Part shown: one piece after another, positions 1 through 64,000 of the stretch | Position numbering within the stretch: the first letter of the stretch is position 1 | Layout: each line of letters opens with the position of its first letter | DNA from: a virus | Taxonomy: Duplodnaviria; Heunggongvirae; Uroviricota; Caudoviricetes | Virus record (IMG/VR): IMGVR_UViG_3300017989_000052 | DNA length: 64,000 nucleotides | Reading direction: 5' to 3' (one strand) | Notes under the pieces: generated by a model | Told to the model about the DNA's origin: nothing | The model's input: only the letters and a program-made list of their open reading frames with translations | Databases searched by the model: none | Position numbers and translations under genes: made by a program

Positions 1-1
1 T

Positions 2-499
2 GGAGTTTACGCAGGATCGTTTGACCCCATCACAAAAGGGCACCTTGCTTTAATTTCAGTAGGTTCATCTCTGTTTGATGAGCTTATTGTTTTAGTTGCG
101 AATAACCCTAAGAAAAAATACTTATTCTCTACTACCCAACGCTTACTCCTCGTTAAAGACGCTATTAAGGAAATACAAGAACATATCTTAACAAATGTCC
201 GGGTCGAGTTGATGGAAGTTGGGTCAACTGCACGACATGCGAAGGCATTGGGGGCAAACTTCTTATTACGAGGGATGCGCAACGGTAAAGATTTTGAGGA
301 GGAGCGAGAGATAGATTTTATCAATAGGAAGCTTAACCCGGACCTTCAAACAATTTATCTTTTCACTTCGAAGGATCTTGGGGAAATCAGTTCTAGCTCT
401 GTAAAAGCATTGATGTCCATTTCTGCTCGTGACGTTGTCGAAGAAATGGTAACGAGAAATGTATATAGAGCGCTCTTGGGGGAATTTGAATGTCAATAG
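2..499 (+). CDS. coaD: phosphopantetheine adenylyltransferase (CoaD-like), 5' end just outside window
   Basis: Frame-2 translation GVYAGSFDPITKGHLALI...KKYLFS...FLLRGMRNGKDFEEE...SSVKAL matches the CoaD nucleotidyltransferase motifs (GxFDPxTxGH, KKP-F, RG-R-DFE-E); continues into ORF 209..499. Confidence 0.7.
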   Translation, partial: GVYAGSFDPITKGHLALISVGSSLFDELIVLVANNPKKKYLFSTTQRLLLVKDAIKEIQEHILTNVRVELMEVGSTARHAKALGANFLLRGMRNGKDFEEEREIDFINRKLNPDLQTIYLFTSKDLGEISSSSVKALMSISARDVVEEMVTRNVYRALLGEFECQ

Positions 500-1110
500 C
501 ACTTTTTGGGGGTGCCTTTAACCCTGTAACGCTAGGACATCTCCAAACCGCGAAATTCATTCTAGAGCACTGCCCTAGCATCAGCGAAGTCTGGTTAACC
601 CCTTGTTATAAACACCAATATGGAAAGGGCCTAGCCCCAGATAACCAAAGACTTGAGATGCTCACTTTAGCAACCGCGGAGGAAAAGCATATACAAGTCT
701 TTGATTACGAAATCGCTTATACCTTGCCGGGGGATACCTATACCTTTTTATCCCGGCTTCTCGTTGATCGGGCCTATGGGGAATTCCAATTTTATATGGC
801 AATTGGAATGGATAATGCTGCTACCTTTGCTCGATGGTATAGGGCGGAGGAGGTAAAGAAATTAGTTCCTTTCATAATTCTGCCACGAAAGGGGTATGAA
901 GCCCCACAAAATCCTTGGTATAAGCATGGAGAAGGGAACTTCCACTTAGACTTAACTCGAAAACCCCATCCGCCTATGGAAGTTTCTTCAACACAGGTAA
1001 GAGAAGCTATCGCTAAGCAAGATATCTCATATCTTAAAACCTCGTTGGACTTTAAGGTATTGGATTATATTATAACAAATAAACTTTATGGGCATAACGA
1101 TGGAATTTGA
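490..1110 (+). CDS. nadD: nicotinate/nicotinamide mononucleotide adenylyltransferase (NadD-like)
   Basis: MSIALFGGAFNPVTLGHL (H/TxGH motif), SSTQVREAI (SxTxIR) and the overall NadD layout; 4-nt overlap with the upstream gene. Confidence 0.75.
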   Translation: MSIALFGGAFNPVTLGHLQTAKFILEHCPSISEVWLTPCYKHQYGKGLAPDNQRLEMLTLATAEEKHIQVFDYEIAYTLPGDTYTFLSRLLVDRAYGEFQFYMAIGMDNAATFARWYRAEEVKKLVPFIILPRKGYEAPQNPWYKHGEGNFHLDLTRKPHPPMEVSSTQVREAIAKQDISYLKTSLDFKVLDYIITNKLYGHNDGI

Positions 1111-1532
1111 TTTTTCAATTAGTTTTAGCGATGAAAAAATTCAAGAGGAAATCGCTTGGAACCTTTCAGAAGCCGCGTCCCTTGACGTCTATGAGGGAAA
1201 AACTCTTCCAGAAAAAAACAGATAAGGTTATAGGAGAAATACGTAAAATGCGTAAAATGCTCTACACGTTAGGACATACTAAAAGCTATCTCCAATATTT
1301 TGAAGAAGATTCGCAACCAATGAAAAAAGGAAGGGATCTCTCAGAAAATTATCCTGGAGGATCCGTTTGGAAAACATTTAAAGAAGCGGAAGCCCATGCT
1401 AAACTGGATCCTGATTTTAGCGTCTTCGGTGTTGATGCTGATTGGGAAAAAGATACAGAACCATCTAAAGAAAAGGATGCTAACTGGAACGATCTTCTAT
1501 TTAATAAACCACTTATTAAATTAGAAATTTAA
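1107..1532 (+). CDS. hypothetical protein; likely member of the LLTH-VR motif family, with the motif after an in-frame TAA (1533-1598)
   Basis: ORF track; immediately after the TAA (1530-1532) the same frame reads MIEKYLTHSNLEVRKVIKKS before a TAG. Confidence 0.4.
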   Translation: MIFQLVLAMKKFKRKSLGTFQKPRPLTSMREKLFQKKTDKVIGEIRKMRKMLYTLGHTKSYLQYFEEDSQPMKKGRDLSENYPGGSVWKTFKEAEAHAKLDPDFSVFGVDADWEKDTEPSKEKDANWNDLLFNKPLIKLEI

Positions 1533-1620
1533 ATGATTGAAAAATATTTAACGCATTCAAATCTAGAAGTACGAAAAGTTATTAAAAAATCCTAGAGGAA
1601 GATAGACCAGTGAACCTATA

Positions 1621-2874
1621 ATGTCCGAGTTTCGAAAGGTATCCCTACCCAAAGGAAGAACTGAGATGAAGTCAACACACAAAGCATTTGTCGAGCCAAT
1701 TATTCTAAAGGAGCATCCCAATGCGGATTCCCTTTCGCTTGTAACAATTAAGGAAGTCTGGAATGTAGTTGTTCGGACTGAAGATTGGCAAGGGGTTGAC
1801 CGGGGGGTTTTCATCCAGCCGGATACCCTAGTTCCTGACACAGACCATTTTTCATTCCTCTTCAAAAAAACTTACCGTCTAAAGTCTGATAAAAATACGA
1901 GGGTTGCCGCAAGAACAATAGAAGAAGCTTTAGAGCTCCTAACAGAACAAGGGATTACTGTAACGGAGAAAGACCTTGAGACAGTTCTCTCAAATTCTCG
2001 TTATACAATGATGCCTGACGGGACCTCTATAAAAAGGGAAGATGGCGCATACGCGCGTGTCACTGTTAAAAAATTCAGAGGAATTAAATCTTTTGGGCTC
2101 CTGGTTCCAGCCCCAGAAGGAGCCGAGATCGGGGATAATTTAGCAGAGGAGCTCGGGCTCCAACATTACGAAGCCGCAATTAGCGCAGTAGGGGGAGAAA
2201 GCGAACGGGGACCCTCAGGTGTAACAGCTCCAAAATATGACGTTGACGCACTAAAGAATAACATCAAAGCTTTTGAAGAAGGGGAATTAGTTTCGATTTC
2301 TGAAAAAATTCACGGAACTAACGCTCGGTTCTTTTATGGGAAAGACTCTGATGAAGTGGAGAGGATGTTTTGCTCTTCTCATTATCATTGGAAAAAGGAT
2401 TCTCCCGCTTCTGTTTGGTGGCGAGCCCTCCGAGCACACCCCGAAGTTGAGCAATTTTGTAAAGAGAATCCTGACGTCGTAGTCTATGGGGAAGTCTACG
2501 GCAACCCGGTTCAAGGTTCTTACGATTATGGTCTTGACGACGCAGCCGTTGGTATCTTTGTCTTTGATCTTTTCCGGCTTCCAAAAGAAGGGGAGCCTCA
2601 AGGGCATTGGATCGATGTAAAGGAAGCCAGGGCAATTGGAAAAGATCTTCCTTGGGTTCCTTTGATCGCCCATGACGTCCCGTTTGACATGGAAAAAATC
2701 CTAGAGATGGCAGAAGGAAAGTCTACCGTTTCAGGAGTTCGGAAGGGGCATATCCGGGAAGGCGTTGTTGTTCGGCCAATGAAAGAGAGATCGATTACAG
2801 AATTAGGGCGGGTTTGTCTCAAAGTTGTTGGCTTCGGCTACTATGAGAAAAAACATAAAAAGAGAAACAAATGA
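1621..2874 (+). CDS. RNA ligase, Rnl2-type nucleotidyltransferase with N-terminal tRNA-binding-like OB domain
   Basis: Motif I EKIHGTN (as in T4 Rnl2), downstream VYGEVYG and GVVVRP ligase motifs; N-terminus carries KEHPNADSLSLVTI, which resembles the HPNADKL signature of Myf/CsaA/EMAP tRNA-binding domains. Confidence 0.65.
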   Translation: MSEFRKVSLPKGRTEMKSTHKAFVEPIILKEHPNADSLSLVTIKEVWNVVVRTEDWQGVDRGVFIQPDTLVPDTDHFSFLFKKTYRLKSDKNTRVAARTIEEALELLTEQGITVTEKDLETVLSNSRYTMMPDGTSIKREDGAYARVTVKKFRGIKSFGLLVPAPEGAEIGDNLAEELGLQHYEAAISAVGGESERGPSGVTAPKYDVDALKNNIKAFEEGELVSISEKIHGTNARFFYGKDSDEVERMFCSSHYHWKKDSPASVWWRALRAHPEVEQFCKENPDVVVYGEVYGNPVQGSYDYGLDDAAVGIFVFDLFRLPKEGEPQGHWIDVKEARAIGKDLPWVPLIAHDVPFDMEKILEMAEGKSTVSGVRKGHIREGVVVRPMKERSITELGRVCLKVVGFGYYEKKHKKRNK

Positions 2875-3188
2875 ATCTAGAATACCTCCTGGGTTTTGAT
2901 GACCTTGAGGAGAATCGTTTCTATTACATCGTCGTAAACAAGGATTCTCTTAAGAATGGTATTCCAAATTTGTTAACCCATAAGAATGAGAAAATCCGGT
3001 GGTGGGTGAAAGTAGAACATAACAAAGTTAACTTCTCGGGGGAGTGGCAACGTCTCTATAAAGAAAAACAGCTTCGGGTTATTTTTGTCGGACACACCCC
3101 TGAGAACGAGAAATCTTTTCAACAGAAGATTACCGATTGTCTCCTTTTGCGGGTACTAAAAGATATGACCGATCGTCTTGAGGCTTAG
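2871..3188 (+). CDS. hypothetical protein, LLTH-x-VR motif family
   Basis: NLLTHKNEKIRWW motif; ORF track. Confidence 0.4.
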   Translation: MNLEYLLGFDDLEENRFYYIVVNKDSLKNGIPNLLTHKNEKIRWWVKVEHNKVNFSGEWQRLYKEKQLRVIFVGHTPENEKSFQQKITDCLLLRVLKDMTDRLEA

Positions 3189-3289
3189 AAATGTAATAGA
3201 TAATCGCGATTAATTCTCATACCCTGGCCTTTCTTCCCCGACGCAAAAGGGTATAAAAAGAAAGGTTTTTTGGTATGAAGGATTAAAAG

Positions 3290-4306
3290 ATGGAAATTAA
3301 ATTCAAGGTAACAGAAAAAGATATTGGGGGTCTGTTACAGAAAGTTTTTGCGAGTAGGAAACCCAAAATACTTCGTTACTGGCGGCTTGAGAGCGAATCG
3401 CAATTTTTGATCCGGAACAATAAAATAATCGCTTCCTTCCCTTTAGCTTGTCAAGTGAATGAAAACTATTACATCTTTAAGCCTTTCCGGGTCATTTTAA
3501 GCGAGCCAGATTACCTTCCCCAAGATGCTACCTACGACAAATCGAAAAGGTCTATAAACCTGGCCCAGTTTTTAACGACAAAGGATGAGGTCGTTCGCAA
3601 AACTGCCCGATACGCTTTAAATAACCCTCCGATAACAGTTGATTGTAAATATGAAAGCCAGTATTTCCATAACGCCGCAGAGATTAAAAAGGCGATTTCG
3701 GGCTTTAGCGGGATTACAGTTAGGAAGAAACAAAAGCGGCGAGCGTTGTCCGACTTTAGAACAATTACTCTGAATTTTAGAAACAGGGTCTTTCTAAAGA
3801 TTAATGTTGATATTAAGAGCACAACAAAGCAAGAACTTTTACAAAGGGTAAAGGAAACAAAAGAAAAAGCAGAGAAAATCTATCCGGTACTTTTGAACAA
3901 AGATGTTCTATTTGAAGAATCCCAGGTAAATGAGGGCCATTATTGGTATGACCTGGCTCCAACTTATTTTTCAAAAGAAGCTGAGATTAAAGGGGTTACA
4001 CGAACAATAAGAACTTCTGTTTTCTTTGATTGTTATGAAATTGTTTTAGATGATATAGCGGGTATCGAATTTCTTTTACACCTACATGATTTAGTTCTAC
4101 CAACACTTCAAGCTTTCTTTAAAAACCAGAAGCAAGAATTTACTCTTCTTCTTGGGAAGGAAGATCTTAGGGTCTCAGCAGTTGACCTTAAAACGCGTAT
4201 TGTCCTGGGAACCTCTATTATAGATATATCCCAACCCGCAGACCTTGTTATCCAGGAATTGGAAGATCGCCTAAACGATTTAGAAACCGCATCTCTCCCG
4301 GTTTAA
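3290..4306 (+). CDS. hypothetical protein
   Basis: 338-aa ORF, coding-like composition, no motif recognised. Confidence 0.35.
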   Translation: MEIKFKVTEKDIGGLLQKVFASRKPKILRYWRLESESQFLIRNNKIIASFPLACQVNENYYIFKPFRVILSEPDYLPQDATYDKSKRSINLAQFLTTKDEVVRKTARYALNNPPITVDCKYESQYFHNAAEIKKAISGFSGITVRKKQKRRALSDFRTITLNFRNRVFLKINVDIKSTTKQELLQRVKETKEKAEKIYPVLLNKDVLFEESQVNEGHYWYDLAPTYFSKEAEIKGVTRTIRTSVFFDCYEIVLDDIAGIEFLLHLHDLVLPTLQAFFKNQKQEFTLLLGKEDLRVSAVDLKTRIVLGTSIIDISQPADLVIQELEDRLNDLETASLPV

Positions 4307-5419
4307 TTCAGGAACGTGTGCTTCCTTGTTATTCAGAATTGCATAGAGGCGAGAGAGTGGAACTTCATCCTCTATTTCAATTTCTTTATTATACCCGCGT
4401 TTCTTTAGCCATGCCTCTGCTTCTTCTGGGGAAAACTTTTCGAATTTTAATCTCTGTAGAGCACGTCCATCCCGAAGAAACGCAGAATCAATATCATCGA
4501 TATCATCATTTGTGGTAATAAGAAACATACACGAAAGCCCTTGGCCCAAGATCCCGTCTGTAAAGTTTAAGAGGCGGGCCATTCCATAAGTTTCATGGGA
4601 TCCACGAGCTTCCTGTAAAACTGTTCTTGGGCTATCCTCAAGAATAATTAGATTTCCCTTCTTCTCCTCTGGGGGGCCTTTTTCCGAAGGCATGGGCATT
4701 AAGCCCCCCGTTTCATTTTCTAGCAAAACCTCTTGGAGATACATTGGGTCCTTAAAAAATGCTTCTGGATCTATAATAACGTGGGGAGTTACTTTCTTTC
4801 GCCATTCCTGAAGTAGTGCCCGCAAACAATAAGTCTTGCCTGTTCCTGGGGCTCCCATCCAGAAAATCATTTTTCCAACATCCCATGGAGTTTTTAAACC
4901 AAGGAGATGTTTTATCTCAGGCTCGACTGCTGGATAATTTGCACTAATCTCATCGAAAATGGGGCATTGGATCTTCCGGGTGTAGTATGTCGCACCATTT
5001 CTTCCACGGAACCAAAACTTAACATTAATAGTATCCGCGTCATTATTAACTTCATACTTTTCAAGTAGCTTTTTAACCTCAGTGGAAACCTTAAAAAGTA
5101 ATTGCTTGTCTTCGCTGCTTATCTGGATACCAAAACCCATTTTACCACAGTCTAAGAAAAAACAAAACTTTTTATTTTCAATTTTTGTTTCCGCCATTTC
5201 ATAAAAGGGGAGATCATCTTCAAAGCATAGAAAATGAATTTTATGATCGTAGTTGTATCTATCTTTTAAGAATTGAAAAATATCATCATAGTCTTTATTC
5301 TTAAATTCGCCCCTAACGTCAATTCTATTATGGAAACAAACTTTTGGGTTATCGATATAGAATTGTTTTCTGAAAACGTCGGTGAAATCTCCGTTTGCCG
5401 GTAACACTCTTGTTCTCAT
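4280..5419 (-). CDS. AAA+ ATPase
   Basis: Walker A GAPGTGKT, Walker B LIILEDS, sensor-1 ITTND and arginine-finger region SAFLRDGRA. Confidence 0.6.
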   Translation of the reverse strand: MRTRVLPANGDFTDVFRKQFYIDNPKVCFHNRIDVRGEFKNKDYDDIFQFLKDRYNYDHKIHFLCFEDDLPFYEMAETKIENKKFCFFLDCGKMGFGIQISSEDKQLLFKVSTEVKKLLEKYEVNNDADTINVKFWFRGRNGATYYTRKIQCPIFDEISANYPAVEPEIKHLLGLKTPWDVGKMIFWMGAPGTGKTYCLRALLQEWRKKVTPHVIIDPEAFFKDPMYLQEVLLENETGGLMPMPSEKGPPEEKKGNLIILEDSPRTVLQEARGSHETYGMARLLNFTDGILGQGLSCMFLITTNDDIDDIDSAFLRDGRALQRLKFEKFSPEEAEAWLKKRGYNKEIEIEDEVPLSRLYAILNNKEAHVPELNRERCGF

Positions 5420-5522
5420 GGTTAAAACTCCTTTTTAATCTATTCTATTTATTATTACTTAGGAGATCCCTCGTAGAACTAAAAAATTCAACCATATATT
5501 AAATTAAGCTCGCCGGGTACCT

Positions 5523-6584
5523 ATGGAGTACCGCATTCCATCCATGTTAAGGAGAAACCAAATGCGCATCGAACGTTGGACTGTTAAGGTTGTTGAGGAG
5601 CTGGAAGTTTTTGTCATGGTGCAGGATCGGGTCAAAGGAACTACCGACGAGAAGTGGATGACCCATATCGAATTCCGAGCATACGCCGGACTCCCCGAAG
5701 ACCACAAAATACAGGAGAGGGAATCTCATACTATTAACGAAGAGATGCTCGAGAAGGGCGAGCGTGTCCTTAACGATGAGGAAAACGAAAGGGTCAAGGC
5801 GAGAAGAGAGGTTGAGAAGCTTCCCAAAGAAGCAATTGAGGCCTACCGAAACCTTTTCCGGGATTGCCGAGATGCCCACGATATCAAAGATACTTATGAG
5901 TCGGAGGCGTTTGCGGAACTTGTTAAGGAATATCCCCCATTCGGCGGATACAAGGACGTGCATCTTGAAGAGCTTGCTGATGACCTAAAGAAGGTTCGCC
6001 GTACCTTCGCAGATGACTTTGACCGCATACAAGTGGCATTGCTGCAAAAAGGAATTTCCGGAACGGCACGGAAAGCCCTAATTGATAATTTACGGCACTC
6101 TTGGACTCACCCCAGCATAAAAGATGCGGTTCTGGTGTATCCGGAGCTAACAGAACTCCTAGAACTCTTTGTCGCGGTGTTGGAAGATCCAGCGAAGCAG
6201 AAGGAAAATAAATGTGAGTGTGATTGTGGAGATGATGGGGAATGCCAAGAAGATTGTGCTTGCGCCGAAAAAGACAGCGCGCCGCAACCAAAGGATTTCT
6301 ACTTTGCCACAAGGGAAAAGGACCAGAAACTTTTTATTACGTGGCGCCAGTATTTCCAAGACAACGAAAAGCCCGCTGAAGATGAGAACTTCGGGTATCC
6401 CGAAGACAAAGGGGATGTGATGGAGGCTCTAATTGATGAGCTGCATTTCCCCTTTAGCCTAACAATCGCAGGAGATGGCGTTTTTAAATGGGAAAAAGCC
6501 ACAGAAGAGGAAGTCCGGGACTTTTTCCTGAAAGCAGGATTTATCCAGCAGAAGGACTTCGATGACAGGTGTGTTGAAGCCTAA
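5523..6584 (+). CDS. acidic hypothetical protein with Cys cluster (CECDCGDDGECQEDCAC)
   Basis: 353-aa D/E-rich ORF with a central Cys cluster. Confidence 0.4.
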   Translation: MEYRIPSMLRRNQMRIERWTVKVVEELEVFVMVQDRVKGTTDEKWMTHIEFRAYAGLPEDHKIQERESHTINEEMLEKGERVLNDEENERVKARREVEKLPKEAIEAYRNLFRDCRDAHDIKDTYESEAFAELVKEYPPFGGYKDVHLEELADDLKKVRRTFADDFDRIQVALLQKGISGTARKALIDNLRHSWTHPSIKDAVLVYPELTELLELFVAVLEDPAKQKENKCECDCGDDGECQEDCACAEKDSAPQPKDFYFATREKDQKLFITWRQYFQDNEKPAEDENFGYPEDKGDVMEALIDELHFPFSLTIAGDGVFKWEKATEEEVRDFFLKAGFIQQKDFDDRCVEA

Positions 6585-6661
6585 CCAACCATGCAGTGGG
6601 TTAAAAACCACTGCATTCTTTATGCAGTTGCATGGTCTGTGCTTAGACGAAGGACAAACGA

Positions 6662-7564
6662 ATGAGCTTCCAAATCAAGAACCACGTTGCTTCCGTTATC
6701 GAAGACAAGGATTTTTACGAGTTCCTTGTTATAAAATTGCTCCGAGAAAGGGTTCACTACGATAAAAGTAAAGGCCATATGATCCAACTTTATGGTGTAA
6801 AGATTTCAAACTTTAATTTTGAAGTTAGGAATATCTTTCACCCCCGGATTATTTCTTATCTCTTAACATTTGATATTTCAAATATCGCTTATAAAATCAA
6901 AGCAGCATCCCGCAAAGATTTTAGGGAAGTCTATGTTCCCGAAATCAAATTAAAAGTAAGTTTCTCTATTGGGTTTGACGAGGAAGAGAAAACTCTTTCT
7001 TATAAGGAAATTGATTATTTTAGCGCAGAAAACCCAAGGAATACCGGGGCTAGTTGGGGTTTTGGACGATACGGGAGACAGAAAAAGGCAATTAAACCAC
7101 TTAAAATTGATAGGAAAGCTGCTTTGACCGATAACGATGTCGGGAAAAGAGTGGTAGCGAAGAAACTAACATCGGCTGATATGCTTTACGAGCTAGTTTT
7201 CACGCGGGAACACACTATCAAAAAGAAGGAAGACTGGATTGTCTTTAATCAAAGAATTTTAGAAGAAATCAACGCCGATTTCCCAGAAGGGAAAATATTG
7301 ACCCCGGAACAAGCGGAAAAAAATAATAGACATTATATGGGCCACTCCCCAGCTACCTTTATTTTCCAGAACAAGGGCAGAATTGTAGCAGAGATTAAAT
7401 GCTATACGTTCAAGGGCATGCTAACGATCAAATTTAATTCCTATATGTCCGATACGAAAGCACATAACTTATATCTTTCCATGTTCGAGCCAAAGCAGGA
7501 AATGCAGCAAGCCGTTAGGAAATTCTACAAAACTCTCATAATTCCCCGGGTTATGGAAGCATAG
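6662..7564 (+). CDS. hypothetical protein
   Basis: 300-aa ORF. Confidence 0.4.
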   Translation: MSFQIKNHVASVIEDKDFYEFLVIKLLRERVHYDKSKGHMIQLYGVKISNFNFEVRNIFHPRIISYLLTFDISNIAYKIKAASRKDFREVYVPEIKLKVSFSIGFDEEEKTLSYKEIDYFSAENPRNTGASWGFGRYGRQKKAIKPLKIDRKAALTDNDVGKRVVAKKLTSADMLYELVFTREHTIKKKEDWIVFNQRILEEINADFPEGKILTPEQAEKNNRHYMGHSPATFIFQNKGRIVAEIKCYTFKGMLTIKFNSYMSDTKAHNLYLSMFEPKQEMQQAVRKFYKTLIIPRVMEA

Positions 7565-7789
7565 GGAAAAAGGGGAAAAGCAGGAACTTATTTTAAGGAA
7601 GGGAACTAAGATGTCTCGGGGTACAGGGCCACGCCAAATCCAAAACGGCTCGCCCCAAAAACTAAATAAGAAGTATAAAGAATAAGCAATAACTCACTTT
7701 ATAACAAAGGAAAATATAATGTTACAAAAATCCCCACCACGACAAAAGCGAACACATAACCTTGGGTTTGGCCGTGTTTCGTTCTTGCC

Positions 7790-8179
7790 GTGGAGGACCT
7801 AATGAATTTTAATTTCTTGGTACCAAAAGCCCAGAAGCTTTTAACAAAGAATGTCGAGAGCCGTTATCAGCATTTTACTTTTCTTCTGGGCAAGGGAAAT
7901 AAAGTTGTTTGTGTGGGGTGGAACCAAAAAACAACCCACCCAATTGCGGATGCGTATGGGTACGAAAGAAGTATTCATTCTGAAGTTCACTGTATACTAA
8001 AATCAAGACATTTTATTGGAGCAGAGCTTCGAAAATATACAATGGTAAATGTTTTGCTTAGAAAGAAACGAATAAAGATTAGCAAACCCTGCCCCCTTTG
8101 TCAGAACTTTTTACAAGATTTTATGCCTAAAGCCATTTACTACTCTTTGGAGGGTGGCGGTTGGGGGAGATTTAACTAA
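7790..8179 (+). CDS. cytidine/deoxycytidylate deaminase-fold zinc deaminase (tentative)
   Basis: HSEVHC (H-x-E) followed by PCPLC (PCxxC): the CDA-fold zinc ligand arrangement. Confidence 0.45.
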   Translation: MEDLMNFNFLVPKAQKLLTKNVESRYQHFTFLLGKGNKVVCVGWNQKTTHPIADAYGYERSIHSEVHCILKSRHFIGAELRKYTMVNVLLRKKRIKISKPCPLCQNFLQDFMPKAIYYSLEGGGWGRFN

Positions 8180-8604
8180 TGCAAGGAAAACTTGATTTAG
8201 CTAAAACGGTTGCTGCGGAAGAGGATGCCCTCTTACAAACAATATTAAAATTGATTTTGTATACTGATGTTGAAGTTGAGCGATTTTCCTTATTAGGTAA
8301 TGGGAAATTTAGCTTCTTCTTAAAGACGAAAGCGGTCGTACTTCATTTTTCTCGAATTGAAGACGATAAATTCAAGATTAAAATAACTACTTCTTCCGGG
8401 ATTACCCGAACGATACTATCAAGTGCGAATGATGTAATTCCAAAACTAAAATCCGTTCTAAACGAAATTAAGCAAACCAAAAATTCTTTCCAATGCCAGA
8501 TATGCGATTGCCCCACAGTTACAATAAAATCGAAAGAAAAATATTATGAGGTAAAATGCCTACATTGTGAACATGTCTGGGACCTAGCCAAAAGTCTCTC
8601 ATAG
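8179..8604 (+). CDS. hypothetical protein with C-terminal zinc ribbon
   Basis: CQICDC...CLHCEH; start overlaps the upstream stop (ATGA-type coupling). Confidence 0.35.
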   Translation: MQGKLDLAKTVAAEEDALLQTILKLILYTDVEVERFSLLGNGKFSFFLKTKAVVLHFSRIEDDKFKIKITTSSGITRTILSSANDVIPKLKSVLNEIKQTKNSFQCQICDCPTVTIKSKEKYYEVKCLHCEHVWDLAKSLS

Positions 8605-8910
8605 GAGCGATAAAATGGGACGGAAAGTAAAACGCGTACCTCTTGATTTTGATTGGCCACTAAATACCCGTTGGGATGGTTATGTGAATCCTTACGGGGA
8701 ACCCTGTGTCGATTGTAAGGGTTATGGGTATACAAGAGGATATAATTAATTGAGAAGCTCGCTCAAACCCTTTTATATGGGGCGAACACCTATGTACAAA
8801 TAAAGGAAAATCCTGAAAAACCCGTTGAAGGGGTTCGGTTTTCGTTTGACCACCATTACCGAGCGAGTGATTATATTTGCGATGATTTCGAAGTAGCTGA
8901 TAGAGGGGTT

Positions 8911-9477
8911 ATGCTTTGGAAAGGGATTTTACATAAAACTGGGAAAACTAAGGAAGAGATTTTCCAGGAAGAAGTTATGGATGATACAACCCTTGAGTTC
9001 ATCCAAGGTCTTGCCGGGGGGGACTTAAAACAAGATAGAGGAAGAATAGCACTACCCGCCGCAAAGGACGTTATCCACGTTATGTTAGTCTTTGCCAAGG
9101 CCGCCGGCATTATCGACTCCGTGGAAGAAGAGGATAAATTTACAGAGTGGGGAACATGCTCTACCTGTAAAGGAGAGGGCATTGCACCTGATTTTATCAA
9201 GGATTATGAAAGTTGGGCCCCAACGGCACCCCCAAAAGGGAAAGGGTACCAGATTTGGGAAACTGTGTCTGAAGGGTCTCCAATTTCTCCAGTTTTTGAA
9301 AAACCCGAGGACTTGGCACAATGGATGGTTTCTAACGATAGCCGGAAAGCAACTGCCGATATGACGTACGATAATTGGTTGGTTTTTATTACAAAAGGGC
9401 AGGTAGCGCCTACTGCCATTATTTGTAATGGAAAAATGACGTCGGGGACAAAAGCAGTAGCAGAGAAGAAAAAATAA
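8911..9477 (+). CDS. hypothetical protein
   Basis: 188-aa ORF; CSTCKGEG motif. Confidence 0.35.
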   Translation: MLWKGILHKTGKTKEEIFQEEVMDDTTLEFIQGLAGGDLKQDRGRIALPAAKDVIHVMLVFAKAAGIIDSVEEEDKFTEWGTCSTCKGEGIAPDFIKDYESWAPTAPPKGKGYQIWETVSEGSPISPVFEKPEDLAQWMVSNDSRKATADMTYDNWLVFITKGQVAPTAIICNGKMTSGTKAVAEKKK

Positions 9478-9491
9478 CTTTAGGTAATAGC

Positions 9492-9884
9492 ATGGCTTAC
9501 CGTGTAGTTCGCAAAGTATTGACTATTTGGGGTTGTGGCCACGGTTCATACGAGCGGGCTACCCTGAAAAAGTTTCTTAGAATATGGCTTCCGCATCCTG
9601 TTTTAGGCGATAGTCAACGGCAGCAGTTCCCTTTCCAGAGCCAAGTACGGATTTACAACGACTACATGCCGATAGCGGAATATGCTAAACTGATTAGCAT
9701 GCCAGGGGCGGAATTAGGCTCTATGATCCGTCCCCATGCTTTCTGGGTTGGTCACTTGGACATTTATCCTGAAGACGCCTCAGATTTCCGGTGCCCTAAG
9801 TGCCGGACTTCGACGATCTGTAGCATGCTACTTAAAAATCGTTTGAAGCATGAGAGCTCGCTAAAAGCAGAGGCGAAAAAATAA
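9492..9884 (+). CDS. hypothetical protein
   Basis: ORF track; CPKCRTSTIC zinc-ribbon-like C-terminus. Confidence 0.3.
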   Translation: MAYRVVRKVLTIWGCGHGSYERATLKKFLRIWLPHPVLGDSQRQQFPFQSQVRIYNDYMPIAEYAKLISMPGAELGSMIRPHAFWVGHLDIYPEDASDFRCPKCRTSTICSMLLKNRLKHESSLKAEAKK

Positions 9885-9965
9885 CATTCGTTTAATCTAG
9901 GGATTTCCCTATATATAAATATAGGGTAATTAGCAATCGCTTTTCACTTTTCCTGGGGAAAACCA

Positions 9966-10256
9966 ATGCGTAACTTTTTGCTGATTTCGAATGGCGATTA
10001 TTTTGGCAGCGATAAAGAAGTTTCAGCTGGGAAAGCAGAATCAGCTTGGGAATTTATCAAAGGAAGTTTCTTCGGGGAGGATAAGGACGCGGTTGAGGAG
10101 TTTCTGGAAGACTCGGGCAGGAAGGATAAAGAAATGAAAGGGATGAGTGATAAAGACCTCGCAAAAACCCTTGAAAACCTGTTTATGGGCGACGGAGAAG
10201 CAACCCGCACTCTTCTGGATATTACTGACCCGAATAACCCCAAAATCCTCGCATAA
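9966..10256 (+). CDS. hypothetical acidic protein
   Basis: ORF track. Confidence 0.3.
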   Translation: MRNFLLISNGDYFGSDKEVSAGKAESAWEFIKGSFFGEDKDAVEEFLEDSGRKDKEMKGMSDKDLAKTLENLFMGDGEATRTLLDITDPNNPKILA

Positions 10257-10259
10257 GCA

Positions 10260-10799
10260 ATGAAACCAGAAACGATCTATGGTTTCCCCCGCTCTTTAAT
10301 CACTTACCAAAAGGGGAGGATTAAGAAGAGCGCAGAGGGGGTCAACCTAACTTTTAAAAAAATTCGTCCTTACCTTTCCTTAAAAACCCAAAGTAACCTA
10401 GAGATCTTTACGAAGGTTAAACAAATTACGTGGAAAAAGGTATGGGTCTTTTTCGTAAAACGAAGACGACGAGAATATTCAAAAACAAAGGTTACGTATA
10501 AAGAATATGAAAGAGCCTCTATCCTCATTGAAGGAAAAGACGAAAAAGGAATCGTTTACCAATATTGGAGAAAAGAAACGGCCCACCCAGGAGCGGGACA
10601 GACTCTTTTATATACTGAAGGGCGGAAACCAAAGCAAGCAATGAATATCATTGGAAACTATGCTAACGCCCATATGAAAGTTAAGCGTGCGATTAAAAAG
10701 AACGAGCTAAAGTCTTTATTAACAGACGAAGATAAATTTGTGCGAACATTCGCAAAGGAAGCATTAGGAGAACAAGATGGCGACGAAATACCCGACTGA
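10260..10799 (+). CDS. hypothetical protein, LLTH-x-VR motif family (KSLLTDEDKFVRTFAKEALG)
   Basis: C-terminal HEAT/PBS-like motif. Confidence 0.4.
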   Translation: MKPETIYGFPRSLITYQKGRIKKSAEGVNLTFKKIRPYLSLKTQSNLEIFTKVKQITWKKVWVFFVKRRRREYSKTKVTYKEYERASILIEGKDEKGIVYQYWRKETAHPGAGQTLLYTEGRKPKQAMNIIGNYANAHMKVKRAIKKNELKSLLTDEDKFVRTFAKEALGEQDGDEIPD

Positions 10800-12801
10800 C
10801 CCTACGAAACTGTCTCAGCAGGAAATCGAGGGATTCCTCCAGGAATGGAGCGATTCTTATTATAACACGGAAGACGCTAAATCCATTGCCCCAGATAATG
10901 TCTATGACCTATTCAAGGACTATTTGGAAGCGCAGTACCCAGACTCGACCTTCTTAAAGGTTGTCGGTGCCCCTGTTAAAGTTTCTGAATGGGAAAAGAT
11001 GGAGCATGAAATCCCTATGGGGAGTCTTGATAAAGTCCACAACGTGGATGATATTAAGGCTTGGTCTAGTTCCATCGGCGCTAAAAATTTCTGGATCACT
11101 GAAAAGCTAGATGGCATTAGCATTGAACTTCTTTATGACGATGGAAACCTTACAGCAGCCATTACCCGAGGGAATGGTAAAGTAGGGGAAAATATCTTAG
11201 CTAATGTCCAGCGGATGAAGAACGTTAAGCGAAAATTGGCCATTCCTTTTAATGGGACAATCCGAGGCGAGATCATTCTAAGGAAAAGCGAGTTCGCTAA
11301 ACTTAGCAGCGATGGGTATTCTAACCCACGAAACGCGGCAAGCGGTATCGCTCGGCGGTACGATGGGACCCAAGCAGAGCACCTTGAAATTCTTTACTAT
11401 GATATTATTGCTTATGATACTGAGCATGAAGACCAGATTACCTCCGAAGCAAGCAAAATCAAATTTATAAAAGGGCTTGGGGTCAAAGCGCTCGAAGGGG
11501 AAGTAGTCGACCTTAAGAAAGCCGATAAAGTCTACGAAGACTATAAAGCAGCAAGACGAGCAAAACTTGATTATGAAATTGACGGCCTAGTTCTAAAAGT
11601 TAATGACCTAGACATTGCCAACAAGATTAACGATACCGCAACAAGCGATAACTCAAACCCGAAAGCCCAAAGGGCTTGGAAATTTGACCAACCAATGGGG
11701 ATCTCCAAGCTAAAGAAAATTCTTTGGAGTACGGGAAAAGGTGGAAGTGTAACCCCCGTTGCGTTTTTCGAGCCCATTAGTTTAGCTGGGGCTTCTGTGC
11801 AAATGGCATCAATGCACAATTTAAGCATTGCTGAAGACTTAAACGTGAACACCGGCGATGAAATTATCGTCATTCGCGCGAATGATGTCATTCCACAGGT
11901 GCTTGGAATCCATAAAAAGCATAATAATAAGAAAATTGAAGTTCCTACTGTTTGTGGAGAATGTGGGAAAAACCTACATCTTGAAACTTCCCAGACAAAA
12001 GATCGGGTAATTAAGACGCTTCATTGCATTAACGAGGACTGCCCAAAATTGAAACTTGGGAAAATTATCCGGCTTATCGAGGTCTTTGAAATTAAGGATT
12101 TTAGCGAGTCTCGGATCCAGGCTTTATATGATGCTGGTTTTGTAAAAGATGCGGCCGATTTGTTTACATTTGACCGCGCCAAGGCAGCAAACCTCGAAGG
12201 CTTTGGAAAACGAATCTTTGATAAATTGGATAAACACCTAGAAGAAAAATCAAAGGTTTCGCTATCGCAGTTTCTTGCGGCTCTAGGAATTCGAACCCTT
12301 GGCCGCCGGCAATGGAAGAAAGTAGTTGATGCTGGGCATGACTCGTGGGATAAGATCGAGACCTTGATGCACCTCCCAGAACAAAATTTCGTAACGGAGC
12401 TTAGCAAAATCAAAGGGCTGGGGGAAGAAATTTGTAAAATGATGTACCAAGGCTTAGTAAAAAATAAAAGCTTTGCATCTAAACTTCTCCAACACCTAAC
12501 GATTAAAAAATCTGGGACTGCTGATGGGAAACTCAGAGGGTTAAACCTTTGCTTTACGGGGTTGCGCAAATTCAACGGAGTTGACCTAGCAAAGCTTATT
12601 CAAAGCGAGGGTGGGGCAGTTCGGAACTCGGTTAGTAAAAACTTGGATATGCTAATCGTTGCAGATTTAAACTCCGGCAGCTCGAAGATGAAGAAGGCAA
12701 AGGATCAGGGAGTTAAGTGTATTGAAGTGGAAGACTTCTTTAAGCAGTTCGGATTTGAAGCTGAAAAACCCAAAGCAGACGAGGAAGAAGACATCATCTA
12801 G
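10777..12801 (+). CDS. ligA: NAD+-dependent DNA ligase
   Basis: Adenylation motif EKLDGISIEL, C4 zinc finger CGECGK...CINEDCP, HhH region and C-terminal BRCT-like tail; 674 aa, typical LigA size. Confidence 0.85.
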   Translation: MATKYPTDPTKLSQQEIEGFLQEWSDSYYNTEDAKSIAPDNVYDLFKDYLEAQYPDSTFLKVVGAPVKVSEWEKMEHEIPMGSLDKVHNVDDIKAWSSSIGAKNFWITEKLDGISIELLYDDGNLTAAITRGNGKVGENILANVQRMKNVKRKLAIPFNGTIRGEIILRKSEFAKLSSDGYSNPRNAASGIARRYDGTQAEHLEILYYDIIAYDTEHEDQITSEASKIKFIKGLGVKALEGEVVDLKKADKVYEDYKAARRAKLDYEIDGLVLKVNDLDIANKINDTATSDNSNPKAQRAWKFDQPMGISKLKKILWSTGKGGSVTPVAFFEPISLAGASVQMASMHNLSIAEDLNVNTGDEIIVIRANDVIPQVLGIHKKHNNKKIEVPTVCGECGKNLHLETSQTKDRVIKTLHCINEDCPKLKLGKIIRLIEVFEIKDFSESRIQALYDAGFVKDAADLFTFDRAKAANLEGFGKRIFDKLDKHLEEKSKVSLSQFLAALGIRTLGRRQWKKVVDAGHDSWDKIETLMHLPEQNFVTELSKIKGLGEEICKMMYQGLVKNKSFASKLLQHLTIKKSGTADGKLRGLNLCFTGLRKFNGVDLAKLIQSEGGAVRNSVSKNLDMLIVADLNSGSSKMKKAKDQGVKCIEVEDFFKQFGFEAEKPKADEEEDII

Positions 12802-12802
12802 A

Positions 12803-13063
12803 ATGACTAAAGAAAAAACAGAAGAACAAATATGTATTACTTGTGGGCAACCAATTCACCCATTGCGACTCAAAGCAATGCCAAACGCAAAGCAATGCGT
12901 CCAATGCGTACGCGGACTGGAAACTAGAAAAGGAGCCCCTCTTGGAGTTATGGTTTATGACCATAAAACCGGAGGACATATGCAAATTGTAAATTCTGAC
13001 CAATTGCTTGAGATGAACCGTATGGACCGTCGAGGAATTCCCCGAAAGAAATTAGAAAGATAA
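12803..13063 (+). CDS. DksA/TraR-type C4 zinc-finger protein
   Basis: CITCGQ-x17-CVQCV (CxxC-x17-CxxC); start taken at the ATG at 12803 inside track ORF 12722..13063. Confidence 0.5.
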   Translation: MTKEKTEEQICITCGQPIHPLRLKAMPNAKQCVQCVRGLETRKGAPLGVMVYDHKTGGHMQIVNSDQLLEMNRMDRRGIPRKKLER

Positions 13064-13070
13064 ATTTATA

Positions 13071-13313
13071 ATGAAAGACCGAGCAACCGCAGAAGAATAT
13101 TTAGAAAAGGTGCTCTCTAAAGTAACCTTGCCAGAGAAAGCAGATCTGAGAATTTACCAGGACCAGTCTGGGAATTATCGGCTCTCGATTTACTCTCGCC
13201 ATAATACAATGGCTATTCAAAAACTCGCCCAAAAATTAGAGACGTTGTTGCCCGGAGGCACAGCAGATTATGACGTAGCAATCTATGGTAAGACTAGGGT
13301 TAAGAAAAAATGA
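13071..13313 (+). CDS. hypothetical protein
   Basis: ORF track. Confidence 0.3.
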   Translation: MKDRATAEEYLEKVLSKVTLPEKADLRIYQDQSGNYRLSIYSRHNTMAIQKLAQKLETLLPGGTADYDVAIYGKTRVKKK

Positions 13314-13684
13314 AATTAACTTATTGGGGGATAGATGACGCTATCCGTTTTGTTGAGATAGATGATAAGTCTTATGTTATTTACAACACGTCGATTTGTC
13401 GGGTGCACTCCTTTCTAAAGGAAAGTTTTAAGACTTACGACCCAGAATACATCTTAACGATCCGAGCAACCCCAATGGCTCGCTTTTTGGCAGAGCTTGA
13501 TATCCTTGGAGAAACGAGCTGGATTGAGCTTGTAGTTGAGATAAATGAAAGGAACGAGGCAAAGTGGCAATACGAAGAAGAACTCGCGATGATAGCATAC
13601 GAAGCCTCAGCGTGGTTTGGTTCTAAGGGTCCCCCTTATTCCGATAGGGACCGTTTAATTGCTAAACGACCAAAAAGAAGTTAA
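13310..13684 (+). CDS. hypothetical protein
   Basis: ORF track, 4-nt overlap coupling. Confidence 0.3.
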   Translation: MKLTYWGIDDAIRFVEIDDKSYVIYNTSICRVHSFLKESFKTYDPEYILTIRATPMARFLAELDILGETSWIELVVEINERNEAKWQYEEELAMIAYEASAWFGSKGPPYSDRDRLIAKRPKRS

Positions 13685-13695
13685 GATGGCCTCAG

Positions 13696-15189
13696 ATGGC
13701 CTCAAAAAAGCAAAAGAGAAAAAACCAATCTGGGGAATTAAGCCCAGAGAAGAGCGCAAGGCAGCTTGGTTTTGCGTCTTTTGCGGATTACCGTGAGTTT
13801 TGCCAGCGGCATCAAATCAAGCCAGGATTTTGGCCCGCCGATAGGATTAAGGCAATTCGAAAAGAAGAAGCACTAAAGAAGGCGGTCAAGCAAAAAAGAA
13901 AAGGCAGAAAAACAAAAAACGTTATCGAACAAATCTTTAGTGCTACAGCAACAAGCGAAATCGTTGACGCACATAAATTGAATACGGGGGCACTGCTTAA
14001 GTATAAGAAATCACTCGGGGCGCAGGCACAAAAAGACCTACTTGACTTTATCCTTTACCTTGATAAGAAGTCTAAGCTTGTTAACGAAGAGTATCTTCCC
14101 AGTCTTTTATTATTCTTTAAGTATAAGAAGTTTTGGATTTCTGAGTACGAGGGGTGGAAAGCGCCTTCTCATAATAAAGATAAGCAACTTAGCTCCCTAG
14201 CCCGGCACTTGTTTACAAAATATCCAATTCCCACTTTTATGGATAAAGCCTGGCAAGATGGGCTTAACTACTTCGACTTAAAGATAGAAAGCGAAGAATA
14301 CCGAAAATATAGGGAATGGTTTATTGAGCTAGGAAATGGAAAGAATCTCAGAAAGCTTAACAACTTACCATTCCCAATAACGAAAAAAGTTGCCCACCAC
14401 TTCCTTAAAGCTCCTTCCCACTTTCGGATTATGGATGCTTTCCGTTGGGGGCAAGTCCATGCTTTAGGAGGGGATGGGAGGTTGGTAGGGTATTTGTTAG
14501 GCTCCTCCTTAAGACAAAATTACGCTCACCACGAATTTTGGGAAACGGTAATTAAGTTCTTTATCGATAATCCAATGCTTGATTACTCCCATGTCGGGCC
14601 TATTATTGATTACATTAAAAATCAAAAGTTTGAACAACAACAGACCTACGTTAATGGGCAATGGCAAACAGAACCACCACCGCAACCAAATTTCTGTATG
14701 CGGGGCCGTAACCCAGAAACTTTATTGCGTCAAGTTGAGGGGTGGCACCGGGCCCTGCAGAAGTTAAAGGGCTCCCCAGACTCTTCTTGGGAACACTCTA
14801 ACTTTAAGGACTATGAATATATAGAGAAAGCAGGAAAACAAAGAATTATCTGGAGAATTACTGAGTTATGTAATAAGAAAGAGCTTGCTGAAGAAGGGCG
14901 AAAAATGCACCACTGTGTTGGGTCCTACGCTTCTTCCTGTGCTAGACGCCGTGTCGGTATTTGGTCTCTCACGGGAGAAACGCGGGACTCAACCGAAATG
15001 CATGAAAATAAACCGCCAGCTCCAGATATAAGCAGAACTAAACGTTTCGCAACAATTGAAGTCGATTTAGAAAATAAAACGATTGTTCAAGCACGGGGTA
15101 AATATAATGAAAAGGTTTCGGGGAAAGCTCGGAATATTATGACAAGGTGGGCTGGAGTTGAAAAGTTAAAAGTTGGAAGATACTTCTAA
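13696..15189 (+). CDS. hypothetical 497-aa protein; C-terminal region possibly PcfJ-like (KMHHCVGSYASSCARRRVGIWSL)
   Basis: Long ORF; the motif is recalled only loosely, so this is a tentative assignment. Confidence 0.4.
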   Translation: MASKKQKRKNQSGELSPEKSARQLGFASFADYREFCQRHQIKPGFWPADRIKAIRKEEALKKAVKQKRKGRKTKNVIEQIFSATATSEIVDAHKLNTGALLKYKKSLGAQAQKDLLDFILYLDKKSKLVNEEYLPSLLLFFKYKKFWISEYEGWKAPSHNKDKQLSSLARHLFTKYPIPTFMDKAWQDGLNYFDLKIESEEYRKYREWFIELGNGKNLRKLNNLPFPITKKVAHHFLKAPSHFRIMDAFRWGQVHALGGDGRLVGYLLGSSLRQNYAHHEFWETVIKFFIDNPMLDYSHVGPIIDYIKNQKFEQQQTYVNGQWQTEPPPQPNFCMRGRNPETLLRQVEGWHRALQKLKGSPDSSWEHSNFKDYEYIEKAGKQRIIWRITELCNKKELAEEGRKMHHCVGSYASSCARRRVGIWSLTGETRDSTEMHENKPPAPDISRTKRFATIEVDLENKTIVQARGKYNEKVSGKARNIMTRWAGVEKLKVGRYF

Positions 15190-15266
15190 AGAAATAAAAA
15201 ACCAACGATAATCAAAGAGATTTCCCCATATAAAATAAAGGAGATAAAAAACCCCAAGGGAGGAGA

Positions 15267-15641
15267 ATGCTTCGGATGGACGACGTATATGAATTACGGA
15301 TTATCTTTCGGGAAGAAACTAGAGTTGTAGCATGTTATTATCTGAAAGAGATTCCATCCGAAACTGAAGTATTTGCGATGACCTTAAGTTTCATAAGCAC
15401 TCTTTATTATGTGACCGAAATAAAGATGGGGATTAGCCGGGGCCTCTTTTCGGTTAAACGAAAAAGACAGGTGTTTAGTGAGGTCCCCGGCTGGTCTTTT
15501 TATCGGGTAGAAGGACGAAAGATAGCAGCACAGAGACATAAACAATTTTGTCCTATACCAAACCTAAAAGAATTCCTGACTCACAAAGCTCCGGCAGTAC
15601 GAAACACTACCAAAAAATATTTAAATTTTTCTAAAAAATAG
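15267..15641 (+). CDS. hypothetical protein, LLTH-x-VR motif family (KEFLTHKAPAVRNTTKKYL)
   Basis: C-terminal motif. Confidence 0.35.
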   Translation: MLRMDDVYELRIIFREETRVVACYYLKEIPSETEVFAMTLSFISTLYYVTEIKMGISRGLFSVKRKRQVFSEVPGWSFYRVEGRKIAAQRHKQFCPIPNLKEFLTHKAPAVRNTTKKYLNFSKK

Positions 15642-16046
15642 AACGGAAGAAAGGAGTATTACTAAGTATGAATGCCAGAGGACCTCCGATTGGTTATTAA
15701 AGACCGACAGGAAAAACTAATGATGGCTCGATATCGAGCGGTGATTTCCTTATGGTTATTTCCCCTGCGGTATCAGCACGAAGATCTTAAGGTTAGTTTG
15801 TAGCAACCTTGTTGACTACCTTAGGGCTGCGAAAACGCTACAAAAGGCAACAACTAAAATGGAGAGTTAGCGATGCCTTAGGAAAGACTAGAACGAAGAC
15901 AAAGACAGAGGACAGTAAAAAATAATTGATGTGGCAAGGACGTGAAAACCTCGCTTGTTGCATACTAAATCTCGGGGTTCTTGAAGTATATAAGGGCCCG
16001 CCATATAAAGTAAGTGTATAAAAAGTAACGTTCGAAAAAACCGGCC

Positions 16047-16071
16047 TCACCTCATAGGGGTGGGGCCACTT
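16047..16071 (+). other. 9-bp stem hairpin immediately 5' of tRNA-Leu (possible processing or terminator element)
   Basis: GGCCTCACC / GGTGGGGCC stem around a TCATAGG loop. Confidence 0.3.
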
Positions 16072-16154
16072 GCCGGGGTGGCGAAATTGGCAGACGCGAC
16101 AGATTTAAGATCTGTTTCCCTTTGGGAGTGAGGGTTCAAATCCCTCCCCCGGCA
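16072..16154 (+). tRNA. tRNA-Leu (anticodon UAA), type II
   Basis: Hand-folded cloverleaf: acceptor GCCGGGG/CCCCGGC, anticodon arm ACAGA-TTTAAGA-TCTGT, long variable arm, T arm GAGGG-TTCAAAT-CCCTC, discriminator A; CCA not encoded. Confidence 0.8.
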
Positions 16155-16163
16155 TGTGAATAA

Positions 16164-16418
<255 letters not shown>

Positions 16419-16430
<12 letters not shown>

Positions 16431-17285
16431 CTTAAATTTATTTGGATTATGTTCTTCTCTATGGCAATTCCCACAAAGAAGAATACATTTTTCTAATTCT
16501 TTTCCCAACTTTGCTTTATTTTTATAATTACCAAGCAAGATGTTAATTTCTGAATCTTTTTCTCCATTATGGTGAAATTCTAAAATAGTTTTATTTACAG
16601 GCTTTAACCCACATTTGGAACATTTATTCCCAAGCTTGATTAAGGCTTCTTCTCTTATTTGTAACCTTCTAATTTTGCTTTGTAAATGAACTCTCTTATT
16701 ATCTGTTTTTCTTTTACATTCTTTCGAACAAAATTTGCTTCTAGCTTTAGGAAGTTTTACACCACAACAAACACATTTACCTTTTTCTTGGAAATATAGA
16801 GAATTCAGTTCCTCCTTAAGAAGTGCCCCTAGTTTTCCGGAGTGTATATTTCGATGACAATTTACGCAAGCTAAAATACACTTCTCCAACTCCTTTAAGA
16901 GAATTTCTCTTTTTCTATCTAATTTATCTGCGGACAGATTGAATTTTTTGCCTCCCCCTTCTTTATGGTGAAATTCTAACGCAGCGTAATTTTTATCGTA
17001 ACCACAAATAGAACATTTTCCCCCTAAAATGTTAATTAGCTCTATCCTTTTTTCCAAACGCCGCTTATTTTGATGGTCAACTATTTTTCTTAGGTTCCTT
17101 TTATTAGATAATTTCATCCGGCACTTTTCGGAGCAATATTTTCGTTGCTGCCCTTTTAGGGCTTTACCACAAACTAAGCAGTTTGTAGCTTTACAAAAAT
17201 CACAAATTTTTCGATACGAGGTTTTCCACCCCTCGGTAATAAATATTTGATTACAAGAAGTACATTTTCTTTTATATTTTTTCAT
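16419..17285 (-). CDS. HNH homing-type endonuclease (two HNH/zinc-finger modules)
   Basis: Repeated CxxC...EFHH...N...CxNCH motifs (CSICGYD...ALEFHHKEGGGKKFN...CVNCHRNIH and CSKCGLK...ILEFHHNGEKD...CGNCHREEH); start taken at the MKKYKRK ATG; the stop overlaps the tRNA-Arg 3' end on the opposite strand; markedly AT-rich compared with neighbours. Confidence 0.7.
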
Positions 17286-17336
17286 GATTCCCCTTCCTTC
17301 TAAAAAAGATAGAGTCATAAAATATTAACCGGAACA
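16434..17336. mobile_element. HNH endonuclease cassette bounded by a 14-bp direct repeat (TACCGGGTGTGCTT at 16420-16433 and 17337-17350)
   Basis: The left repeat copy is the 3' end of tRNA-Arg; the AT-rich insert is consistent with a mobile insertion that regenerates the tRNA 3' end. Confidence 0.45.
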
Positions 17337-17516
17337 TACCGGGTGTGCTTCGCGTACGTGTTTGCTCTCGGGAGTTTCCCGAAAAATCTCTTTTATAGAC
17401 ATACTTCGTAACTTTTACCCCTTGGGGTAAAAAATTGTGTGTCTATTATATTATTTTATCTATAAAAGATAAAATTGAGGAAACTTCGACGGCAAACACG
17501 TATAACAACTTTAGGT

Positions 17517-17768
17517 AGGCTATGATCAAGCTTCCTTCTACAATCTTTAAATGACTTTAGCTTGGTCGCTTCCCTACCCATAAACCTATCATTTTTAAGT
17601 GCAGGCTATGAGTGGTCTTCCTTCTAAATTTCACTCAATGAAGAAAATTAGGCCATTCGCTTTCCTGCACTTTTCAATTTTCGAGGGCTATGGATAAGCT
17701 TCCTTCTACTACTTAACTCAGCCGCAAGGCTGAATTCATACTTAGCTTTCCGCTTTCCCTCAACAAAA
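17517..17768 (+). repeat. three tandem ~84-bp repeats (units start at about 17517, 17603, 17686), each beginning AGGCTATGR..AGCTTCCTTCTA and ending GCTTTCCCTNC
   Basis: Read directly from the sequence; they lie in the 465-bp non-coding leader of the 722-aa gene. Confidence 0.5.
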
Positions 17769-17785
17769 AAACCCAAGAGGAGTTA

Positions 17786-19954
17786 ATGATGTTGAAGCAA
17801 ATTATCAAAAAGACTTTTCGTGTTCCTGTTACTACAAACTCCCCAGGCAAAGGATCAACGTTGGCGAGACAACTTGATGTTGCCTTGATGGGAAACGGCT
17901 TTAAACTCTCTGGACAACTCCTTGAATATTTAAGCGACCTACATCCCTCTTCCGTAAAAGGGATTGCAAAGTATATCCTCGACGCAGCAAAAGAATTAGT
18001 TGGAGGACATGTTAAGCACAATTCTTATTTTAAATCTTTCCCCAATAATATTCCGGATACAGAACAATTCTGGTTGGAGTGCATTATTAATGCTCTCTAT
18101 ACCCCGGAAAGCGCCGCCAAGGTTTCTTTTCAGCTAGAAACTGGGGTAGTTAATCTTCTTGATCTACCAACGTATGGACGCTACCAGCATACCTACGAGG
18201 AAATGTTGGAAGCACACGAGCAATTAATCGATTCTGCAAAAAATAAAATAAAGGTTCTCCATTTAGGGAAAGAATTAGCGGAGGAAACGGTTGCTCTATA
18301 TCACTCGCTTGCGGGAAGCCGAATCCCATTAAATGAGGAAGATCGCGCTTTGTTAGCAGAGCTAGCTGAATGTTGTATCGATGATGAACAGCCAGAACAA
18401 ATCCCGATTCGGGAAAACAAGGCGATTGTTAATAAAATTCGTATTGAGAATGCCCACGCAATTCTAGCAGACACTCCAACTGATGTTCTTCGTCTGGCGA
18501 GTTATTTGTCGGGGAATGATTCCACCTTGGATACAAAGCCTCGCTTTATTTCATTCCCAAAGAAAACGCGGCGGGTTCTTTTGGCGGCACTAAATCAGAT
18601 TGTCGACGAAAACCCAGCTAAGCTAGAAGAAGTCGTTCGTTATTCCGGGTATTGGAAACGGCTCGGAGAATTTCTCCACCCACGGGAATACGCAAACCGC
18701 TACGACAAGGCACAAGATATTTTTGCGATTGCTCGAGGGGATAAAAGGGTAAAGACCCACGCGGCGAAGGTAGAACTCGCTTTCATTAATAACGAGATTG
18801 CAAAAGCAGTTAAGTTATTAGAGCAAAAGCCGGGCGTATTTATCCGTAGCCTTGATCGGATCCTAAGGTCTGGGAAAGCACCAATTGTTCTGGGGAATAG
18901 CCTTACCTCTAGTATTGAACGGGTTTCTACCCGCGTAATTCTCTCTGTTCGGGAGCATCTAGCTAACCGGATTAAGGGAAATGTATCAAAACGCATTTTT
19001 GCGAATAGCAAAGGAACTGCCTGGACCGTCGCGGAAGACCGTGAACCCCTTCCAAAGATTGCGACGAAAAAGGTTATCGATATTCTCGATAAAGAAATTG
19101 TGCGGCGGATGCCAGTTCACAAGCACTTAGTTGTTGATGAAAAGGTGCTTAACCTAGCAATTCCGCTTAGCGATAAAGCAAAATCTACAGGATTTAATAT
19201 CTTGCCCCGTGGGTCTTTAATGCCCGCTCCGGAAGAAATCCTGCGCTTTTTCATCTATTGGAAGCAAAAGCAACACAGAACGGATTTTGATCTTTCAGCT
19301 ATTGCGTTGGATGAGAATTTCAATAGTTGCTTCCATCTCTCGTATACACATCTTTCGCATGGGGAACACGTCCATAGTGGCGACATTACGGAAGCACCAA
19401 GAGGGGCGTCCGAATTTATTGATGTCAAGTTGCCCTCGCTTTCAGCACAGTGCAAATATATTGTGCCACAAATTTATGTCTACTCCGGAGAGGGGTTCGA
19501 TGAAGTAGAAGAATCCTTCTTTGGGTACATGGCCCGAACCCAAGCTGAGATGGGCAGGCCATTTGAAGCAAAAACAGTTCAGGCTAAGTCCGATTTACGT
19601 GGACCCAACAAGGTTGCAATCCCATTGATCTTCGTTAAGAACGAGGATGGTTCCTGGGAAGCCAAGTGGGCTCATCTCTTTATCAAAGGACATGCTCGCT
19701 TTAATCGCGTAGAAGAAAATAAGGATACGGTTGGGAGCTTCGTACAAGCCATTGTCGAAAAAGAATACCTCAAGGTTGGGTATCTCTTTGATCTTGCAGC
19801 TAGTGCTAAGGCAGAGAAGTACTCTAAGTATCAAAAAGGTAAGGTTTACGAAGAGCCCATTACTTTTGTAGGTATAGAGGCCCCTGAAAACCTCCCGGAA
19901 GGTTCTAAAATAATTACGCTATCTAACCTTCATGAGTTCCTTCCGGAGGAATAA
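17786..19954 (+). CDS. large hypothetical protein with C-terminal TerD-like domain (tentative)
   Basis: The C-terminal FDLSAIALDENF...SGDITEAPRGASEFIDVKL...IVPQIYVYSG resembles the TerD/vWA-TerF calcium-binding fold pattern (DLD-S-LLD ... GDN-TG ... IRVDL ... IY). Confidence 0.4.
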   Translation: MMLKQIIKKTFRVPVTTNSPGKGSTLARQLDVALMGNGFKLSGQLLEYLSDLHPSSVKGIAKYILDAAKELVGGHVKHNSYFKSFPNNIPDTEQFWLECIINALYTPESAAKVSFQLETGVVNLLDLPTYGRYQHTYEEMLEAHEQLIDSAKNKIKVLHLGKELAEETVALYHSLAGSRIPLNEEDRALLAELAECCIDDEQPEQIPIRENKAIVNKIRIENAHAILADTPTDVLRLASYLSGNDSTLDTKPRFISFPKKTRRVLLAALNQIVDENPAKLEEVVRYSGYWKRLGEFLHPREYANRYDKAQDIFAIARGDKRVKTHAAKVELAFINNEIAKAVKLLEQKPGVFIRSLDRILRSGKAPIVLGNSLTSSIERVSTRVILSVREHLANRIKGNVSKRIFANSKGTAWTVAEDREPLPKIATKKVIDILDKEIVRRMPVHKHLVVDEKVLNLAIPLSDKAKSTGFNILPRGSLMPAPEEILRFFIYWKQKQHRTDFDLSAIALDENFNSCFHLSYTHLSHGEHVHSGDITEAPRGASEFIDVKLPSLSAQCKYIVPQIYVYSGEGFDEVEESFFGYMARTQAEMGRPFEAKTVQAKSDLRGPNKVAIPLIFVKNEDGSWEAKWAHLFIKGHARFNRVEENKDTVGSFVQAIVEKEYLKVGYLFDLAASAKAEKYSKYQKGKVYEEPITFVGIEAPENLPEGSKIITLSNLHEFLPEE

Positions 19955-19957
19955 ATA

Positions 19958-20485
19958 ATGGGGTATGAACTAAATCTCTACGTTGGGGAATTTTCCCTTG
20001 ATTACCTAAAGACCCCAGCCCTTCTCTGCCGACCTTTTGGTTTAATAGACCTTTGCAAAATTGGAATGTCGGAAATCTCGAAGCTCAATAATCTTCGTAA
20101 GGAAAAACCTCTAACCCAGCTTCAAGCATTTCTGTATGCTGAAGACGGGAATACGAAAATATTCGAAGATCCTATTGGAGAACCTCTTCGGGTTTGTACT
20201 TTCACTGAAACTCTTGCAGCACTAAAGACAGATGCTTCGCGTTCCAGCTATAGACGGTTCTCATGGGCTTTGGATTTATTAAGAGGAATTGAAAAAACAG
20301 AATTCGTCCCAGCCCTAACGTCCCAGCAACCCGAAATCAGAGCTTACGCAAAAAAACATTTCGAATTGCTTAAAAAGCTTGAACGAGATGGCGTGCGTTC
20401 AACCGCAATTCGGGAATTCCCTGCAGACAAAGAAAAATATATATTTGATATTCGTTGCGTTGGAGTGCTCCTTTTTGGGCACTAG
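19958..20485 (+). CDS. hypothetical protein
   Basis: ORF track. Confidence 0.35.
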   Translation: MGYELNLYVGEFSLDYLKTPALLCRPFGLIDLCKIGMSEISKLNNLRKEKPLTQLQAFLYAEDGNTKIFEDPIGEPLRVCTFTETLAALKTDASRSSYRRFSWALDLLRGIEKTEFVPALTSQQPEIRAYAKKHFELLKKLERDGVRSTAIREFPADKEKYIFDIRCVGVLLFGH

Positions 20486-20514
20486 TTATTTCGTTTCCGG
20501 ATTGGAGAAAACAA

Positions 20515-20820
20515 ATGGATACGACAACCTCGATTTCGCATGAAGAGTATCTTGAGATGGCCAGCCTTTTCCGCACACGCTTGCGTAATTGGGATAAAAC
20601 CCAACGCGAGTTGAAGCGGAAAGGGAATTCTGCCCGTTCAGAATTGTTTCAGAACCGGTATCGAATCTCTGCTCTGCTCAACTATTACCTCGCTTGGCGT
20701 GGGGTTGAGCCGAAACATGGGGTGCGTGAGAACTATTTCGCGTGCTGGATTTACCGGGAAGAGACAGAGAAACTAATGAAGGAATTCGGCGAGCCGAAGC
20801 CGAAGACCAGGGATTCCTAA
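20515..20820 (+). CDS. hypothetical protein
   Basis: Internal ATG with a GGAG ribosome-binding site chosen, so as not to overlap the upstream gene. Confidence 0.3.
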   Translation: MDTTTSISHEEYLEMASLFRTRLRNWDKTQRELKRKGNSARSELFQNRYRISALLNYYLAWRGVEPKHGVRENYFACWIYREETEKLMKEFGEPKPKTRDS

Positions 20821-20829
20821 ATCCTGGTT

Positions 20830-20922
20830 GGGGGACTAGCTCAATTGGTAGAGCAGCGGGTTTATGCCCCGTGTTAGTGTCTGATAAACACAAGGTTCTG
20901 GGTTCGAGTCCCAGGTCCCTCA
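20830..20922 (+). tRNA. atypical 93-nt tRNA-like gene with two candidate anticodon hairpins (GCGGG-TTTATGC-CCCGT = UAU, or GTGT-CTGATAA-ACAC = GAU, Ile)
   Basis: Acceptor GGGGGAC/GTCCCTC, D arm GCTC-AATTGGTA-GAGC, T arm CTGGG-TTCGAGT-CCCAG, discriminator A; 42 nt lie between the D and T arms instead of about 22. Confidence 0.5.
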
Positions 20923-20936
20923 TAAGAAAAAGAAAA

Positions 20937-21329
20937 ATGGAAGCGGTCTGGATGGCGGAGCTAGAAGCTACTGGGAAATTTAAGATCTCCCGTATGCGGC
21001 ATTTTAAGAAAGATCCCTCCATGCGCGAACTAGCTCTTTGGGCACTTCAAGAAGTCGAAAGATCTATACAGCATGACAAAATTTTAGACGTCTTTAATTT
21101 CCGAATACACCGCGATGTAAATAGCTATAAACCATTCTGTACAGATTTTTACATCGCCACGTCTGTTGGTTATGTTGAAGTCTCCGTAAAGAAAAAGAAA
21201 TGGGAAGTATTTGATAACCTGCCTTGTGAAGCTTATCTCACCGGCGAGGGCCAACAAACAAGAGGGATCGCAAAGAAAATTAGGGAGAAGAAAATCCTTA
21301 ACATTTCAAACGAACAATTAGAAGGATAG
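20937..21329 (+). CDS. hypothetical protein, possible small PD-(D/E)xK-type nuclease
   Basis: Start moved to the MEAVWM ATG just downstream of the tRNA; the TDFYIA...YVEVSVKKKK pattern is a weak nuclease-motif match. Confidence 0.3.
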   Translation: MEAVWMAELEATGKFKISRMRHFKKDPSMRELALWALQEVERSIQHDKILDVFNFRIHRDVNSYKPFCTDFYIATSVGYVEVSVKKKKWEVFDNLPCEAYLTGEGQQTRGIAKKIREKKILNISNEQLEG

Positions 21330-21333
21330 CTCC

Positions 21334-21591
21334 ATGTCTGTGGAATTAATCAGGATTAGCGTTAATGCAGGAAGGGAACTTGAGCAAAAAATTGAAGCTC
21401 TAGTTTCAATGACTGCCTTTTCTTTATTAGAAGAATATGGGGATTCTCTTCCAGAGGGTGCGCACAGTTCTCTTATTGAGACTTTTTCAAACTTAAAAGC
21501 CGAAGTGAATGACGCCGTTGATCACCAACTTCGGGAACAGAGACAACAGCTTGAAGAGTTATGGAAAACCCAGATAAAGAAAGAGGATTAA
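21334..21591 (+). CDS. hypothetical protein
   Basis: ORF track. Confidence 0.3.
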   Translation: MSVELIRISVNAGRELEQKIEALVSMTAFSLLEEYGDSLPEGAHSSLIETFSNLKAEVNDAVDHQLREQRQQLEELWKTQIKKED

Positions 21592-21791
21592 AGGTGTCTT
21601 TAACAATCAAAGACCTAATAAAGGCGTTTGAGAAGGGGTGGTCAGCCCACGTAGAAAGCCAGCAAACTAGTTATTATGGAGTTACGCCTCCACACCCAAG
21701 CGATTTAGCATCAGATGTATTCGACCGATTTATCCGAGACAAATATCCAGATTTAGTAGCTGAATGGGAAAAAACCGTAAGAGAAGAATAA
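21561..21791 (+). CDS. hypothetical protein
   Basis: ORF track. Confidence 0.3.
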   Translation: MENPDKERGLKVSLTIKDLIKAFEKGWSAHVESQQTSYYGVTPPHPSDLASDVFDRFIRDKYPDLVAEWEKTVREE

Positions 21792-21800
21792 TTTCACTTT

Positions 21801-22868
21801 TTGAAAAGGCGAAAGCACATGTTTAGTTTTAAAGTTTTGGGGAACAGAGTTAGTCTTGGCGACCATTTTTCGTTTTCAATTGAACGTACCCTACGTATTC
21901 CAGATGATGGTAAAGTTTATCCCCTTCCCCCAAGTTGCGGATCTTTCCCTATTTTTAAGGTTGAAGATTACCAAGATAGGGTACCCGCACATTGGGTAGA
22001 GCACGGTGGGATTTTCTTTCCGATGTACCAGCGAGAAGCTGCCTGGTTAAGTTTTAATGGAAGCTACGAAGTTCCTGTTGCAGTAATAGTTGCAGCGGGC
22101 AAGGTTTGTGCTGTCTCTGGTAAGCCTTGGTCCGGGGAACTTAATGCCGATCCGCAAAATTATTGTGTGGCAGGGGGGACCGACCCACAACATTGGATCG
22201 ATGGCTTTAAAACAGAAGATGGTTCGGTTTCTCAATTTGCAGCAATGCCCCTAGGAATGGGGTATACCGTCGAGAAGCAGATTACCGGGGAAGAAAAACA
22301 CGGCGGGATGCAGCTTCAGGTTTTTGAAATTAAAGAGGAGCACCGCAGGAAGCGCCCTATAACTCGTTCAAGAGGGCTAAGACTTGAAAGCGAAGGACTT
22401 GAAAGCTTTGGGGGTCAAATGCTTGCCTGTTGTGCGGCTTCTTTTGGAAGCCCAGAGGCTAGTCTAAGTAGCGCCGGAGCTGAAATGGGCCTTGGGGCAG
22501 GAGGCTCAATCGAACAAGCAATCAAAAAAGATCCCTATGGGGTCGACAAGTTCGACACAACCAAAACTGGAAAACTTTTTATCCATATCGTAAACTCTGT
22601 AATGTTCAAACAAATTACCGGACAGGCTCCACCAGACACTCCAATTGATGCTGCTTCTTATACTCGTCAAGGGTATCCTTGGTTCTCAACATACGAAGAG
22701 GACGCAGGAAAAGATATTAAACCACAGGAGGAGCTAGCCGAAATAAAGACGATTGCTGAAATTGATCAGCTAAAAGAAATTACTGGCCAGCAAAACGACT
22801 CAACGATCCCGATTCACGGAAACCAGGTCAAGCAAATTGGGAAAGACCCCAAAGGTGGAGAATGCTAA
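21801..22868 (+). CDS. hypothetical protein
   Basis: 355-aa ORF. Confidence 0.4.
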   Translation: MKRRKHMFSFKVLGNRVSLGDHFSFSIERTLRIPDDGKVYPLPPSCGSFPIFKVEDYQDRVPAHWVEHGGIFFPMYQREAAWLSFNGSYEVPVAVIVAAGKVCAVSGKPWSGELNADPQNYCVAGGTDPQHWIDGFKTEDGSVSQFAAMPLGMGYTVEKQITGEEKHGGMQLQVFEIKEEHRRKRPITRSRGLRLESEGLESFGGQMLACCAASFGSPEASLSSAGAEMGLGAGGSIEQAIKKDPYGVDKFDTTKTGKLFIHIVNSVMFKQITGQAPPDTPIDAASYTRQGYPWFSTYEEDAGKDIKPQEELAEIKTIAEIDQLKEITGQQNDSTIPIHGNQVKQIGKDPKGGEC

Positions 22869-23102
22869 ATGAAGAAGGAACAGGGGAACTTTCAAGCTCG
22901 GGACGAAGAAGGAGGTCTAAGTTACTTTGACACTTTCAGGGAAGCTTACGATTTCGCGAAAAAAAATCCTGAGGTTTGGAAAATTAGTTTTGTCATCGGG
23001 CCCGATCGCATTCGTCTTGTCCGGGGAGTAAACGAACAATTTGTCCTCGAACAATTCTCAGATATGTTAGCGGAGATGGACTCTGAGAAGCAAATCAGCT
23101 AA
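22869..23102 (+). CDS. hypothetical protein
   Basis: ORF track; TAAATG coupling. Confidence 0.3.
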   Translation: MKKEQGNFQARDEEGGLSYFDTFREAYDFAKKNPEVWKISFVIGPDRIRLVRGVNEQFVLEQFSDMLAEMDSEKQIS

Positions 23103-23254
23103 GGAAACAACAGCGAAAAGCAGGCCCCGATTTAGGGGTCTTCTTTTTTAGTTCAAAAAAAATAAAGTCTAATTCAATCGTTTATCATATAAAATTCATT
23201 TTATATTTAAAAGCAGTCCATGGCAAGCAGTTTTATACGCACAAGGAAGAACCA

Positions 23255-23791
23255 ATGAAACCTGAAAAAAAGCTAAAGACGATTGCAAAAAGAATTAAAA
23301 GCAGTAAATCGCCATTTCTGCCAAAGGAACGGGTGTTAAGATGCCCTGAAGATAATTTCTATTTAGGCTTGTCCGTCGATACACCGCAAAAGGCATGGGA
23401 AAGAGCAAGAGAAATTGCTCGGGAGAAAGGGGACATTGAAAGCAGTGAGTATCTCAAAGACCGGGGGGAATTTCATATCACAGTTCTTTCCCCAAAGGAA
23501 CTACGCAAAGTTCTAAAGGACCACCCCGAGCTTAAAGAAGAGCCTGTTAAAATAACAACCACAGGTAAAAACGGGGTTAAGTATTTAGGGATTGGGCGGG
23601 CCGAGAAAAATGGTAATGTAGCATATTTCATTGTTGTCGATTGGCCCGCAGCAAGAAAACTCAGAGCAAAATATCTTGGGGAAGAAGAGGCTAACAAGCA
23701 AGAATTCCATATCACGTTAGGATTTAAGGAAAAGGATGTTTTTGGCGACCCACCGTTAAAAGGCCCAGAATCCCTCGTGGAAAAGTGGTAG
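23255..23791 (+). CDS. 2H phosphoesterase (LigT / 2',3'-cyclic phosphodiesterase family)
   Basis: Two H-x-T-x motifs (EFHITVL and EFHITLG) about 80 aa apart. Confidence 0.6.
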   Translation: MKPEKKLKTIAKRIKSSKSPFLPKERVLRCPEDNFYLGLSVDTPQKAWERAREIAREKGDIESSEYLKDRGEFHITVLSPKELRKVLKDHPELKEEPVKITTTGKNGVKYLGIGRAEKNGNVAYFIVVDWPAARKLRAKYLGEEEANKQEFHITLGFKEKDVFGDPPLKGPESLVEKW

Positions 23792-24188
23792 CTTTTTTCG
23801 GGTGTGCAATGCCTGATATTATCATAAATAAGCCGACAGAAGAGGATCTCAAATCGCTCCCGGAATTCTGCAATATCGCAGTAATTAATGGAGCCCACAC
23901 AAAGTGGCTGCTCAGAGAATTCCAGGACGAAATTGGTTCTTTCTCTGTGGGTATCACGTTTATGCTAAATACTATTATCTAGACAACTACGCTTTAGTAG
24001 AAAATAATATAGAAGTCGAAGCGCGCTGTCTTGGGATACACGTATAGTAAGAATAAACCCCTCTTCCGTGATAAGAATCGCTGACTGGTTACCAGACCAT
24101 ATTCAAGCTATCCAATCAAATCCGCAGAGGTATTTAACCGGGGAAAGTGCAGTTACCCGAACCTTAGCTAAAACCTATTTAAAGCAAA

Positions 24189-24653
24189 ATGAATTACAAC
24201 TGGACAAAAAGCAAAGAGCGAATCCTTCTTTCTAAGCTCTTGACTTCTCAAAAATTTAATCATGGAGTTACCTGCTTTTTTGTTCCCCTAACAAAAGTAA
24301 TTGGGGCTAAGTTATTTGAACACTCTAAAGAACGAAACCAAGCTTTAACATTACAAAAGAAAGCCGCCAAGCATGGCCTAGCACCGAAGGCAGGGGAAAA
24401 GTTTTCTTTTTCTTGGAGAGTCTTTCCTTGGGATCTTTTTGAGGATGAACCCCAAGTTATAAAAATTTATGGGTATCTAACACAAATAGCAGAAACCCCC
24501 ATTACTTTATCCCCGAAGGAAGAGGAAGAGCTGGAAAAACGTCTTAGGGATATTGGAATTAGTGCTTTTGATTTACACGAAGATAATATTGGTAAAATCG
24601 GTAAAAATATTCTATGTATAGACTTCGACCACGAAAGCGTTGAAGCTATTTGA
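24189..24653 (+). CDS. hypothetical protein
   Basis: ORF track. Confidence 0.3.
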   Translation: MNYNWTKSKERILLSKLLTSQKFNHGVTCFFVPLTKVIGAKLFEHSKERNQALTLQKKAAKHGLAPKAGEKFSFSWRVFPWDLFEDEPQVIKIYGYLTQIAETPITLSPKEEEELEKRLRDIGISAFDLHEDNIGKIGKNILCIDFDHESVEAI

Positions 24654-24665
24654 AAAGGAAAATCA

Positions 24666-25610
24666 ATGGATTTGATTTTGGATGCGAATAATCTAGAATA
24701 CCGTAGTTTTTGGATTGGGAAAACTTTTGGGAAAAAGAATCCCAAGGAAGCAGAAGAGATCGAGATTTCCGAGGATGGAGAAAAGAAACCGGGATTCGGG
24801 GGTATTTATATCTTCCTTGGCACTTTGCGTAAACTAGTCGAAGAGTTTCGCCCCGAAAGGGTTTGGGCATGTTGGGATAAGAAATTAATCTGGCCTTCGT
24901 CTAATTTTAGAAAAGATATGCTGAAGGGAGAATATAAGGCAACAAGAGATAATGAAGCCGCATTCTCCGAGATGTATAGCCAAGAAGATCTCTTGATAGA
25001 GGTTTTAAAAGTTTTGGGCTGTATTAACATGCATCCCAGGGTTCTTGAGGCCGATGACGTTATTAGTTGGTTAAGCCGCAAGGCTCCAGCAGACAACATG
25101 GTTGTTAGTACTGATAATGACCTTTACCAGCTGATTTCTGAAAGAACTAGCTTCTATAACCTGAATAAGAAAAGTGTTATCTGTTTAGCGAATTTTGAGA
25201 GTGAAATTGGGATTGAGCCAGAACACTTTGTTAAGTGGAAATCGATCCAAGGCGACAAGTCCGATAATATTTCGGGATTAAAAGGTTTTGGGAAAAAGAA
25301 AGCAGCAAAGCTTGCGCGTGCCTGGGATACGGAAGCGGCTAAGCTTTCTCCAGAACAACAAGAACTTGTGGATAGAAATATTACCGTTATTGATTTAAGC
25401 AAAAGTTGGGAAATGGAAGACGGGGAGGAAGATTTTTATGACCTCCAGTTCGAGGACGCGAGATGCCAACAAGACCTGAGCGTTTTCAAAGGAATCTGTG
25501 AAAAAATGAACTTCCAAAGATTCCTGAAAAACTTCGATAAATGGGTGAGACCCTTTAAAAGTCTTACCGAAGCCCCCCAACCACTAGAAGTGGAAGACGA
25601 CTTGCTTTAG
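24666..25610 (+). CDS. 5'-3' exonuclease / flap endonuclease (T4 RNase H / FEN family)
   Basis: PIN-like N-terminal domain with acidic clusters (WDKK, ADDVIS, STDNDLYQL) and H3TH motif KWKSIQGDKSDNISGLKGFGKKKAAKL. Confidence 0.75.
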   Translation: MDLILDANNLEYRSFWIGKTFGKKNPKEAEEIEISEDGEKKPGFGGIYIFLGTLRKLVEEFRPERVWACWDKKLIWPSSNFRKDMLKGEYKATRDNEAAFSEMYSQEDLLIEVLKVLGCINMHPRVLEADDVISWLSRKAPADNMVVSTDNDLYQLISERTSFYNLNKKSVICLANFESEIGIEPEHFVKWKSIQGDKSDNISGLKGFGKKKAAKLARAWDTEAAKLSPEQQELVDRNITVIDLSKSWEMEDGEEDFYDLQFEDARCQQDLSVFKGICEKMNFQRFLKNFDKWVRPFKSLTEAPQPLEVEDDLL

Positions 25611-25621
25611 GAGAGTAAGAC

Positions 25622-26062
25622 ATGCCAGACAAAGAGATTAAATTCTACGGCCCTACTGACGAATACGGGTTCTTCTCAAACTTCTCCGCCCATCCGATTA
25701 GCCTAAAAGGAAAGGTCTGGCCTACCTCCGAGCATTACTACCAAGCACAGAAATTTGCGGGCACGGAAATCGAAGAAAAGATTCGATGGCTACCCGCTCC
25801 TGGAAAAGCCTTTCGGGAAGCTCGAAAACATAAATTGAGGGAGGACTGGGAAGAAGTAAAAGTTGATGTAATGCGCGATGCATTGCTTGCGAAATTCACC
25901 CAACACGGGGACCTTAGACGAATTCTTTTAGGGACTAAGGATGCCCTTTTAATCGAGCACACTCCCCGCGATTCTTTTTGGGGGGATGGCGGGGATGGTA
26001 GTGGAAAAAATATGCTCGGAACTCTTCTTATGGAACTGAGAGAAAAGCTAAGGGGACAATAA
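25622..26062 (+). CDS. NADAR-family protein (YbiA-like N-glycosidase / ADP-ribose processing)
   Basis: YGFFSNFS...VWPTSEHYYQAQKF...FWGDGGDGSGKNMLGTLLMELREKL is close to E. coli YbiA throughout. Confidence 0.8.
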   Translation: MPDKEIKFYGPTDEYGFFSNFSAHPISLKGKVWPTSEHYYQAQKFAGTEIEEKIRWLPAPGKAFREARKHKLREDWEEVKVDVMRDALLAKFTQHGDLRRILLGTKDALLIEHTPRDSFWGDGGDGSGKNMLGTLLMELREKLRGQ

Positions 26063-27214
26063 ATGGAATTGCCTTTGAAGGTTATCCTAGACCTTAACCC
26101 GTTAGCAGCAGAACTGTATGAAGAGTTAAAGTTCCCAACGGAGATTAGGGTTTGGCCTGATATGCAAAGAGTTTTTTCGGGCGAACAAAAACTTGCTTCC
26201 ATGAAAGGAGGTTTGGGATTTGCAAAACTTCCCGTAATCATTCAAGCAGATTTTGCATATCAAGTTTCCAGAACTATTTTTATGGATGTCCCTTTAGAGA
26301 TTAGAGGGGCGAACACGAGCGAGATAGTACTAAAACCCCGTAAAGTTTGTGGAGTCACGCGAAGTTTCATTGGGAAAATCCATGAAAATCTGACTTCAAA
26401 TATTCCAGAAATTCGAACACAAGTAAAACGCGCAGTTAAAACAGAGCCACAAATTTTCAGATTTCCTGAAGGGGAAGAGCATCTTCCAACACTCAAAATC
26501 TGCGAGAAATTAAACGACAAGCTACAACACTTTACTTTAGAGCCCCGGGAAGCGGTGGATCGAGAAACGGACGTAGATATTGTTTGTACTCTAGCTCCAG
26601 TTAACGTAACTGTGAGTGCTAAATCTCTCGGGACCCTCCGCGAAATTAAATTTTCAAAGATCTTAGAATTCTTCACCTCTCTTGATTGTTATTGTGCTCA
26701 GCTCGCGCAAACAACCCTAAATTACAAAATTACTGAGTTTGACCTTAGCTGCTGTATCTCTTATGAGCAGGAAGAGTTTACTGCCCATTGGACTGTAGAC
26801 CCAATTTTTGGGGTAAGCACTTACGGCCAAATGTTTAGAACAATATCTAACACTTTTGGAAATATCGATTTACTTGTAAGAGTGGAGAAAAACCCGGGGT
26901 TTGAGACTGGTTCTGATTTGGCGACGTACCTTATAACCCTTGAAATGTTTATTGCAGCCCTAAGCTCCCTCTGGGTGTCTAACCCATGTAGTATACATAA
27001 ATTTATTGCAATTAAATTTTCGCCCGGCAATGGGGAAGAATTAGAAGTATCCCTTATATCTCTAGCAATCTCGGTTGACCCCTGTAGTGGTTATAGTAAT
27101 AATCCCTATAACTATCACGACACGCTTCAGAGGTTGCTTGGGGATGAAAAAACGGGGAAGCGTCGGATGTCTCTTTATGCTTTTAATGATATGATTAGCG
27201 AAATAATCAATTAA
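26063..27214 (+). CDS. hypothetical protein
   Basis: 383-aa ORF. Confidence 0.35.
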   Translation: MELPLKVILDLNPLAAELYEELKFPTEIRVWPDMQRVFSGEQKLASMKGGLGFAKLPVIIQADFAYQVSRTIFMDVPLEIRGANTSEIVLKPRKVCGVTRSFIGKIHENLTSNIPEIRTQVKRAVKTEPQIFRFPEGEEHLPTLKICEKLNDKLQHFTLEPREAVDRETDVDIVCTLAPVNVTVSAKSLGTLREIKFSKILEFFTSLDCYCAQLAQTTLNYKITEFDLSCCISYEQEEFTAHWTVDPIFGVSTYGQMFRTISNTFGNIDLLVRVEKNPGFETGSDLATYLITLEMFIAALSSLWVSNPCSIHKFIAIKFSPGNGEELEVSLISLAISVDPCSGYSNNPYNYHDTLQRLLGDEKTGKRRMSLYAFNDMISEIIN

Positions 27215-27245
27215 TCTTATTTTCCTTAAAAAGGAAATAAGGACT

Positions 27246-27779
27246 ATGCTTTCTAAAAATATTCAAAAAATAGCTTTCGATTTAATCGCGAAATCCCAAA
27301 AAAGATGCGAATCGGCAGGGCTTTTCTTGCCCCTCCCGAAACATATTGCAAAGCATTTTCCCCATAAACCAGAAGATACATCTCCTCCCCATGTGACGCT
27401 ACTTTATATTGGGGATGTCCCCGAAGTAGATGCCATTCTTTATAAAAAGATAGCAGAAGTTGCTGCAGCAAAAAATCCCGTTGGGAAGATGAAACTAAAG
27501 GACCCTTCCTTCTTCAAAAATCAGCATGATCAATGGATAGCGCACAACCCAATCGAATGCCCAGGGCTAGAGGACCTACGCAAAGCAATCTGGGATGCTT
27601 GTGATAAAATTGGATTAGAAGTCCAAGATAGTTTCAAAAAGTTTAAGCCTCATGCCACATTAGCTTACCTTGATAAAAAGAAGTATGACGGAGATTTCTT
27701 TATTGGGGACTTCCAACCCACATCTGTCGAACTATGGGGCTTTGGAAAGAAACATAAAATCCCCTTAATCCCTAACTAA
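27246..27779 (+). CDS. 2H phosphoesterase, second copy
   Basis: PHVTLLY and PHATLAY HxTx motifs. Confidence 0.55.
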   Translation: MLSKNIQKIAFDLIAKSQKRCESAGLFLPLPKHIAKHFPHKPEDTSPPHVTLLYIGDVPEVDAILYKKIAEVAAAKNPVGKMKLKDPSFFKNQHDQWIAHNPIECPGLEDLRKAIWDACDKIGLEVQDSFKKFKPHATLAYLDKKKYDGDFFIGDFQPTSVELWGFGKKHKIPLIPN

Positions 27780-27817
27780 TTATAATCTAAAAATCCAACG
27801 AGGTACGAAGCAACCTC

Positions 27818-27837
27818 ATTATATATTTAAGGTAACC
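27818..27837 (+). promoter_or_regulatory. variant of the recurrent AATATATATAAGGTAGG promoter-like motif (ATTATATATTTAAGGTAACC)
   Basis: Lies 30 nt upstream of the sigma factor gene. Confidence 0.3.
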
Positions 27838-27866
27838 TACCCCAACTAAGGAAGTTCCCTTAAAAA

Positions 27867-28430
27867 ATGGATTATCAAAATCTCTATACAGAGCTGAGAA
27901 ATGGGACCCTAACCGAGGAAACACTCGAGGAGTTCCAAGGCTTGCTGGAGCTTCGGCTTCGCCAGAAGTACAAAAATGTTGCTCTCCTCGCATCTATTTT
28001 TGGTATGAGCCCACCTGATCTTATTCAGGAACTTTTAATTAAGGCGCTGCTCGCTGCTCGAACTTTCGATGAAGAAAAAACAGTTTTCACTACTTATCTC
28101 TACCGCTGTATAGATAACGAAATTTATAGTCGGCATCAAAGTTTTAGGCGAAACCTTAACAAAGGGGCTTTAGTCCAAAGGGAAGACGAAGACGTTCCTA
28201 TTACCGAACAAGGGTTTAATGAAATCGACAGTAAAGAGGAGTTAACTTTTCTTTTACAAAATCTCCCCAGACTTCCTGAGCGGGAGGAAATAATTCTCAG
28301 TTTAAGGTTGGTGGGCTTTACGTTTGAAAAGATTGGGAAAACGTTCGGCATATCTCGGGAAGCCGTGCATCAACGCTTCCATAAAAGCATCCTCCCGAAA
28401 TTGAGAGGCATCTTAAATGGGCGAATATAA
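27867..28430 (+). CDS. sigma-70 family (ECF-like) sigma factor
   Basis: Region 2-like FTTYLYRCIDNEIYS and region 4 HTH EREEIILSLRLVGFTFEKIGKTFGISREAVHQRF. Confidence 0.65.
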   Translation: MDYQNLYTELRNGTLTEETLEEFQGLLELRLRQKYKNVALLASIFGMSPPDLIQELLIKALLAARTFDEEKTVFTTYLYRCIDNEIYSRHQSFRRNLNKGALVQREDEDVPITEQGFNEIDSKEELTFLLQNLPRLPEREEIILSLRLVGFTFEKIGKTFGISREAVHQRFHKSILPKLRGILNGRI

Positions 28431-28827
28431 AATAGAAGAAATTAAGCAAGTAAGTTTTATTTTCACAGACGGCCTCCCTTTATGGGATTCGAATCTTACT
28501 TCTTTTCTTCTTACCGAAGATATAACAGTAAAAAGGCTTGGGCAAGCCTTGCTTTATTGCCTACAAGCAATGCCACCCCGCAAAGACCCTTCCAAGCTTA
28601 AAATTACCGAAATAATAGCAGGAAAGCTTTATAACCTTAGTTATTCTGTGGTTGATAAACTTTGTGGAGAACAGATAGAATATAGCAGCTCTTATGCTAT
28701 CAAGGTTAGCCCTTTTCTCCTCTCCCACTTTGTAAACACAACCACACTAAAAATCGCTCATGCAACTTCGCTGACATCGGAGATGATTGGGGCCCGGACA
28801 TTCGCCAAGGCGCTAAACAATGATTAA
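28417..28827 (+). CDS. hypothetical protein (weak LLTH family-like C-terminus)
   Basis: ORF track. Confidence 0.3.
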   Translation: MGEYKIEEIKQVSFIFTDGLPLWDSNLTSFLLTEDITVKRLGQALLYCLQAMPPRKDPSKLKITEIIAGKLYNLSYSVVDKLCGEQIEYSSSYAIKVSPFLLSHFVNTTTLKIAHATSLTSEMIGARTFAKALNND

Positions 28828-29239
28828 AGTTCTTTTCAGGCATTTTAAGGGCTATTACATCTCTTCCCCAGCATCCGTATTCTCTAAAATACTGGAAGTG
28901 CAGGATATCGAGGAGTCCACAATACGAGCCCTTGTGCTCAAAATGTTTGAACAAGAAATAGAAGAATTAGACGAACTTAAACTTATTCCGCCTTCTGCCT
29001 TAACTCTTGATGAATTAGCTCATTTTTCTACGGAAGAACAGAAAACCTTACGGGAGAGTGCTTTCCTTGTAAGAGCTAAGCTCTTGACCCCATCTGGAGA
29101 ATCCCAATATATAATTCAGTACCCAGAGGTTGAAGTATATATACCAGATTTCGCTGCAGTGAAATCTTTGCTTACCCATTCGCACCCAGGAATTAGAAAT
29201 TTTGCCAAAGAAACGTTGGGAGATTCTAATGACGACTGA
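28820..29239 (+). CDS. hypothetical protein, LLTH-x-VR motif family (SLLTHSHPGIRNFAKETLG)
   Basis: C-terminal motif. Confidence 0.4.
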   Translation: MIKVLFRHFKGYYISSPASVFSKILEVQDIEESTIRALVLKMFEQEIEELDELKLIPPSALTLDELAHFSTEEQKTLRESAFLVRAKLLTPSGESQYIIQYPEVEVYIPDFAAVKSLLTHSHPGIRNFAKETLGDSNDD

Positions 29240-29510
29240 CACCGACATTGAAGAACTTATCGATATAGAAACCGATACGGAGAACCCTTGGAAAGTTTTG
29301 CTTTTCAATGACGAAGACCATAGCTTTGATGAGGTAATTCTCCAGGTGCAAAAAGCCAAGGGCTGTACTCTTGAAGAAGCAATTGAGATTACACTAACAG
29401 CACACAGCTCAGGCCAAGCGATAGTTAAAGTAGATACAATGGAAGAATGTGAAAGGGTAGCGGGTGTGTTGCAACAAATTCAACTCCGTACTTGTATCGA
29501 GCGTGCTTAA
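29229..29510 (+). CDS. clpS: ClpS-like ATP-dependent Clp protease adaptor
   Basis: PWKVLLFNDEDHSFDEVILQVQKA...EEAIEITLTAHSSGQAIVKV...EECERVAGVLQ follows the ClpS core pattern ([20 protein letters not shown]...A.QLML.VH..G.A.CG). Confidence 0.6.
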   Translation: MTTDTDIEELIDIETDTENPWKVLLFNDEDHSFDEVILQVQKAKGCTLEEAIEITLTAHSSGQAIVKVDTMEECERVAGVLQQIQLRTCIERA

Positions 29511-29520
29511 AAGGAGAAAA

Positions 29521-30243
29521 ATGATGAATTGGCCACTAGTTCCCCATCGCCGCCCTGGTTTCCTTGACTTCGATCTGGAAGAAGACCTAGAAGAAGCATC
29601 CCACGCTGATATTTTGGCAGAATTTTTGAGGCTTGAGAAAAAAGCCGAGGACTTAAAGTTTAAGTTAAAGCAACAGTTTGGCATTAAGAGGGAAGAGTTT
29701 TCCCTTGAGCCGGAGACAACAAAAACCCCGTGTTTTAGAACAACAAGTTTAGTCGATGTGGATTCTTTTCTTGCTGGGGTCGCTGCCCAGAAAAAAGCAA
29801 CTCAAGATGAAGCGCGGTTAAAGGAAGCAAGCAAGCGCAGAGAAGAACAAGAGGAGCAATTGCGGGCACAAAAAATAAAAGCTCTTGGAGAACTTAAGGA
29901 GTGGTTAGAGAACTCAAAATTCGAGAAGCACGAAAAAGCATTAGCCACGGTACTATATAATGAATTCTTCGAAGGATCAGAGGGGTTTGTGGCGTGGTCG
30001 CTGACCAGTACTGATGTGCCACATGACGCAGCTCAATTCGACAGTTGCAATAAAATGCTCGTTAAAGCTCGTAATATCGATTTAGATAAGGCTAAAACAG
30101 CATTAGCTAAGTTAACCCCTGTTTCTTTACAGTGGGCAGCAATTGTCTCAAAGTGGGATGAGATCAAGTGGGTTTATAACTCTTCAAATAGAAACAGAAA
30201 AATCCAAGCTATTCTCAAAAAGGCAAAACGCCAGAAGAAATAA
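29521..30243 (+). CDS. hypothetical coiled-coil protein
   Basis: Start at the MMNWP ATG with an AAGGAG ribosome-binding site. Confidence 0.35.
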   Translation: MMNWPLVPHRRPGFLDFDLEEDLEEASHADILAEFLRLEKKAEDLKFKLKQQFGIKREEFSLEPETTKTPCFRTTSLVDVDSFLAGVAAQKKATQDEARLKEASKRREEQEEQLRAQKIKALGELKEWLENSKFEKHEKALATVLYNEFFEGSEGFVAWSLTSTDVPHDAAQFDSCNKMLVKARNIDLDKAKTALAKLTPVSLQWAAIVSKWDEIKWVYNSSNRNRKIQAILKKAKRQKK

Positions 30244-30316
30244 TCCTACCTCACAAGGTTAAATTACTTCCAGCTGAACAATTCTGGATAAGAGACTAGC
30301 TAATTCAGGAGAACCA

Positions 30317-30709
30317 ATGAGCCGGATTATTGATAAAGCTGTGGCTGATAATAAATTGCTGCTAATTGAAGTAGATGAGTGGGATACCTACCTAGTAGAC
30401 CCCTCAGAAATTGTAGTAGACGCTGAAACTCAAATGTTTCTAATTGCTACAGGAAGAATGCAGGCATTTGATTGTGATATGTATACAGTCGCTAAGCACT
30501 ACAAAACTGTAGAGTATATCACTATCCCATGTGCCGAGTGCAGGATTCAACTCCTAGACCGTCCTCCGCACTGGTCCTACGTGACTGTGGAAGAGGCTAA
30601 GCTTAGAGCAAGGCGTATGCGCTTTGTGAGGAAGCATAAGCCCTCTAATCCCATTCGGTGGATTAGTAAGAAGCTCATAAAGTTGTATCGCAGTATTGGT
30701 AAAAAATAA
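30317..30709 (+). CDS. hypothetical protein
   Basis: ORF track. Confidence 0.3.
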   Translation: MSRIIDKAVADNKLLLIEVDEWDTYLVDPSEIVVDAETQMFLIATGRMQAFDCDMYTVAKHYKTVEYITIPCAECRIQLLDRPPHWSYVTVEEAKLRARRMRFVRKHKPSNPIRWISKKLIKLYRSIGKK

Positions 30710-30885
30710 ACAAGGTTAAATTTATGATTTCCCTACCTTATATTATAGGGCATTATACCACGAAATTAGGAGGTCCGCCTGCCAGAGCAGAAATGAAAAA
30801 ATTGACAGCTTAGAAGGAAAGGAGTTTGGTAGCAAGAGATTTTTGAGTATCACAGATTCCCCCTATCCATTCAAAGGAGATTCGC

Positions 30886-31452
30886 ATGATCCGCACACTG
30901 ACCCTTCTCGCTTTTGTTGTCGTATTGTTTCTCGGTTGCACGAACGAGGAAACTCCTTCCCCTGAAGAGAGTGGGACCGTTGCTGAGGGAGAGGCCACTC
31001 TTGCAATTGATATTTACGAAGAATGCCTTCAAACAGCAACAGAAGTTAAGGGAGATAATCCCCAACTTGAGGAATGCTACGAACTTCTTCAGCGTGGGAA
31101 GTCGTATCTGGAGCAAGACCCCCCACGCTACATGCAAGCTTCCGAAATTCTAAACCTCATCTACAACTCGAACGAAACCAACGCAAAAAGCGTTGGCGAA
31201 ACCGGCGAGTTCTTCCAGTTGGTTTATGTCCGCGGCGAAGAACTTCACGAAGAAGTGTTACAAAACCTCAACTCCTGGGTGGAGCGCCTTAACGGCTTAG
31301 AGGAGGGACAAGCCGAATTTTATCGGGAAGAGATCTTCCCCCGTTTCGCTGGTCAAAGTAATTGTGCTCGTGGCATAATGATTGAGCTGGCGACCCTTGT
31401 GGAAGAAGAAGACTTTTGTGCCGCGAACATCGAAACCCTGTACACTGACTGA
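30886..31452 (+). CDS. putative lipoprotein
   Basis: Signal peptide with lipobox LFLGC. Confidence 0.45.
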   Translation: MIRTLTLLAFVVVLFLGCTNEETPSPEESGTVAEGEATLAIDIYEECLQTATEVKGDNPQLEECYELLQRGKSYLEQDPPRYMQASEILNLIYNSNETNAKSVGETGEFFQLVYVRGEELHEEVLQNLNSWVERLNGLEEGQAEFYREEIFPRFAGQSNCARGIMIELATLVEEEDFCAANIETLYTD

Positions 31453-31468
31453 AAGGAAAGGTAACCCA

Positions 31469-32623
31469 ATGGGCAGGACGAAAAAGAAAAAATCAAAACC
31501 CCCAATTCCGAAGGAGCCTGAAATGCCCGCATCATCCGACGAAGTGCCGAAGAAGCTAATCGCCTTGCTTATCCTCGGTTTCCTTTCCCTGGTTATCTTG
31601 CTTAACAGCTTCTCCTGCGTTGAGTCTGGGCACGTTAGGGTCGTGACTCAGTTTGACGCGGTACTGGATGATAATACCCTCTCAGAAGGGGCGAACTTCA
31701 TCTGGTTCTGGCGAGGAACTGTTGATGTGAATTGCCAGGCGCAAAACGAAAGCGTTGGGGCGACCTGGAGCGATCAAAAGGCAGCCGTCAGCCGCGATAC
31801 TCAATCGCTTGGGTTCCAGCTGGACATTGGGTGGTGTGTAAACAAACCCGCCGCGCCACATCTTGTTCGGCACTACTCGGCCTCAACGGAGACCTGGAGC
31901 GAAACAATCATTATTCACTGTATGTGGCAAGCAGTGAAAAATGTGATGTCGAACTACTCCGTCGTTGAAGTTACGCAGCAGCGGGAAACGGTGAAGAACG
32001 AGATCGAGGAACAGCTCGTGTTGCTTATTAATGAGCGGCTTGTTAATAAAGACCCGGTGCTGGAAAATGCGGTCACTATTACTCAGGTAAACCTTTCGAA
32101 TATTGAGTATAGTGACGGGTATGAGCAAGCCATTGAAGCAAAGCAAGTCTTGGAGCAAGAGGTGCAACGAGAGGAACGCGAATTAGAGCGTATCCGAATC
32201 AACGCACAACAGCAAGTTGCCCAGGCTGAGGCTGAGCGAGATGCTATGGTACAGCGGGCTAATGGTGAAGCCCTTTCACGGATTGTCCGGGCAGAGGCTG
32301 AAGTAAAAGCTTACCTTTGGCTTCTCCAAGTGGGCGTTGACCCTATGACAAACCGTTTTTATGATACTTGGGACGGAGTTGTTCCTACCGTTTGGGGTGG
32401 TGGGGGTGGGTCAATTGAGATGTTAATCCCGGCCTCCTGCGGGGAGAGCGGAATCTCCGCAGAAAACCTACAATTGCTGCTCCGCTCAATGCAAGAAGAA
32501 CGTGAGGCTATTGAAGAACGCATGACGCAGACCCAGGAGGATGAAGCAAACGCCCGGGAAACGCCTAACGCGGAGCCTCGTGAGGAGGAAGAAGAAACTC
32601 AGACCCAACCCGATGAGGAGTAA
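31469..32623 (+). CDS. SPFH/band-7 (prohibitin/stomatin-like) membrane protein
   Basis: N-terminal TM segment, then a band-7 core (VNLSNIEYSDGYEQAIEAKQVLEQE...AEAERDAMVQRANGEA), acidic tail; start at the MGRTKKKK ATG. Confidence 0.65.
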   Translation: MGRTKKKKSKPPIPKEPEMPASSDEVPKKLIALLILGFLSLVILLNSFSCVESGHVRVVTQFDAVLDDNTLSEGANFIWFWRGTVDVNCQAQNESVGATWSDQKAAVSRDTQSLGFQLDIGWCVNKPAAPHLVRHYSASTETWSETIIIHCMWQAVKNVMSNYSVVEVTQQRETVKNEIEEQLVLLINERLVNKDPVLENAVTITQVNLSNIEYSDGYEQAIEAKQVLEQEVQREERELERIRINAQQQVAQAEAERDAMVQRANGEALSRIVRAEAEVKAYLWLLQVGVDPMTNRFYDTWDGVVPTVWGGGGGSIEMLIPASCGESGISAENLQLLLRSMQEEREAIEERMTQTQEDEANARETPNAEPREEEEETQTQPDEE

Positions 32624-32661
32624 AACGCGGCTAAAAAGTTAGCCGAAGGTTGAGTAAAAAA

Positions 32662-32694
32662 GGGGGTGCCACAGACGTGGCACCCCCTTTTTTT
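32662..32694 (+). terminator. rho-independent terminator (bidirectional: A-run, 12-bp GC stem, T-run)
   Basis: GGGGGTGCCACAGACGTGGCACCCCC followed by TTTTTTT. Confidence 0.7.
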
Positions 32695-32731
32695 ATGAAG
32701 GGATTTACCATAAAGCAGGGTGAGCTGAAAA

Positions 32732-33025
32732 ATGAAAAAAGTATTAACCTTTATGGACGAAGATGCACACATGCATGTCTATGATGTTTCAACCGACGCA
32801 AAACTTGAAAATGTTATTTTCGCTATTCTCCAAACTCACCTTGAGGGAAATTATATCCGGGGGGAGGATGCGAAAAGGGCGAAGGAAGCAATTAAGGAAA
32901 AAGACGTAGACTCCGCAATTGATTTAATTGACGATTCGGATGGGGTTGGGTTTGAACGTAGCCGTGGCGGTAGAATGTATATTGTAGATGTTAAGTCCAA
33001 CTGGGACCAAAAAGCAGGATATTAA
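32732..33025 (+). CDS. hypothetical protein
   Basis: ORF track. Confidence 0.3.
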   Translation: MKKVLTFMDEDAHMHVYDVSTDAKLENVIFAILQTHLEGNYIRGEDAKRAKEAIKEKDVDSAIDLIDDSDGVGFERSRGGRMYIVDVKSNWDQKAGY

Positions 33026-33029
33026 AAAA

Positions 33030-33347
33030 ATGGATTATGTGATTCTATTTGGAATTGATAAAAATGTTAACCGGTGTGGTGTTATTTACAAAAAATTAGA
33101 AAATGCAATAGCTCAAGCAACAGGAACAGATAAGATTGTTAAAACACTAAATGGAGCAAAAATCTTAGACGCGTATGAACCCTTAAGAGATGTCCTCTTG
33201 GAGAAAGTACCCGAGCGGTACCAGACATCAGAGGCAATGACAAGAGTCTGGGAAAAGGACCAACAATGGAAAGTTAGTGTACTACAGGAACAGCTGGATC
33301 TTTTAATTGCGGAAGGTGGCACAGAGATTGTTGAGGTTAAAGTTTAA
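33030..33347 (+). CDS. hypothetical protein
   Basis: Internal ATG chosen, no overlap with the upstream gene. Confidence 0.3.
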   Translation: MDYVILFGIDKNVNRCGVIYKKLENAIAQATGTDKIVKTLNGAKILDAYEPLRDVLLEKVPERYQTSEAMTRVWEKDQQWKVSVLQEQLDLLIAEGGTEIVEVKV

Positions 33348-33602
33348 TGTTGAGGATGAAAAAGATAGAAGAGGGATGGCCCACGGTGGAAGCTACACGG
33401 ACATCATTATCCCTACTAAAATCCTCTCCGCCCTTATATTTGCACAAGAAAATGCCCCAAAACATTAGTTTACATTTGGGTCAAAGAAAATATAATATAA
33501 TGGCCCCCTAAAACCCTTGAAGCCAATGTAAATAAAAAACTAAAGTTGTTTTTATTTTACATTTAAGTTAGCCCCTTTAACCCCTGGCCAAAGGAGCCCA
33601 AA

Positions 33603-33788
33603 ATGAGCCCGATCCTTGTTCTTGCTTATTCCATGATTGCAGTTTCCCTCACCGCCGTCGCGATTTGCGGCGTTGTTTTCCTGAAAATCCAAGCACGGGA
33701 TAAGAAAAAGTTAGCAGAGCTTCAAGAAGCAGACACCTGGATTGGCGAACTCGATTCGGAGGCAAAAGAACTTTTACAAGGAAATTAG
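33603..33788 (+). CDS. small membrane protein
   Basis: Hydrophobic N-terminal TM helix. Confidence 0.3.
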   Translation: MSPILVLAYSMIAVSLTAVAICGVVFLKIQARDKKKLAELQEADTWIGELDSEAKELLQGN

Positions 33789-33789
33789 T

Positions 33790-34203
33790 ATGAACAAAGC
33801 GATAGAGGAAGTCTTAAATTGTAAACAGAGTATTGTAAATCTCACAGCTCAACATTTCTCTTACTCCTTGGAAGAAAAGAGGACACTAAAAAAATACAAG
33901 GAATTCTACGAGTATCTTGAAAATGCGTGTTGTGGTGTGGAGTTAGAGGCTCTTACGGAAGAAGATCTTTCGCGCCTAGGGTGGGGGAAGTGGGACGACG
34001 ATGGGTTGATGTTAGCCCCGCTCTATTGGTATAAAGCCTTGCTTAGGAAAGAACGGCTAATTTTGACGAGCATTAGTGGGGAGGATCGCGTTATTGGGAT
34101 CGACGAGATAGACAAGGATTCTCGTTTTGGTTGCCTAGCTTACGGAATTTTTCCAGGAAAGGTTAAATACGCTCCAGTCTTCCATGCCAAGGAGACAGGA
34201 TAA
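33790..34203 (+). CDS. hypothetical protein
   Basis: Start at the MNKAIEEV ATG. Confidence 0.3.
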   Translation: MNKAIEEVLNCKQSIVNLTAQHFSYSLEEKRTLKKYKEFYEYLENACCGVELEALTEEDLSRLGWGKWDDDGLMLAPLYWYKALLRKERLILTSISGEDRVIGIDEIDKDSRFGCLAYGIFPGKVKYAPVFHAKETG

Positions 34204-34204
34204 A

Positions 34205-34444
34205 ATGGGCTTAATTAAGAAGATAAGAGGGTTTTTCAAGAACCGGGCGATGGATATTGCAGCCGAAGATTTATCTGGCTTATTAGGCTCACTGGGGTAT
34301 AACGTAATTGAAGTGAATGCGCTTTACGAAGAAGAAAAACTAGAAGCGTTACTACAAAACCCTATCCTAGATAGAGTAAGAGCGTTATATCCTGTATATA
34401 GAGGGTATGAAGTAGTTTATGTCGCAGTTTCTGAGCCCATCTAA
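34205..34444 (+). CDS. hypothetical protein
   Basis: Start at the MGLIKK ATG. Confidence 0.3.
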   Translation: MGLIKKIRGFFKNRAMDIAAEDLSGLLGSLGYNVIEVNALYEEEKLEALLQNPILDRVRALYPVYRGYEVVYVAVSEPI

Positions 34445-34463
34445 AAAGACCTTAAAAAGAAAA

Positions 34464-34492
34464 AACCTCTCCATTTTCGGAGAGGTTTTTTC
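34464..34492. terminator. bidirectional rho-independent terminator between convergent genes
   Basis: AACCTCTCCATTTTCGGAGAGGTT flanked by an A-run and a T-run. Confidence 0.65.
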
Positions 34493-34505
34493 TTCGTTTT
34501 TATTT

Positions 34506-34979
34506 TTAACGGTCTAAAACATAAAATGTATAAGTTTTTTGATCCGTATTACTAAGCAAATCGCTCGCGCCAATTGTTAGCGATACCCCAGATAAGAGAT
34601 TTGATGTTGAAGTTCCGCTAATAACCCCACCGGAACTAAAGTTAAACCCAAAACCTGAAATTGACCCAGATACAATACTCCAAGAAACATCTCCATAAGC
34701 ATTTATCGAAGTTAGCTGGTAAGTATAAGGCTCGTTCGTAATAGCACCCGGCAAAACTTCTGTAGTGATCTGAAAGCTATTATCGGCAGGGCTATAGAAA
34801 GCATTAAAAGGATACAGCGAATCTTTATTATGGAATAAAGGGCTACTTCCTCGCCGGGGGTGGGCGGCAGAATATTTTGATGCGGCAGCAGCAAGGTCTC
34901 GCAGACTCTCGCCAATTAAACCATTACCTAAGGCCCCTCTTTCTTTTCTTAGGGCTTTTTCTCCTGGGTCTAATGTCAT
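34506..34979 (-). CDS. hypothetical protein with Gly/Ser-rich Ig-like C-terminus
   Basis: ORF track. Confidence 0.3.
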   Translation of the reverse strand: MTLDPGEKALRKERGALGNGLIGESLRDLAAAASKYSAAHPRRGSSPLFHNKDSLYPFNAFYSPADNSFQITTEVLPGAITNEPYTYQLTSINAYGDVSWSIVSGSISGFGFNFSSGGVISGTSTSNLLSGVSLTIGASDLLSNTDQKTYTFYVLDR

Positions 34980-34980
34980 T

Positions 34981-35538
34981 TTAAACCTCTTTTAGTTCCT
35001 TGAAAATATTATGAAGTTCTTGTAAAGAGTTTACTAAATCTTTGTTATTTTTAGCCTCTATCGCTCGATTATCAAACTCTCTTAAGGTCGGATGAATCCC
35101 AGTCCCAGGGAGCATCCCCAAAACTTCGCTTTTCTTATATAAGATATCTCTGATTTCCTTAAATAAGATATCAGCCTGCTCTTCGATAACTTTTAACACT
35201 CTTGGGTCATATTCTTCGATTATAGGAGGGACTTCTAAAACTTCTCTAAAGTTTTCCCACCTCAAAAGAATTTTTTCGAACGGGCGAGGCATCGGATCAA
35301 AAATATCTTGATTCTTAAAATAGAGATCTGCTAAAGCTCCCTCATTCCCATCAGAAAAGGCACTATACAAGGCAGCTGCAAGATCCACATGTTCTGGCAA
35401 GACCTTTCCAGGTTTATCTGATTTTTCCAGTAGTTTCCCTCGTAATAAATTATAAGCGAGACCGAAAATTGGAAAATCCGCTGCAAGAACCAAAGCTTTA
35501 GCCAGTTTTGTTAGTTTTGTTGATAGTTTCATTAGCAT
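34981..35538 (-). CDS. hypothetical protein
   Basis: ORF track. Confidence 0.35.
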   Translation of the reverse strand: MLMKLSTKLTKLAKALVLAADFPIFGLAYNLLRGKLLEKSDKPGKVLPEHVDLAAALYSAFSDGNEGALADLYFKNQDIFDPMPRPFEKILLRWENFREVLEVPPIIEEYDPRVLKVIEEQADILFKEIRDILYKKSEVLGMLPGTGIHPTLREFDNRAIEAKNNKDLVNSLQELHNIFKELKEV

Positions 35539-35585
35539 AGCATACCTCTTTTTAAAAGAAGGATTAACACAATATTAAGGAAAAA

Positions 35586-36107
35586 GTGATGAATCTAGAG
35601 AAATTCGAGCCAGTTGCATATTATGATTATGGCACTATTTCTTATGGCCTTTATGCTGAAGGTTGGGGCTATTACGCAGATGCTATATTTATGTTGTTGT
35701 GCTTTACTAAAAAGTGTAGGCTTCCACAACTCTTAACGAAAGATACGAATCAAATAGAAATATCAACACGGCCAGAAAAATTTAAGGGACTAAGGGAAGA
35801 ATGTGTTGGGAAGCAGCAATTTTTTAGGTGGGAACCTTCCCCAGCAGAATATAAACTAATTATTCATGAACTAGTTAGGGAGGTTACTGCTACAACAAGC
35901 GCAGAGCGGAGAAAAAAATATAAGGAGGGGCTAAATTGCTTACAAAAGAACAGAAAAAATAAAAGTAGGGAGGCATTCTCCTTAAAAGAGATTTATAATA
36001 AGGTACGTCAAAAACTTTACGAAGAGCGTCTAATTCTTATGGGAAGTTCAACGGGAGTTGGCACTACTTATATCATTTGCGACACGACTAATAGCACGGT
36101 GGGCTAA
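35586..36107 (+). CDS. hypothetical protein
   Basis: ORF track. Confidence 0.3.
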   Translation: MMNLEKFEPVAYYDYGTISYGLYAEGWGYYADAIFMLLCFTKKCRLPQLLTKDTNQIEISTRPEKFKGLREECVGKQQFFRWEPSPAEYKLIIHELVREVTATTSAERRKKYKEGLNCLQKNRKNKSREAFSLKEIYNKVRQKLYEERLILMGSSTGVGTTYIICDTTNSTVG

Positions 36108-36389
36108 AATTTGTAAACTGCGACGCTTGCTAGTTAGGTGAGCCGGGTCGGTTTGTAACTTTCTTAGGTGGTCTAAACAAGTTCCCGAGAAGAGACCATT
36201 TTTTGTGTCCCAAGGTAGAATCTTTATGTCGGCGCTATCCCGACGAAGTGTATACAAAGCCTTAGTAGATTTTACCTGAAAATAGGTGACTCTATCTTCG
36301 GAAACCTCTTCCACAACTCCATAGATAAAATGAGGGAGATCGTACGTTTCCATAATAACAAGGATGGGATCTCCCACTTTGAAAGTCAT
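36048..36389 (-). CDS. hypothetical protein
   Basis: ORF track. Confidence 0.3.
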   Translation of the reverse strand: MTFKVGDPILVIMETYDLPHFIYGVVEEVSEDRVTYFQVKSTKALYTLRRDSADIKILPWDTKNGLFSGTCLDHLRKLQTDPAHLTSKRRSLQILAHRAISRVANDISSANSR

Positions 36390-36500
36390 TTCATTTTCTC
36401 CTAATAATTATACAAAAGCCTACGAAGGTTCAAACGTAGTTCTAAAAAAATTCAAAATATAAATAATAACAGGGTGAATTGCCTAACGTAGGAGTATATA

Positions 36501-36806
36501 ATGCTGGAGAAGAAGGACCCCGAAGCTTGCCTTAATACGTTATTTTGGGTGAAAGAAAAGGGCTTTCCTCCCAAGTATTGGTATCTAACTGAAAAGCATT
36601 TTATCGTTTTAAAAGAAAACGAAATCCCCGATAACCAGATTAAAGCGTATAAAAAAGGGACAGCCGCGTATACGCAACACATAGAGATTATCTCTGGCAA
36701 AAAAGTCGACCTTGAGATAGAAATAAAAAAAGATACGATTAAAACATTACTGAGGTCCCCTTCGCGGTTAATCCGCCTCTGGGCTAATCAGGAAAGATAT
36801 ATTTAA
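36501..36806 (+). CDS. hypothetical protein, LLTH-x-VR family-like (IKTLLRSPSRLIRLWANQ)
   Basis: C-terminal motif. Confidence 0.35.
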   Translation: MLEKKDPEACLNTLFWVKEKGFPPKYWYLTEKHFIVLKENEIPDNQIKAYKKGTAAYTQHIEIISGKKVDLEIEIKKDTIKTLLRSPSRLIRLWANQERYI

Positions 36807-37051
36807 TGCAAGTAACAGCAAAGACACTAGAAAAGTTAGGGTTTCGTAAAATCCCCTGGAAGGAACAGGGTAAACGAGAAATAGCGTACCAGTACAAAAC
36901 CGTAACCTTAACCCAATACACTTTTCGAGAAGGCTTCTTTTATTCCTCTTGTGGCGAAGATACGCCGATCAGCTCCGAAGAACACTTACTAGCCGTTGTA
37001 GAAACCCTTCACGGAGAATCGTTAAATGCCTCTGGCGACTTACCTAAATGA
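36806..37051 (+). CDS. hypothetical protein
   Basis: ORF track. Confidence 0.3.
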   Translation: MQVTAKTLEKLGFRKIPWKEQGKREIAYQYKTVTLTQYTFREGFFYSSCGEDTPISSEEHLLAVVETLHGESLNASGDLPK

Positions 37052-38255
37052 GAACTTCCCTTCTAGCGATGGAATTGAAGAACATTTCATGGAAAAGTTT
37101 GGCGTAAAGGTCAAACAAGAAAATGATTTGTTTCTCTTTCAATATGATATGTTAGCCGCGAAGTGGTTAGAACCAATTACCCATGTATGCCGAGGCACGA
37201 TCCTTCGGCTTAGTGGTGGGTCTTGGGAAGTCCTTTCTCGCCCCTTTGATAAGTTCTTCAATCAAGGCGAAGGGCATTGCAAGCTTTTTGAGACTTCTGC
37301 GTTTGAAGCAGCAATAGGCTCTCTTGCTTTTATCGAAAAAGCAGATGGAACTTGCATCCAAGTCTGGTTCGACGATATTAAGGAAGAGTGGAGAATCTCT
37401 ACGCTGGGGACGATAACAACCTGGTATGCTGGGGATTCCAATTTGACCTTCGATCAGCTCTTCTTCCATGTTCTCGGGAAGGGCGAGCTTGAAATACCAA
37501 ACGAGCTCCGGGGGCATACTTTGCTATTCGAGCTTTGCAGCATTGAGAACCGCATAGTCACCCAGTACGAAAAAGATACGATCTTCCTGCTAGCAATTCG
37601 AAACATTAAAACTGGGGATTATGTAGACCGGGAACAGCTGAAGGGTGTTGCAGATACCCTAGGAGTTCGTGTACCCGCACAAGAAAAACTAACTTCCTTA
37701 GGCATTCAAACTCTCAAGGAAGCTGTCGCCTACGTCGAAAAAGAGAGCGAAAAGCATGAAAAATACGGGAATTACCCCGAGGGAATGGTAATTTATAAAG
37801 AAGGCGTGCCGGTCTGTAAAATGAAGAATGAGCGGTATGTCCAACTTCACCACGCAGTTGGTGCGGGGGATTTGCTTTGCACCCGGAATAAAATTATCGA
37901 AGCATACTTTTCCGGAAACATCGACGATCTTATGCCCGTGTTAATACCAACGATGGTGAAGTTTGCCGAGACAGTAAGAAGTTGGTGGGCATCCCAACTT
38001 GCCAAACTGTTACCCATTGTAGCGGAGTTGGCAGCGGATGAATACGAAACACAGAAAGACTACGCACTTAAGGTACAAGCGATAGTCCCTAAACAGTATA
38101 TGGGATTTTTCTTCGTCAATAAGGAAAAAATACTAGCACATGAAATAGATTCCGATTCCTTTGCTGCCTGGATGAAGCAAAACTCTCGGAAATTTGAGAA
38201 AGAGATAAAGGAGCTCTATCGCCCGGCAAATTCGGAAACTCCCAACAACAAGTAA
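37026..38255 (+). CDS. RNA ligase 1 (T4 RnlA-like tRNA repair ligase)
   Basis: VCRGTILRL...SRPFDKFFNQGE...IEKADGTCIQVWFDD lines up with T4 RnlA ECRGIMFEM...SRPMEKFFNLNE...LTKEDGSLVSTYLDGD (motif I KxDG). Confidence 0.7.
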   Translation: MPLATYLNENFPSSDGIEEHFMEKFGVKVKQENDLFLFQYDMLAAKWLEPITHVCRGTILRLSGGSWEVLSRPFDKFFNQGEGHCKLFETSAFEAAIGSLAFIEKADGTCIQVWFDDIKEEWRISTLGTITTWYAGDSNLTFDQLFFHVLGKGELEIPNELRGHTLLFELCSIENRIVTQYEKDTIFLLAIRNIKTGDYVDREQLKGVADTLGVRVPAQEKLTSLGIQTLKEAVAYVEKESEKHEKYGNYPEGMVIYKEGVPVCKMKNERYVQLHHAVGAGDLLCTRNKIIEAYFSGNIDDLMPVLIPTMVKFAETVRSWWASQLAKLLPIVAELAADEYETQKDYALKVQAIVPKQYMGFFFVNKEKILAHEIDSDSFAAWMKQNSRKFEKEIKELYRPANSETPNNK

Positions 38256-38256
38256 A

Positions 38257-38811
38257 ATGAAAACCACGGTATTTTTCAAACAAGTAAAGAATCCTGGAGT
38301 TTTAGGAACTCTTTTCAACTATATCCGAAAGTCTCTAACCCGGAATAAGGAAACAGCCGAAGATCTTATTCAAGAGGCGTTTTTTAGTGCTTGGAAAAAC
38401 CGGGAGAAATTAGAAGAGAAGAAACTTCTCTCATGGTTAAGGGTTGTAATAAAGAATCGGTTTATTGACCTTACTCGAAGAAAATGTGAAAAGGTTCCTA
38501 GAGATACTAGTTTCGATCTTTCGGATGACCCAAGAAGACACCCCGCCACAAAGGACCCCGCTTATGTAATAACCACAACGATGGCAGTGCTTTACGATCA
38601 AGATAAAATATTCGAAACGCTTGATGATGCTTTAGTTACCGCTATCAAGAGGCTAAATTCTCGCCGACGAGAAATTTTCTTATTGAGAACATTAGTAGAG
38701 CTTGATTACGAAATGCTTGCTAGCCGATATAAGCTCTCGGTGGGAGCAGTTAAAAAAGAAGTGTTTTATGCGAAAAAAGAAATTAAAGAAACGCTTGGGG
38801 AGCCTAGTTAA
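38257..38811 (+). CDS. sigma-70 family (ECF-like) sigma factor, second copy
   Basis: DLIQEAFFSAW region 2 and C-terminal region 4 HTH EIFLLRTLVELDYEMLASRYKLSVGAVKKEV. Confidence 0.6.
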   Translation: MKTTVFFKQVKNPGVLGTLFNYIRKSLTRNKETAEDLIQEAFFSAWKNREKLEEKKLLSWLRVVIKNRFIDLTRRKCEKVPRDTSFDLSDDPRRHPATKDPAYVITTTMAVLYDQDKIFETLDDALVTAIKRLNSRRREIFLLRTLVELDYEMLASRYKLSVGAVKKEVFYAKKEIKETLGEPS

Positions 38812-39121
38812 AGATAGGCAAGTATTTCTTTGCCCAGAAACGAACGGCCCCATGTTTATGTGTTAGCAAGGTATAGGGGTCAATAACATTTATATTATGA
38901 TGCAGAGTTAGCATTGTAAAGGTTGAGCCATATATAACATCTTTTTGATTTCCTCTAAGAAACCCAACTTTTTCAGGAATATCAAAGAGGTAACCAACCT
39001 GGACAAAATATTTTTTTGTTAGATAGATGAAATCTTCGCCCTTGACAAAGGGGGCCGATAGCAAACGATATATTTTGCCAAACTCTATTATAATATTACA
39101 GTTCTCATTTAAGCTCTTCAT
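38804..39121 (-). CDS. hypothetical protein, LLTH-x-VR motif family (YTLLTHKHGAVRFWAKKYL)
   Basis: C-terminal motif. Confidence 0.4.
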   Translation of the reverse strand: MKSLNENCNIIIEFGKIYRLLSAPFVKGEDFIYLTKKYFVQVGYLFDIPEKVGFLRGNQKDVIYGSTFTMLTLHHNINVIDPYTLLTHKHGAVRFWAKKYLPIFN

Positions 39122-39192
39122 TTTTCTTGAGGGGCTGAGTTTTACTCTTACAGAATAAGTTACACTTTATTCAATCAAAAGGAAACGGAAAA

Positions 39193-39483
39193 ATGAAACT
39201 CGGAACGCTAGTTGCAGTGAATCTCAACCACCTGGAAAAGGTACTCGGCAAAGTTGTTGAAAGAGGGATTTCTGAGGAAGAGCTTATTATAGCAACCCCA
39301 AGTGGGGTAAAGACAAAAGCTCTAAGGAGCCAACTTGAAGCTTTAGATAAAGATAAAAACCAGGAAGAGTTGAATCAATTAAGAATGCACGAACAGGATA
39401 TTATACTAAAAGGTATTTTCCCTCTTTATGGGCGGAATCTAGTTTTGGATGAAGGTTTCTACCCAGACAACTACATGGAGTAA
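39193..39483 (+). CDS. hypothetical protein
   Basis: ORF track. Confidence 0.3.
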   Translation: MKLGTLVAVNLNHLEKVLGKVVERGISEEELIIATPSGVKTKALRSQLEALDKDKNQEELNQLRMHEQDIILKGIFPLYGRNLVLDEGFYPDNYME

Positions 39484-39487
39484 CCCA

Positions 39488-39901
39488 ATGAAGCTTGCTA
39501 TTATCATGCGTGGTTTGCCCGGTTCGGGAAAAAGCACTTTGGCCCAGGAACTGGCGACCAAAGCCGAAACTTCAGCAATTTGTTCGGCAGACGACTTCTT
39601 TGTTGTTGCGGGGGAATACAAATTCAACCCCAATTGGCTACCGAGAGCACACCAGACCTGTAAAGATAAGTTTAAGTCCCACCTTCGAAAAGGGACTGAA
39701 ATAGTTATCGTTGATAACACCAATACCCGAAAGTGGGAATTTGCCGAGTACGTGAAGATGGCTAAGGCCCACAACTATAAGGTGGAAATCAAAACACCTC
39801 AAACCGACTGGGCTTTTGACCCGGAAGAATGTGCAAAGAAAAATTCCCACGGGGTTCCCGCAGAAGCGATCCAGCGGATGAAAGATCGCTGGGAAGACTA
39901 A
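39488..39901 (+). CDS. P-loop kinase (polynucleotide kinase / AAA_33-like kinase domain, tentative)
   Basis: GLPGSGKSTLA Walker A, IVDNTN Walker B-like; size and layout match stand-alone Pnk kinase domains. Confidence 0.5.
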   Translation: MKLAIIMRGLPGSGKSTLAQELATKAETSAICSADDFFVVAGEYKFNPNWLPRAHQTCKDKFKSHLRKGTEIVIVDNTNTRKWEFAEYVKMAKAHNYKVEIKTPQTDWAFDPEECAKKNSHGVPAEAIQRMKDRWED

Positions 39902-39946
39902 GTACAAAAGCCTGTGTCTCTCTTAACCCAACCTGGAGATGAAATA

Positions 39947-40249
39947 ATGTCAGACCAATACGATCCTCTTGGAATTGAATTGCTTCATGCTAACGCTTTG
40001 GAAAAGTTTAAGGAACACCAACAAAAAGAATCCGGGATTGAGGCTTTGCAATCGCTAAGAGACTCTTATCTCTGGCTCGTAGAGCAACTTTTTTCTCTTC
40101 AAACCGCTTTAGCAAAGAGAGTTGATAAAACAGCGATAATGAAAGAAATCCTGGAGAGGTTTAGTAACGGTTTAGACGCCGAGCAGTTTGACGCAGACGA
40201 ATGGGGCCCAACGCTTGAAGCGATTGAGAATATTTTTAAGAGCTATTAA
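39947..40249 (+). CDS. hypothetical protein
   Basis: Start at the MSDQYD ATG with a GGAG ribosome-binding site. Confidence 0.3.
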   Translation: MSDQYDPLGIELLHANALEKFKEHQQKESGIEALQSLRDSYLWLVEQLFSLQTALAKRVDKTAIMKEILERFSNGLDAEQFDADEWGPTLEAIENIFKSY

Positions 40250-40746
40250 TCCTTAACCTTAATATCCCGCATACAACGGAATTTTTCATCTAGGTCCATT
40301 CCATAACCCAAAACAAAACGATCCGGGATTTCAAACCCGACAAAATCAGGGGTAAATGGAATAACTCGTCTAGATGGTTTACTCAGTAAAACCGCTGTTA
40401 AAATTTCTTTAGCTCCCGCTTCCCTCAACTTTCGGGCTAGAGTTGAAAGGGTTAGACCCGTATCGATAATATCATCGAGCAACAAAATGGTCTTTTGAGA
40501 AACATCTGGGAATTCCCCAATTTGGATATCGCCCGTAGATTCTTCTCCTTCATAAGACCTAGCTTTGATAAACTCTAACTCGTAGTCTTCCATGTTAAGT
40601 TCTTGCATTAAGTCAGAGCAAAAGAACGCAGCTCCTTTTAGAAGGGCTAAAACCAACACGTCCTTATCTTGCAACTTAGGTAATATTCGCCTAGCAAGGC
40701 TTCTGATTCGAGCTTTTATATCATCATTACTAATAAATGTTCTCAT
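40246..40746 (-). CDS. hpt: hypoxanthine/xanthine-guanine phosphoribosyltransferase
   Basis: PRPP-binding motif ILLLDDIIDTGLT and type I PRTase layout. Confidence 0.75.
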   Translation of the reverse strand: MRTFISNDDIKARIRSLARRILPKLQDKDVLVLALLKGAAFFCSDLMQELNMEDYELEFIKARSYEGEESTGDIQIGEFPDVSQKTILLLDDIIDTGLTLSTLARKLREAGAKEILTAVLLSKPSRRVIPFTPDFVGFEIPDRFVLGYGMDLDEKFRCMRDIKVKD

Positions 40747-40804
40747 AAGTAAATCCCCACAGTAAATTTAAGTATATAACTATTACTACCGAAGAGGAGA
40801 AAGC

Positions 40805-42235
40805 ATGAATAAGAACCGAGAAAAAAGTAAGAAAGTGGCTTGTGACTTCTCTTCGAGAAGTTCCCCCCTTTTTCTTAAAACCAAGATGTTTAAAGCAGCA
40901 AACTATATCTTTGAAAAGTTAAATGCTGCTGGGCACTCCACTTATTTCGCGGGTGGTTGTGTGCGGGATTCAATCCTAAAACTATCTATTAATGATATCG
41001 ATATTGCCACTTCAGCAACCCCAGACGAAGTCCAAAAGCTTTTCAGGAAGTCTAAGGCGGTAGGGGCATCCTTCGGGGTTGTGCTTATTGATATTGATTC
41101 CATTCCGTTTGAAGTTGCTACTTTTAGGACTGATAGCTCTTATTCTGACGGGAGGCACCCCGATAAAGTAGAATACAGCAATGATCCCAAGATAGATATC
41201 CAACGTAGGGACTTCACAATCAACGGTCTTTTCTATGATGCTAAAACCGACGAAGTCCTTGATGTTGTGGGGGGTGTTAAAGACCTGGAAGCCGGAAAGG
41301 TGCGAGCAATTGGTAACCCGGAAGAAAGGTTTGCAGAAGATTACCTCCGGATGTTACGTGCTGTTCGGTTTGCTGCACGGTTTGGATTTGATATTGAGGA
41401 CGAAACTCTGTTAGCAATTCGAGGGAATGCCCATAAAATAAATGACTTAGCCGCCGAAAGGGTTAAAGCGGAGCTTACTAAAATTTGGGCCGGACCCAAC
41501 CCTCACTATGCTCTAGATCTACTTCGGACAACTGGGCTTCTCCAAGAAATATTACCGGAAGTCGCAGCTCTAGAGGGGGTGGAGCAGCCAAAGAAATTCC
41601 ACCCCGAGGGTGATGTTTATAATCATACATACTTTGCATTGAAAGCCATGTGGGAGGATTTGGGAGCTGATGTTTCTCCCACCCTTGCCTGGGGAGTTTT
41701 ACTCCACGACATTGGCAAACCACGGACTGCTAAGATAAATAGGAGTGGCCGGGTCAGTTTTAATGGGCATGACCACGTTGGTGCGAAAATGGCAGAAAGG
41801 GTTTGTGAGCGTTTGAAATTTTCAAATGAAGAACGAGATTTAATTATTACCTTAGTCCGCAACCATATGAAATTCTTGGTTGCCCGTAATATGAAAACCG
41901 TAACTCTTAAGAAGTTTTTACGAACTGAGGGTTTTGATCAACTCTTACAATTACATAAATATGATTCACTGTCGGGAATCGGGGACCTTTCAAACTATGA
42001 ATATACTCAACAAAAACTCGATGCTTTTGAAGCAGGCACCCTCCAAGACGGCCTCAGGCCGAAAATTCTCTTAAATGGCGAAAATTTGAAGGAATTGGGG
42101 TACGAACCGGGGCCCATGTTTGGCAAGTTCATTCGTGCTTTAGAGGACAAACAACTAAACGAAGAGATTAAGACTAAAGAAGAAGCAATTGGTTTTGCGC
42201 GAGTATACCTTGGGAAGGGTAAGAAGAATGTATAA
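40805..42235 (+). CDS. cca: tRNA nucleotidyltransferase (CCA-adding enzyme) with HD domain
   Basis: Pol-beta head GGCVRDSIL...DIDIAT, RxxRFAARF body, HD motif LLHDIGKP. Confidence 0.8.
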   Translation: MNKNREKSKKVACDFSSRSSPLFLKTKMFKAANYIFEKLNAAGHSTYFAGGCVRDSILKLSINDIDIATSATPDEVQKLFRKSKAVGASFGVVLIDIDSIPFEVATFRTDSSYSDGRHPDKVEYSNDPKIDIQRRDFTINGLFYDAKTDEVLDVVGGVKDLEAGKVRAIGNPEERFAEDYLRMLRAVRFAARFGFDIEDETLLAIRGNAHKINDLAAERVKAELTKIWAGPNPHYALDLLRTTGLLQEILPEVAALEGVEQPKKFHPEGDVYNHTYFALKAMWEDLGADVSPTLAWGVLLHDIGKPRTAKINRSGRVSFNGHDHVGAKMAERVCERLKFSNEERDLIITLVRNHMKFLVARNMKTVTLKKFLRTEGFDQLLQLHKYDSLSGIGDLSNYEYTQQKLDAFEAGTLQDGLRPKILLNGENLKELGYEPGPMFGKFIRALEDKQLNEEIKTKEEAIGFARVYLGKGKKNV

Positions 42236-43277
42236 ATTGCGAACCATCGCTGGGGATGAAGTAGCACTCTCTCTAGACAACCCCCTAAACCTTCTCGCTG
42301 AAATAAATAACGAATTGCGGGAAGAGGATATTCTTAAATGGGCTAAGCAAAATGATAAAAGTTTGCAACTCGCGAGATGTTTAGGAAAATTAGGCACTAC
42401 CAAATTCTACCTCACCTCCCTTAGAACTGGTATGGCGGTCGATTTGCTTCTCCCTCTTTTATCGGAAAAACTTCCTGCTAAGGTCATAGCAAAACTTCTA
42501 AAAGTTTGTGCCTTCTGCTCCGTAAACGATTCAAGGGTATTAAATCAGAGAATTAGAAGGTTTGCGACAAAATACTTGGGGAAAGAGGATGCGGCCTACG
42601 ACTTTGTTCTTCAAAAAAAGAGAAAAACTATTTCTCCCGACCTTTTCCTTGAAACTTTTAAGGACATTTCAAAGGAATTCCGGGAATTCCTTCGATCCTA
42701 CCCCTATCTCTTTGAAGGTTATCTTGAAAGGTTAACTACTGCATCAGAAAAAGAAACAAATTCTATTGTTGGGGCACTGGAAAATATTTTTGAGGAAGGA
42801 ATCAAAGAAAGTTACCCGAATACACTTACTATCGGCGTTTTAATTAAAAATAAGCGAGTCGTTCTAACGAAAAAAACGGTGGAGTTAAGGCTTAAGGCTC
42901 TTTTAAATGGAAAATGGATAGCGTACTGTCATAAATTTCTTGATGCCTATTTACGACAATATCGTCCAGAGTTCGTAAAAAAGAACATGGACTATGTTGA
43001 TAAAATTACTGTTCAGGTAATTCAAAAAGGCGATAAGAAAAATAAGGCGGCGATTCAATCAGCAGTCAAGAGGGTGAATAACCCTCGTACCCTAGTTAGC
43101 TTATTCACCCATACGGATCAAGTAATCCGAAAGATTGCGAAGCAAACAATTAAAAAGGGTAAAGCAGAGTTTATATATGAAGCCCTTAAGCAAAGAGTTA
43201 AAGAAGAGGTAGATCTCAATTGGGAAGAAATCCTTTCAACTGAAATTTACGAGCTTTTAACCTCTAAAGAGTTTTAG
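42228..43277 (+). CDS. hypothetical protein
   Basis: Start at the MYKLRT ATG overlapping the cca stop. Confidence 0.35.
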   Translation: MYKLRTIAGDEVALSLDNPLNLLAEINNELREEDILKWAKQNDKSLQLARCLGKLGTTKFYLTSLRTGMAVDLLLPLLSEKLPAKVIAKLLKVCAFCSVNDSRVLNQRIRRFATKYLGKEDAAYDFVLQKKRKTISPDLFLETFKDISKEFREFLRSYPYLFEGYLERLTTASEKETNSIVGALENIFEEGIKESYPNTLTIGVLIKNKRVVLTKKTVELRLKALLNGKWIAYCHKFLDAYLRQYRPEFVKKNMDYVDKITVQVIQKGDKKNKAAIQSAVKRVNNPRTLVSLFTHTDQVIRKIAKQTIKKGKAEFIYEALKQRVKEEVDLNWEEILSTEIYELLTSKEF

Positions 43278-43333
43278 CATCAAACGAAGAACAAAAAAAA
43301 TTCAATATATATAAATAACTAAAGGGTAACCGC

Positions 43334-43612
43334 TTGCCATTCTCTTTTAAATGGAGGCAAGTTATGACGTACCGAGAAGAAGAATTACGAACAAGGATAG
43401 ACGGAATTCAAAGGCTTGAGGCGAAAGCTAAATGCCCAGAATACCGACGGATTCTCCAAGAACGGAGGTACCGGGTTGAGCGCTCGCTTAATTCCGAGCG
43501 CAGACGAGCTATCTTTTTAGTAAAGGATACAGAATGCCAAATTTTGAATAAAGTGATTCTTGCAATGGTATTTTTAGGGGTTTGTTTTCTGTTATTCTAT
43601 TTTGGGAAATAA
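43334..43612 (+). CDS. hypothetical protein with C-terminal TM helix
   Basis: ORF track. Confidence 0.3.
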   Translation: MPFSFKWRQVMTYREEELRTRIDGIQRLEAKAKCPEYRRILQERRYRVERSLNSERRRAIFLVKDTECQILNKVILAMVFLGVCFLLFYFGK

Positions 43613-43617
43613 CCACA

Positions 43618-44034
43618 ATGAAAAGTATCTACTACCGGAAGGGGTGGTGGGAAAAACTTTCTGGCACATCTCGCAAACAAATCCGAGATTTATCCTTCCG
43701 CTCTGAGGGCGACTTTTGTGCCTCGATTATGGAAGACCCGCCTTATATTATAAGGCTATTTAACCAGTCAAAACTAATTGGCTGGGTGGCGTATTTTCCC
43801 AACCTCAACGAAATTAATACATATATTCGCAAGTCCGAAAGGCGCAAAGGACATGGACGGCGTCTTATGAAAAGGATGGCGGCGTTTTTGGAAGAAAGAA
43901 ACAAGAGAAACAAGAAAGGGTTACCAATCGTTTGGAATTGGGATGCTACAAGTGGCCCGTTCTTCCACACCTTGAGCCAGGAACTGGGAAACCAAAAAAC
44001 CTTCCTAATTCGAAATGCGGACCCTTTCCCCTAG
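43618..44034 (+). CDS. hypothetical protein (possible GNAT-like fold, weak)
   Basis: ORF track. Confidence 0.3.
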   Translation: MKSIYYRKGWWEKLSGTSRKQIRDLSFRSEGDFCASIMEDPPYIIRLFNQSKLIGWVAYFPNLNEINTYIRKSERRKGHGRRLMKRMAAFLEERNKRNKKGLPIVWNWDATSGPFFHTLSQELGNQKTFLIRNADPFP

Positions 44035-44086
44035 TGCGTTCCCTGCATGGTGCTATGAAGTGCCGATCTTTAAGGAGAGATGACTC

Positions 44087-44587
44087 ATGAGTTGGAAATC
44101 GCTTGAGACCGCTGCTGAGCGTGGCCCGATCCGGTTAGGGTGTGCGATCATTGTTGTTGTGGCGGTGTTGGGAGGCATCGTCGGCATCCTTGGGTATGGG
44201 TGTGGCCTTTTTGGGGAAGCGGCGAGTGTGACCCAAGAGGAATTCGGGCCGAGAGCACTGCTCGAAAAGTACGAGCTTTTCAAAGATATGCATGCCCAGC
44301 TCGACAGCAAACTCGCCTCTATTGAGGTCTACCGCCAGAGGGTAACTCGGTTTGAGGAAGATTTTGCAGATGTCCCTCGGCCCGAGTGGGATCGGCATGC
44401 TCGGTCTGAGTACGATTTGCTTACGGCGGAATTGACAGGAATGGTCGCCGCATATAACAGCCTTGCAGCCGAGTACAACGCAGCAATGGCAAAGTTTAAC
44501 TACCGTTTCTGTAACACAGGAACTTTACCGGAGGGAGCTACCCAAACATTGCCAAGGGAAGTTGCGCCGTACGAATACGGGTATTAA
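44087..44587 (+). CDS. hypothetical membrane-anchored protein
   Basis: N-terminal TM, ORF track. Confidence 0.35.
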   Translation: MSWKSLETAAERGPIRLGCAIIVVVAVLGGIVGILGYGCGLFGEAASVTQEEFGPRALLEKYELFKDMHAQLDSKLASIEVYRQRVTRFEEDFADVPRPEWDRHARSEYDLLTAELTGMVAAYNSLAAEYNAAMAKFNYRFCNTGTLPEGATQTLPREVAPYEYGY

Positions 44588-44638
44588 ACACGCCCGTTGT
44601 CCTGCTACCCGTTTTATCTTTCCCAAAAGGAAATCCCA

Positions 44639-45208
44639 ATGCGCACCTCAACTTTCTTTTTCCTCCTAGCCCTCGTCTGTTCCTTGTTTATGCTCAGCTG
44701 CGACGAAGGGTCTAAGGATGGGCCTGTTTCGCGAACAAACGTTTCTCAGGCCACTGCGAACATCCCGGTCGGGTCCGATGGGCTGACGACCGAACAACGA
44801 AATATTCGACAGCGCCTAGAGATGGACAACACGCCTGGCAGTATCAAACATCTTTATATCATCAGCGCAATGTCTGGGCAGGTAATCCTTTACAGCACTG
44901 TTGCTGGGAAAGTTACTTCGTCTGGCAAGCGCCTCAGCCCATACGGGGTTGTTGCTACTGATGGACAGCACGTCGATAGCGAGCACCAGGGAATCCCAGT
45001 TAGTATTGGAGGCGAGACCCACCACACGTCTGAAGTTCTTCAAGACGATGGGACCTATGGGCACAGCATTCCTTATCTCTATTGGTGGGACCAGCGGGGT
45101 GTTTATCATCAACATTATGTTACCGGCGGGCAGATCGTGCACATTGGAAACGAACCGCTACGAGTCGGAGAAATCATCATCAATATCGAAGAGATGGCGA
45201 GCGAATAA
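44639..45208 (+). CDS. putative lipoprotein
   Basis: Signal peptide with lipobox FMLSC. Confidence 0.4.
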   Translation: MRTSTFFFLLALVCSLFMLSCDEGSKDGPVSRTNVSQATANIPVGSDGLTTEQRNIRQRLEMDNTPGSIKHLYIISAMSGQVILYSTVAGKVTSSGKRLSPYGVVATDGQHVDSEHQGIPVSIGGETHHTSEVLQDDGTYGHSIPYLYWWDQRGVYHQHYVTGGQIVHIGNEPLRVGEIIINIEEMASE

Positions 45209-45288
45209 TTCTCGCTTTCCATCAAAAACCCTGACCAGTCTTGGGTATTAAAGACTGGAGCTATGATCCCTAACCGGAGGAGCTGAAA

Positions 45289-45576
45289 ATGGCACAACAA
45301 CCGCAAGAAACGAAGTCGAAGGGCCGGCCTGACCCCAATCTTTGGAGTCCAGTGAAGGAGCTTCTGTCGCCCCCTCTTCCCAAAACCCCCAAGTGGAGCA
45401 AATTGTCCGTTAAGGACAAGCTCGCCTACTGGAACACGCGTCTGAAGGTGATCGCGAAACGAGAATCCGCAGGGATGTCTTGCACCCGCGAAAAGGCGCG
45501 GGTTAACAAGCGCATCGACGAACTAAAAGGCGCGGGGAAGCGTGAAAAGAAGGTGGAAGAAGAGGCGCAGGAATAG
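45289..45576 (+). CDS. hypothetical basic protein
   Basis: ORF track. Confidence 0.3.
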   Translation: MAQQPQETKSKGRPDPNLWSPVKELLSPPLPKTPKWSKLSVKDKLAYWNTRLKVIAKRESAGMSCTREKARVNKRIDELKGAGKREKKVEEEAQE

Positions 45577-45641
45577 AAAGATTTGACAACGTAGTTTTCA
45601 TCTCGATATACTTCTAAGATTCTTTCTCTACGTTGTCGGTT

Positions 45642-45713
45642 AAGCCGGTAGCTCAATTGGTTAGAGCGTCTGTCTTCCGGCGGATGATATGGGTTCGAAC
45701 CCCACCCGGCTTA
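45642..45713 (+). tRNA. atypical 72-nt tRNA-like gene; no canonical 7-nt anticodon loop, the best fold gives an 8-nt loop TCTTCCGG
   Basis: Perfect 7-bp acceptor AAGCCGG/CCGGCTT, D arm GCTC-AATTGGTTA-GAGC, T arm ATGGG-TTCGAAC-CCCAC, discriminator A; the anticodon stem pairs only as GTCTG/CGGAT with 2 G·U pairs. Confidence 0.45.
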
Positions 45714-45763
45714 TTTCAAAAAATTCCGGTTCACCTAACTTGGGTTTCTTAGGGTTAAAACAA

Positions 45764-46192
45764 ATGAAGCACTCAACGATCTGGCATGAAATTCCTCCGG
45801 AAGACACGGGCGCGATGAAGTGGCATACATTTCCGAAGTGGCTGGAAAAGGCACTCCGGAAATGGGCACGAAAAAATCTCGGTTTCTTCAAAAGCTTGTG
45901 GAGCACCCCCCAAGGCTTATTCGATCAACTGATTTTGGGTATCAACCACGAACACGGGATACCCGAATTTCATTGGCTTGATCATTGGGGAGCATCCATC
46001 GCTGAAATCGATGGGGAAGTGTTAGACGTACTTTCTACCGAACCTTATACCCATTCCGATACCGAAGCAGGGTATAAGGCTTTTGCGGAAAGGCTTGAAC
46101 TTGAATACCGAGAAGTTTCTCCTGGGATTTACTTCCCGGGAGGAAAGAGATGTGTCTTTTATGAAAAACGTAGTTTAACTATCGCTTTTTAG
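45764..46192 (+). CDS. hypothetical protein
   Basis: Start moved to MKHSTIW downstream of the tRNA. Confidence 0.3.
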   Translation: MKHSTIWHEIPPEDTGAMKWHTFPKWLEKALRKWARKNLGFFKSLWSTPQGLFDQLILGINHEHGIPEFHWLDHWGASIAEIDGEVLDVLSTEPYTHSDTEAGYKAFAERLELEYREVSPGIYFPGGKRCVFYEKRSLTIAF

Positions 46193-46234
46193 TTAACCCT
46201 CTACCATTTAACCTATTCCTTAAAGGAAAAGAAA

Positions 46235-46789
46235 ATGCGTTTATCTTTCCGTATAGCGATTGAAGAAGAAGTAGATGGGGTCGTTCACGCAAAGTGCGTG
46301 AATTTAAAAGAAGCGTTTGTGGAAGAAGCCGATTTTAAAACAGCCCTCTCCAAAATGCAAGAAACAATCGTAGAAAAGGCACAAGCATATATCCAGGCAG
46401 GTGAAAAGGTGCCTTGGGAAAGACCTAAAAAACGAGGGTCGCGTGGAAGTGATGGCGCAAACCAAGTCCTTTGGGCTGACCTTGATAATATAGAAGAGGA
46501 TAACCTTCCCCCTGGAAATGTTATTGTAACTTGTATTTCGTGTGGAAAAAAACTCCACTGTGAGGACGTAGAGGATGATAATGTCCCAACAATCGTCCAT
46601 GACGGGATAATCTGCCAGTCTCATGGAAACTATGGCAGCACTCAATACGATTTAGATGATGGAGAATTAGTCATTTATCTTTGTGACGACTGCTTAGTTA
46701 AGAAGGCTGATATAGTTCGGCATGTCTTATGGAAACAAACTAAAACCGCAGGCCAAGTTCGAACATTCCGGGAACTTAAAACAAGGTAA
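46235..46789 (+). CDS. hypothetical protein with Cys-rich zinc-ribbon region
   Basis: ORF track. Confidence 0.3.
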   Translation: MRLSFRIAIEEEVDGVVHAKCVNLKEAFVEEADFKTALSKMQETIVEKAQAYIQAGEKVPWERPKKRGSRGSDGANQVLWADLDNIEEDNLPPGNVIVTCISCGKKLHCEDVEDDNVPTIVHDGIICQSHGNYGSTQYDLDDGELVIYLCDDCLVKKADIVRHVLWKQTKTAGQVRTFRELKTR

Positions 46790-46793
46790 GAAA

Positions 46794-47108
46794 ATGGCGA
46801 AAAAGAAAGAGGATAGCTGGCTCAGCGAAATACACGGAAGCCTTGAACAGGATAGAAAAAAAAGGGACCAAGACCGCAAGGAATTTAACGAGAAGTTAGG
46901 GAATCCCGATCTTTTTATTTTAGATAATGAAGACCCCTTTGGCGATGAACGCGGGGTAGGGTACTGGCGGGTCGAGGAAGGTATCCTAACCGTTCGACGC
47001 CCGAATATAAAATATGGATTCGACCCCAATACCCAAGAACTTTTGGATGAGGGGTGGATTCTAAAAATGGAAAAGCTTCTAGCGAAAAAACCCCGGTCGT
47101 TTGAATAA
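46794..47108 (+). CDS. hypothetical protein
   Basis: Start at the MAKKKEDSW ATG. Confidence 0.3.
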   Translation: MAKKKEDSWLSEIHGSLEQDRKKRDQDRKEFNEKLGNPDLFILDNEDPFGDERGVGYWRVEEGILTVRRPNIKYGFDPNTQELLDEGWILKMEKLLAKKPRSFE

Positions 47109-47136
47109 CCCCTCGGAACCCTAAAAGGAGATTAAC

Positions 47137-47487
47137 ATGTCTGGAACTGGCGAATACGAAAAAGTCCTTGACAAAACTGCCGAGCTATGTGACACTGCTA
47201 AACGGTTGATCGCCGCTGGGTATTTCGGCATTTCAATTCATTCTGCTGATGGGCATCGCTGGATTGAAATTAACGAAGAAGTCGAAACGAATCTCCAGGA
47301 GATGCTATCGCAAGCACAATTAACCCCAATTAGAAGTAAAGTTTACGGCTCTATCCTGGATGCTCTCGACCGGGTTGATGGTGCCCTGAAAACTTTGGGA
47401 CAACTCTCTCTACTCGAGACTTTCGAGAGTTATGATGAATGGGATGCGTGGGGATTAGCTCCCGCTGAAACGGGCCCTGAAAACTAG
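47137..47487 (+). CDS. hypothetical protein
   Basis: ORF track. Confidence 0.3.
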   Translation: MSGTGEYEKVLDKTAELCDTAKRLIAAGYFGISIHSADGHRWIEINEEVETNLQEMLSQAQLTPIRSKVYGSILDALDRVDGALKTLGQLSLLETFESYDEWDAWGLAPAETGPEN

Positions 47488-47520
47488 GCCCATTAACAAT
47501 CTACAGCCTAAAAAGAAAAA

Positions 47521-47543
47521 GGAGCCAGTTTCGGCTCCTTTTT
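47521..47543 (+). terminator. rho-independent terminator
   Basis: GGAGCCAGTTTCGGCTCC followed by TTTTT. Confidence 0.6.
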
Positions 47544-47656
47544 CTTTGCTTTAATTTTTGCAAGGCCATGAAATTCAAAGGTAATTTTGGGGGCAAGCCA
47601 TTAAAATAGTTCTTTTTTGTTTGCCCCTTGTTTTTTATTTACATTTAAGACAAAGC

Positions 47657-47688
47657 CAAAAAAGGCCCCCAGCTAGGGGCCTTTTTTG
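47657..47688. terminator. bidirectional rho-independent terminator
   Basis: AAAAAA-AGGCCCCCAGCTAGGGGCCT-TTTTTT. Confidence 0.65.
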
Positions 47689-47710
47689 TTACCAATGTAA
47701 CCCAATGTAA

Positions 47711-48607
47711 TTAAATTTTTTCAAGAAAATTGAGAGCAATTTTCTTAGCGCCAAACGCAGCAAAGGAAACTATTGCTGTGGGGGTCTCCCCCTCTATTAT
47801 TTTCTGAACAAACCCTTCCCCGAATTTGGAATGCCTAACTGGGTCTCCTTCAGAAATAGTTTCTTTAATAGTTTTCTCAATATACTCTGGTTCTATTTCT
47901 GTTCCCCAGTCTAAACCCCTTATAACCCCTTCTACCTCGCTTGCTATGAAGGAGCAGATCTCCTTGGATATCCCAGGATAGTGAACCTCGCCTTTAAGTT
48001 TTGGAAATTTGAAAGGAGCTGGCGCACCAAGGTTAACGCGATTGAATTGCTTTTGAACATTTTCTAAAATTCTCAATGCTTCCTGTTTAAGGGCGAAACT
48101 TTTTATCTCCGAGTCGATAAATTCAGCAAGTTTTAGGGACAGTTCCCCTACGGGGAATTCATCCGGGTCGTCCCCTATTTCATCTGTTACCTCCGTTATT
48201 GCATCTCTAACGGCTAGAACAAAGTTAGAAAGAATTTTCATCTCTTTATCTGTAAGAACAGCCCGCTCTATTTTAGTTGTCTGGCTTTTTGTATATTGTT
48301 TACGTGTTTCCCCCCGAACATCAGCTGGCTTTTCATCTAAAAGGATTAAGTTAGTTTCTGTTGGGATTTTTGCAACATTTCTTGCCGTCTGTTTAATCTC
48401 GCTTAGAGTTGCAGCGGGAGTATGTTCAATTGCTGAATGCCCCCCTGTTGCGAAATCGACTACAAAGCTAAAACCTGTTTCGGTTGGCCAGCATCTAATG
48501 CCTTTTGCTTGTGGCCGGTCATCCCCCCGCTGCCTTCGCTGGGAAGCAAGCTTTTCAATCTCAAGAATAATTCGGTATAACTGTTTAGAAAAAGCTCGTT
48601 TATCCAT
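47711..48607 (-). CDS. hypothetical protein (N-terminal KRAFSKQLYRIILEIEKLA helix motif)
   Basis: ORF track; the ATG abuts the upstream stop (TAAATG). Confidence 0.4.
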   Translation of the reverse strand: MDKRAFSKQLYRIILEIEKLASQRRQRGDDRPQAKGIRCWPTETGFSFVVDFATGGHSAIEHTPAATLSEIKQTARNVAKIPTETNLILLDEKPADVRGETRKQYTKSQTTKIERAVLTDKEMKILSNFVLAVRDAITEVTDEIGDDPDEFPVGELSLKLAEFIDSEIKSFALKQEALRILENVQKQFNRVNLGAPAPFKFPKLKGEVHYPGISKEICSFIASEVEGVIRGLDWGTEIEPEYIEKTIKETISEGDPVRHSKFGEGFVQKIIEGETPTAIVSFAAFGAKKIALNFLEKI

Positions 48608-48835
48608 TTAAGTCAAGTCCTTTATTTTCTTCTTATACTTTGAGATTCTTTTCTCAAGCATCTTTACCCAGCCCCCGTTATTTGTTGCTTTTGCCCGCTC
48701 CATATGCTTATATGCCGTCTTTTTCTTTTCTCGCCAGTATTTCAATTCTTCTGTCATAGTTTCAAATTTTTTGGCTAACTTTGCTAGCCCATCAGCGACT
48801 TTATATAATTGAGAAGCATAAGCTTTCTTATTCAT
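48608..48835 (-). CDS. hypothetical protein (N-terminal KKAYASQLYKVADGLAKLAKK motif)
   Basis: ORF track. Confidence 0.35.
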   Translation of the reverse strand: MNKKAYASQLYKVADGLAKLAKKFETMTEELKYWREKKKTAYKHMERAKATNNGGWVKMLEKRISKYKKKIKDLT

Positions 48836-49604
48836 TGTATTTCTTTTCTAAGTCACTAGCAACCCGGTAAAGAAGTTTTGCTAGGTGTGTTTTCTTTTCT
48901 ATCCCGTCTTCTTCTGCCTTTGGCTCTGGAGCCTTACTCGGCTTAGGTGGCTGGAATGGATTCCTTTTGGGCTCTCGCTTGGGGGGATCTGTTTTCGGGT
49001 CTGTTTTCGGTTTCGTTGGGGCAGATGGTGCGGGTGATGTTGCAAGTTTTTTCTGAGCTGCCTGTTTATTCTCGGATGTATTTTTTCTTAACATCTCTTT
49101 CATCTCCTCTGGATTATCGATGATTCGACTAATGGTCGTATGCAATTCATCCGGCTCTAGTAAGGCCAAAAACATAATCGCTTCTGCTTTTTCTTTAGGG
49201 TTTGTGGGCAGAACTTTCAAAAGTTTTCGCCACAAGGCAGGTCCAGTATGAAAATGGTAAATCTCGTGTTCTAATTTATCTGCGTACTCATAAACTTTTG
49301 CTAATTCCGTAGGGTTTTCTGGAAGGCCGTGTGCTGTTAAAACTTCCATAACGCCTTTTGATAGTTCCTGTAAAAGGACTGGGAAGATGATCCCATGTGC
49401 CTTAACAATTACTTTCTCCTCGCCGTCCGCTTCCTGCCACTCAATTTCTTCACTGCCCGCTTTTTGTCCTAACTGTGTTGGGTTAGGGAGGGGAATGAAC
49501 CAAACACTATAGGCCATCCCGGCGATATTCTGGTCATATAATTTAAGCAAATTCTCGTCGATTTGCCTTAGCTTCTCCCCTGCCAGATGATGCAATGTTT
49601 TCAT
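48828..49604 (-). CDS. hypothetical protein (C-terminal KTHLAKLLYRVASDLEKK motif); possibly continuous with the upstream ORF through an in-frame TGA
   Basis: ORF track. Confidence 0.4.
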   Translation of the reverse strand: MKTLHHLAGEKLRQIDENLLKLYDQNIAGMAYSVWFIPLPNPTQLGQKAGSEEIEWQEADGEEKVIVKAHGIIFPVLLQELSKGVMEVLTAHGLPENPTELAKVYEYADKLEHEIYHFHTGPALWRKLLKVLPTNPKEKAEAIMFLALLEPDELHTTISRIIDNPEEMKEMLRKNTSENKQAAQKKLATSPAPSAPTKPKTDPKTDPPKREPKRNPFQPPKPSKAPEPKAEEDGIEKKTHLAKLLYRVASDLEKKYNE

Positions 49605-49748
49605 CGCATTAATCGCAGAGCCCTGTGTTAGATTATTTAAGGTGATTCGTTTATCAATAAGCTTTTTGATATTTTCGGGGATCTCTCCTTCGAAAATTTT
49701 GTCTGCATCAAAATCAATTTCATCAGCACGCTGATCTGCTCCTTGTAC

Positions 49749-50066
49749 TCACCCACCTCCTGGGCCTAAGCATGCTTGAAATTCTATTTCATCTGTTATT
49801 CCCCATAATTCTTTTGTAATTTGGATTGCTAAATCCTCAAGTTTCTTTCTATGCGGGGTTTCTATCTCAATTGCTTGTGGGACTAACGGCATCAAACTTG
49901 ATGGGTTAAATTGAGTATGGCCATGAACTTTTTCGTGGTGAGCCTTTGCGTGCTCAAACTCCCCTTCTTCCCCGACAGCTAAATCCTCTCCATGGATCCT
50001 GAAAATAGGATGTTTCTTAAAAGGATGCGTTGCGTCTTCATATGTTCTTTTTACGCTGGGGTGCAT
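49749..50066 (-). CDS. hypothetical His-rich protein
   Basis: ORF track. Confidence 0.35.
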   Translation of the reverse strand: MHPSVKRTYEDATHPFKKHPIFRIHGEDLAVGEEGEFEHAKAHHEKVHGHTQFNPSSLMPLVPQAIEIETPHRKKLEDLAIQITKELWGITDEIEFQACLGPGGG

Positions 50067-50382
50067 TTTTTATTCCTATACCAATAGCAAAGTTAAAGTA
50101 AGCTTATAAATTGAAAATCTATTAACGGATTATTTCAATTAGGCAATTTTAAAATTGCCCCTTATATTTGTTTTAATTTTACACTAGTTGTAGCCCTTTT
50201 TGTACCTATAACAAATAGTTTAGGGTAGCCCTGGCCCCAAACCAAATTGATTCCCAAGCTAATTAAAAACAATAGGTTGTGAAAAAATAAACTCTAACGT
50301 TAAACAAAGGGAAGTCGTTATATTTTAAATAGGAAGCCCACCAGGGGTAGCTGTTCTTTTAGGCCGAAACCGGGGATAAACC

Positions 50383-50598
50383 ATGCAAGTCACTGTTAAC
50401 GTTAACGAAGAACGTGGGGGGGTTGAACTTGTTTTCGATACGAAGCCTGGCAAAGCGGTGCGGAAAGCTCTGCTGGATGAAAACTTCCGATGGCACCCCA
50501 AGAAAAAGCTCTGGTACATCAAGCAAAGCTACCTCGAGCGAGATATCAGCGACATTGTCGAGGACCTACATCAAATCGCGGAGGACGCAACCGATTAA
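50383..50598 (+). CDS. hypothetical protein
   Basis: ORF track. Confidence 0.3.
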   Translation: MQVTVNVNEERGGVELVFDTKPGKAVRKALLDENFRWHPKKKLWYIKQSYLERDISDIVEDLHQIAEDATD

Positions 50599-50624
50599 CC
50601 AAAAAATAAGAACAAAAAGAAAAG

Positions 50625-50651
50625 GGCGCTTTCCAGCGCCCTTTTCTTTTA
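50625..50651. terminator. bidirectional rho-independent terminator
   Basis: GGGCGCTTTCCAGCGCCC followed by TTTTCTTTT, A-run upstream. Confidence 0.65.
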
Positions 50652-50668
50652 CGTAAAAATCTATAGGG

Positions 50669-50944
50669 TCATGAATTATCTTCGATGAATTCGTCTAAAG
50701 CCTCTTCAATATCCTTACCCCCATCGGAATATTCTTTGGAAGCTTTCGCAAACTCTTCTGGGTAGTTTTCAGAAAGCCATTGCATTATCTCATTTACCGG
50801 AAGTTGTGGGGGTTGGGAGTTTGGTTTTAAAAGTTCCCGGAGAAGTTTTGCAGCTTCAACCTTAATTTCTTCTCTACAACAAGTTCCTTCTGTTGCATAG
50901 CCCATTAACCTTCTTAAAATAATGGATGTCTCGTTACAATGCAT
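50669..50944 (-). CDS. hypothetical protein
   Basis: ORF track. Confidence 0.3.
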   Translation of the reverse strand: MHCNETSIILRRLMGYATEGTCCREEIKVEAAKLLRELLKPNSQPPQLPVNEIMQWLSENYPEEFAKASKEYSDGGKDIEEALDEFIEDNS

Positions 50945-51029
50945 TTTTTTAACCTTTCAATTTAATAAGATAATCTTATGCTATTTATACGAATCTCTCA
51001 TATACTGAAGGCAAAAAGAAAAGAAAAAG

Positions 51030-51542
51030 TTAATCTTTTTCTGGGACCCAATAGATAAATTCCCCATTCTCATTGCAGGTCATCTCTAAGTAGTTAAGTT
51101 GCGTCCAAACCTTAATTGCTTTATTTGTGAAAATCTTCGCCGCATAATCTGGGAGATGTAACTTTTCTTGGGCTACCCGCACCATATCGTTAAAGGTGAA
51201 GGAGTCTCTCGACACTAGGTCTTGGACAACCCCAAACTCTGGAGCTTTTTGGATCGATTCTTCTAAAACTCTTCCTCTTAGATTAAAGAAACCCCGCATA
51301 AGATTAAAGTAATATTCTCGAACATCCTCAGGAAGGTTATGTACGTTTTCAATAGACACTTCATAAATCTTAATCTCTGCTTCTTTTATACTCTGCCCAT
51401 AAAGATTCTCTGCCATCTCTAAGATTTCTGTATCTTGAGGCAGCTTAACCTTTACGAAATGGAACAAGATTTTTTTGGGAAGTCGTTTTTCGGTTTCCTC
51501 CGGGGTACTCCACTGAATATTTGATATCTTTGCTATGATCAT
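51030..51542 (-). CDS. hypothetical protein
   Basis: ORF track. Confidence 0.35.
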   Translation of the reverse strand: MIIAKISNIQWSTPEETEKRLPKKILFHFVKVKLPQDTEILEMAENLYGQSIKEAEIKIYEVSIENVHNLPEDVREYYFNLMRGFFNLRGRVLEESIQKAPEFGVVQDLVSRDSFTFNDMVRVAQEKLHLPDYAAKIFTNKAIKVWTQLNYLEMTCNENGEFIYWVPEKD

Positions 51543-51571
51543 CTATCTTTGTCCTTCGTTCCCTAGTAGGA

Positions 51572-51838
51572 TTATAAAACATAATCCGCATAGTATGCTT
51601 CAAAATCCTTTTTGATTCGGAGAAAGCAAGCCTCACAGATTACCGGATATCGTTCTCCGTCAACATTTAGGGTTTCATCGTCGCTACCAACATCAGGTTG
51701 GTCTAGTACTTCCCCCAACAGATTCTCAGGGTCCTCAATTTCAGCTAACCAAGCTCTAAAGCTTTCTATAATTTCAAGTGCGATGATTCCATTAAGTCTC
51801 TTTTCACAGCTTGGGCATTGTTTCAAAACATCAACCAT
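51572..51838 (-). CDS. hypothetical protein with zinc-ribbon (CPSCEK...CEACF)
   Basis: ORF track. Confidence 0.3.
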   Translation of the reverse strand: MVDVLKQCPSCEKRLNGIIALEIIESFRAWLAEIEDPENLLGEVLDQPDVGSDDETLNVDGERYPVICEACFLRIKKDFEAYYADYVL

Positions 51839-51902
51839 GATTACACCTCAACGTTTTTGGTTTTCCAAGTTATAATACTATATATAATTGAACTAAAAGG
51901 TA

Positions 51903-52106
51903 CTACGAATGTCCTTTGTTTTTTGACATTGATGAAAAATCTCCACACCAATCATTCTTTGATGTTTCGGGCCACCTCGCCTTTAGTGGTTGGCCGTCGC
52001 AATAATCCGGGGCGGGGGACTTAACTCTGCATAAACCAACTTCAGTTCCCGCCGGACCCTGCCTATCCCAAAACTTACAATTGTAACAAGTATCCCTTCT
52101 TCTCAT
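51903..52106 (-). CDS. hypothetical small Cys-rich protein
   Basis: ORF track. Confidence 0.25.
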   Translation of the reverse strand: MRRRDTCYNCKFWDRQGPAGTEVGLCRVKSPAPDYCDGQPLKARWPETSKNDWCGDFSSMSKNKGHS

Positions 52107-52469
52107 CCTAAAACTCCCTCTAACCTTAAAAAAGCGATTTCAAAGTTCTGTTTGATACATATTTTTAACTCTTCGATCCTATCTTTTTCCCCTAAAACGT
52201 AGATGACGTTTGTTGTCCGCCTTCTCTGGAAAAAACCGTGCTTTTTTGATTGGAGCACCCCATTTTTAAAGTTTCCGAAAAAGACTTAGAGAAAATCTGA
52301 CGTAGATTCAAAATCTAAATATGTAAACTAAACGATCTAAAAACAATCTTTTATCTTATTTATACAGATGCTTTTCGGACTATATACAAAAGTTTTAATT
52401 GTTGCCCTCGTTTACTTTTGATGGCATGCTATGATAGGTTTCGTAAGTTTGGATAAGTTTTTGATCGGT

Positions 52470-52769
52470 CTAAAAAATTTTATTCATATAGCCCTTGGCA
52501 AAATTCCGAACGGTTTTATTTTCATGGGTAAGGAGGGATTCTGCCCGTACCTCTTTATAATCATAAGCTTTAAGGGAGGAACCATTAGAGAGGGTCACAA
52601 GATTATAGAAGAATTGATAAAATTCAGAACCCCTAACTAGGATATCGAAAAAATAGGATTTTTCATTGAAAGTATAGGTTACGTAAACTCGTTCGTCCTT
52701 AACGAAAGAAAAGACAACAAGAAAAAACGAGGTCTGGTTTCCTCTGCTTTGATATAGTTGCGAGTACAT
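52470..52769 (-). CDS. hypothetical protein, LLTH-x-VR motif family (ESLLTHENKTVRNFAKGYM)
   Basis: C-terminal motif. Confidence 0.4.
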   Translation of the reverse strand: MYSQLYQSRGNQTSFFLVVFSFVKDERVYVTYTFNEKSYFFDILVRGSEFYQFFYNLVTLSNGSSLKAYDYKEVRAESLLTHENKTVRNFAKGYMNKIF

Positions 52770-52794
52770 TCTTATTTTTTGCTTTCAAGATGTA

Positions 52795-52830
52795 AAATAC
52801 ACCGGTGTAAATCTATACACCGGTGTATTT
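52795..52830. promoter_or_regulatory. operator-like double palindrome: two copies of TACACCGGTGTA (52798-52809, 52816-52827) inside a larger inverted repeat
   Basis: Read directly; located in the promoter region of the minus-strand gene 52470..52769. Confidence 0.45.
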
Positions 52831-52835
52831 TAGGG

Positions 52836-53303
52836 TCATTCCTGGTATTCCCGCACAAAATCCCGAACAGCTTTATTTTCGTGCGTTAAAAGACTTTGAA
52901 TATTTGGAGCTTCGATTTTTTCACGTTCTATAACCTTGAAAACAATCTGTTCCTTTACGAGAAACGGTTTTCCTTTATGTTCTGCAACAAATTGTAGGTG
53001 AGCCTGGGCGGAAGGGGGGTGCCCAAAAAGCTTCTCGTAAAAAGTAACGGGGGGCTTAAGAGCAAGTTTATCAAAGGTAAAGTATAGAATTTTTGTTACG
53101 TTAGCATATCTCTGTGTTACTAATTTTGTAAGCACTATATAGGCTAATTGTTCCTTTGTAACAGAGTCAGAATCCGTTTCTAAAAGATAAGATTGTTTTT
53201 CTCTCCGGGGCGAATCAAAGCCCCCTAGCTTTTCCTGGGAGTTTCCTTCCTGGTCATTTCTTGAAAAAGTTGTAACCCTAACTATAACCTGAAAGTATGT
53301 CAT
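52836..53303 (-). CDS. hypothetical protein, LLTH-x-VR motif family (QSLLTHENKAVRDFVREY)
   Basis: C-terminal motif. Confidence 0.4.
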   Translation of the reverse strand: MTYFQVIVRVTTFSRNDQEGNSQEKLGGFDSPRREKQSYLLETDSDSVTKEQLAYIVLTKLVTQRYANVTKILYFTFDKLALKPPVTFYEKLFGHPPSAQAHLQFVAEHKGKPFLVKEQIVFKVIEREKIEAPNIQSLLTHENKAVRDFVREYQE

Positions 53304-53454
53304 GCATTTTCTCCGTTATATAAGATAAGGGTTATCTAAAATCTCCCTTAACAATTATACAAACCGCAAAAAAGAAATCCAGAGACGAACGAAAACAAAA
53401 TCATATCTTAAATTATGGTTAAATCGATGTATAATCTAGAAAAGGATAAATACC

Positions 53455-53850
53455 ATGCTAAACAAAACTGAACTTGAAGATGCTTTCGCACACTCATCAA
53501 CCTTAATCTTAGAGCCCAATGCTGATAGTCTTAAAGCCGTGCAACAGCTTGCTGACGCATTAAATGTTGATTTTGATTTTGATGAGGAAACTGGAGGTTT
53601 AATAGTTGTTGAAGCTCTTGATATGATAGATTCTATAGACGAATTAGAGCTCGCAGTAAATTGTATTAACCCTTATATTTTGAAAGAGGGATACATTTCA
53701 TTAATAAACGGGGCTACCTTCGCTGCAGTTATTTATTTCATTCCGGGAGAGACCCCACAATTAATTACTCCTTGCTCTGTTAAAGCAAAGTTTGAAGCGC
53801 CCAATGGAAAACTGGAAGTAAGTCTATACGACGAACAAGATGATGTTTAA
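53455..53850 (+). CDS. hypothetical acidic protein
   Basis: ORF track. Confidence 0.3.
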   Translation: MLNKTELEDAFAHSSTLILEPNADSLKAVQQLADALNVDFDFDEETGGLIVVEALDMIDSIDELELAVNCINPYILKEGYISLINGATFAAVIYFIPGETPQLITPCSVKAKFEAPNGKLEVSLYDEQDDV

Positions 53851-54307
53851 CCTTGAAAACGTCTATATCTTCGAAGAGGTTAAGGGAAGGCTTCAAAAGA
53901 ATGTGAAGTTTTTCATGGGACTGGAGGACGAAGAACTCTACTATGATTCCTTAGTTGATTTTTCCCGGAGTTGGAATCTTGATTTTTCTTGTTTCTTAGT
54001 TAAAAATAAACAAGAATATGCCGAACTCATACAAATCTTTTCCAAGATTAAGACGTTAACAAGGGGGGAAAGTTTTATTTGTACGAGGGTTTATCCGGAA
54101 CCTTTTCCTTTATTTTTCTTTATACGTGACTTTGAAGAGGATGACGTAATAGTCCGAGAAAAGTCGGTACCTAAGATTTTAAGCGAGACCGCACTGTTAC
54201 TTAAAGCAATCCAGGATAGCGATGTGTGTATGAAAGAATACCTTACCCATGAAGATCCCTCAACCCGATCAGCAGCGAAATACCATATAGACTTACGCAA
54301 ATCCTAA
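53840..54307 (+). CDS. hypothetical protein, LLTH-x-VR motif family (KEYLTHEDPSTRSAAKYH)
   Basis: C-terminal motif. Confidence 0.4.
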   Translation: MMFNLENVYIFEEVKGRLQKNVKFFMGLEDEELYYDSLVDFSRSWNLDFSCFLVKNKQEYAELIQIFSKIKTLTRGESFICTRVYPEPFPLFFFIRDFEEDDVIVREKSVPKILSETALLLKAIQDSDVCMKEYLTHEDPSTRSAAKYHIDLRKS

Positions 54308-54315
54308 AAAAACCC

Positions 54316-54334
54316 TAATATATATAAGGTAGGC
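54316..54334 (+). promoter_or_regulatory. conserved promoter-like motif TAATATATATAAGGTAGGC
   Basis: Near-identical copies at 56156-56176 and 58960-58980, each 15-35 nt upstream of a plus-strand ATG. Confidence 0.45.
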
Positions 54335-54349
54335 GCACCAAAGGGTGGC

Positions 54350-54904
54350 TTGAAAAATGCTGTCTCTAAAAAAGGGGAAAGTATGAGTCTTGTGTCTTAC
54401 CTAGTACAACGGTGTAGCTCGTATAATCTTGATGCTCTTGCGGAGAAAAAAACCCTCTTAGCAATAGAGGAAAGCCGCACTCCTACAATTTACGAGCTAC
54501 TGGCTTTCGACTATATGGGTTCTTCCGAGTTTGAGTGGGGGGCAATTCCTAAAGCTGTCAGGACCTTAGAATCCCAAAAAGATTTCGCTATCAAACAAAT
54601 CCCGGAGTTAAAGAATTTCGCAGGAGATCCTGTTTTTGTTTACTGCTCCTCCCAACACTTTGACGAGATTATTGAATTTATCGAATCTCTCTCAAAGATG
54701 GACTACAGGCTAAAGGAACCCACCTACTTCGATCACTATTTCGCTGGCCTAAGGAAATGGCATCGAATTGACTTTTGGTTTGCGATAGACGGTGTCGGCG
54801 GGGGTTTCGTTTGGTCCTTTGACGAAAGCCTTTTACAAGAATTTGTTAAGGGCCTTCCTGCCACGATCTCTTACCTAAACGCAAAGAAAGCCGCCGGGAA
54901 ATAA
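54350..54904 (+). CDS. hypothetical protein
   Basis: ORF track. Confidence 0.35.
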   Translation: MKNAVSKKGESMSLVSYLVQRCSSYNLDALAEKKTLLAIEESRTPTIYELLAFDYMGSSEFEWGAIPKAVRTLESQKDFAIKQIPELKNFAGDPVFVYCSSQHFDEIIEFIESLSKMDYRLKEPTYFDHYFAGLRKWHRIDFWFAIDGVGGGFVWSFDESLLQEFVKGLPATISYLNAKKAAGK

Positions 54905-54908
54905 AACA

Positions 54909-55199
54909 ATGCCGATGTTCCAAAAAGACCAGTATCTAACCCTTCTCACTCCTAACGACGAGATTCTTGAACAAATCTCTTTCCAAGGTACCCTTTCAAC
55001 CCCGGACCTTCTCTCGCTAAGAGGGATGTTCAGAAGAGCCTTCCCTGAAATGCCCGAGTTCCGGCTTAAGATTCTTACGTCCGGCGAAACCCGGCGATAC
55101 CTTGATGAGGGCGAACGAAAAAAAATGCATGAAAGGCAAGAAGCGGAACGCTCCAGAATGCGGGAAGAAATTAAGAAGAGGCGTAAAGAACAAGACTAA
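54909..55199 (+). CDS. hypothetical protein
   Basis: ORF track. Confidence 0.3.
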   Translation: MPMFQKDQYLTLLTPNDEILEQISFQGTLSTPDLLSLRGMFRRAFPEMPEFRLKILTSGETRRYLDEGERKKMHERQEAERSRMREEIKKRRKEQD

Positions 55200-55232
55200 C
55201 ACCCCAATTTCTCTCCAAAATAGAAAAGAACA

Positions 55233-56126
55233 ATGGATCTAACCTCTGACATGCTGATACGTGGGCTGACCCTTGCTTCCACTATTATAGAAAATGGGGA
55301 GAAGCTTCCAAGCGAATGCCTTGAAACAGCTTTCATCTTGGAATTCACAGACGCAGAAACTGCTAAAGAATTCATTGGGAAAGACCCCACAAAAATCGAA
55401 GACTTTGTTGTCCGCCTTGTAACTCGGGCCTGTAAGACCTATAACCTTTTTGATCGGGTCCGCGCTTTTGATCCCCTAAAACTCAGCGAGGAACTTGCTC
55501 AAGACGAAGCCGATGTTAACATACTAGGATTAGGTTTCGTTATGCTCAAAAGCCGCACTATGAAACAAATTATGGATGATCGAAACGACTCGGAATTTGG
55601 GTGTTCGGTTGGGAAATATCTAGGCATTCTCGAAGACCTTAAATTCGAGCTTGTTATGGAACTCCCCATTAAAGATAAGGATAAGTTTTACGTCTTCTAC
55701 CGCCCAGATGGGCTTCTCCTTCGCTTTGATACATACCAAGGTAAAAGCGTCAACAGCGCAACGGTTTATTATAATTGGAAGCCGAATCCAGGATATTGGG
55801 ACCAAAAGCTTTACTGCCCTACTGGAAGTGGGGGCTGGGAACATCCGGACGATAAGAAACCTGAAGACCTGCGTATAGAGCGGCGAAGGGAAGAACTTAT
55901 CCGGGTTGGGTCCTTCGATGCCCGTGAAGGTATTCGCGGAACAATCCAAGAGCTTGAAAAGCATGGGAGGTTTCTTGCGAAATGGATAAAGCACCCTTCG
56001 CTGTGGCTTTGCCACTATGGGGACACGGAAAAGAAGCCACACAATTATACTTATTACGACGAAGTAAAGGAAACGCGGAAAAAGATGTTACCCCAACGCG
56101 TTCAAGAGATGATTGGGGACGATTAA
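55233..56126 (+). CDS. hypothetical protein
   Basis: 297-aa ORF. Confidence 0.35.
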   Translation: MDLTSDMLIRGLTLASTIIENGEKLPSECLETAFILEFTDAETAKEFIGKDPTKIEDFVVRLVTRACKTYNLFDRVRAFDPLKLSEELAQDEADVNILGLGFVMLKSRTMKQIMDDRNDSEFGCSVGKYLGILEDLKFELVMELPIKDKDKFYVFYRPDGLLLRFDTYQGKSVNSATVYYNWKPNPGYWDQKLYCPTGSGGWEHPDDKKPEDLRIERRREELIRVGSFDAREGIRGTIQELEKHGRFLAKWIKHPSLWLCHYGDTEKKPHNYTYYDEVKETRKKMLPQRVQEMIGDD

Positions 56127-56155
56127 AAGCCTCTATCAAAAATCAATAAGAAACT

Positions 56156-56176
56156 CCCAATATATATAAGGTAGGC
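56156..56176 (+). promoter_or_regulatory. conserved promoter-like motif CCCAATATATATAAGGTAGGC
   Basis: See 54316; lies 20 nt upstream of the 56197 ATG. Confidence 0.45.
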
Positions 56177-56196
56177 AGACACCTGGAGAAGGATCT

Positions 56197-56643
56197 ATGC
56201 TTCCCAAACACGTAGAAGACGCAATCTATCGCTGGACTGAAAATAGGGATGTTCGCTATAAGTGGGAACAATCCTACCTCCAAGCCGATCGGCTTGGGCG
56301 TGCCCGAATCACTTATATTCTTAATCGAGTTTCCCTCCCCACCTTCTTTGATTTCTACTACAAAGGGGAATTGCGGGAATTAATCCTGATTAAGGTATTT
56401 GCCGAACATGGCAATGTTTATCTTTGCGGTTTGGACGGAAATAAAAATGGGGAATGGCGTAAATTCAGGTTAGACCGGATTTCTCGGCTCCCCAAGATTT
56501 ATACGATACAAGAGTCCTGGGCGCAAGAAATTCGACGTCGAAAATTACGAAGGGATCAAGTAGACCCTTCATTCCTGCCGAGGGAAGTTGATATTAACGC
56601 GCTTCCTTTTGTTTCTGAGATAGGAGAAAGCCAATGTTCGTAA
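56197..56643 (+). CDS. hypothetical protein
   Basis: ORF track. Confidence 0.35.
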   Translation: MLPKHVEDAIYRWTENRDVRYKWEQSYLQADRLGRARITYILNRVSLPTFFDFYYKGELRELILIKVFAEHGNVYLCGLDGNKNGEWRKFRLDRISRLPKIYTIQESWAQEIRRRKLRRDQVDPSFLPREVDINALPFVSEIGESQCS

Positions 56644-57125
56644 GACCACGTGAAGAAACACTTCAAAATCTTCGGAAAATGCAACAGGCGGCTTGTGTTT
56701 ACAACAACACTCCCTGTGATTGTAAATATGGCGCATCTGGGGGGGAACAAACCGGCTGTCCGGAATTGCGTACAGCTATCCTGCTGCTGGAAAACATGAG
56801 CGACGAACAGTACGCTGAGTTGACCAGTAGCCGCCGAGAACAACCCAAACTGACATTGCCCCAACTCTATACCCTTAAATGCACCTGTTCTTGTCCGAGG
56901 GCGGTTCATGCCCATGTTGGGTGTATGGGGATGGGCTGTAATTGCCAACATGGCATTCCAGCAGTGAAAGAGCATTTGCTTCTCGGGTTCTCAGAAGAAG
57001 AGATTGAACCGTGGGACAAGAAAAAATTTGGGGACGGTTGGAAAGCTGACAACCCTGAAATGTCTGCGGAAGAATGGGCCCGGAAAGAATTCGCAGAACT
57101 CAAAAAACTATTAAAAGATGGTTAA
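56634..57125 (+). CDS. hypothetical Cys-rich protein
   Basis: Multiple CxC/CxxC clusters. Confidence 0.35.
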   Translation: MFVRPREETLQNLRKMQQAACVYNNTPCDCKYGASGGEQTGCPELRTAILLLENMSDEQYAELTSSRREQPKLTLPQLYTLKCTCSCPRAVHAHVGCMGMGCNCQHGIPAVKEHLLLGFSEEEIEPWDKKKFGDGWKADNPEMSAEEWARKEFAELKKLLKDG

Positions 57126-57480
57126 GTTTTATAAGATTGATACGAAGATGCCTACTAATATTCAATTAGGGGTATCTCTACAGTCCGGGGGAGATCGGGT
57201 TCTCGTAAAATATCTAGGGTACTATAATGCTTTCCCGGATACTTTCAACAAAAAAAATACACTCCTCGGGCCACTCGTCCCAATCCACCCATCCCTTGTT
57301 TGGGAAGGGGGTTTTGTGCTTGCAGGATGTGGGATCTTTAAAGAAGTTCCGTATCAGTTCTTCTTAACATCCCCTGATCCTCTAATTAGAAGCCTCTCAC
57401 GACGATATAGGCAGGACCCACAAAGCTTTATCTTGGAGGCGAGGGGGTTTAAAAAGTATAGGGAGGGCCAGAAACCTTAA
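57118..57480 (+). CDS. hypothetical protein
   Basis: ORF track. Confidence 0.3.
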   Translation: MVKFYKIDTKMPTNIQLGVSLQSGGDRVLVKYLGYYNAFPDTFNKKNTLLGPLVPIHPSLVWEGGFVLAGCGIFKEVPYQFFLTSPDPLIRSLSRRYRQDPQSFILEARGFKKYREGQKP

Positions 57481-57530
57481 AGGAAAGACCATAGAGGCCA
57501 GAAACATATAACTTTCACAAGGAGGAAATA

Positions 57531-57755
57531 ATGCGTATTTTTGCTAACGTTGTGCTTGGTCTAATTTCTGCCATACTAACTGCCTTAGTAGTTGGTGTTT
57601 TAGTTATGTTCCTCTGGAATGCATGCCTAGTTGGAACCGTCGCAGGAATTAAGATTATTGGTTTCTGGAAAGCATTCGGAATCAGCCTTCTGTGTAATCT
57701 ACTTTTCAAAAATAGTCTTTCAGTGCGGGCAAGTTCCAAGGAAAGGCACGGCTAA
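57531..57755 (+). CDS. small membrane protein (two TM helices)
   Basis: Hydrophobic profile. Confidence 0.3.
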   Translation: MRIFANVVLGLISAILTALVVGVLVMFLWNACLVGTVAGIKIIGFWKAFGISLLCNLLFKNSLSVRASSKERHG

Positions 57756-57931
57756 AAAGAAAATAAATTTCGAACATTTTTCCCAAGATTTCTTTTATAT
57801 ATTAGGTACCAAAGGGGGGCAGCAAACGCCCACCAGTAATACCCGGTAGCCGGGATTAAAACTGAGGCATTGCTTGTTACGGCCATGTGCCGTACGGCAC
57901 TTTCTGGAGCCCAAAAGCTCCTGCCTCAGAT

Positions 57932-58016
57932 GGGTGCGTCGCTCAGTTCGGCCGAGAGCACTGGCCTTTTAAGCCAGCGGAGTAATCCCACGTAGGTTCG
58001 AATCCTACCGCACCCA
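57932..58016 (+). tRNA. tRNA-Lys-like (anticodon UUU) with atypical 11-nt D loop and 14-nt variable region
   Basis: Acceptor GGGTGCG/CGCACCC, anticodon arm CTGGC-CTTTTAA-GCCAG (canonical Lys loop), T arm GTAGG-TTCGAAT-CCTAC, discriminator A. Confidence 0.6.
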
Positions 58017-58166
58017 TGAGCGATAGTTTAATAGGTTGTGGTTCTAGCTTAACCAAAGCATTCGGCTTAATCCCGAAAGATTTGGGTTAGAGTCCCAAGA
58101 CCACAGTCCGCAAAATACCAGGCACTCGCCAGCCTGGAGATGCAGGTTCAAATCCTGCTCGCTCAA
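58017..58166 (+). ncRNA. 150-nt composite tRNA-like RNA: 7-bp acceptor TGAGCGA (58017-58023) / TCGCTCA (58159-58165) and T arm GCAGG-TTCAAAT-CCTGC, enclosing an embedded tRNA-like unit (58037-58106)
   Basis: Hand-folded. The embedded unit has acceptor TGTGGTT/GACCACA, anticodon arm TTCGG-CTTAATC-CCGAA and T arm TTGGG-TTAGAGT-CCCAA. The outer unit has a 6-bp hairpin CCAGGC-ACTCGCCA-GCCTGG in the anticodon-arm position. Confidence 0.35.
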
Positions 58167-58172
58167 GTGGTT

Positions 58173-58255
58173 GGGGGAGTGGTGGAATGGCAGACACTGG
58201 GGCCTTAAAAGCCCTTGACCGTACGGTCGTGTGGGTTCGAATCCCACCTCCCCTA
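58173..58255 (+). tRNA. tRNA-Leu (anticodon UAA), type II, second copy
   Basis: Acceptor GGGGGAG/CTCCCCT, anticodon arm GGGGC-CTTAAAA-GCCCT, 15-nt variable arm with GACCG/CGGTC stem, T arm GTGGG-TTCGAAT-CCCAC. Confidence 0.65.
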
Positions 58256-58632
58256 CTTCTTTGAGAGGTTACGGGACCAGGCTAAGAACCCGTTAACCGG
58301 CCGTAGTATTTTCGTCTGGGAGAATGCTACTGGGTCTGGCCCAGCCGAGAATGGGCTATCAAAATTTGATCTGCTGCGGTGGTCCCTACCACTGTCGGTT
58401 TGGGTGGTCACTACCACTTGGTTGCTACCTCTAGGTTGGAAAGGGTAGAGCAGTTCAATGAAACGCGGTGGCCTGCTTACGGAGTGCCAAACGTCGATGG
58501 CAATGACGTAAAAAACACCATTATAGCGAGACTGGGCCTAAGCTGGATAATGAGGTCGCTATAACGTGGGTACTACGTGAGTGTACCTAGGACCAATGGT
58601 TCCCGACATTGGACACCGAAACAAGCGGGAAA
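58256..58632 (+). ncRNA. 375-nt non-coding, hairpin-rich segment inside the tRNA cluster (candidate structured RNA of unknown class)
   Basis: No ORF longer than 77 aa (those present overlap tRNA antisense); many local stems, for example CTGGGTCTGGCCCAG, GGTGGTCACTACCAC, CTACCTCTAGGTTGGAAAGGGTAG. Confidence 0.3.
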
Positions 58633-58705
58633 GGGCCGGTAGCTCAATGGTTAGAGCAGTTGACTCATAATCAATTGGCTGGGGGTTCGAATCCCTCTCG
58701 GCCCA
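58633..58705 (+). tRNA. tRNA-Met/Ile2 (anticodon CAU), elongator type
   Basis: Acceptor GGGCCGG/TCGGCCC with G1-C72, D arm GCTC-AATGGTTA-GAGC, anticodon arm GTTGA-CTCATAA-TCAAT, T arm GGGGG-TTCGAAT-CCCTC. Confidence 0.75.
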
Positions 58706-58707
58706 TC

Positions 58708-58855
58708 GCGCCTGTGGACTGCTGGAAGTCCTTGCCGCTGTCTCGCGCAAAGGCAGCGGACAAACTAGAAATCAATGGATTATCGCGCTTTCCTTAGGTT
58801 TCTGGGGGAAACTTACAATAGTAGGTTGGCGCAGGTTCAATTCCTGCCTGGCGCG
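58708..58855 (+). ncRNA. 148-nt tRNA-like RNA (acceptor GCGCCTG/CTGGCGC, D arm GGAC-TGCTGGAA-GTCC, T arm GCAGG-TTCAATT-CCTGC) with a ~95-nt internal insertion containing 2 hairpins
   Basis: Hand-folded; starts 3 nt after tRNA-Met and is followed by a terminator. Confidence 0.35.
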
Positions 58856-58863
58856 CTTGAAAA

Positions 58864-58896
58864 GGGAGGAGCTAATCGCGGCTCCTCCCTTTTTTT
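58864..58896 (+). terminator. rho-independent terminator closing the tRNA cluster
   Basis: GGGAGGAGCTAATCGCGGCTCCTCCC followed by TTTTTTT. Confidence 0.75.
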
Positions 58897-58959
58897 CACT
58901 AAAAAACATAATGTCAAAATACGAAGTTTCTAAAAATCTATCGAAATTCTATAAAAATT

Positions 58960-58980
58960 CCCAATATAATTAAGGTAGGA
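58960..58980 (+). promoter_or_regulatory. conserved promoter-like motif CCCAATATAATTAAGGTAGGA
   Basis: See 54316. Confidence 0.4.
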
Positions 58981-59013
58981 ACGCTTATTTTTCCTCCACA
59001 CAAAGGAAATCAA

Positions 59014-59229
59014 ATGAACACCAACCGCACAATTTACCACGGGAACTGGGGGATTACTTTTCTTAAAGACGGGAACCGGGTAGGTACCTTCTATTTTCCT
59101 GTTGGCCCACAAGGACCTGTAGATCCTTCGTATAATGAAGTAAGGACGATGCGTAATTGTTGGCTGTTTAATGGGGAATTGCCCGATGACGTTGTTTTAC
59201 ATGAAACATTGGAGATAAATAATGGATGA
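59014..59229 (+). CDS. hypothetical protein
   Basis: ORF track. Confidence 0.3.
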   Translation: MNTNRTIYHGNWGITFLKDGNRVGTFYFPVGPQGPVDPSYNEVRTMRNCWLFNGELPDDVVLHETLEINNG

Positions 59230-59818
59230 GGCAGCAATCGCAAAAAAGTTGGTTGATACATTAAAGAAACTGGGATATACGGTTTCCTGTGCTGAATCCT
59301 GTACAGGGGGACTTGTTACCCATCTCATTACCAGGGTTTCTGGGGCTTCTGACTGCCTAAATGAAAGTATCATAACTTATAGCAACTTGGCAAAGGCCAA
59401 GTATTTAGACATCCCTCTGAAAGTTATCGAAGAATCTGGGGCTGTTTCCCAGACTGTGGCAGTTAAAATGGCCGAGGGCATTTGCAAAATCTCCAAAGCC
59501 AATGTAGGAATTGCTATAACTGGAATAGCTGGTCCAGGGGGAGGAACGGCCCTGAAGCCTGTGGGTACAGTTTGGTTAGGGGTTTGTGTTAACGGCAAAA
59601 CCTTGACAGCACTAGTACCCCCCGAACAGGGCTCAACGTACATACCGACAACTATTGATATGGAGGGCCAAAAGAAGACATCGGGGGTATTTCAACCCAT
59701 AAAGAAAGGCATGGGGCGCACTGCTATCCAGAAGGCATCCGCATATAACGCTTTGTCTCTGGCCCTTCTCGCACTATCTGAAGAAAACCTAAATAAAGGA
59801 GAAACATGTTCAAACTAA
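59222..59818 (+). CDS. pncC: CinA C-terminal domain protein / NMN deamidase (PncC-like)
   Basis: VSCAESCTGGLV...ITYSNLAKAKYL...GAVSQTVAVKMAEG...AITGIAGPGGG...KPVGTVW are the hallmark CinA/PncC motifs. Confidence 0.75.
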   Translation: MDEAAIAKKLVDTLKKLGYTVSCAESCTGGLVTHLITRVSGASDCLNESIITYSNLAKAKYLDIPLKVIEESGAVSQTVAVKMAEGICKISKANVGIAITGIAGPGGGTALKPVGTVWLGVCVNGKTLTALVPPEQGSTYIPTTIDMEGQKKTSGVFQPIKKGMGRTAIQKASAYNALSLALLALSEENLNKGETCSN

Positions 59819-60057
59819 TACAATCCCTCTTTCGGAAGAACCAAAGCAAAAAGAATAAGGTTAGGTACACTATTTTTTCCTTTATCGAGGATGGCAGAAA
59901 AAGAACATTCGGCCTCACTCGGATACATGGGATGTCCCGCAAAGACACTTTGATTGAGGTTGAAGCAGCAGGCTTTCCACATATGCTCCACCTAAAGCCT
60001 GACGACCCTAAGGACATCGAACGTATTTGGGAAATTCTACACCGGCCCAAAAGCTAA
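59806..60057 (+). CDS. hypothetical protein
   Basis: ORF track. Confidence 0.3.
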   Translation: MFKLIQSLFRKNQSKKNKVRYTIFSFIEDGRKRTFGLTRIHGMSRKDTLIEVEAAGFPHMLHLKPDDPKDIERIWEILHRPKS

Positions 60058-60518
60058 GGTATTTTCAATATCGGGAGGGAACTATGTCTTTTGAGGGGTA
60101 TGATCAAATCCTATGCGTGAATGGGCATTATCACACGCAGGATGTTTATTGTTCTGGGGATCTCAGCAAATGGACCTGCTTTTGCGGGGGAAGGTGTGCT
60201 TGGTATAACGTAGTCGACGAAACAAACGGAACACATGACCCCGATACGGGGGAACGGATTGACAATTATATCGAATTAGAAGCCCAGGAGAAAAGCCGCC
60301 CGTGCAATAGCCTCGCCGAGAAAACACAGAAACAGCTTAGCAGCTTACCTGTGGGAGTTCTTAGTGTTGATGTTGCGCAGTTTCTCAAAGACCTCATACA
60401 ACCTTTGCTTCTCTCCACCTACGAGGAGGACTCGGAAAAGCCACAAGTTTTCAAGATACCCACGGGCAAAGGCCATAGAATAAGCGAACCATCCTTGAGA
60501 TGGCCTTCTTCCCCCTAA
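60027..60518 (+). CDS. hypothetical Cys-rich protein
   Basis: ORF track. Confidence 0.3.
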   Translation: MGNSTPAQKLRYFQYREGTMSFEGYDQILCVNGHYHTQDVYCSGDLSKWTCFCGGRCAWYNVVDETNGTHDPDTGERIDNYIELEAQEKSRPCNSLAEKTQKQLSSLPVGVLSVDVAQFLKDLIQPLLLSTYEEDSEKPQVFKIPTGKGHRISEPSLRWPSSP

Positions 60519-60532
60519 CGAAGAGGTAAGCC

Positions 60533-60976
60533 ATGCACCGGAATTGCACACACGATTTCGCCTTTTTTGCCGCGCTCAAGCAGTACCTTGATTCCAGCCA
60601 CTGGTTCGAAGGAATGTTGGGCAACGGATGCCTTTCGGAAGGGAAGAAGAAAATTATTCGGGCACAGCTATTCCATTGGCTGGGTTTCGATAGCTCCTGG
60701 CTGGAGCTTGTTGCTGATACCCATCTCGGCTTAATTATTATCAAACAAGACGAAGAAGTACCCGACCATCTTCTTCTGCGCCTAAGTGCTCACTCAAGTC
60801 TGGAAGAAAACCCGGTGTGGCAGGAAGCATGGGAGGCCCTAAAGAGTGAGCTTGGGGCTCTTTTCCCTTATATGGAGGCCTCGATCCAAGATTTTAATCC
60901 GCTAGAACATGACTTCGAGACATATTGCGAAAAAGCGAGGAAGTTAACAAAAGGATGTCCGGCTAAGCAACAATAA
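60533..60976 (+). CDS. hypothetical protein
   Basis: ORF track. Confidence 0.3.
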   Translation: MHRNCTHDFAFFAALKQYLDSSHWFEGMLGNGCLSEGKKKIIRAQLFHWLGFDSSWLELVADTHLGLIIIKQDEEVPDHLLLRLSAHSSLEENPVWQEAWEALKSELGALFPYMEASIQDFNPLEHDFETYCEKARKLTKGCPAKQQ

Positions 60977-60997
60977 CTGGTATTCCGGGCAAAAGAA

Positions 60998-61029
60998 AAG
61001 AGGGCAACTGCTGCCCTCTTTTCTTTTTG
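60998..61029 (+). terminator. rho-independent terminator
   Basis: AAGAGGGCAACTGCTGCCCTCTT followed by TTCTTTTTG. Confidence 0.65.
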
Positions 61030-61099
61030 TTACATCTCAATAAAGTCATGAAAATCAAAGTATTAGAAGAAGAAAGTTTTATCTTTTCAGGAGAAAAAA

Positions 61100-61972
61100 A
61101 TGGGCTGTATTGAAAAAATCTATAGTGTTTCTGCTCTTACAGGGAATGGGGCTTGTAACGCAAATTGTGCGTTTTGTGCCGGGAAGTATTTGAGGGAAGA
61201 AGCAAAAGCAAGCGATAAAAACTCTTATGATCGCCTGTTGGAAGCATCCATTAAACTTTCTGCGCGGTACGGTGGATGGTCTCTTTCCTTTACTTCAAGC
61301 GGCGAGCCTACCTGTGACCCAGAGGCTGTTACTTCTGCTTTACAAATCTATTCTAAGTGCGCAAAGGAAGGGGCATATTTCCCAAACGTTAATCTGTTCA
61401 CAAATGGTATTCTTTTCGGGGATACTCCTTTCTGCACGAAATACCTACCGCTTTGGAAAGAATTAGGGTTAAGCAATATTGTAGTTTCTGTTTTTGACGA
61501 AGACGAGAAAAACCAAGCAAAAGCGTATGGCTTAAAAACATACCCTGATTATACAAAGATTGTCGAAAACGCCCGAAAACATGGAATAGGAGTAAGAGCA
61601 ACTTTATTGCTTGGAAAAGGTGGGGTTGAGAATGGTAAGAAGTACGAGCAAGCAGTAACCACTCTTATCTCAAAAGGAATTAAGAATATTACATCCTGGC
61701 CAGTTGGAAATCCCGATGGATCAAGGAATGAATTTACCCCATCCCGACTAGGGCTTCTAAGTATTCGATGGTGGCTTTTTAGAAATGCAAAGAAATGTCA
61801 TGGACATGTTTGGGGTGGTGGGGTTTATGATTATAAGGGTAGCATTTTAAGATATACAGATTATGTAACAAAGCATGACCCTAAGAAGGATTTTGTGCGC
61901 CAGCTTGTTGTTTTTCAAAATGATGTTGTGGCATATTCATGGATCAGGGAAGGCGCTCTATGTCTAAAGTAA
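61100..61972 (+). CDS. radical SAM enzyme (CxxxCxxC), function unknown
   Basis: GACNANCAFCAG cluster and SGEPT glycine-rich SAM motif. Confidence 0.6.
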   Translation: MGCIEKIYSVSALTGNGACNANCAFCAGKYLREEAKASDKNSYDRLLEASIKLSARYGGWSLSFTSSGEPTCDPEAVTSALQIYSKCAKEGAYFPNVNLFTNGILFGDTPFCTKYLPLWKELGLSNIVVSVFDEDEKNQAKAYGLKTYPDYTKIVENARKHGIGVRATLLLGKGGVENGKKYEQAVTTLISKGIKNITSWPVGNPDGSRNEFTPSRLGLLSIRWWLFRNAKKCHGHVWGGGVYDYKGSILRYTDYVTKHDPKKDFVRQLVVFQNDVVAYSWIREGALCLK

Positions 61973-62745
61973 CTAGCTTATCCCTTTTTGTAGGGACAGG
62001 AAAATGTAATGCGAAGTGTAAACACTGTGCCGGAGTGCCCCTTCGAGAATATGCTCCTAAGACAGATGGTGACGTTGACCTAGAACATCTTTTTCAAGTC
62101 CTACAAGAATGCGCCGCAAAAGGCGCTCACTATCTCTCAATAACTAGCAGTGGGGAACCGACGCTCTCCCCGGAGTCGTTAACTAAGGTTCTACAATTTA
62201 TTAAAGATAAGAAATTTAGGTTTTCGCCTATTAACCTTTACACTAATGGAATTCGAATCGGAGAAGACCTAGAATTTAGTAACCGTTTTCTACCTTTATG
62301 GGCAAGTCTTGGGTTAACATCCCTATATGTCACCATTCACAGTATAGATGAAAAAGTGAATGCAAAAACATATGGGGTTGGGCAATACCCTCCCTTAAAA
62401 CTTATCTTAGAAAGAATACACCGAGCGGGATTATTGATGAGAGCGAATATTATGTTGCATAAAGCTGGGATTTTTTCTTTACAAGATTTTCAATTAACTA
62501 CCCAGCACCTACTTGCTCTTGGGGTTGACAAGATTTCTGCTTGGCCCATCAGGAATCTTAAGGATAAAGTTGACTTAGACTTAGCCCCTTCTATAAAGGT
62601 ATTAGGCTCCATTGAATCCTGGATAAAGAAGCAGGATTTAGATGAAAGGATAAAACTTACCCAAGCAAAGGGAAAGAAGTCAAAGGTTGGGGGGAAACTT
62701 ACTTTGTTTCCAAACGGAAAGCTTTCCAGTTCCTGGTGTAATTAG
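61939..62745 (+). CDS. radical SAM enzyme, paralogue of the upstream gene
   Basis: GKCNAKCKHCAG and SSGEPT, with conserved blocks shared with 61100..61972 (LFTNGI/LYTNGI, LPLWxxLGL). Confidence 0.6.
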   Translation: MDQGRRSMSKVTSLSLFVGTGKCNAKCKHCAGVPLREYAPKTDGDVDLEHLFQVLQECAAKGAHYLSITSSGEPTLSPESLTKVLQFIKDKKFRFSPINLYTNGIRIGEDLEFSNRFLPLWASLGLTSLYVTIHSIDEKVNAKTYGVGQYPPLKLILERIHRAGLLMRANIMLHKAGIFSLQDFQLTTQHLLALGVDKISAWPIRNLKDKVDLDLAPSIKVLGSIESWIKKQDLDERIKLTQAKGKKSKVGGKLTLFPNGKLSSSWCN

Positions 62746-62834
62746 TCTAAAGGTCCTTCGAATATCCGGGGGGATTCTTTATATTTTAGGTATATAAACA
62801 GCGAAATTTATTATTTAAGGGGGTTCATGCTGAG

Positions 62835-63125
62835 TTGAGCAGCAGGCTCTCCCCCATTCGGACAGGAGGACTCAAAATGAAAGTGACAGAGGAACAAATA
62901 AATAAATTAGATAAGCTTCAGGCACAAGAAAACGACGGGAGAGGGGTTAGCTGTGTTAGGTCAATTATATCTTGTCTTCGAAGGGGTCAATATAATGACG
63001 GATTAGCAGGCTGTATTAATGAAAGCGATAAGATCCGAAGCTATCCGGAAATCTACGCCTTTATGGAAGAAATTTTTCCTGAATTCAAACAATTTAACGA
63101 TCGTTTGCGGACCCTCTTTGGTTAG
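62835..63125 (+). CDS. hypothetical small Cys-containing protein
   Basis: ORF track. Confidence 0.3.
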   Translation: MSSRLSPIRTGGLKMKVTEEQINKLDKLQAQENDGRGVSCVRSIISCLRRGQYNDGLAGCINESDKIRSYPEIYAFMEEIFPEFKQFNDRLRTLFG

Positions 63126-63136
63126 GAGCCTTCACT

Positions 63137-64000
63137 TTGGATAATAGTTTACAGAAATCGTTCAATTTTAGTTTTTCTTTAGAAGAAATTGCAGAGCTTT
63201 TAAAGATTAAGTTTTTCGCGAAAAAACCAAAGAAAATCCACCTTTGGACCTTCCAGGAAAACCTTGAATTTTCTGCTCATGGAAATAGCTATACTGAAAA
63301 TTCAGAGATACTTGCAACGTTTCCAGCTATTGTTAAGATTGAGTTTGCCCGAAAAACGGATATTTGGTATTACCCGAATTTTACAGTCTACTGGGAATTA
63401 AACAAGGATCAAATAAAGATATCCAAATTTTATGAAGGGAATGGAGGAAAGCAAGGGAAAGAAAAACTTGCAAATTTTTTAACAGCGGGGGCTGAAGTCC
63501 GAGCTAGGACTAAGGAAGCCTTAGAAGAAAAGCCTTTTATTCTTGAGTGTAAAGAAGATGATTCTCTTCTTAGGAATAAAGACCAGTTCGTAACTGAGAT
63601 GCGAGCACATTACCCCGACCTAGAGTTTGACCTATATAAAGGAAATCTTGTAATTTCGGGCAAAGGGTTTTCTTTTGAAGACCGCTTCCGGTTAACTCGG
63701 AAGACTAGGATCAAGGCGGTAGCCGTAGAAAAATTTAAGGTGAAAATTAAGGTTGCAAGAGTTTTAGGAAATCTTGTTCCGGACGGCTACGCCTTAAACC
63801 TTACTTCGCCTTTAGAGAGGGACGGGGGCGTTATTTTCTTTGGATTGAGGCTAGCCCTGGGCGAAAAATACAAGATACCAATGTATTTAACAGTGGCACA
63901 AATTCGGGATGCCGCACTTTTCCCACATTATGTTTCAGAAAAGATTAAAGAAATAAAGAAAAGCATCCAAGTGCTTGATGAGATCGAGAATTACTTTAAG
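63137..64000 (+). CDS. hypothetical protein, 3'-partial, probable TTG start
   Basis: The frame is open from 63137 to the window end (288 codons); AGGAG ribosome-binding site at 63123-63127; absent from the ATG-based ORF track. Confidence 0.4.
   Translation, partial: MDNSLQKSFNFSFSLEEIAELLKIKFFAKKPKKIHLWTFQENLEFSAHGNSYTENSEILATFPAIVKIEFARKTDIWYYPNFTVYWELNKDQIKISKFYEGNGGKQGKEKLANFLTAGAEVRARTKEALEEKPFILECKEDDSLLRNKDQFVTEMRAHYPDLEFDLYKGNLVISGKGFSFEDRFRLTRKTRIKAVAVEKFKVKIKVARVLGNLVPDGYALNLTSPLERDGGVIFFGLRLALGEKYKIPMYLTVAQIRDAALFPHYVSEKIKEIKKSIQVLDEIENYFK

What the first reader, a model, noticed from the sequence alone, without database searches (positions are those of the whole stretch)
57932..58896. 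tRNA cluster with composite ~150-nt tRNA-like RNAs and a 375-nt structured non-coding segment
Between 57.9 and 58.9 kb lie a Lys-UUU-like tRNA with type II-like variable arm, a second Leu-UAA and a Met-CAU. Two elements of 150 nt (58017-58166) and 148 nt (58708-58855) each have a clean 7-bp acceptor stem and a canonical T arm at their ends but roughly 75-95 nt of extra internal sequence. In the first, the extra sequence itself folds as a tRNA-like unit: an outer acceptor pair TGAGCGA…TCGCTCA encloses an inner acceptor pair TGTGGTT…GACCACA. The chance of the outer 7-mer complement occurring by accident at the right spacing is below 1%. A 375-nt hairpin-rich segment with no ORF sits between Leu and Met. 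These could be intron-containing or nested tRNAs, tRNA-derived decoy RNAs, or a novel structured RNA.
Basis: seen in the sequence. Interest (0 to 1): 0.7.

Follow-up and report, generated by a model that had tools for sequence, protein, structure and literature searches.

The report
Oversized tRNA-like RNAs in phage operon
A huge bacteriophage carries, inside a 1-kb tRNA operon, two ~150-base RNAs that keep the ends and elbow of a tRNA but have swollen, non-decoding middles (one holds a whole second cloverleaf). They resemble the still-unexplained stable RNAs of phage T4, but no relatives could be found to test them.

Summary
ARAGORN and Rfam confirm Lys(UUU, long variable arm), Leu(UAA), Met(CAU) and a fourth cloverleaf (58038-58105, 45 bits) nested inside element E1.

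- **E1 (58017-58166):** perfect 7-bp acceptor, canonical T arm, and all core tRNA nucleotides. It carries a 75-nt insertion at D-loop 20/21 and an 8-nt "anticodon" loop.
- **E2 (58708-58855):** acceptor with one U-U mismatch, D and T arms, and three extra hairpins.
- **Stability:** both fold far better than shuffles (z about -4.2 and -4.1).
- **Position:** both start 0-2 nt after a tRNA.
- **Family tests:** Rfam's tRNA model spans insert-bearing tRNAs in other viral contigs but rejects E1 and E2. No intron, tmRNA or Y-RNA model matches.
- **The 376-nt spacer:** G+C-rich and without a called gene, but as a whole no more structured than shuffles.

Best reading: tRNA-framed, non-decoding RNAs matured by RNase P and CCA addition, analogous to T4 rnaC. 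They may act as tRNA mimics in a phage with a full RNA-repair toolkit.

No homologue was found in any collection, so there is no covariation evidence. Pseudogene and spliced-tRNA readings remain open.

The parts
57862..57929 (+). Leader element S0: an 8-bp closing helix (CUGAGGCA/UGCCUCAG) around two hairpins.
   Evidence: Fold of 57860-57931: -32.1 kcal/mol, z = -4.78, 0 of 200 shuffles as stable. G+C is 56.5%.
57932..58016 (+). tRNA-Lys(UUU) with a class-II-like variable arm (CGGAGUAAUCCCAC). No CCA is encoded.
   Evidence: ARAGORN; Rfam tRNA 61.7 bits. Member of a recurrent type: 35 of 46 IMG/VR loci matched by a loop-spacing pattern carry an 80-89-nt tRNA-Lys(UUU).
58017..58166 (+). E1, a tRNA-framed RNA. 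The outer frame has: acceptor 58017-23 / 58159-65; U8 at 58024; D stem 58026-29 / 58113-16; D loop with A14 and G18G19 (58030-36) and A21 at 58112; a 6-bp stem with the 8-nt loop ACUCGCCA (58118-37); variable loop AGAU; T arm 58142-58; discriminator A58166.
   Evidence: Sequence. MFE -52.9 kcal/mol, z = -4.21. With the insert removed, ARAGORN calls 'possible pseudogene tRNA-?(Arg|Ala)(tcgc)', 77 nt. Rfam gives only a 16-bit T-arm fragment at E<=10.
58037..58111 (+). Insertion in the E1 D loop between positions 20 and 21. It is a second cloverleaf (anticodon loop CUUAAUC, anticodon UAA). Its 5-nt D loop lacks GG, its T loop is UUAGAGU (A56 instead of C56), its variable loop is short, and its acceptor helix can extend to 10 bp.
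   Evidence: ARAGORN 58036-58109 tRNA-Leu(taa). Rfam tRNA 58038-58105, 45.2 bits, above the 29-bit gathering score. Extended helix seen in the MFE.
58173..58256 (+). Canonical class II tRNA-Leu(UAA), starting 6 nt after E1.
   Evidence: ARAGORN; Rfam 55.8 bits.
58257..58632 (+). 376-nt G+C-rich spacer with no called gene. It contains a three-hairpin domain at 58260-58362, twin near-identical hairpins at 58378-58393 and 58403-58418, and a fragment resembling the tRNA-Met D arm at 58440-58455.
   Evidence: Whole spacer z = -1.50. Domain 58260-58362 z = -2.67. Repeats D5 and D6. G+C 51.3%. No Rfam hit at E<=10 inside the spacer; the only match touching it is a 13-bit hit centred on tRNA-Leu, 58205-58279. 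No gene call in L001 or L002.
58633..58705 (+). tRNA-Met(CAU) with a G1-C72 pair.
   Evidence: ARAGORN; Rfam 73.7 bits.
58708..58855 (+). E2, a tRNA-framed RNA. It has: acceptor 58708-14 / 58848-54 (one U-U); U8 at 58715; D hairpin 58716-31 with GG in the loop; H1 58732-63 (12 bp, loop CGCGCAA); H2 58765-805; H3 58810-27; T arm 58831-47 (GCAGG-UUCAAUU-CCUGC); discriminator G58855.
   Evidence: MFE -63.6 kcal/mol, z = -4.11. The internal three hairpins alone give z = -4.21, with the MFE at 0.32 of the ensemble. There is no Rfam tRNA alignment at E<=10.
58860..58899 (+). Intrinsic terminator closing the operon: a 13-bp perfect hairpin followed by a run of U.
   Evidence: Inverted repeat I2, 58860-72 / 58881-93, 100% complementary. 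The sequence continues with TTTTTTT.
40805..42235 (+). Phage CCA-adding enzyme. It is the inferred finisher of the CCA-less 3' ends in this operon.
   Evidence: Pfam PolyA_pol 2.4e-36, PolyA_pol_RNAbd, HD, tRNA_NucTran2_2.

Best explanation
E1 and E2 are genuine tRNA-derived but non-decoding RNAs ('tRNA-framed RNAs'). They sit in one roughly 1-kb polycistronic unit: leader element, Lys, E1, Leu, spacer RNA, Met, E2, terminator.

**What the sequence shows**
- Each element keeps the parts of a tRNA that processing enzymes read: a 7-bp acceptor helix stacked on a canonical T arm, and the D-loop GG / T-loop elbow.
- Each has lost a usable anticodon arm.
 - E1 carries a whole second cloverleaf at the solvent-exposed D-loop position 20/21, plus a 6-bp stem with an 8-nt loop.
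 - E2 has a 12-bp 'anticodon' hairpin lacking U33, plus two further hairpins in place of a variable arm.

**Inferred mechanism (established RNase P and CCA-enzyme substrate rules; not shown here)**
1. RNase P cuts at the 5' end of every acceptor/T-arm module.
2. E1 and E2 begin 0 and 2 nt after the discriminators of tRNA-Lys and tRNA-Met. The same cuts therefore create those tRNAs' 3' ends.
3. No CCA is encoded anywhere in the operon, so the phage's own CCA-adding enzyme completes all the ends.
4. E1 and E2 are thereby released as stable RNAs of about 150 nt.

**Inferred role (speculative)**
- They are tRNA mimics, acting as decoys or sponges for tRNA-directed nucleases or other tRNA-binding proteins.
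- The phage invests heavily in the conflict over tRNAs.
- In kind they are analogues of T4 species 1 RNA (rnaC).
For: **Frame**
- E1 has a perfect acceptor and T arm. In tRNA register it shows U8, G10, A14, A15/U48, G18G19, A21, A26, G53, U54, U55, C56, A58 and C61 (read from the sequence; ARAGORN on the spliced frame).
- E2 keeps U8, the D-loop GG-AA and the T arm.

**Intact helices and stability**
- z = -4.21 and -4.11 for E1 and E2.
- E2's insert alone gives z = -4.21, with one dominant fold.

**Position**
- Both elements abut a tRNA, and E2 sits just before the terminator.
- G+C is 48-60% across 57862-58855, against 42% for the window and 26.5% for the next intergenic stretch.

**Not decoders**
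- There is no full-length Rfam tRNA alignment at E<=10.
- The same model spans 108-120-nt insert-bearing tRNAs elsewhere at 50-58 bits.
- ARAGORN gives unstable identities: Trp, Asn, Arg, Pro and '?'.

**Precedent**
- In T4, rnaD (119 nt) and rnaC (139 nt) follow tRNA-Arg with 1-nt and 6-nt spacers at the end of the tRNA cluster.
- rnaC ends in CCGGG-UUCGAAU-CCCGG followed by a 7-nt strand that pairs 5 of 7 with its 5' end.
- Their function is still called unknown (PMC9697503).

**A recurrent kind**
- Orphan T arm plus perfect 7-nt acceptor complement occurs in at least 6 independent phage loci against about 1.6 expected by chance, always abutting a tRNA.
- One example is a 116-nt element in L047 (3870-3985) that is no tRNA even in ARAGORN's intron mode.
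- A manA RNA sits between two tRNAs in the same array.

**Context in this window**
- CCA-adding enzyme, two RNA ligases, an AAA_33 kinase and two 2H phosphoesterases.
- Phage tRNAs are known to counter tRNA-cleaving defences (PMC11464382, PMC11555353, PMC13056530).
Against: - Everything rests on one sequence. No homologue was found, so there is no covariation or conservation evidence and no expression data.
- RNase P cleavage, CCA addition and stability are inferred, not shown.
- The decoy role has no direct support. No target is known and the host is unknown.
- E2 can be parsed as a class-II-like tRNA-Pro(GGG) with a correct C32-U33-GGG-G37 loop plus a 62-nt insert. That favours a spliced-tRNA reading.
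- E1's outer frame keeps so many tRNA core nucleotides that a recently disrupted real tRNA gene is also plausible.
- The resemblance to T4 rnaC is architectural only; there is no sequence similarity.
Confidence: 0.45

Rival explanations
1. Disrupted or decaying tRNA genes. On this reading, E1's outer frame is a former tRNA gene into whose D loop another tRNA gene was inserted. E2 is a former tRNA with inserted sequence. Only the canonical tRNAs, and perhaps the inner cloverleaf, matter; the rest is transcribed junk or spacer.
For: - Anticodon loops are non-canonical: 8 nt in E1, no U33 in E2.
- ARAGORN labels the spliced E1 frame a 'possible pseudogene'.
- Another tRNA in the window (45641-45714) also has a defective 6- or 8-nt loop.
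- The spacer holds a tRNA-Met-like D-arm fragment, suggesting tRNA gene debris.
- No homologue was found in any collection.
- One relative (L005) lacks the cluster upstream of its CinA gene.
Against: - Every helix in both elements is intact, including the inserted parts. Neutral decay should have broken some.
- Perfect acceptor complementarity is preserved across 135 nt.
- Both elements start precisely at a tRNA's 3' end.
- G+C is high throughout, unlike this genome's real intergenic DNA.
- There are two independent cases in one operon.
- T4 rnaC, of similar build, is an expressed stable RNA (PMC9697503).
Confidence: 0.25
2. Insert-bearing tRNA genes that are spliced.
- **E1:** the 75-nt cloverleaf is removed.
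- **E2:** a 62-nt insert between the D and anticodon arms is removed.
- **Joining:** the halves are rejoined by the phage's RNA-repair enzymes. The products would be a decoding tRNA (E2 as a class-II-like tRNA-Pro GGG) and a tRNA with an expanded loop (E1).
For: - E1's frame keeps all core tRNA nucleotides, and its insert sits at the structurally tolerant D-loop 20/21 site.
- E2 minus 58733-58794 gives a cloverleaf with loop CUGGGGG (Y32, U33, GGG, G37) and a variable-arm hairpin. Long variable arms on non-Leu tRNAs are this phage's habit (Lys and Ile).
- E2's insert pairs with the would-be anticodon strand (CUAGAAAUC/GGUUUCUGG), as introns often do.
- The window encodes an Rnl1-like ligase, a second RNA ligase, an AAA_33 kinase and two 2H phosphoesterases.
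- The phage already has one intron-bearing tRNA (group I, 16164-16431).
- Other viral contigs carry tRNAs with 36-38-nt anticodon-loop inserts.
Against: - No ribozyme or intron family matches, even at E<=10.
- No bulge-helix-bulge motif is visible by eye, and the host is bacterial: several sigma-70-type factors, a class II CCA enzyme, LigA and an intrinsic terminator.
- No endonuclease candidate was identified.
- Spliced E1 still has an 8-nt loop.
- The tRNA-Pro fold of E2 is 9.5 kcal/mol worse than the MFE. The '62-nt intron' alone is not unusually structured (z = -1.34), whereas the three-hairpin reading is (z = -4.21).
- ARAGORN's intron mode gives different, mutually inconsistent solutions.
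- Rfam's tRNA model does not bridge the inserts, though it does for the true insert-bearing tRNAs.
Confidence: 0.15
3. E1 is a processing scaffold. The functional product is the inner non-canonical tRNA (anticodon UAA). The outer tRNA-like frame only presents it to RNase P and the 3' processing enzymes and separates it from Lys and Leu. E2 would then be unrelated.
For: - The inner unit is the only part of E1 that passes Rfam's tRNA threshold (45.2 bits).
- Its anticodon fits the A/U-ending codons served by this phage's other tRNAs: UUA, AGA, AUA and AAA.
- Type-I-length tRNA-Leu genes occur in other phage arrays (L047 and L033).
Against: - The inner acceptor is extended to 10 bp by flanking pairs. 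By my understanding of RNase P substrates, not tested here, this should hinder rather than help cleavage.
- The inner unit has U37 and lacks the G18G19/C56 elbow.
- The phage already has two canonical tRNA-Leu(UAA) genes.
- This reading does not explain why the frame keeps D-loop and T-loop tertiary nucleotides, nor why E2 exists.
Confidence: 0.1
4. Chance. The outer helices are accidental complementarity around ordinary tRNA spacers.
For: Terminal matches of 6 of 7 are common noise: 56 hits against 30 in a reversed control.
Against: - E1's 7 of 7 match has about a 1% chance per T arm over all lengths, and about 0.02% at the observed abutting position.
- An orphan canonical T arm is itself not expected in spacer.
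- z is below -4 for both elements.
- The D-loop register matches tRNA numbering.
Confidence: 0.03

Closest known systems
Phage T4 species 1 and species 2 stable RNAs (rnaC, 139 nt; rnaD, 119 nt)
   Same: - Both are non-tRNA RNAs of 120-150 nt embedded at the end of a phage tRNA cluster. They abut a tRNA (1-nt and 6-nt spacers) and are co-oriented with it.
- rnaC ends in a canonical T arm (CCGGG-UUCGAAU-CCCGG). A 7-nt strand follows and pairs with the 5' end, 5 WC pairs plus 2 U-U, much like E2's acceptor with one U-U.
- Internal long hairpins replace the anticodon region.
- Function is still unknown (PMC9697503).
   Different: - There is no sequence similarity.
- T4 rnaC has no nested cloverleaf, and I did not find a clear D-arm/GG elbow in it.
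- E1 and E2 are interspersed, one after Lys and one after Met, rather than tandem.
- T4's own processing details are recalled from memory, not tested here.
Insert- or intron-bearing tRNA genes: bacterial group I introns in the anticodon loop, and short anticodon-loop inserts such as those in viral contig L048
   Same: Genes are over-long, with a normal acceptor, D and T arms. This window has a true case, tRNA-Arg(UCU) with a group I intron at 16164-16431.
   Different: - True cases have their insert in the anticodon loop. With it removed they become canonical 7-nt-loop tRNAs. Rfam's model spans L048 989-1099 at 58.5 bits, L048 1105-1212 at 51.2 bits and L010 at 50.0 bits.
- E1's insert is in the D loop and E2's lies between the D and T arms.
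- No intron model matches, and the tRNA model does not span them.
tRNA-like modules of tmRNA and bacterial Y RNAs (YrlA)
   Same: An acceptor/T-arm (and elbow) mimic is fused to a non-tRNA body, and tRNA enzymes are used for maturation.
   Different: - ARAGORN's tmRNA search and the Rfam families give no hit.
- There is no G3-U70.
- No credible tag reading frame was seen by eye (not formally tested).
- In Y RNAs the RNA ends form the Ro-binding stem, not the acceptor.
- No Ro/TROVE protein appears among the 50 window ORFs scanned.
tRNA-punctuated release of non-tRNA RNAs (mitochondrial punctuation, MALAT1/mascRNA); manA RNA lying between two tRNAs in the phage array L047
   Same: Structured RNAs are flanked by tRNA-type processing signals, so that RNase P and 3' enzymes define their ends. 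In L047, manA (7204-7405) lies between tRNA-Met and tRNA-Gly. The same logic would apply to S0 and the 376-nt spacer here.
   Different: In E1 and E2 the processing signal is part of the RNA itself rather than a neighbouring tRNA. The window has no manA or other Rfam match.
Compact-core non-canonical tRNAs (tRNAPyl, mitochondrial-type). This comparison concerns only the inner cloverleaf.
   Same: The D loop is small (5 nt) without G18G19, and the T loop lacks the T-Psi-C consensus. These losses are correlated, as described for tRNAPyl (PMC7609411).
   Different: The anticodon is UAA, not CUA. The anticodon stem is 5 bp and two linker nucleotides are present. The unit is embedded in another RNA. 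No PylRS or other dedicated synthetase was seen.

Membership tests
Canonical tRNA (Rfam RF00005) | Full-length cloverleaf alignment at or above the 29-bit gathering score | tested here: not met
   For the E1 outer frame and E2 there is no full-length alignment, even at E<=10. Only a 16-bit T-arm fragment appears, at 58138-58158. The inner cloverleaf 58038-58105 does pass, at 45.2 bits.
Canonical tRNA (Rfam RF00005) | 7-nt anticodon loop with Y32-U33 and R37 on a 5-bp stem | tested here: not met
   E1 has a 6-bp stem and the 8-nt loop ACUCGCCA. E2's H1 has a 12-bp stem and loop CGCGCAA, with G at position 33. E2's alternative hairpin AGGUUU-CUGGGGG-AAACUU would meet this feature, but only in a fold 9.5 kcal/mol above the MFE.
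Canonical tRNA (Rfam RF00005) | Acceptor/T-arm coaxial module and D-loop/T-loop elbow nucleotides (U8, A14, G18G19, U54-U55-C56, A58) | tested here: met
   E1 has all of them in register. E2 has all except A14, which is U (sequence; ARAGORN drawings).
Group I intron-containing tRNA | Group I catalytic core (RF00028) within the insert | tested here: not met
   No hit in 57700-59000 at E<=10. Positive control in the same window: 16188-16386, 87.6 bits.
Archaeal-type (endonuclease-spliced) intron tRNA | Bulge-helix-bulge motif at the exon-intron junctions, and an archaeal or eukaryal host with a splicing endonuclease | tested here: inconclusive
   By eye, the E1 junction helix has a single 1-nt bulge and the E2 MFE shows no 3-4-3 motif. 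No dedicated BHB search was run. Host signals are bacterial: several sigma-70-type factors, LigA and a class II CCA enzyme. No endonuclease was found among the 50 ORFs scanned.
tmRNA | tRNA-Ala-like domain with G3-U70, a tag reading frame and pseudoknots, detected by ARAGORN or Rfam | tested here: not met
   ARAGORN (tRNA and tmRNA mode) and Rfam found no tmRNA. Position 3:70 is A-U in E1 and G-C in E2.
Bacterial Y RNA / YrlA | Rfam Y RNA or YrlA model match, a Ro-binding stem formed by the RNA ends, and a nearby Ro (TROVE) gene | tested here: not met
   No Rfam match at E<=10. The RNA ends form an acceptor-like helix. No TROVE domain appears in the 50 ORFs scanned. Not all ORFs of the phage were scanned.
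T4 species 1 RNA (rnaC)-like stable RNA | Sequence homology to T4 rnaC | tested here: not met
   blastn of the cluster, E1 and E2 against 50,697 phage records matches only generic T-arm segments.
T4 species 1 RNA (rnaC)-like stable RNA | Architecture and position: 120-150 nt, inside or at the end of a tRNA cluster abutting a tRNA, with a 3'-terminal canonical T arm plus a 7-nt strand pairing with the 5' end, and hairpins in place of the anticodon arm | tested here: met
   T4. E1 and E2.
T4 species 1 RNA (rnaC)-like stable RNA | Accumulates as a discrete stable RNA during infection | not testable with these tools
   No expression data are available for this uncultured phage.

The most novel reading that the evidence does not exclude
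E1 and/or E2 are tRNA genes interrupted by a new kind of intervening sequence, matured by protein-only splicing in a bacteriophage.

- **E1:** the intervening sequence is itself a tRNA. RNase P and a 3' tRNase would excise it, leaving 3'-OH and 5'-phosphate ends. The acceptor and D stems hold these in place, and one of the phage RNA ligases could seal them.
- **E2:** an unknown endonuclease would remove the 62-nt insert. The phage's kinase, 2H phosphoesterases and Rnl1-like ligase would then heal and seal the ends, giving a class-II-like tRNA-Pro(GGG).

This would make tRNA maturation dependent on the phage's own repair enzymes.
Probability: 0.08. Interest if true: 0.9.

Novelty: new variant of a known kind. 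Interest (0 to 1): 0.55.

Why it matters
- **An old open question.** Phage tRNA clusters have carried unexplained stable RNAs since T4's species 1 and 2 were described, and their function is still unknown.
- **What is new in build.** E1 and E2 show the same theme in an unrelated huge phage with sharper anatomy. The tRNA frame is retained down to its tertiary-contact nucleotides. The decoding arm is replaced, once by an entire second cloverleaf at D-loop 20/21.
- **Possible wider class.** My scan suggests that such tRNA-framed RNAs recur in other phage tRNA arrays.
- **Link to current defence work.** tRNA cleavage is now recognised as a major anti-phage defence (PARIS, retron effectors, Schlafens). 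This phage encodes a full tRNA-repair toolkit.
- **Testable function.** tRNA mimics that soak up or misdirect tRNA-directed enzymes would be a concrete function for this class.
- **Annotation consequence.** Standard tRNA finders report only the inner cloverleaf. They silently drop a 150-nt gene.

Tried and rejected
**Homologue hunting (all negative)**
- Exact and degenerate DNA patterns in IMG/VR.
- A loop-spacing pattern. It found long-variable-arm tRNA-Lys genes but no E1.
- The single JGI metagenome scan: 39 loci, all chance or D-loop matches; none related by blastn or tblastx.
- GTDB genomes.
- blastn against 50,697 phage records.
- Protein-anchored searches with the flanking 297-aa, CinA and WYL proteins.
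 - Relatives at about 70% nucleotide identity exist: L006 and L007.
 - Their contigs stop at window-equivalent 59098 and 57372, on either side of the cluster.
 - L005 is not syntenic upstream.
- P0003 loci hold no tRNAs.
- The other copies of the phage (L001-L003) are 100% identical.
- I fetched all 485 kb of LR745208.1, the best phage hit. It is 55% G+C and shares only one protein with the window, so it is not a usable relative.

**Ideas rejected**
- tmRNA, Y RNA, group I intron and small ribozymes: no Rfam or ARAGORN support.
- Archaeal virus: bacterial sigma factors, LigA, class II CCA enzyme and an intrinsic terminator argue against it.
- Stop-codon suppressor for the inner cloverleaf: its anticodon is UAA, not UUA, CUA or UCA, and ORFs read normally in code 11.
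- ARAGORN's intron-mode calls (Trp, Asn, Arg): unstable, with weak D stems.
- E1-E2 paralogy beyond the near-identical T arm: not demonstrable.
- Leader/anticodon complementarity I1: about 3 such 9-mers are expected by chance.


Full report
**Source of the window.** The window comes from a huge bacteriophage.
- An identical stretch lies in a 335-kb ENA metagenome contig and in two Logan assemblies.
- The best phage-database hit is a 485-kb uncultured phage, at 45.6% amino-acid identity in one protein.
- The host is bacterial: several sigma-70-type factors, an NAD-dependent LigA, a class II CCA-adding enzyme and Rho-independent terminators.

**The observation.**
- ARAGORN finds four tRNAs between 57.9 and 58.7 kb: Lys(UUU) at 57931-58017, 'Leu(UAA)' at 58036-58109, Leu(UAA) at 58173-58256 and Met(CAU) at 58633-58705.
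- Rfam's tRNA model agrees, at 61.7, 45.2, 55.8 and 73.7 bits.
- Around it the sequence is as described. UGAGCGA (58017-23) is perfectly complementary to UCGCUCA (58159-65). That strand follows directly on a canonical T arm, GCAGG-UUCAAAU-CCUGC.
- E2 (58708-58855) has the near-identical T arm GCAGG-UUCAAUU-CCUGC. Its acceptor GCGCCUG/CUGGCGC carries one U-U mismatch, so it is not 'clean'.
- Both elements fold far better than dinucleotide shuffles: z = -4.21 and -4.11, with 0 of 200 shuffles as stable.

**Anatomy of E1.** Numbered as a tRNA from U58017, the outer frame has:
- U8, G10 and a D stem GUUU/AAAU;
- A14, A15, G18 and G19;
- A21 at 58112 and A26;
- a 6-bp stem with the 8-nt loop ACUCGCCA;
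- a 4-nt variable loop ending in U48;
- G53, U54, U55, C56, A58 and C61, and discriminator A73.

All nucleotides that build the tRNA core and elbow are therefore present. The 75-nt insertion (58037-58111) sits exactly between positions 20 and 21, the length-variable part of the D loop.

With the insert deleted, ARAGORN calls a 77-nt 'possible pseudogene tRNA-?(Arg|Ala)(tcgc)'. In a scan of all deletions, the solutions inspected were almost all odd-loop calls.

The inserted cloverleaf has stems without mismatches apart from its acceptor register. Its D loop is 5 nt without GG, and its T loop is UUAGAGU (A56). These correlated losses recall tRNAPyl or mitochondrial tRNAs (PMC7609411). It also has U at position 37, and its acceptor helix extends to 10 bp through flanking pairs.

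**Anatomy of E2.**
- After the acceptor come U8 and a D hairpin whose 8-nt loop reads UGCUGGAA (GG and A21 in register).
- Then comes H1, a 12-bp hairpin with loop CGCGCAA (no U33).
- Then come H2 (9 bp, an internal loop, then 3 bp), H3 (7 bp) and the T arm.
- The three internal hairpins alone give z = -4.21, and the MFE accounts for 0.32 of the ensemble.
- An alternative hairpin, AGGUUU-CUGGGGG-AAACUU, would be a correct tRNA-Pro(GGG) anticodon arm. It lets ARAGORN draw a class-II-like tRNA-Pro once 62 nt are removed.
- That fold is 9.5 kcal/mol worse than the MFE. The putative 62-nt insert alone is not unusually structured (z = -1.34).

**Context within the operon.**
- E1 starts at the nucleotide after tRNA-Lys's discriminator. 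E2 starts 2 nt after tRNA-Met's discriminator.
- A 13-bp terminator hairpin with a U run follows E2.
- No CCA is encoded anywhere in the cluster, and the phage has its own CCA-adding enzyme.
- Upstream of Lys lies a previously unnoticed 68-nt element, 57862-57929 (z = -4.78).
- The 376-nt Leu-Met spacer contains no called gene and has no Rfam hit of its own. It is 51% G+C, against 42% for the window and 26.5% for the next intergenic region.
- As a whole the spacer is not more stable than shuffles (z = -1.50). Only 58260-58362 is (z = -2.67).
- 'Structured 375-nt segment' is therefore overstated, though 'constrained RNA' remains plausible.

**Tests against known families.**
- No group I intron, tmRNA, Y RNA, ribozyme or other Rfam family matches E1, E2 or the spacer at E<=10.
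- The same library finds a group I intron (87.6 bits) inside a tRNA-Arg(UCU) gene elsewhere in the window.
I searched for orphan T arms followed by a 7-nt strand whose complement lies 95-260 nt upstream.
- Perfect matches occur in at least 6 independent phage loci, against about 1.6 expected by chance. All abut a tRNA inside a tRNA array.
- Several of these are true insert-bearing tRNAs, and Rfam's tRNA model spans them end-to-end:
  - L048 989-1099 at 58.5 bits and L048 1105-1212 at 51.2 bits, each with an insert of about 38 nt in the anticodon loop;
  - L010 at 50.0 bits.
- E1, E2, the 116-nt L047 element (3870-3985) and T4 rnaC get no such alignment.
- This separates 'tRNA with an insert' from 'tRNA-framed RNA', and it places E1 and E2 in the second group.

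**Closest known.**
- In T4, the annotated stable RNAs rnaD (119 nt) and rnaC (139 nt) follow tRNA-Arg with 1-nt and 6-nt spacers at the end of the tRNA cluster.
- rnaC ends in CCGGG-UUCGAAU-CCCGG plus a 7-nt strand that pairs 5 of 7 with its 5' end, with long hairpins in between.
- A 2022 study still calls their function unknown (PMC9697503).
- The likeness to E2 is architectural. There is no sequence similarity.
- Structured RNAs punctuated by tRNAs also occur in other phage arrays, such as manA RNA between two tRNAs in L047.

**Mechanism.**
- Shown by the sequence: the retained acceptor/T-arm/elbow module, the abutting positions, the lack of encoded CCA and the presence of a CCA-adding enzyme.
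- Inferred from the established substrate rules of RNase P and CCA-adding enzymes:
  1. RNase P cuts at 58016/17 and 58707/08.
  2. These cuts simultaneously form the 3' ends of tRNA-Lys and tRNA-Met and release E1 and E2.
  3. E1 and E2 are then CCA-tailed and stable.
- They are unlikely to decode. Their loops and stems do not fit, and their would-be anticodons (CGC; GGG) do not follow the A/U-ending codon pattern of the phage's other tRNAs.
- The proposed role, a tRNA mimic or decoy, is speculative. It rests on two kinds of context:
  - The window encodes two RNA ligases, an AAA_33 polynucleotide-kinase-like protein, two 2H phosphoesterases and the CCA enzyme.
  - tRNA-cleaving defences, and phage tRNA countermeasures to them, are well documented (PMC11464382, PMC11555353, PMC13056530).

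**Limits.**
- No homologue of E1, E2 or the spacer was found in IMG/VR, JGI metagenomes, GTDB genomes or 50,697 phage records.
- Relatives at about 70% identity exist, but their contigs break on either side of the cluster.
- There is therefore no covariation or conservation test and no expression evidence.
- Three alternative readings stay open: a pseudogene, a spliced tRNA, or a scaffold for the inner tRNA. I weight them at 0.25, 0.15 and 0.10.

**Verdict.** This is a real and unusual feature. It is best filed as a new variant of the T4-type stable RNA embedded in a tRNA cluster, with a so far unprecedented cloverleaf-in-D-loop design. Interest is moderate to high, held back by the single-sequence evidence.

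Noticed in passing
window 16164-16431 (+): A tRNA-Arg(UCU)-like gene is split by a group I intron (Rfam Intron_gpI 87.6 bits at 16188-16386) in the anticodon loop (CUUCU | intron | AA). It lies directly after tRNA-Leu(UAA) at 16071-16155. Default ARAGORN misses it, and intron mode mislabels it Gln(ttg).
   Followed up: partly
window 57932-58016; loci L009-L052: tRNA-Lys(UUU) with a class-II-like long variable arm (80-89 nt) recurs in phages. 35 of 46 IMG/VR loci hit by a loop-spacing pattern carry one, giving 26 distinct sequences. The same arrays contain type-I-length tRNA-Leu (75-77 nt) and long-arm Ile or Lys(CUU). Variable-arm class and anticodon identity seem to be swapped in phage tRNAs. 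tRNA-Lys(UUU) is a known target of PARIS and Schlafen nucleases.
   Followed up: partly
window 20829-20923 and 45641-45714 (+): tRNA-Ile(UAU) is 95 nt long with a variable arm of about 23 nt. A tRNA scoring 50.7 bits has an anticodon loop of 6 or 8 nt (ARAGORN 'tRNA-??? (tc)').
   Followed up: no
window 57862-57929 (+): A 68-nt leader element (8-bp closing helix, two hairpins; z = -4.78) ends 2 nt before tRNA-Lys. It is outside the reported coordinates and would be released by the same RNase P cut.
   Followed up: partly
window 1621-2874, 23255-23791, 27246-27779, 37026-38255, 39449-39901, 40805-42235: A complete RNA heal-and-seal set is spread over the window: an RNA ligase (PF09414), a T4 Rnl1-like ligase, an AAA_33 kinase, two 2H phosphoesterases (2H-SAK and LigT-like) and a CCA-adding enzyme with an HD domain. 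In activities it resembles fungal or plant tRNA ligase, but in separate proteins.
   Followed up: partly
window 490-1110, 40246-40746 (-), 59222-59818: Candidate NAD-salvage genes are present: a cytidylyltransferase-like (NMNAT-type) protein, a phosphoribosyltransferase and a CinA/PncC-like amidase with a C-terminal extension, along with an NAD-dependent DNA ligase (10777-12801). This could be a counter to NAD-depleting defences.
   Followed up: no
window 17786-19954; LR745208.1 149247-151457: A 722-aa protein with no Pfam domain is the only protein shared with the 485-kb phage LR745208.1 (45.6% identity). In both genomes it sits between tRNA genes: 16.4 and 20.8 kb here, 144 and 153 kb there. 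More distant copies occur in tRNA-rich jumbo phages (XacN1, Xoo-sp13, SCTP-2).
   Followed up: no
L048 989-1099, 1105-1212, 2298-2429; L010 5896-6015: These viral contigs carry tRNA genes of 108-132 nt. For the two L048 genes examined, Rfam aligns them end-to-end with an insert of about 38 nt in the anticodon loop, after position 37 (Ile-GAU, Arg-UCU; 51-58 bits). That is too short for group I introns. The host domain of these contigs is undetermined.
   Followed up: partly
L047 3870-3985 and 7204-7405: In a 27-tRNA array (167-kb viral contig), a 116-nt element has a perfect 7-bp acceptor, a canonical T arm and three internal hairpins. It starts 4 nt after tRNA-Thr and is not a tRNA by ARAGORN (even in intron mode) or by Rfam. 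A manA RNA (61.6 bits) lies between tRNA-Met and tRNA-Gly in the same array.
   Followed up: partly
window 56197-56643 (+): A small WYL-domain protein 1.3 kb upstream of the cluster is much more conserved in the relative L007 (86% identity) than its neighbour (59%).
   Followed up: no
window 16419-17318 (-): A 299-aa ORF (treble-clef/DUF2116 hit) lies next to the intron-bearing tRNA. It has tblastx relatives beside the tRNA arrays of L012 and L050, so it may be a homing-endonuclease-like gene.
   Followed up: no
window 58378-58393 and 58403-58418 (+): Two near-identical hairpins, GGTGGTCCCTACCACT and GGTGGTCACTACCACT, lie 25 nt apart (start to start) in the Leu-Met spacer. The motif UCGCGC occurs at the 5' end and in two hairpin loops of E2, and a related CGCGC sits in its 3' acceptor strand.
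   Followed up: no
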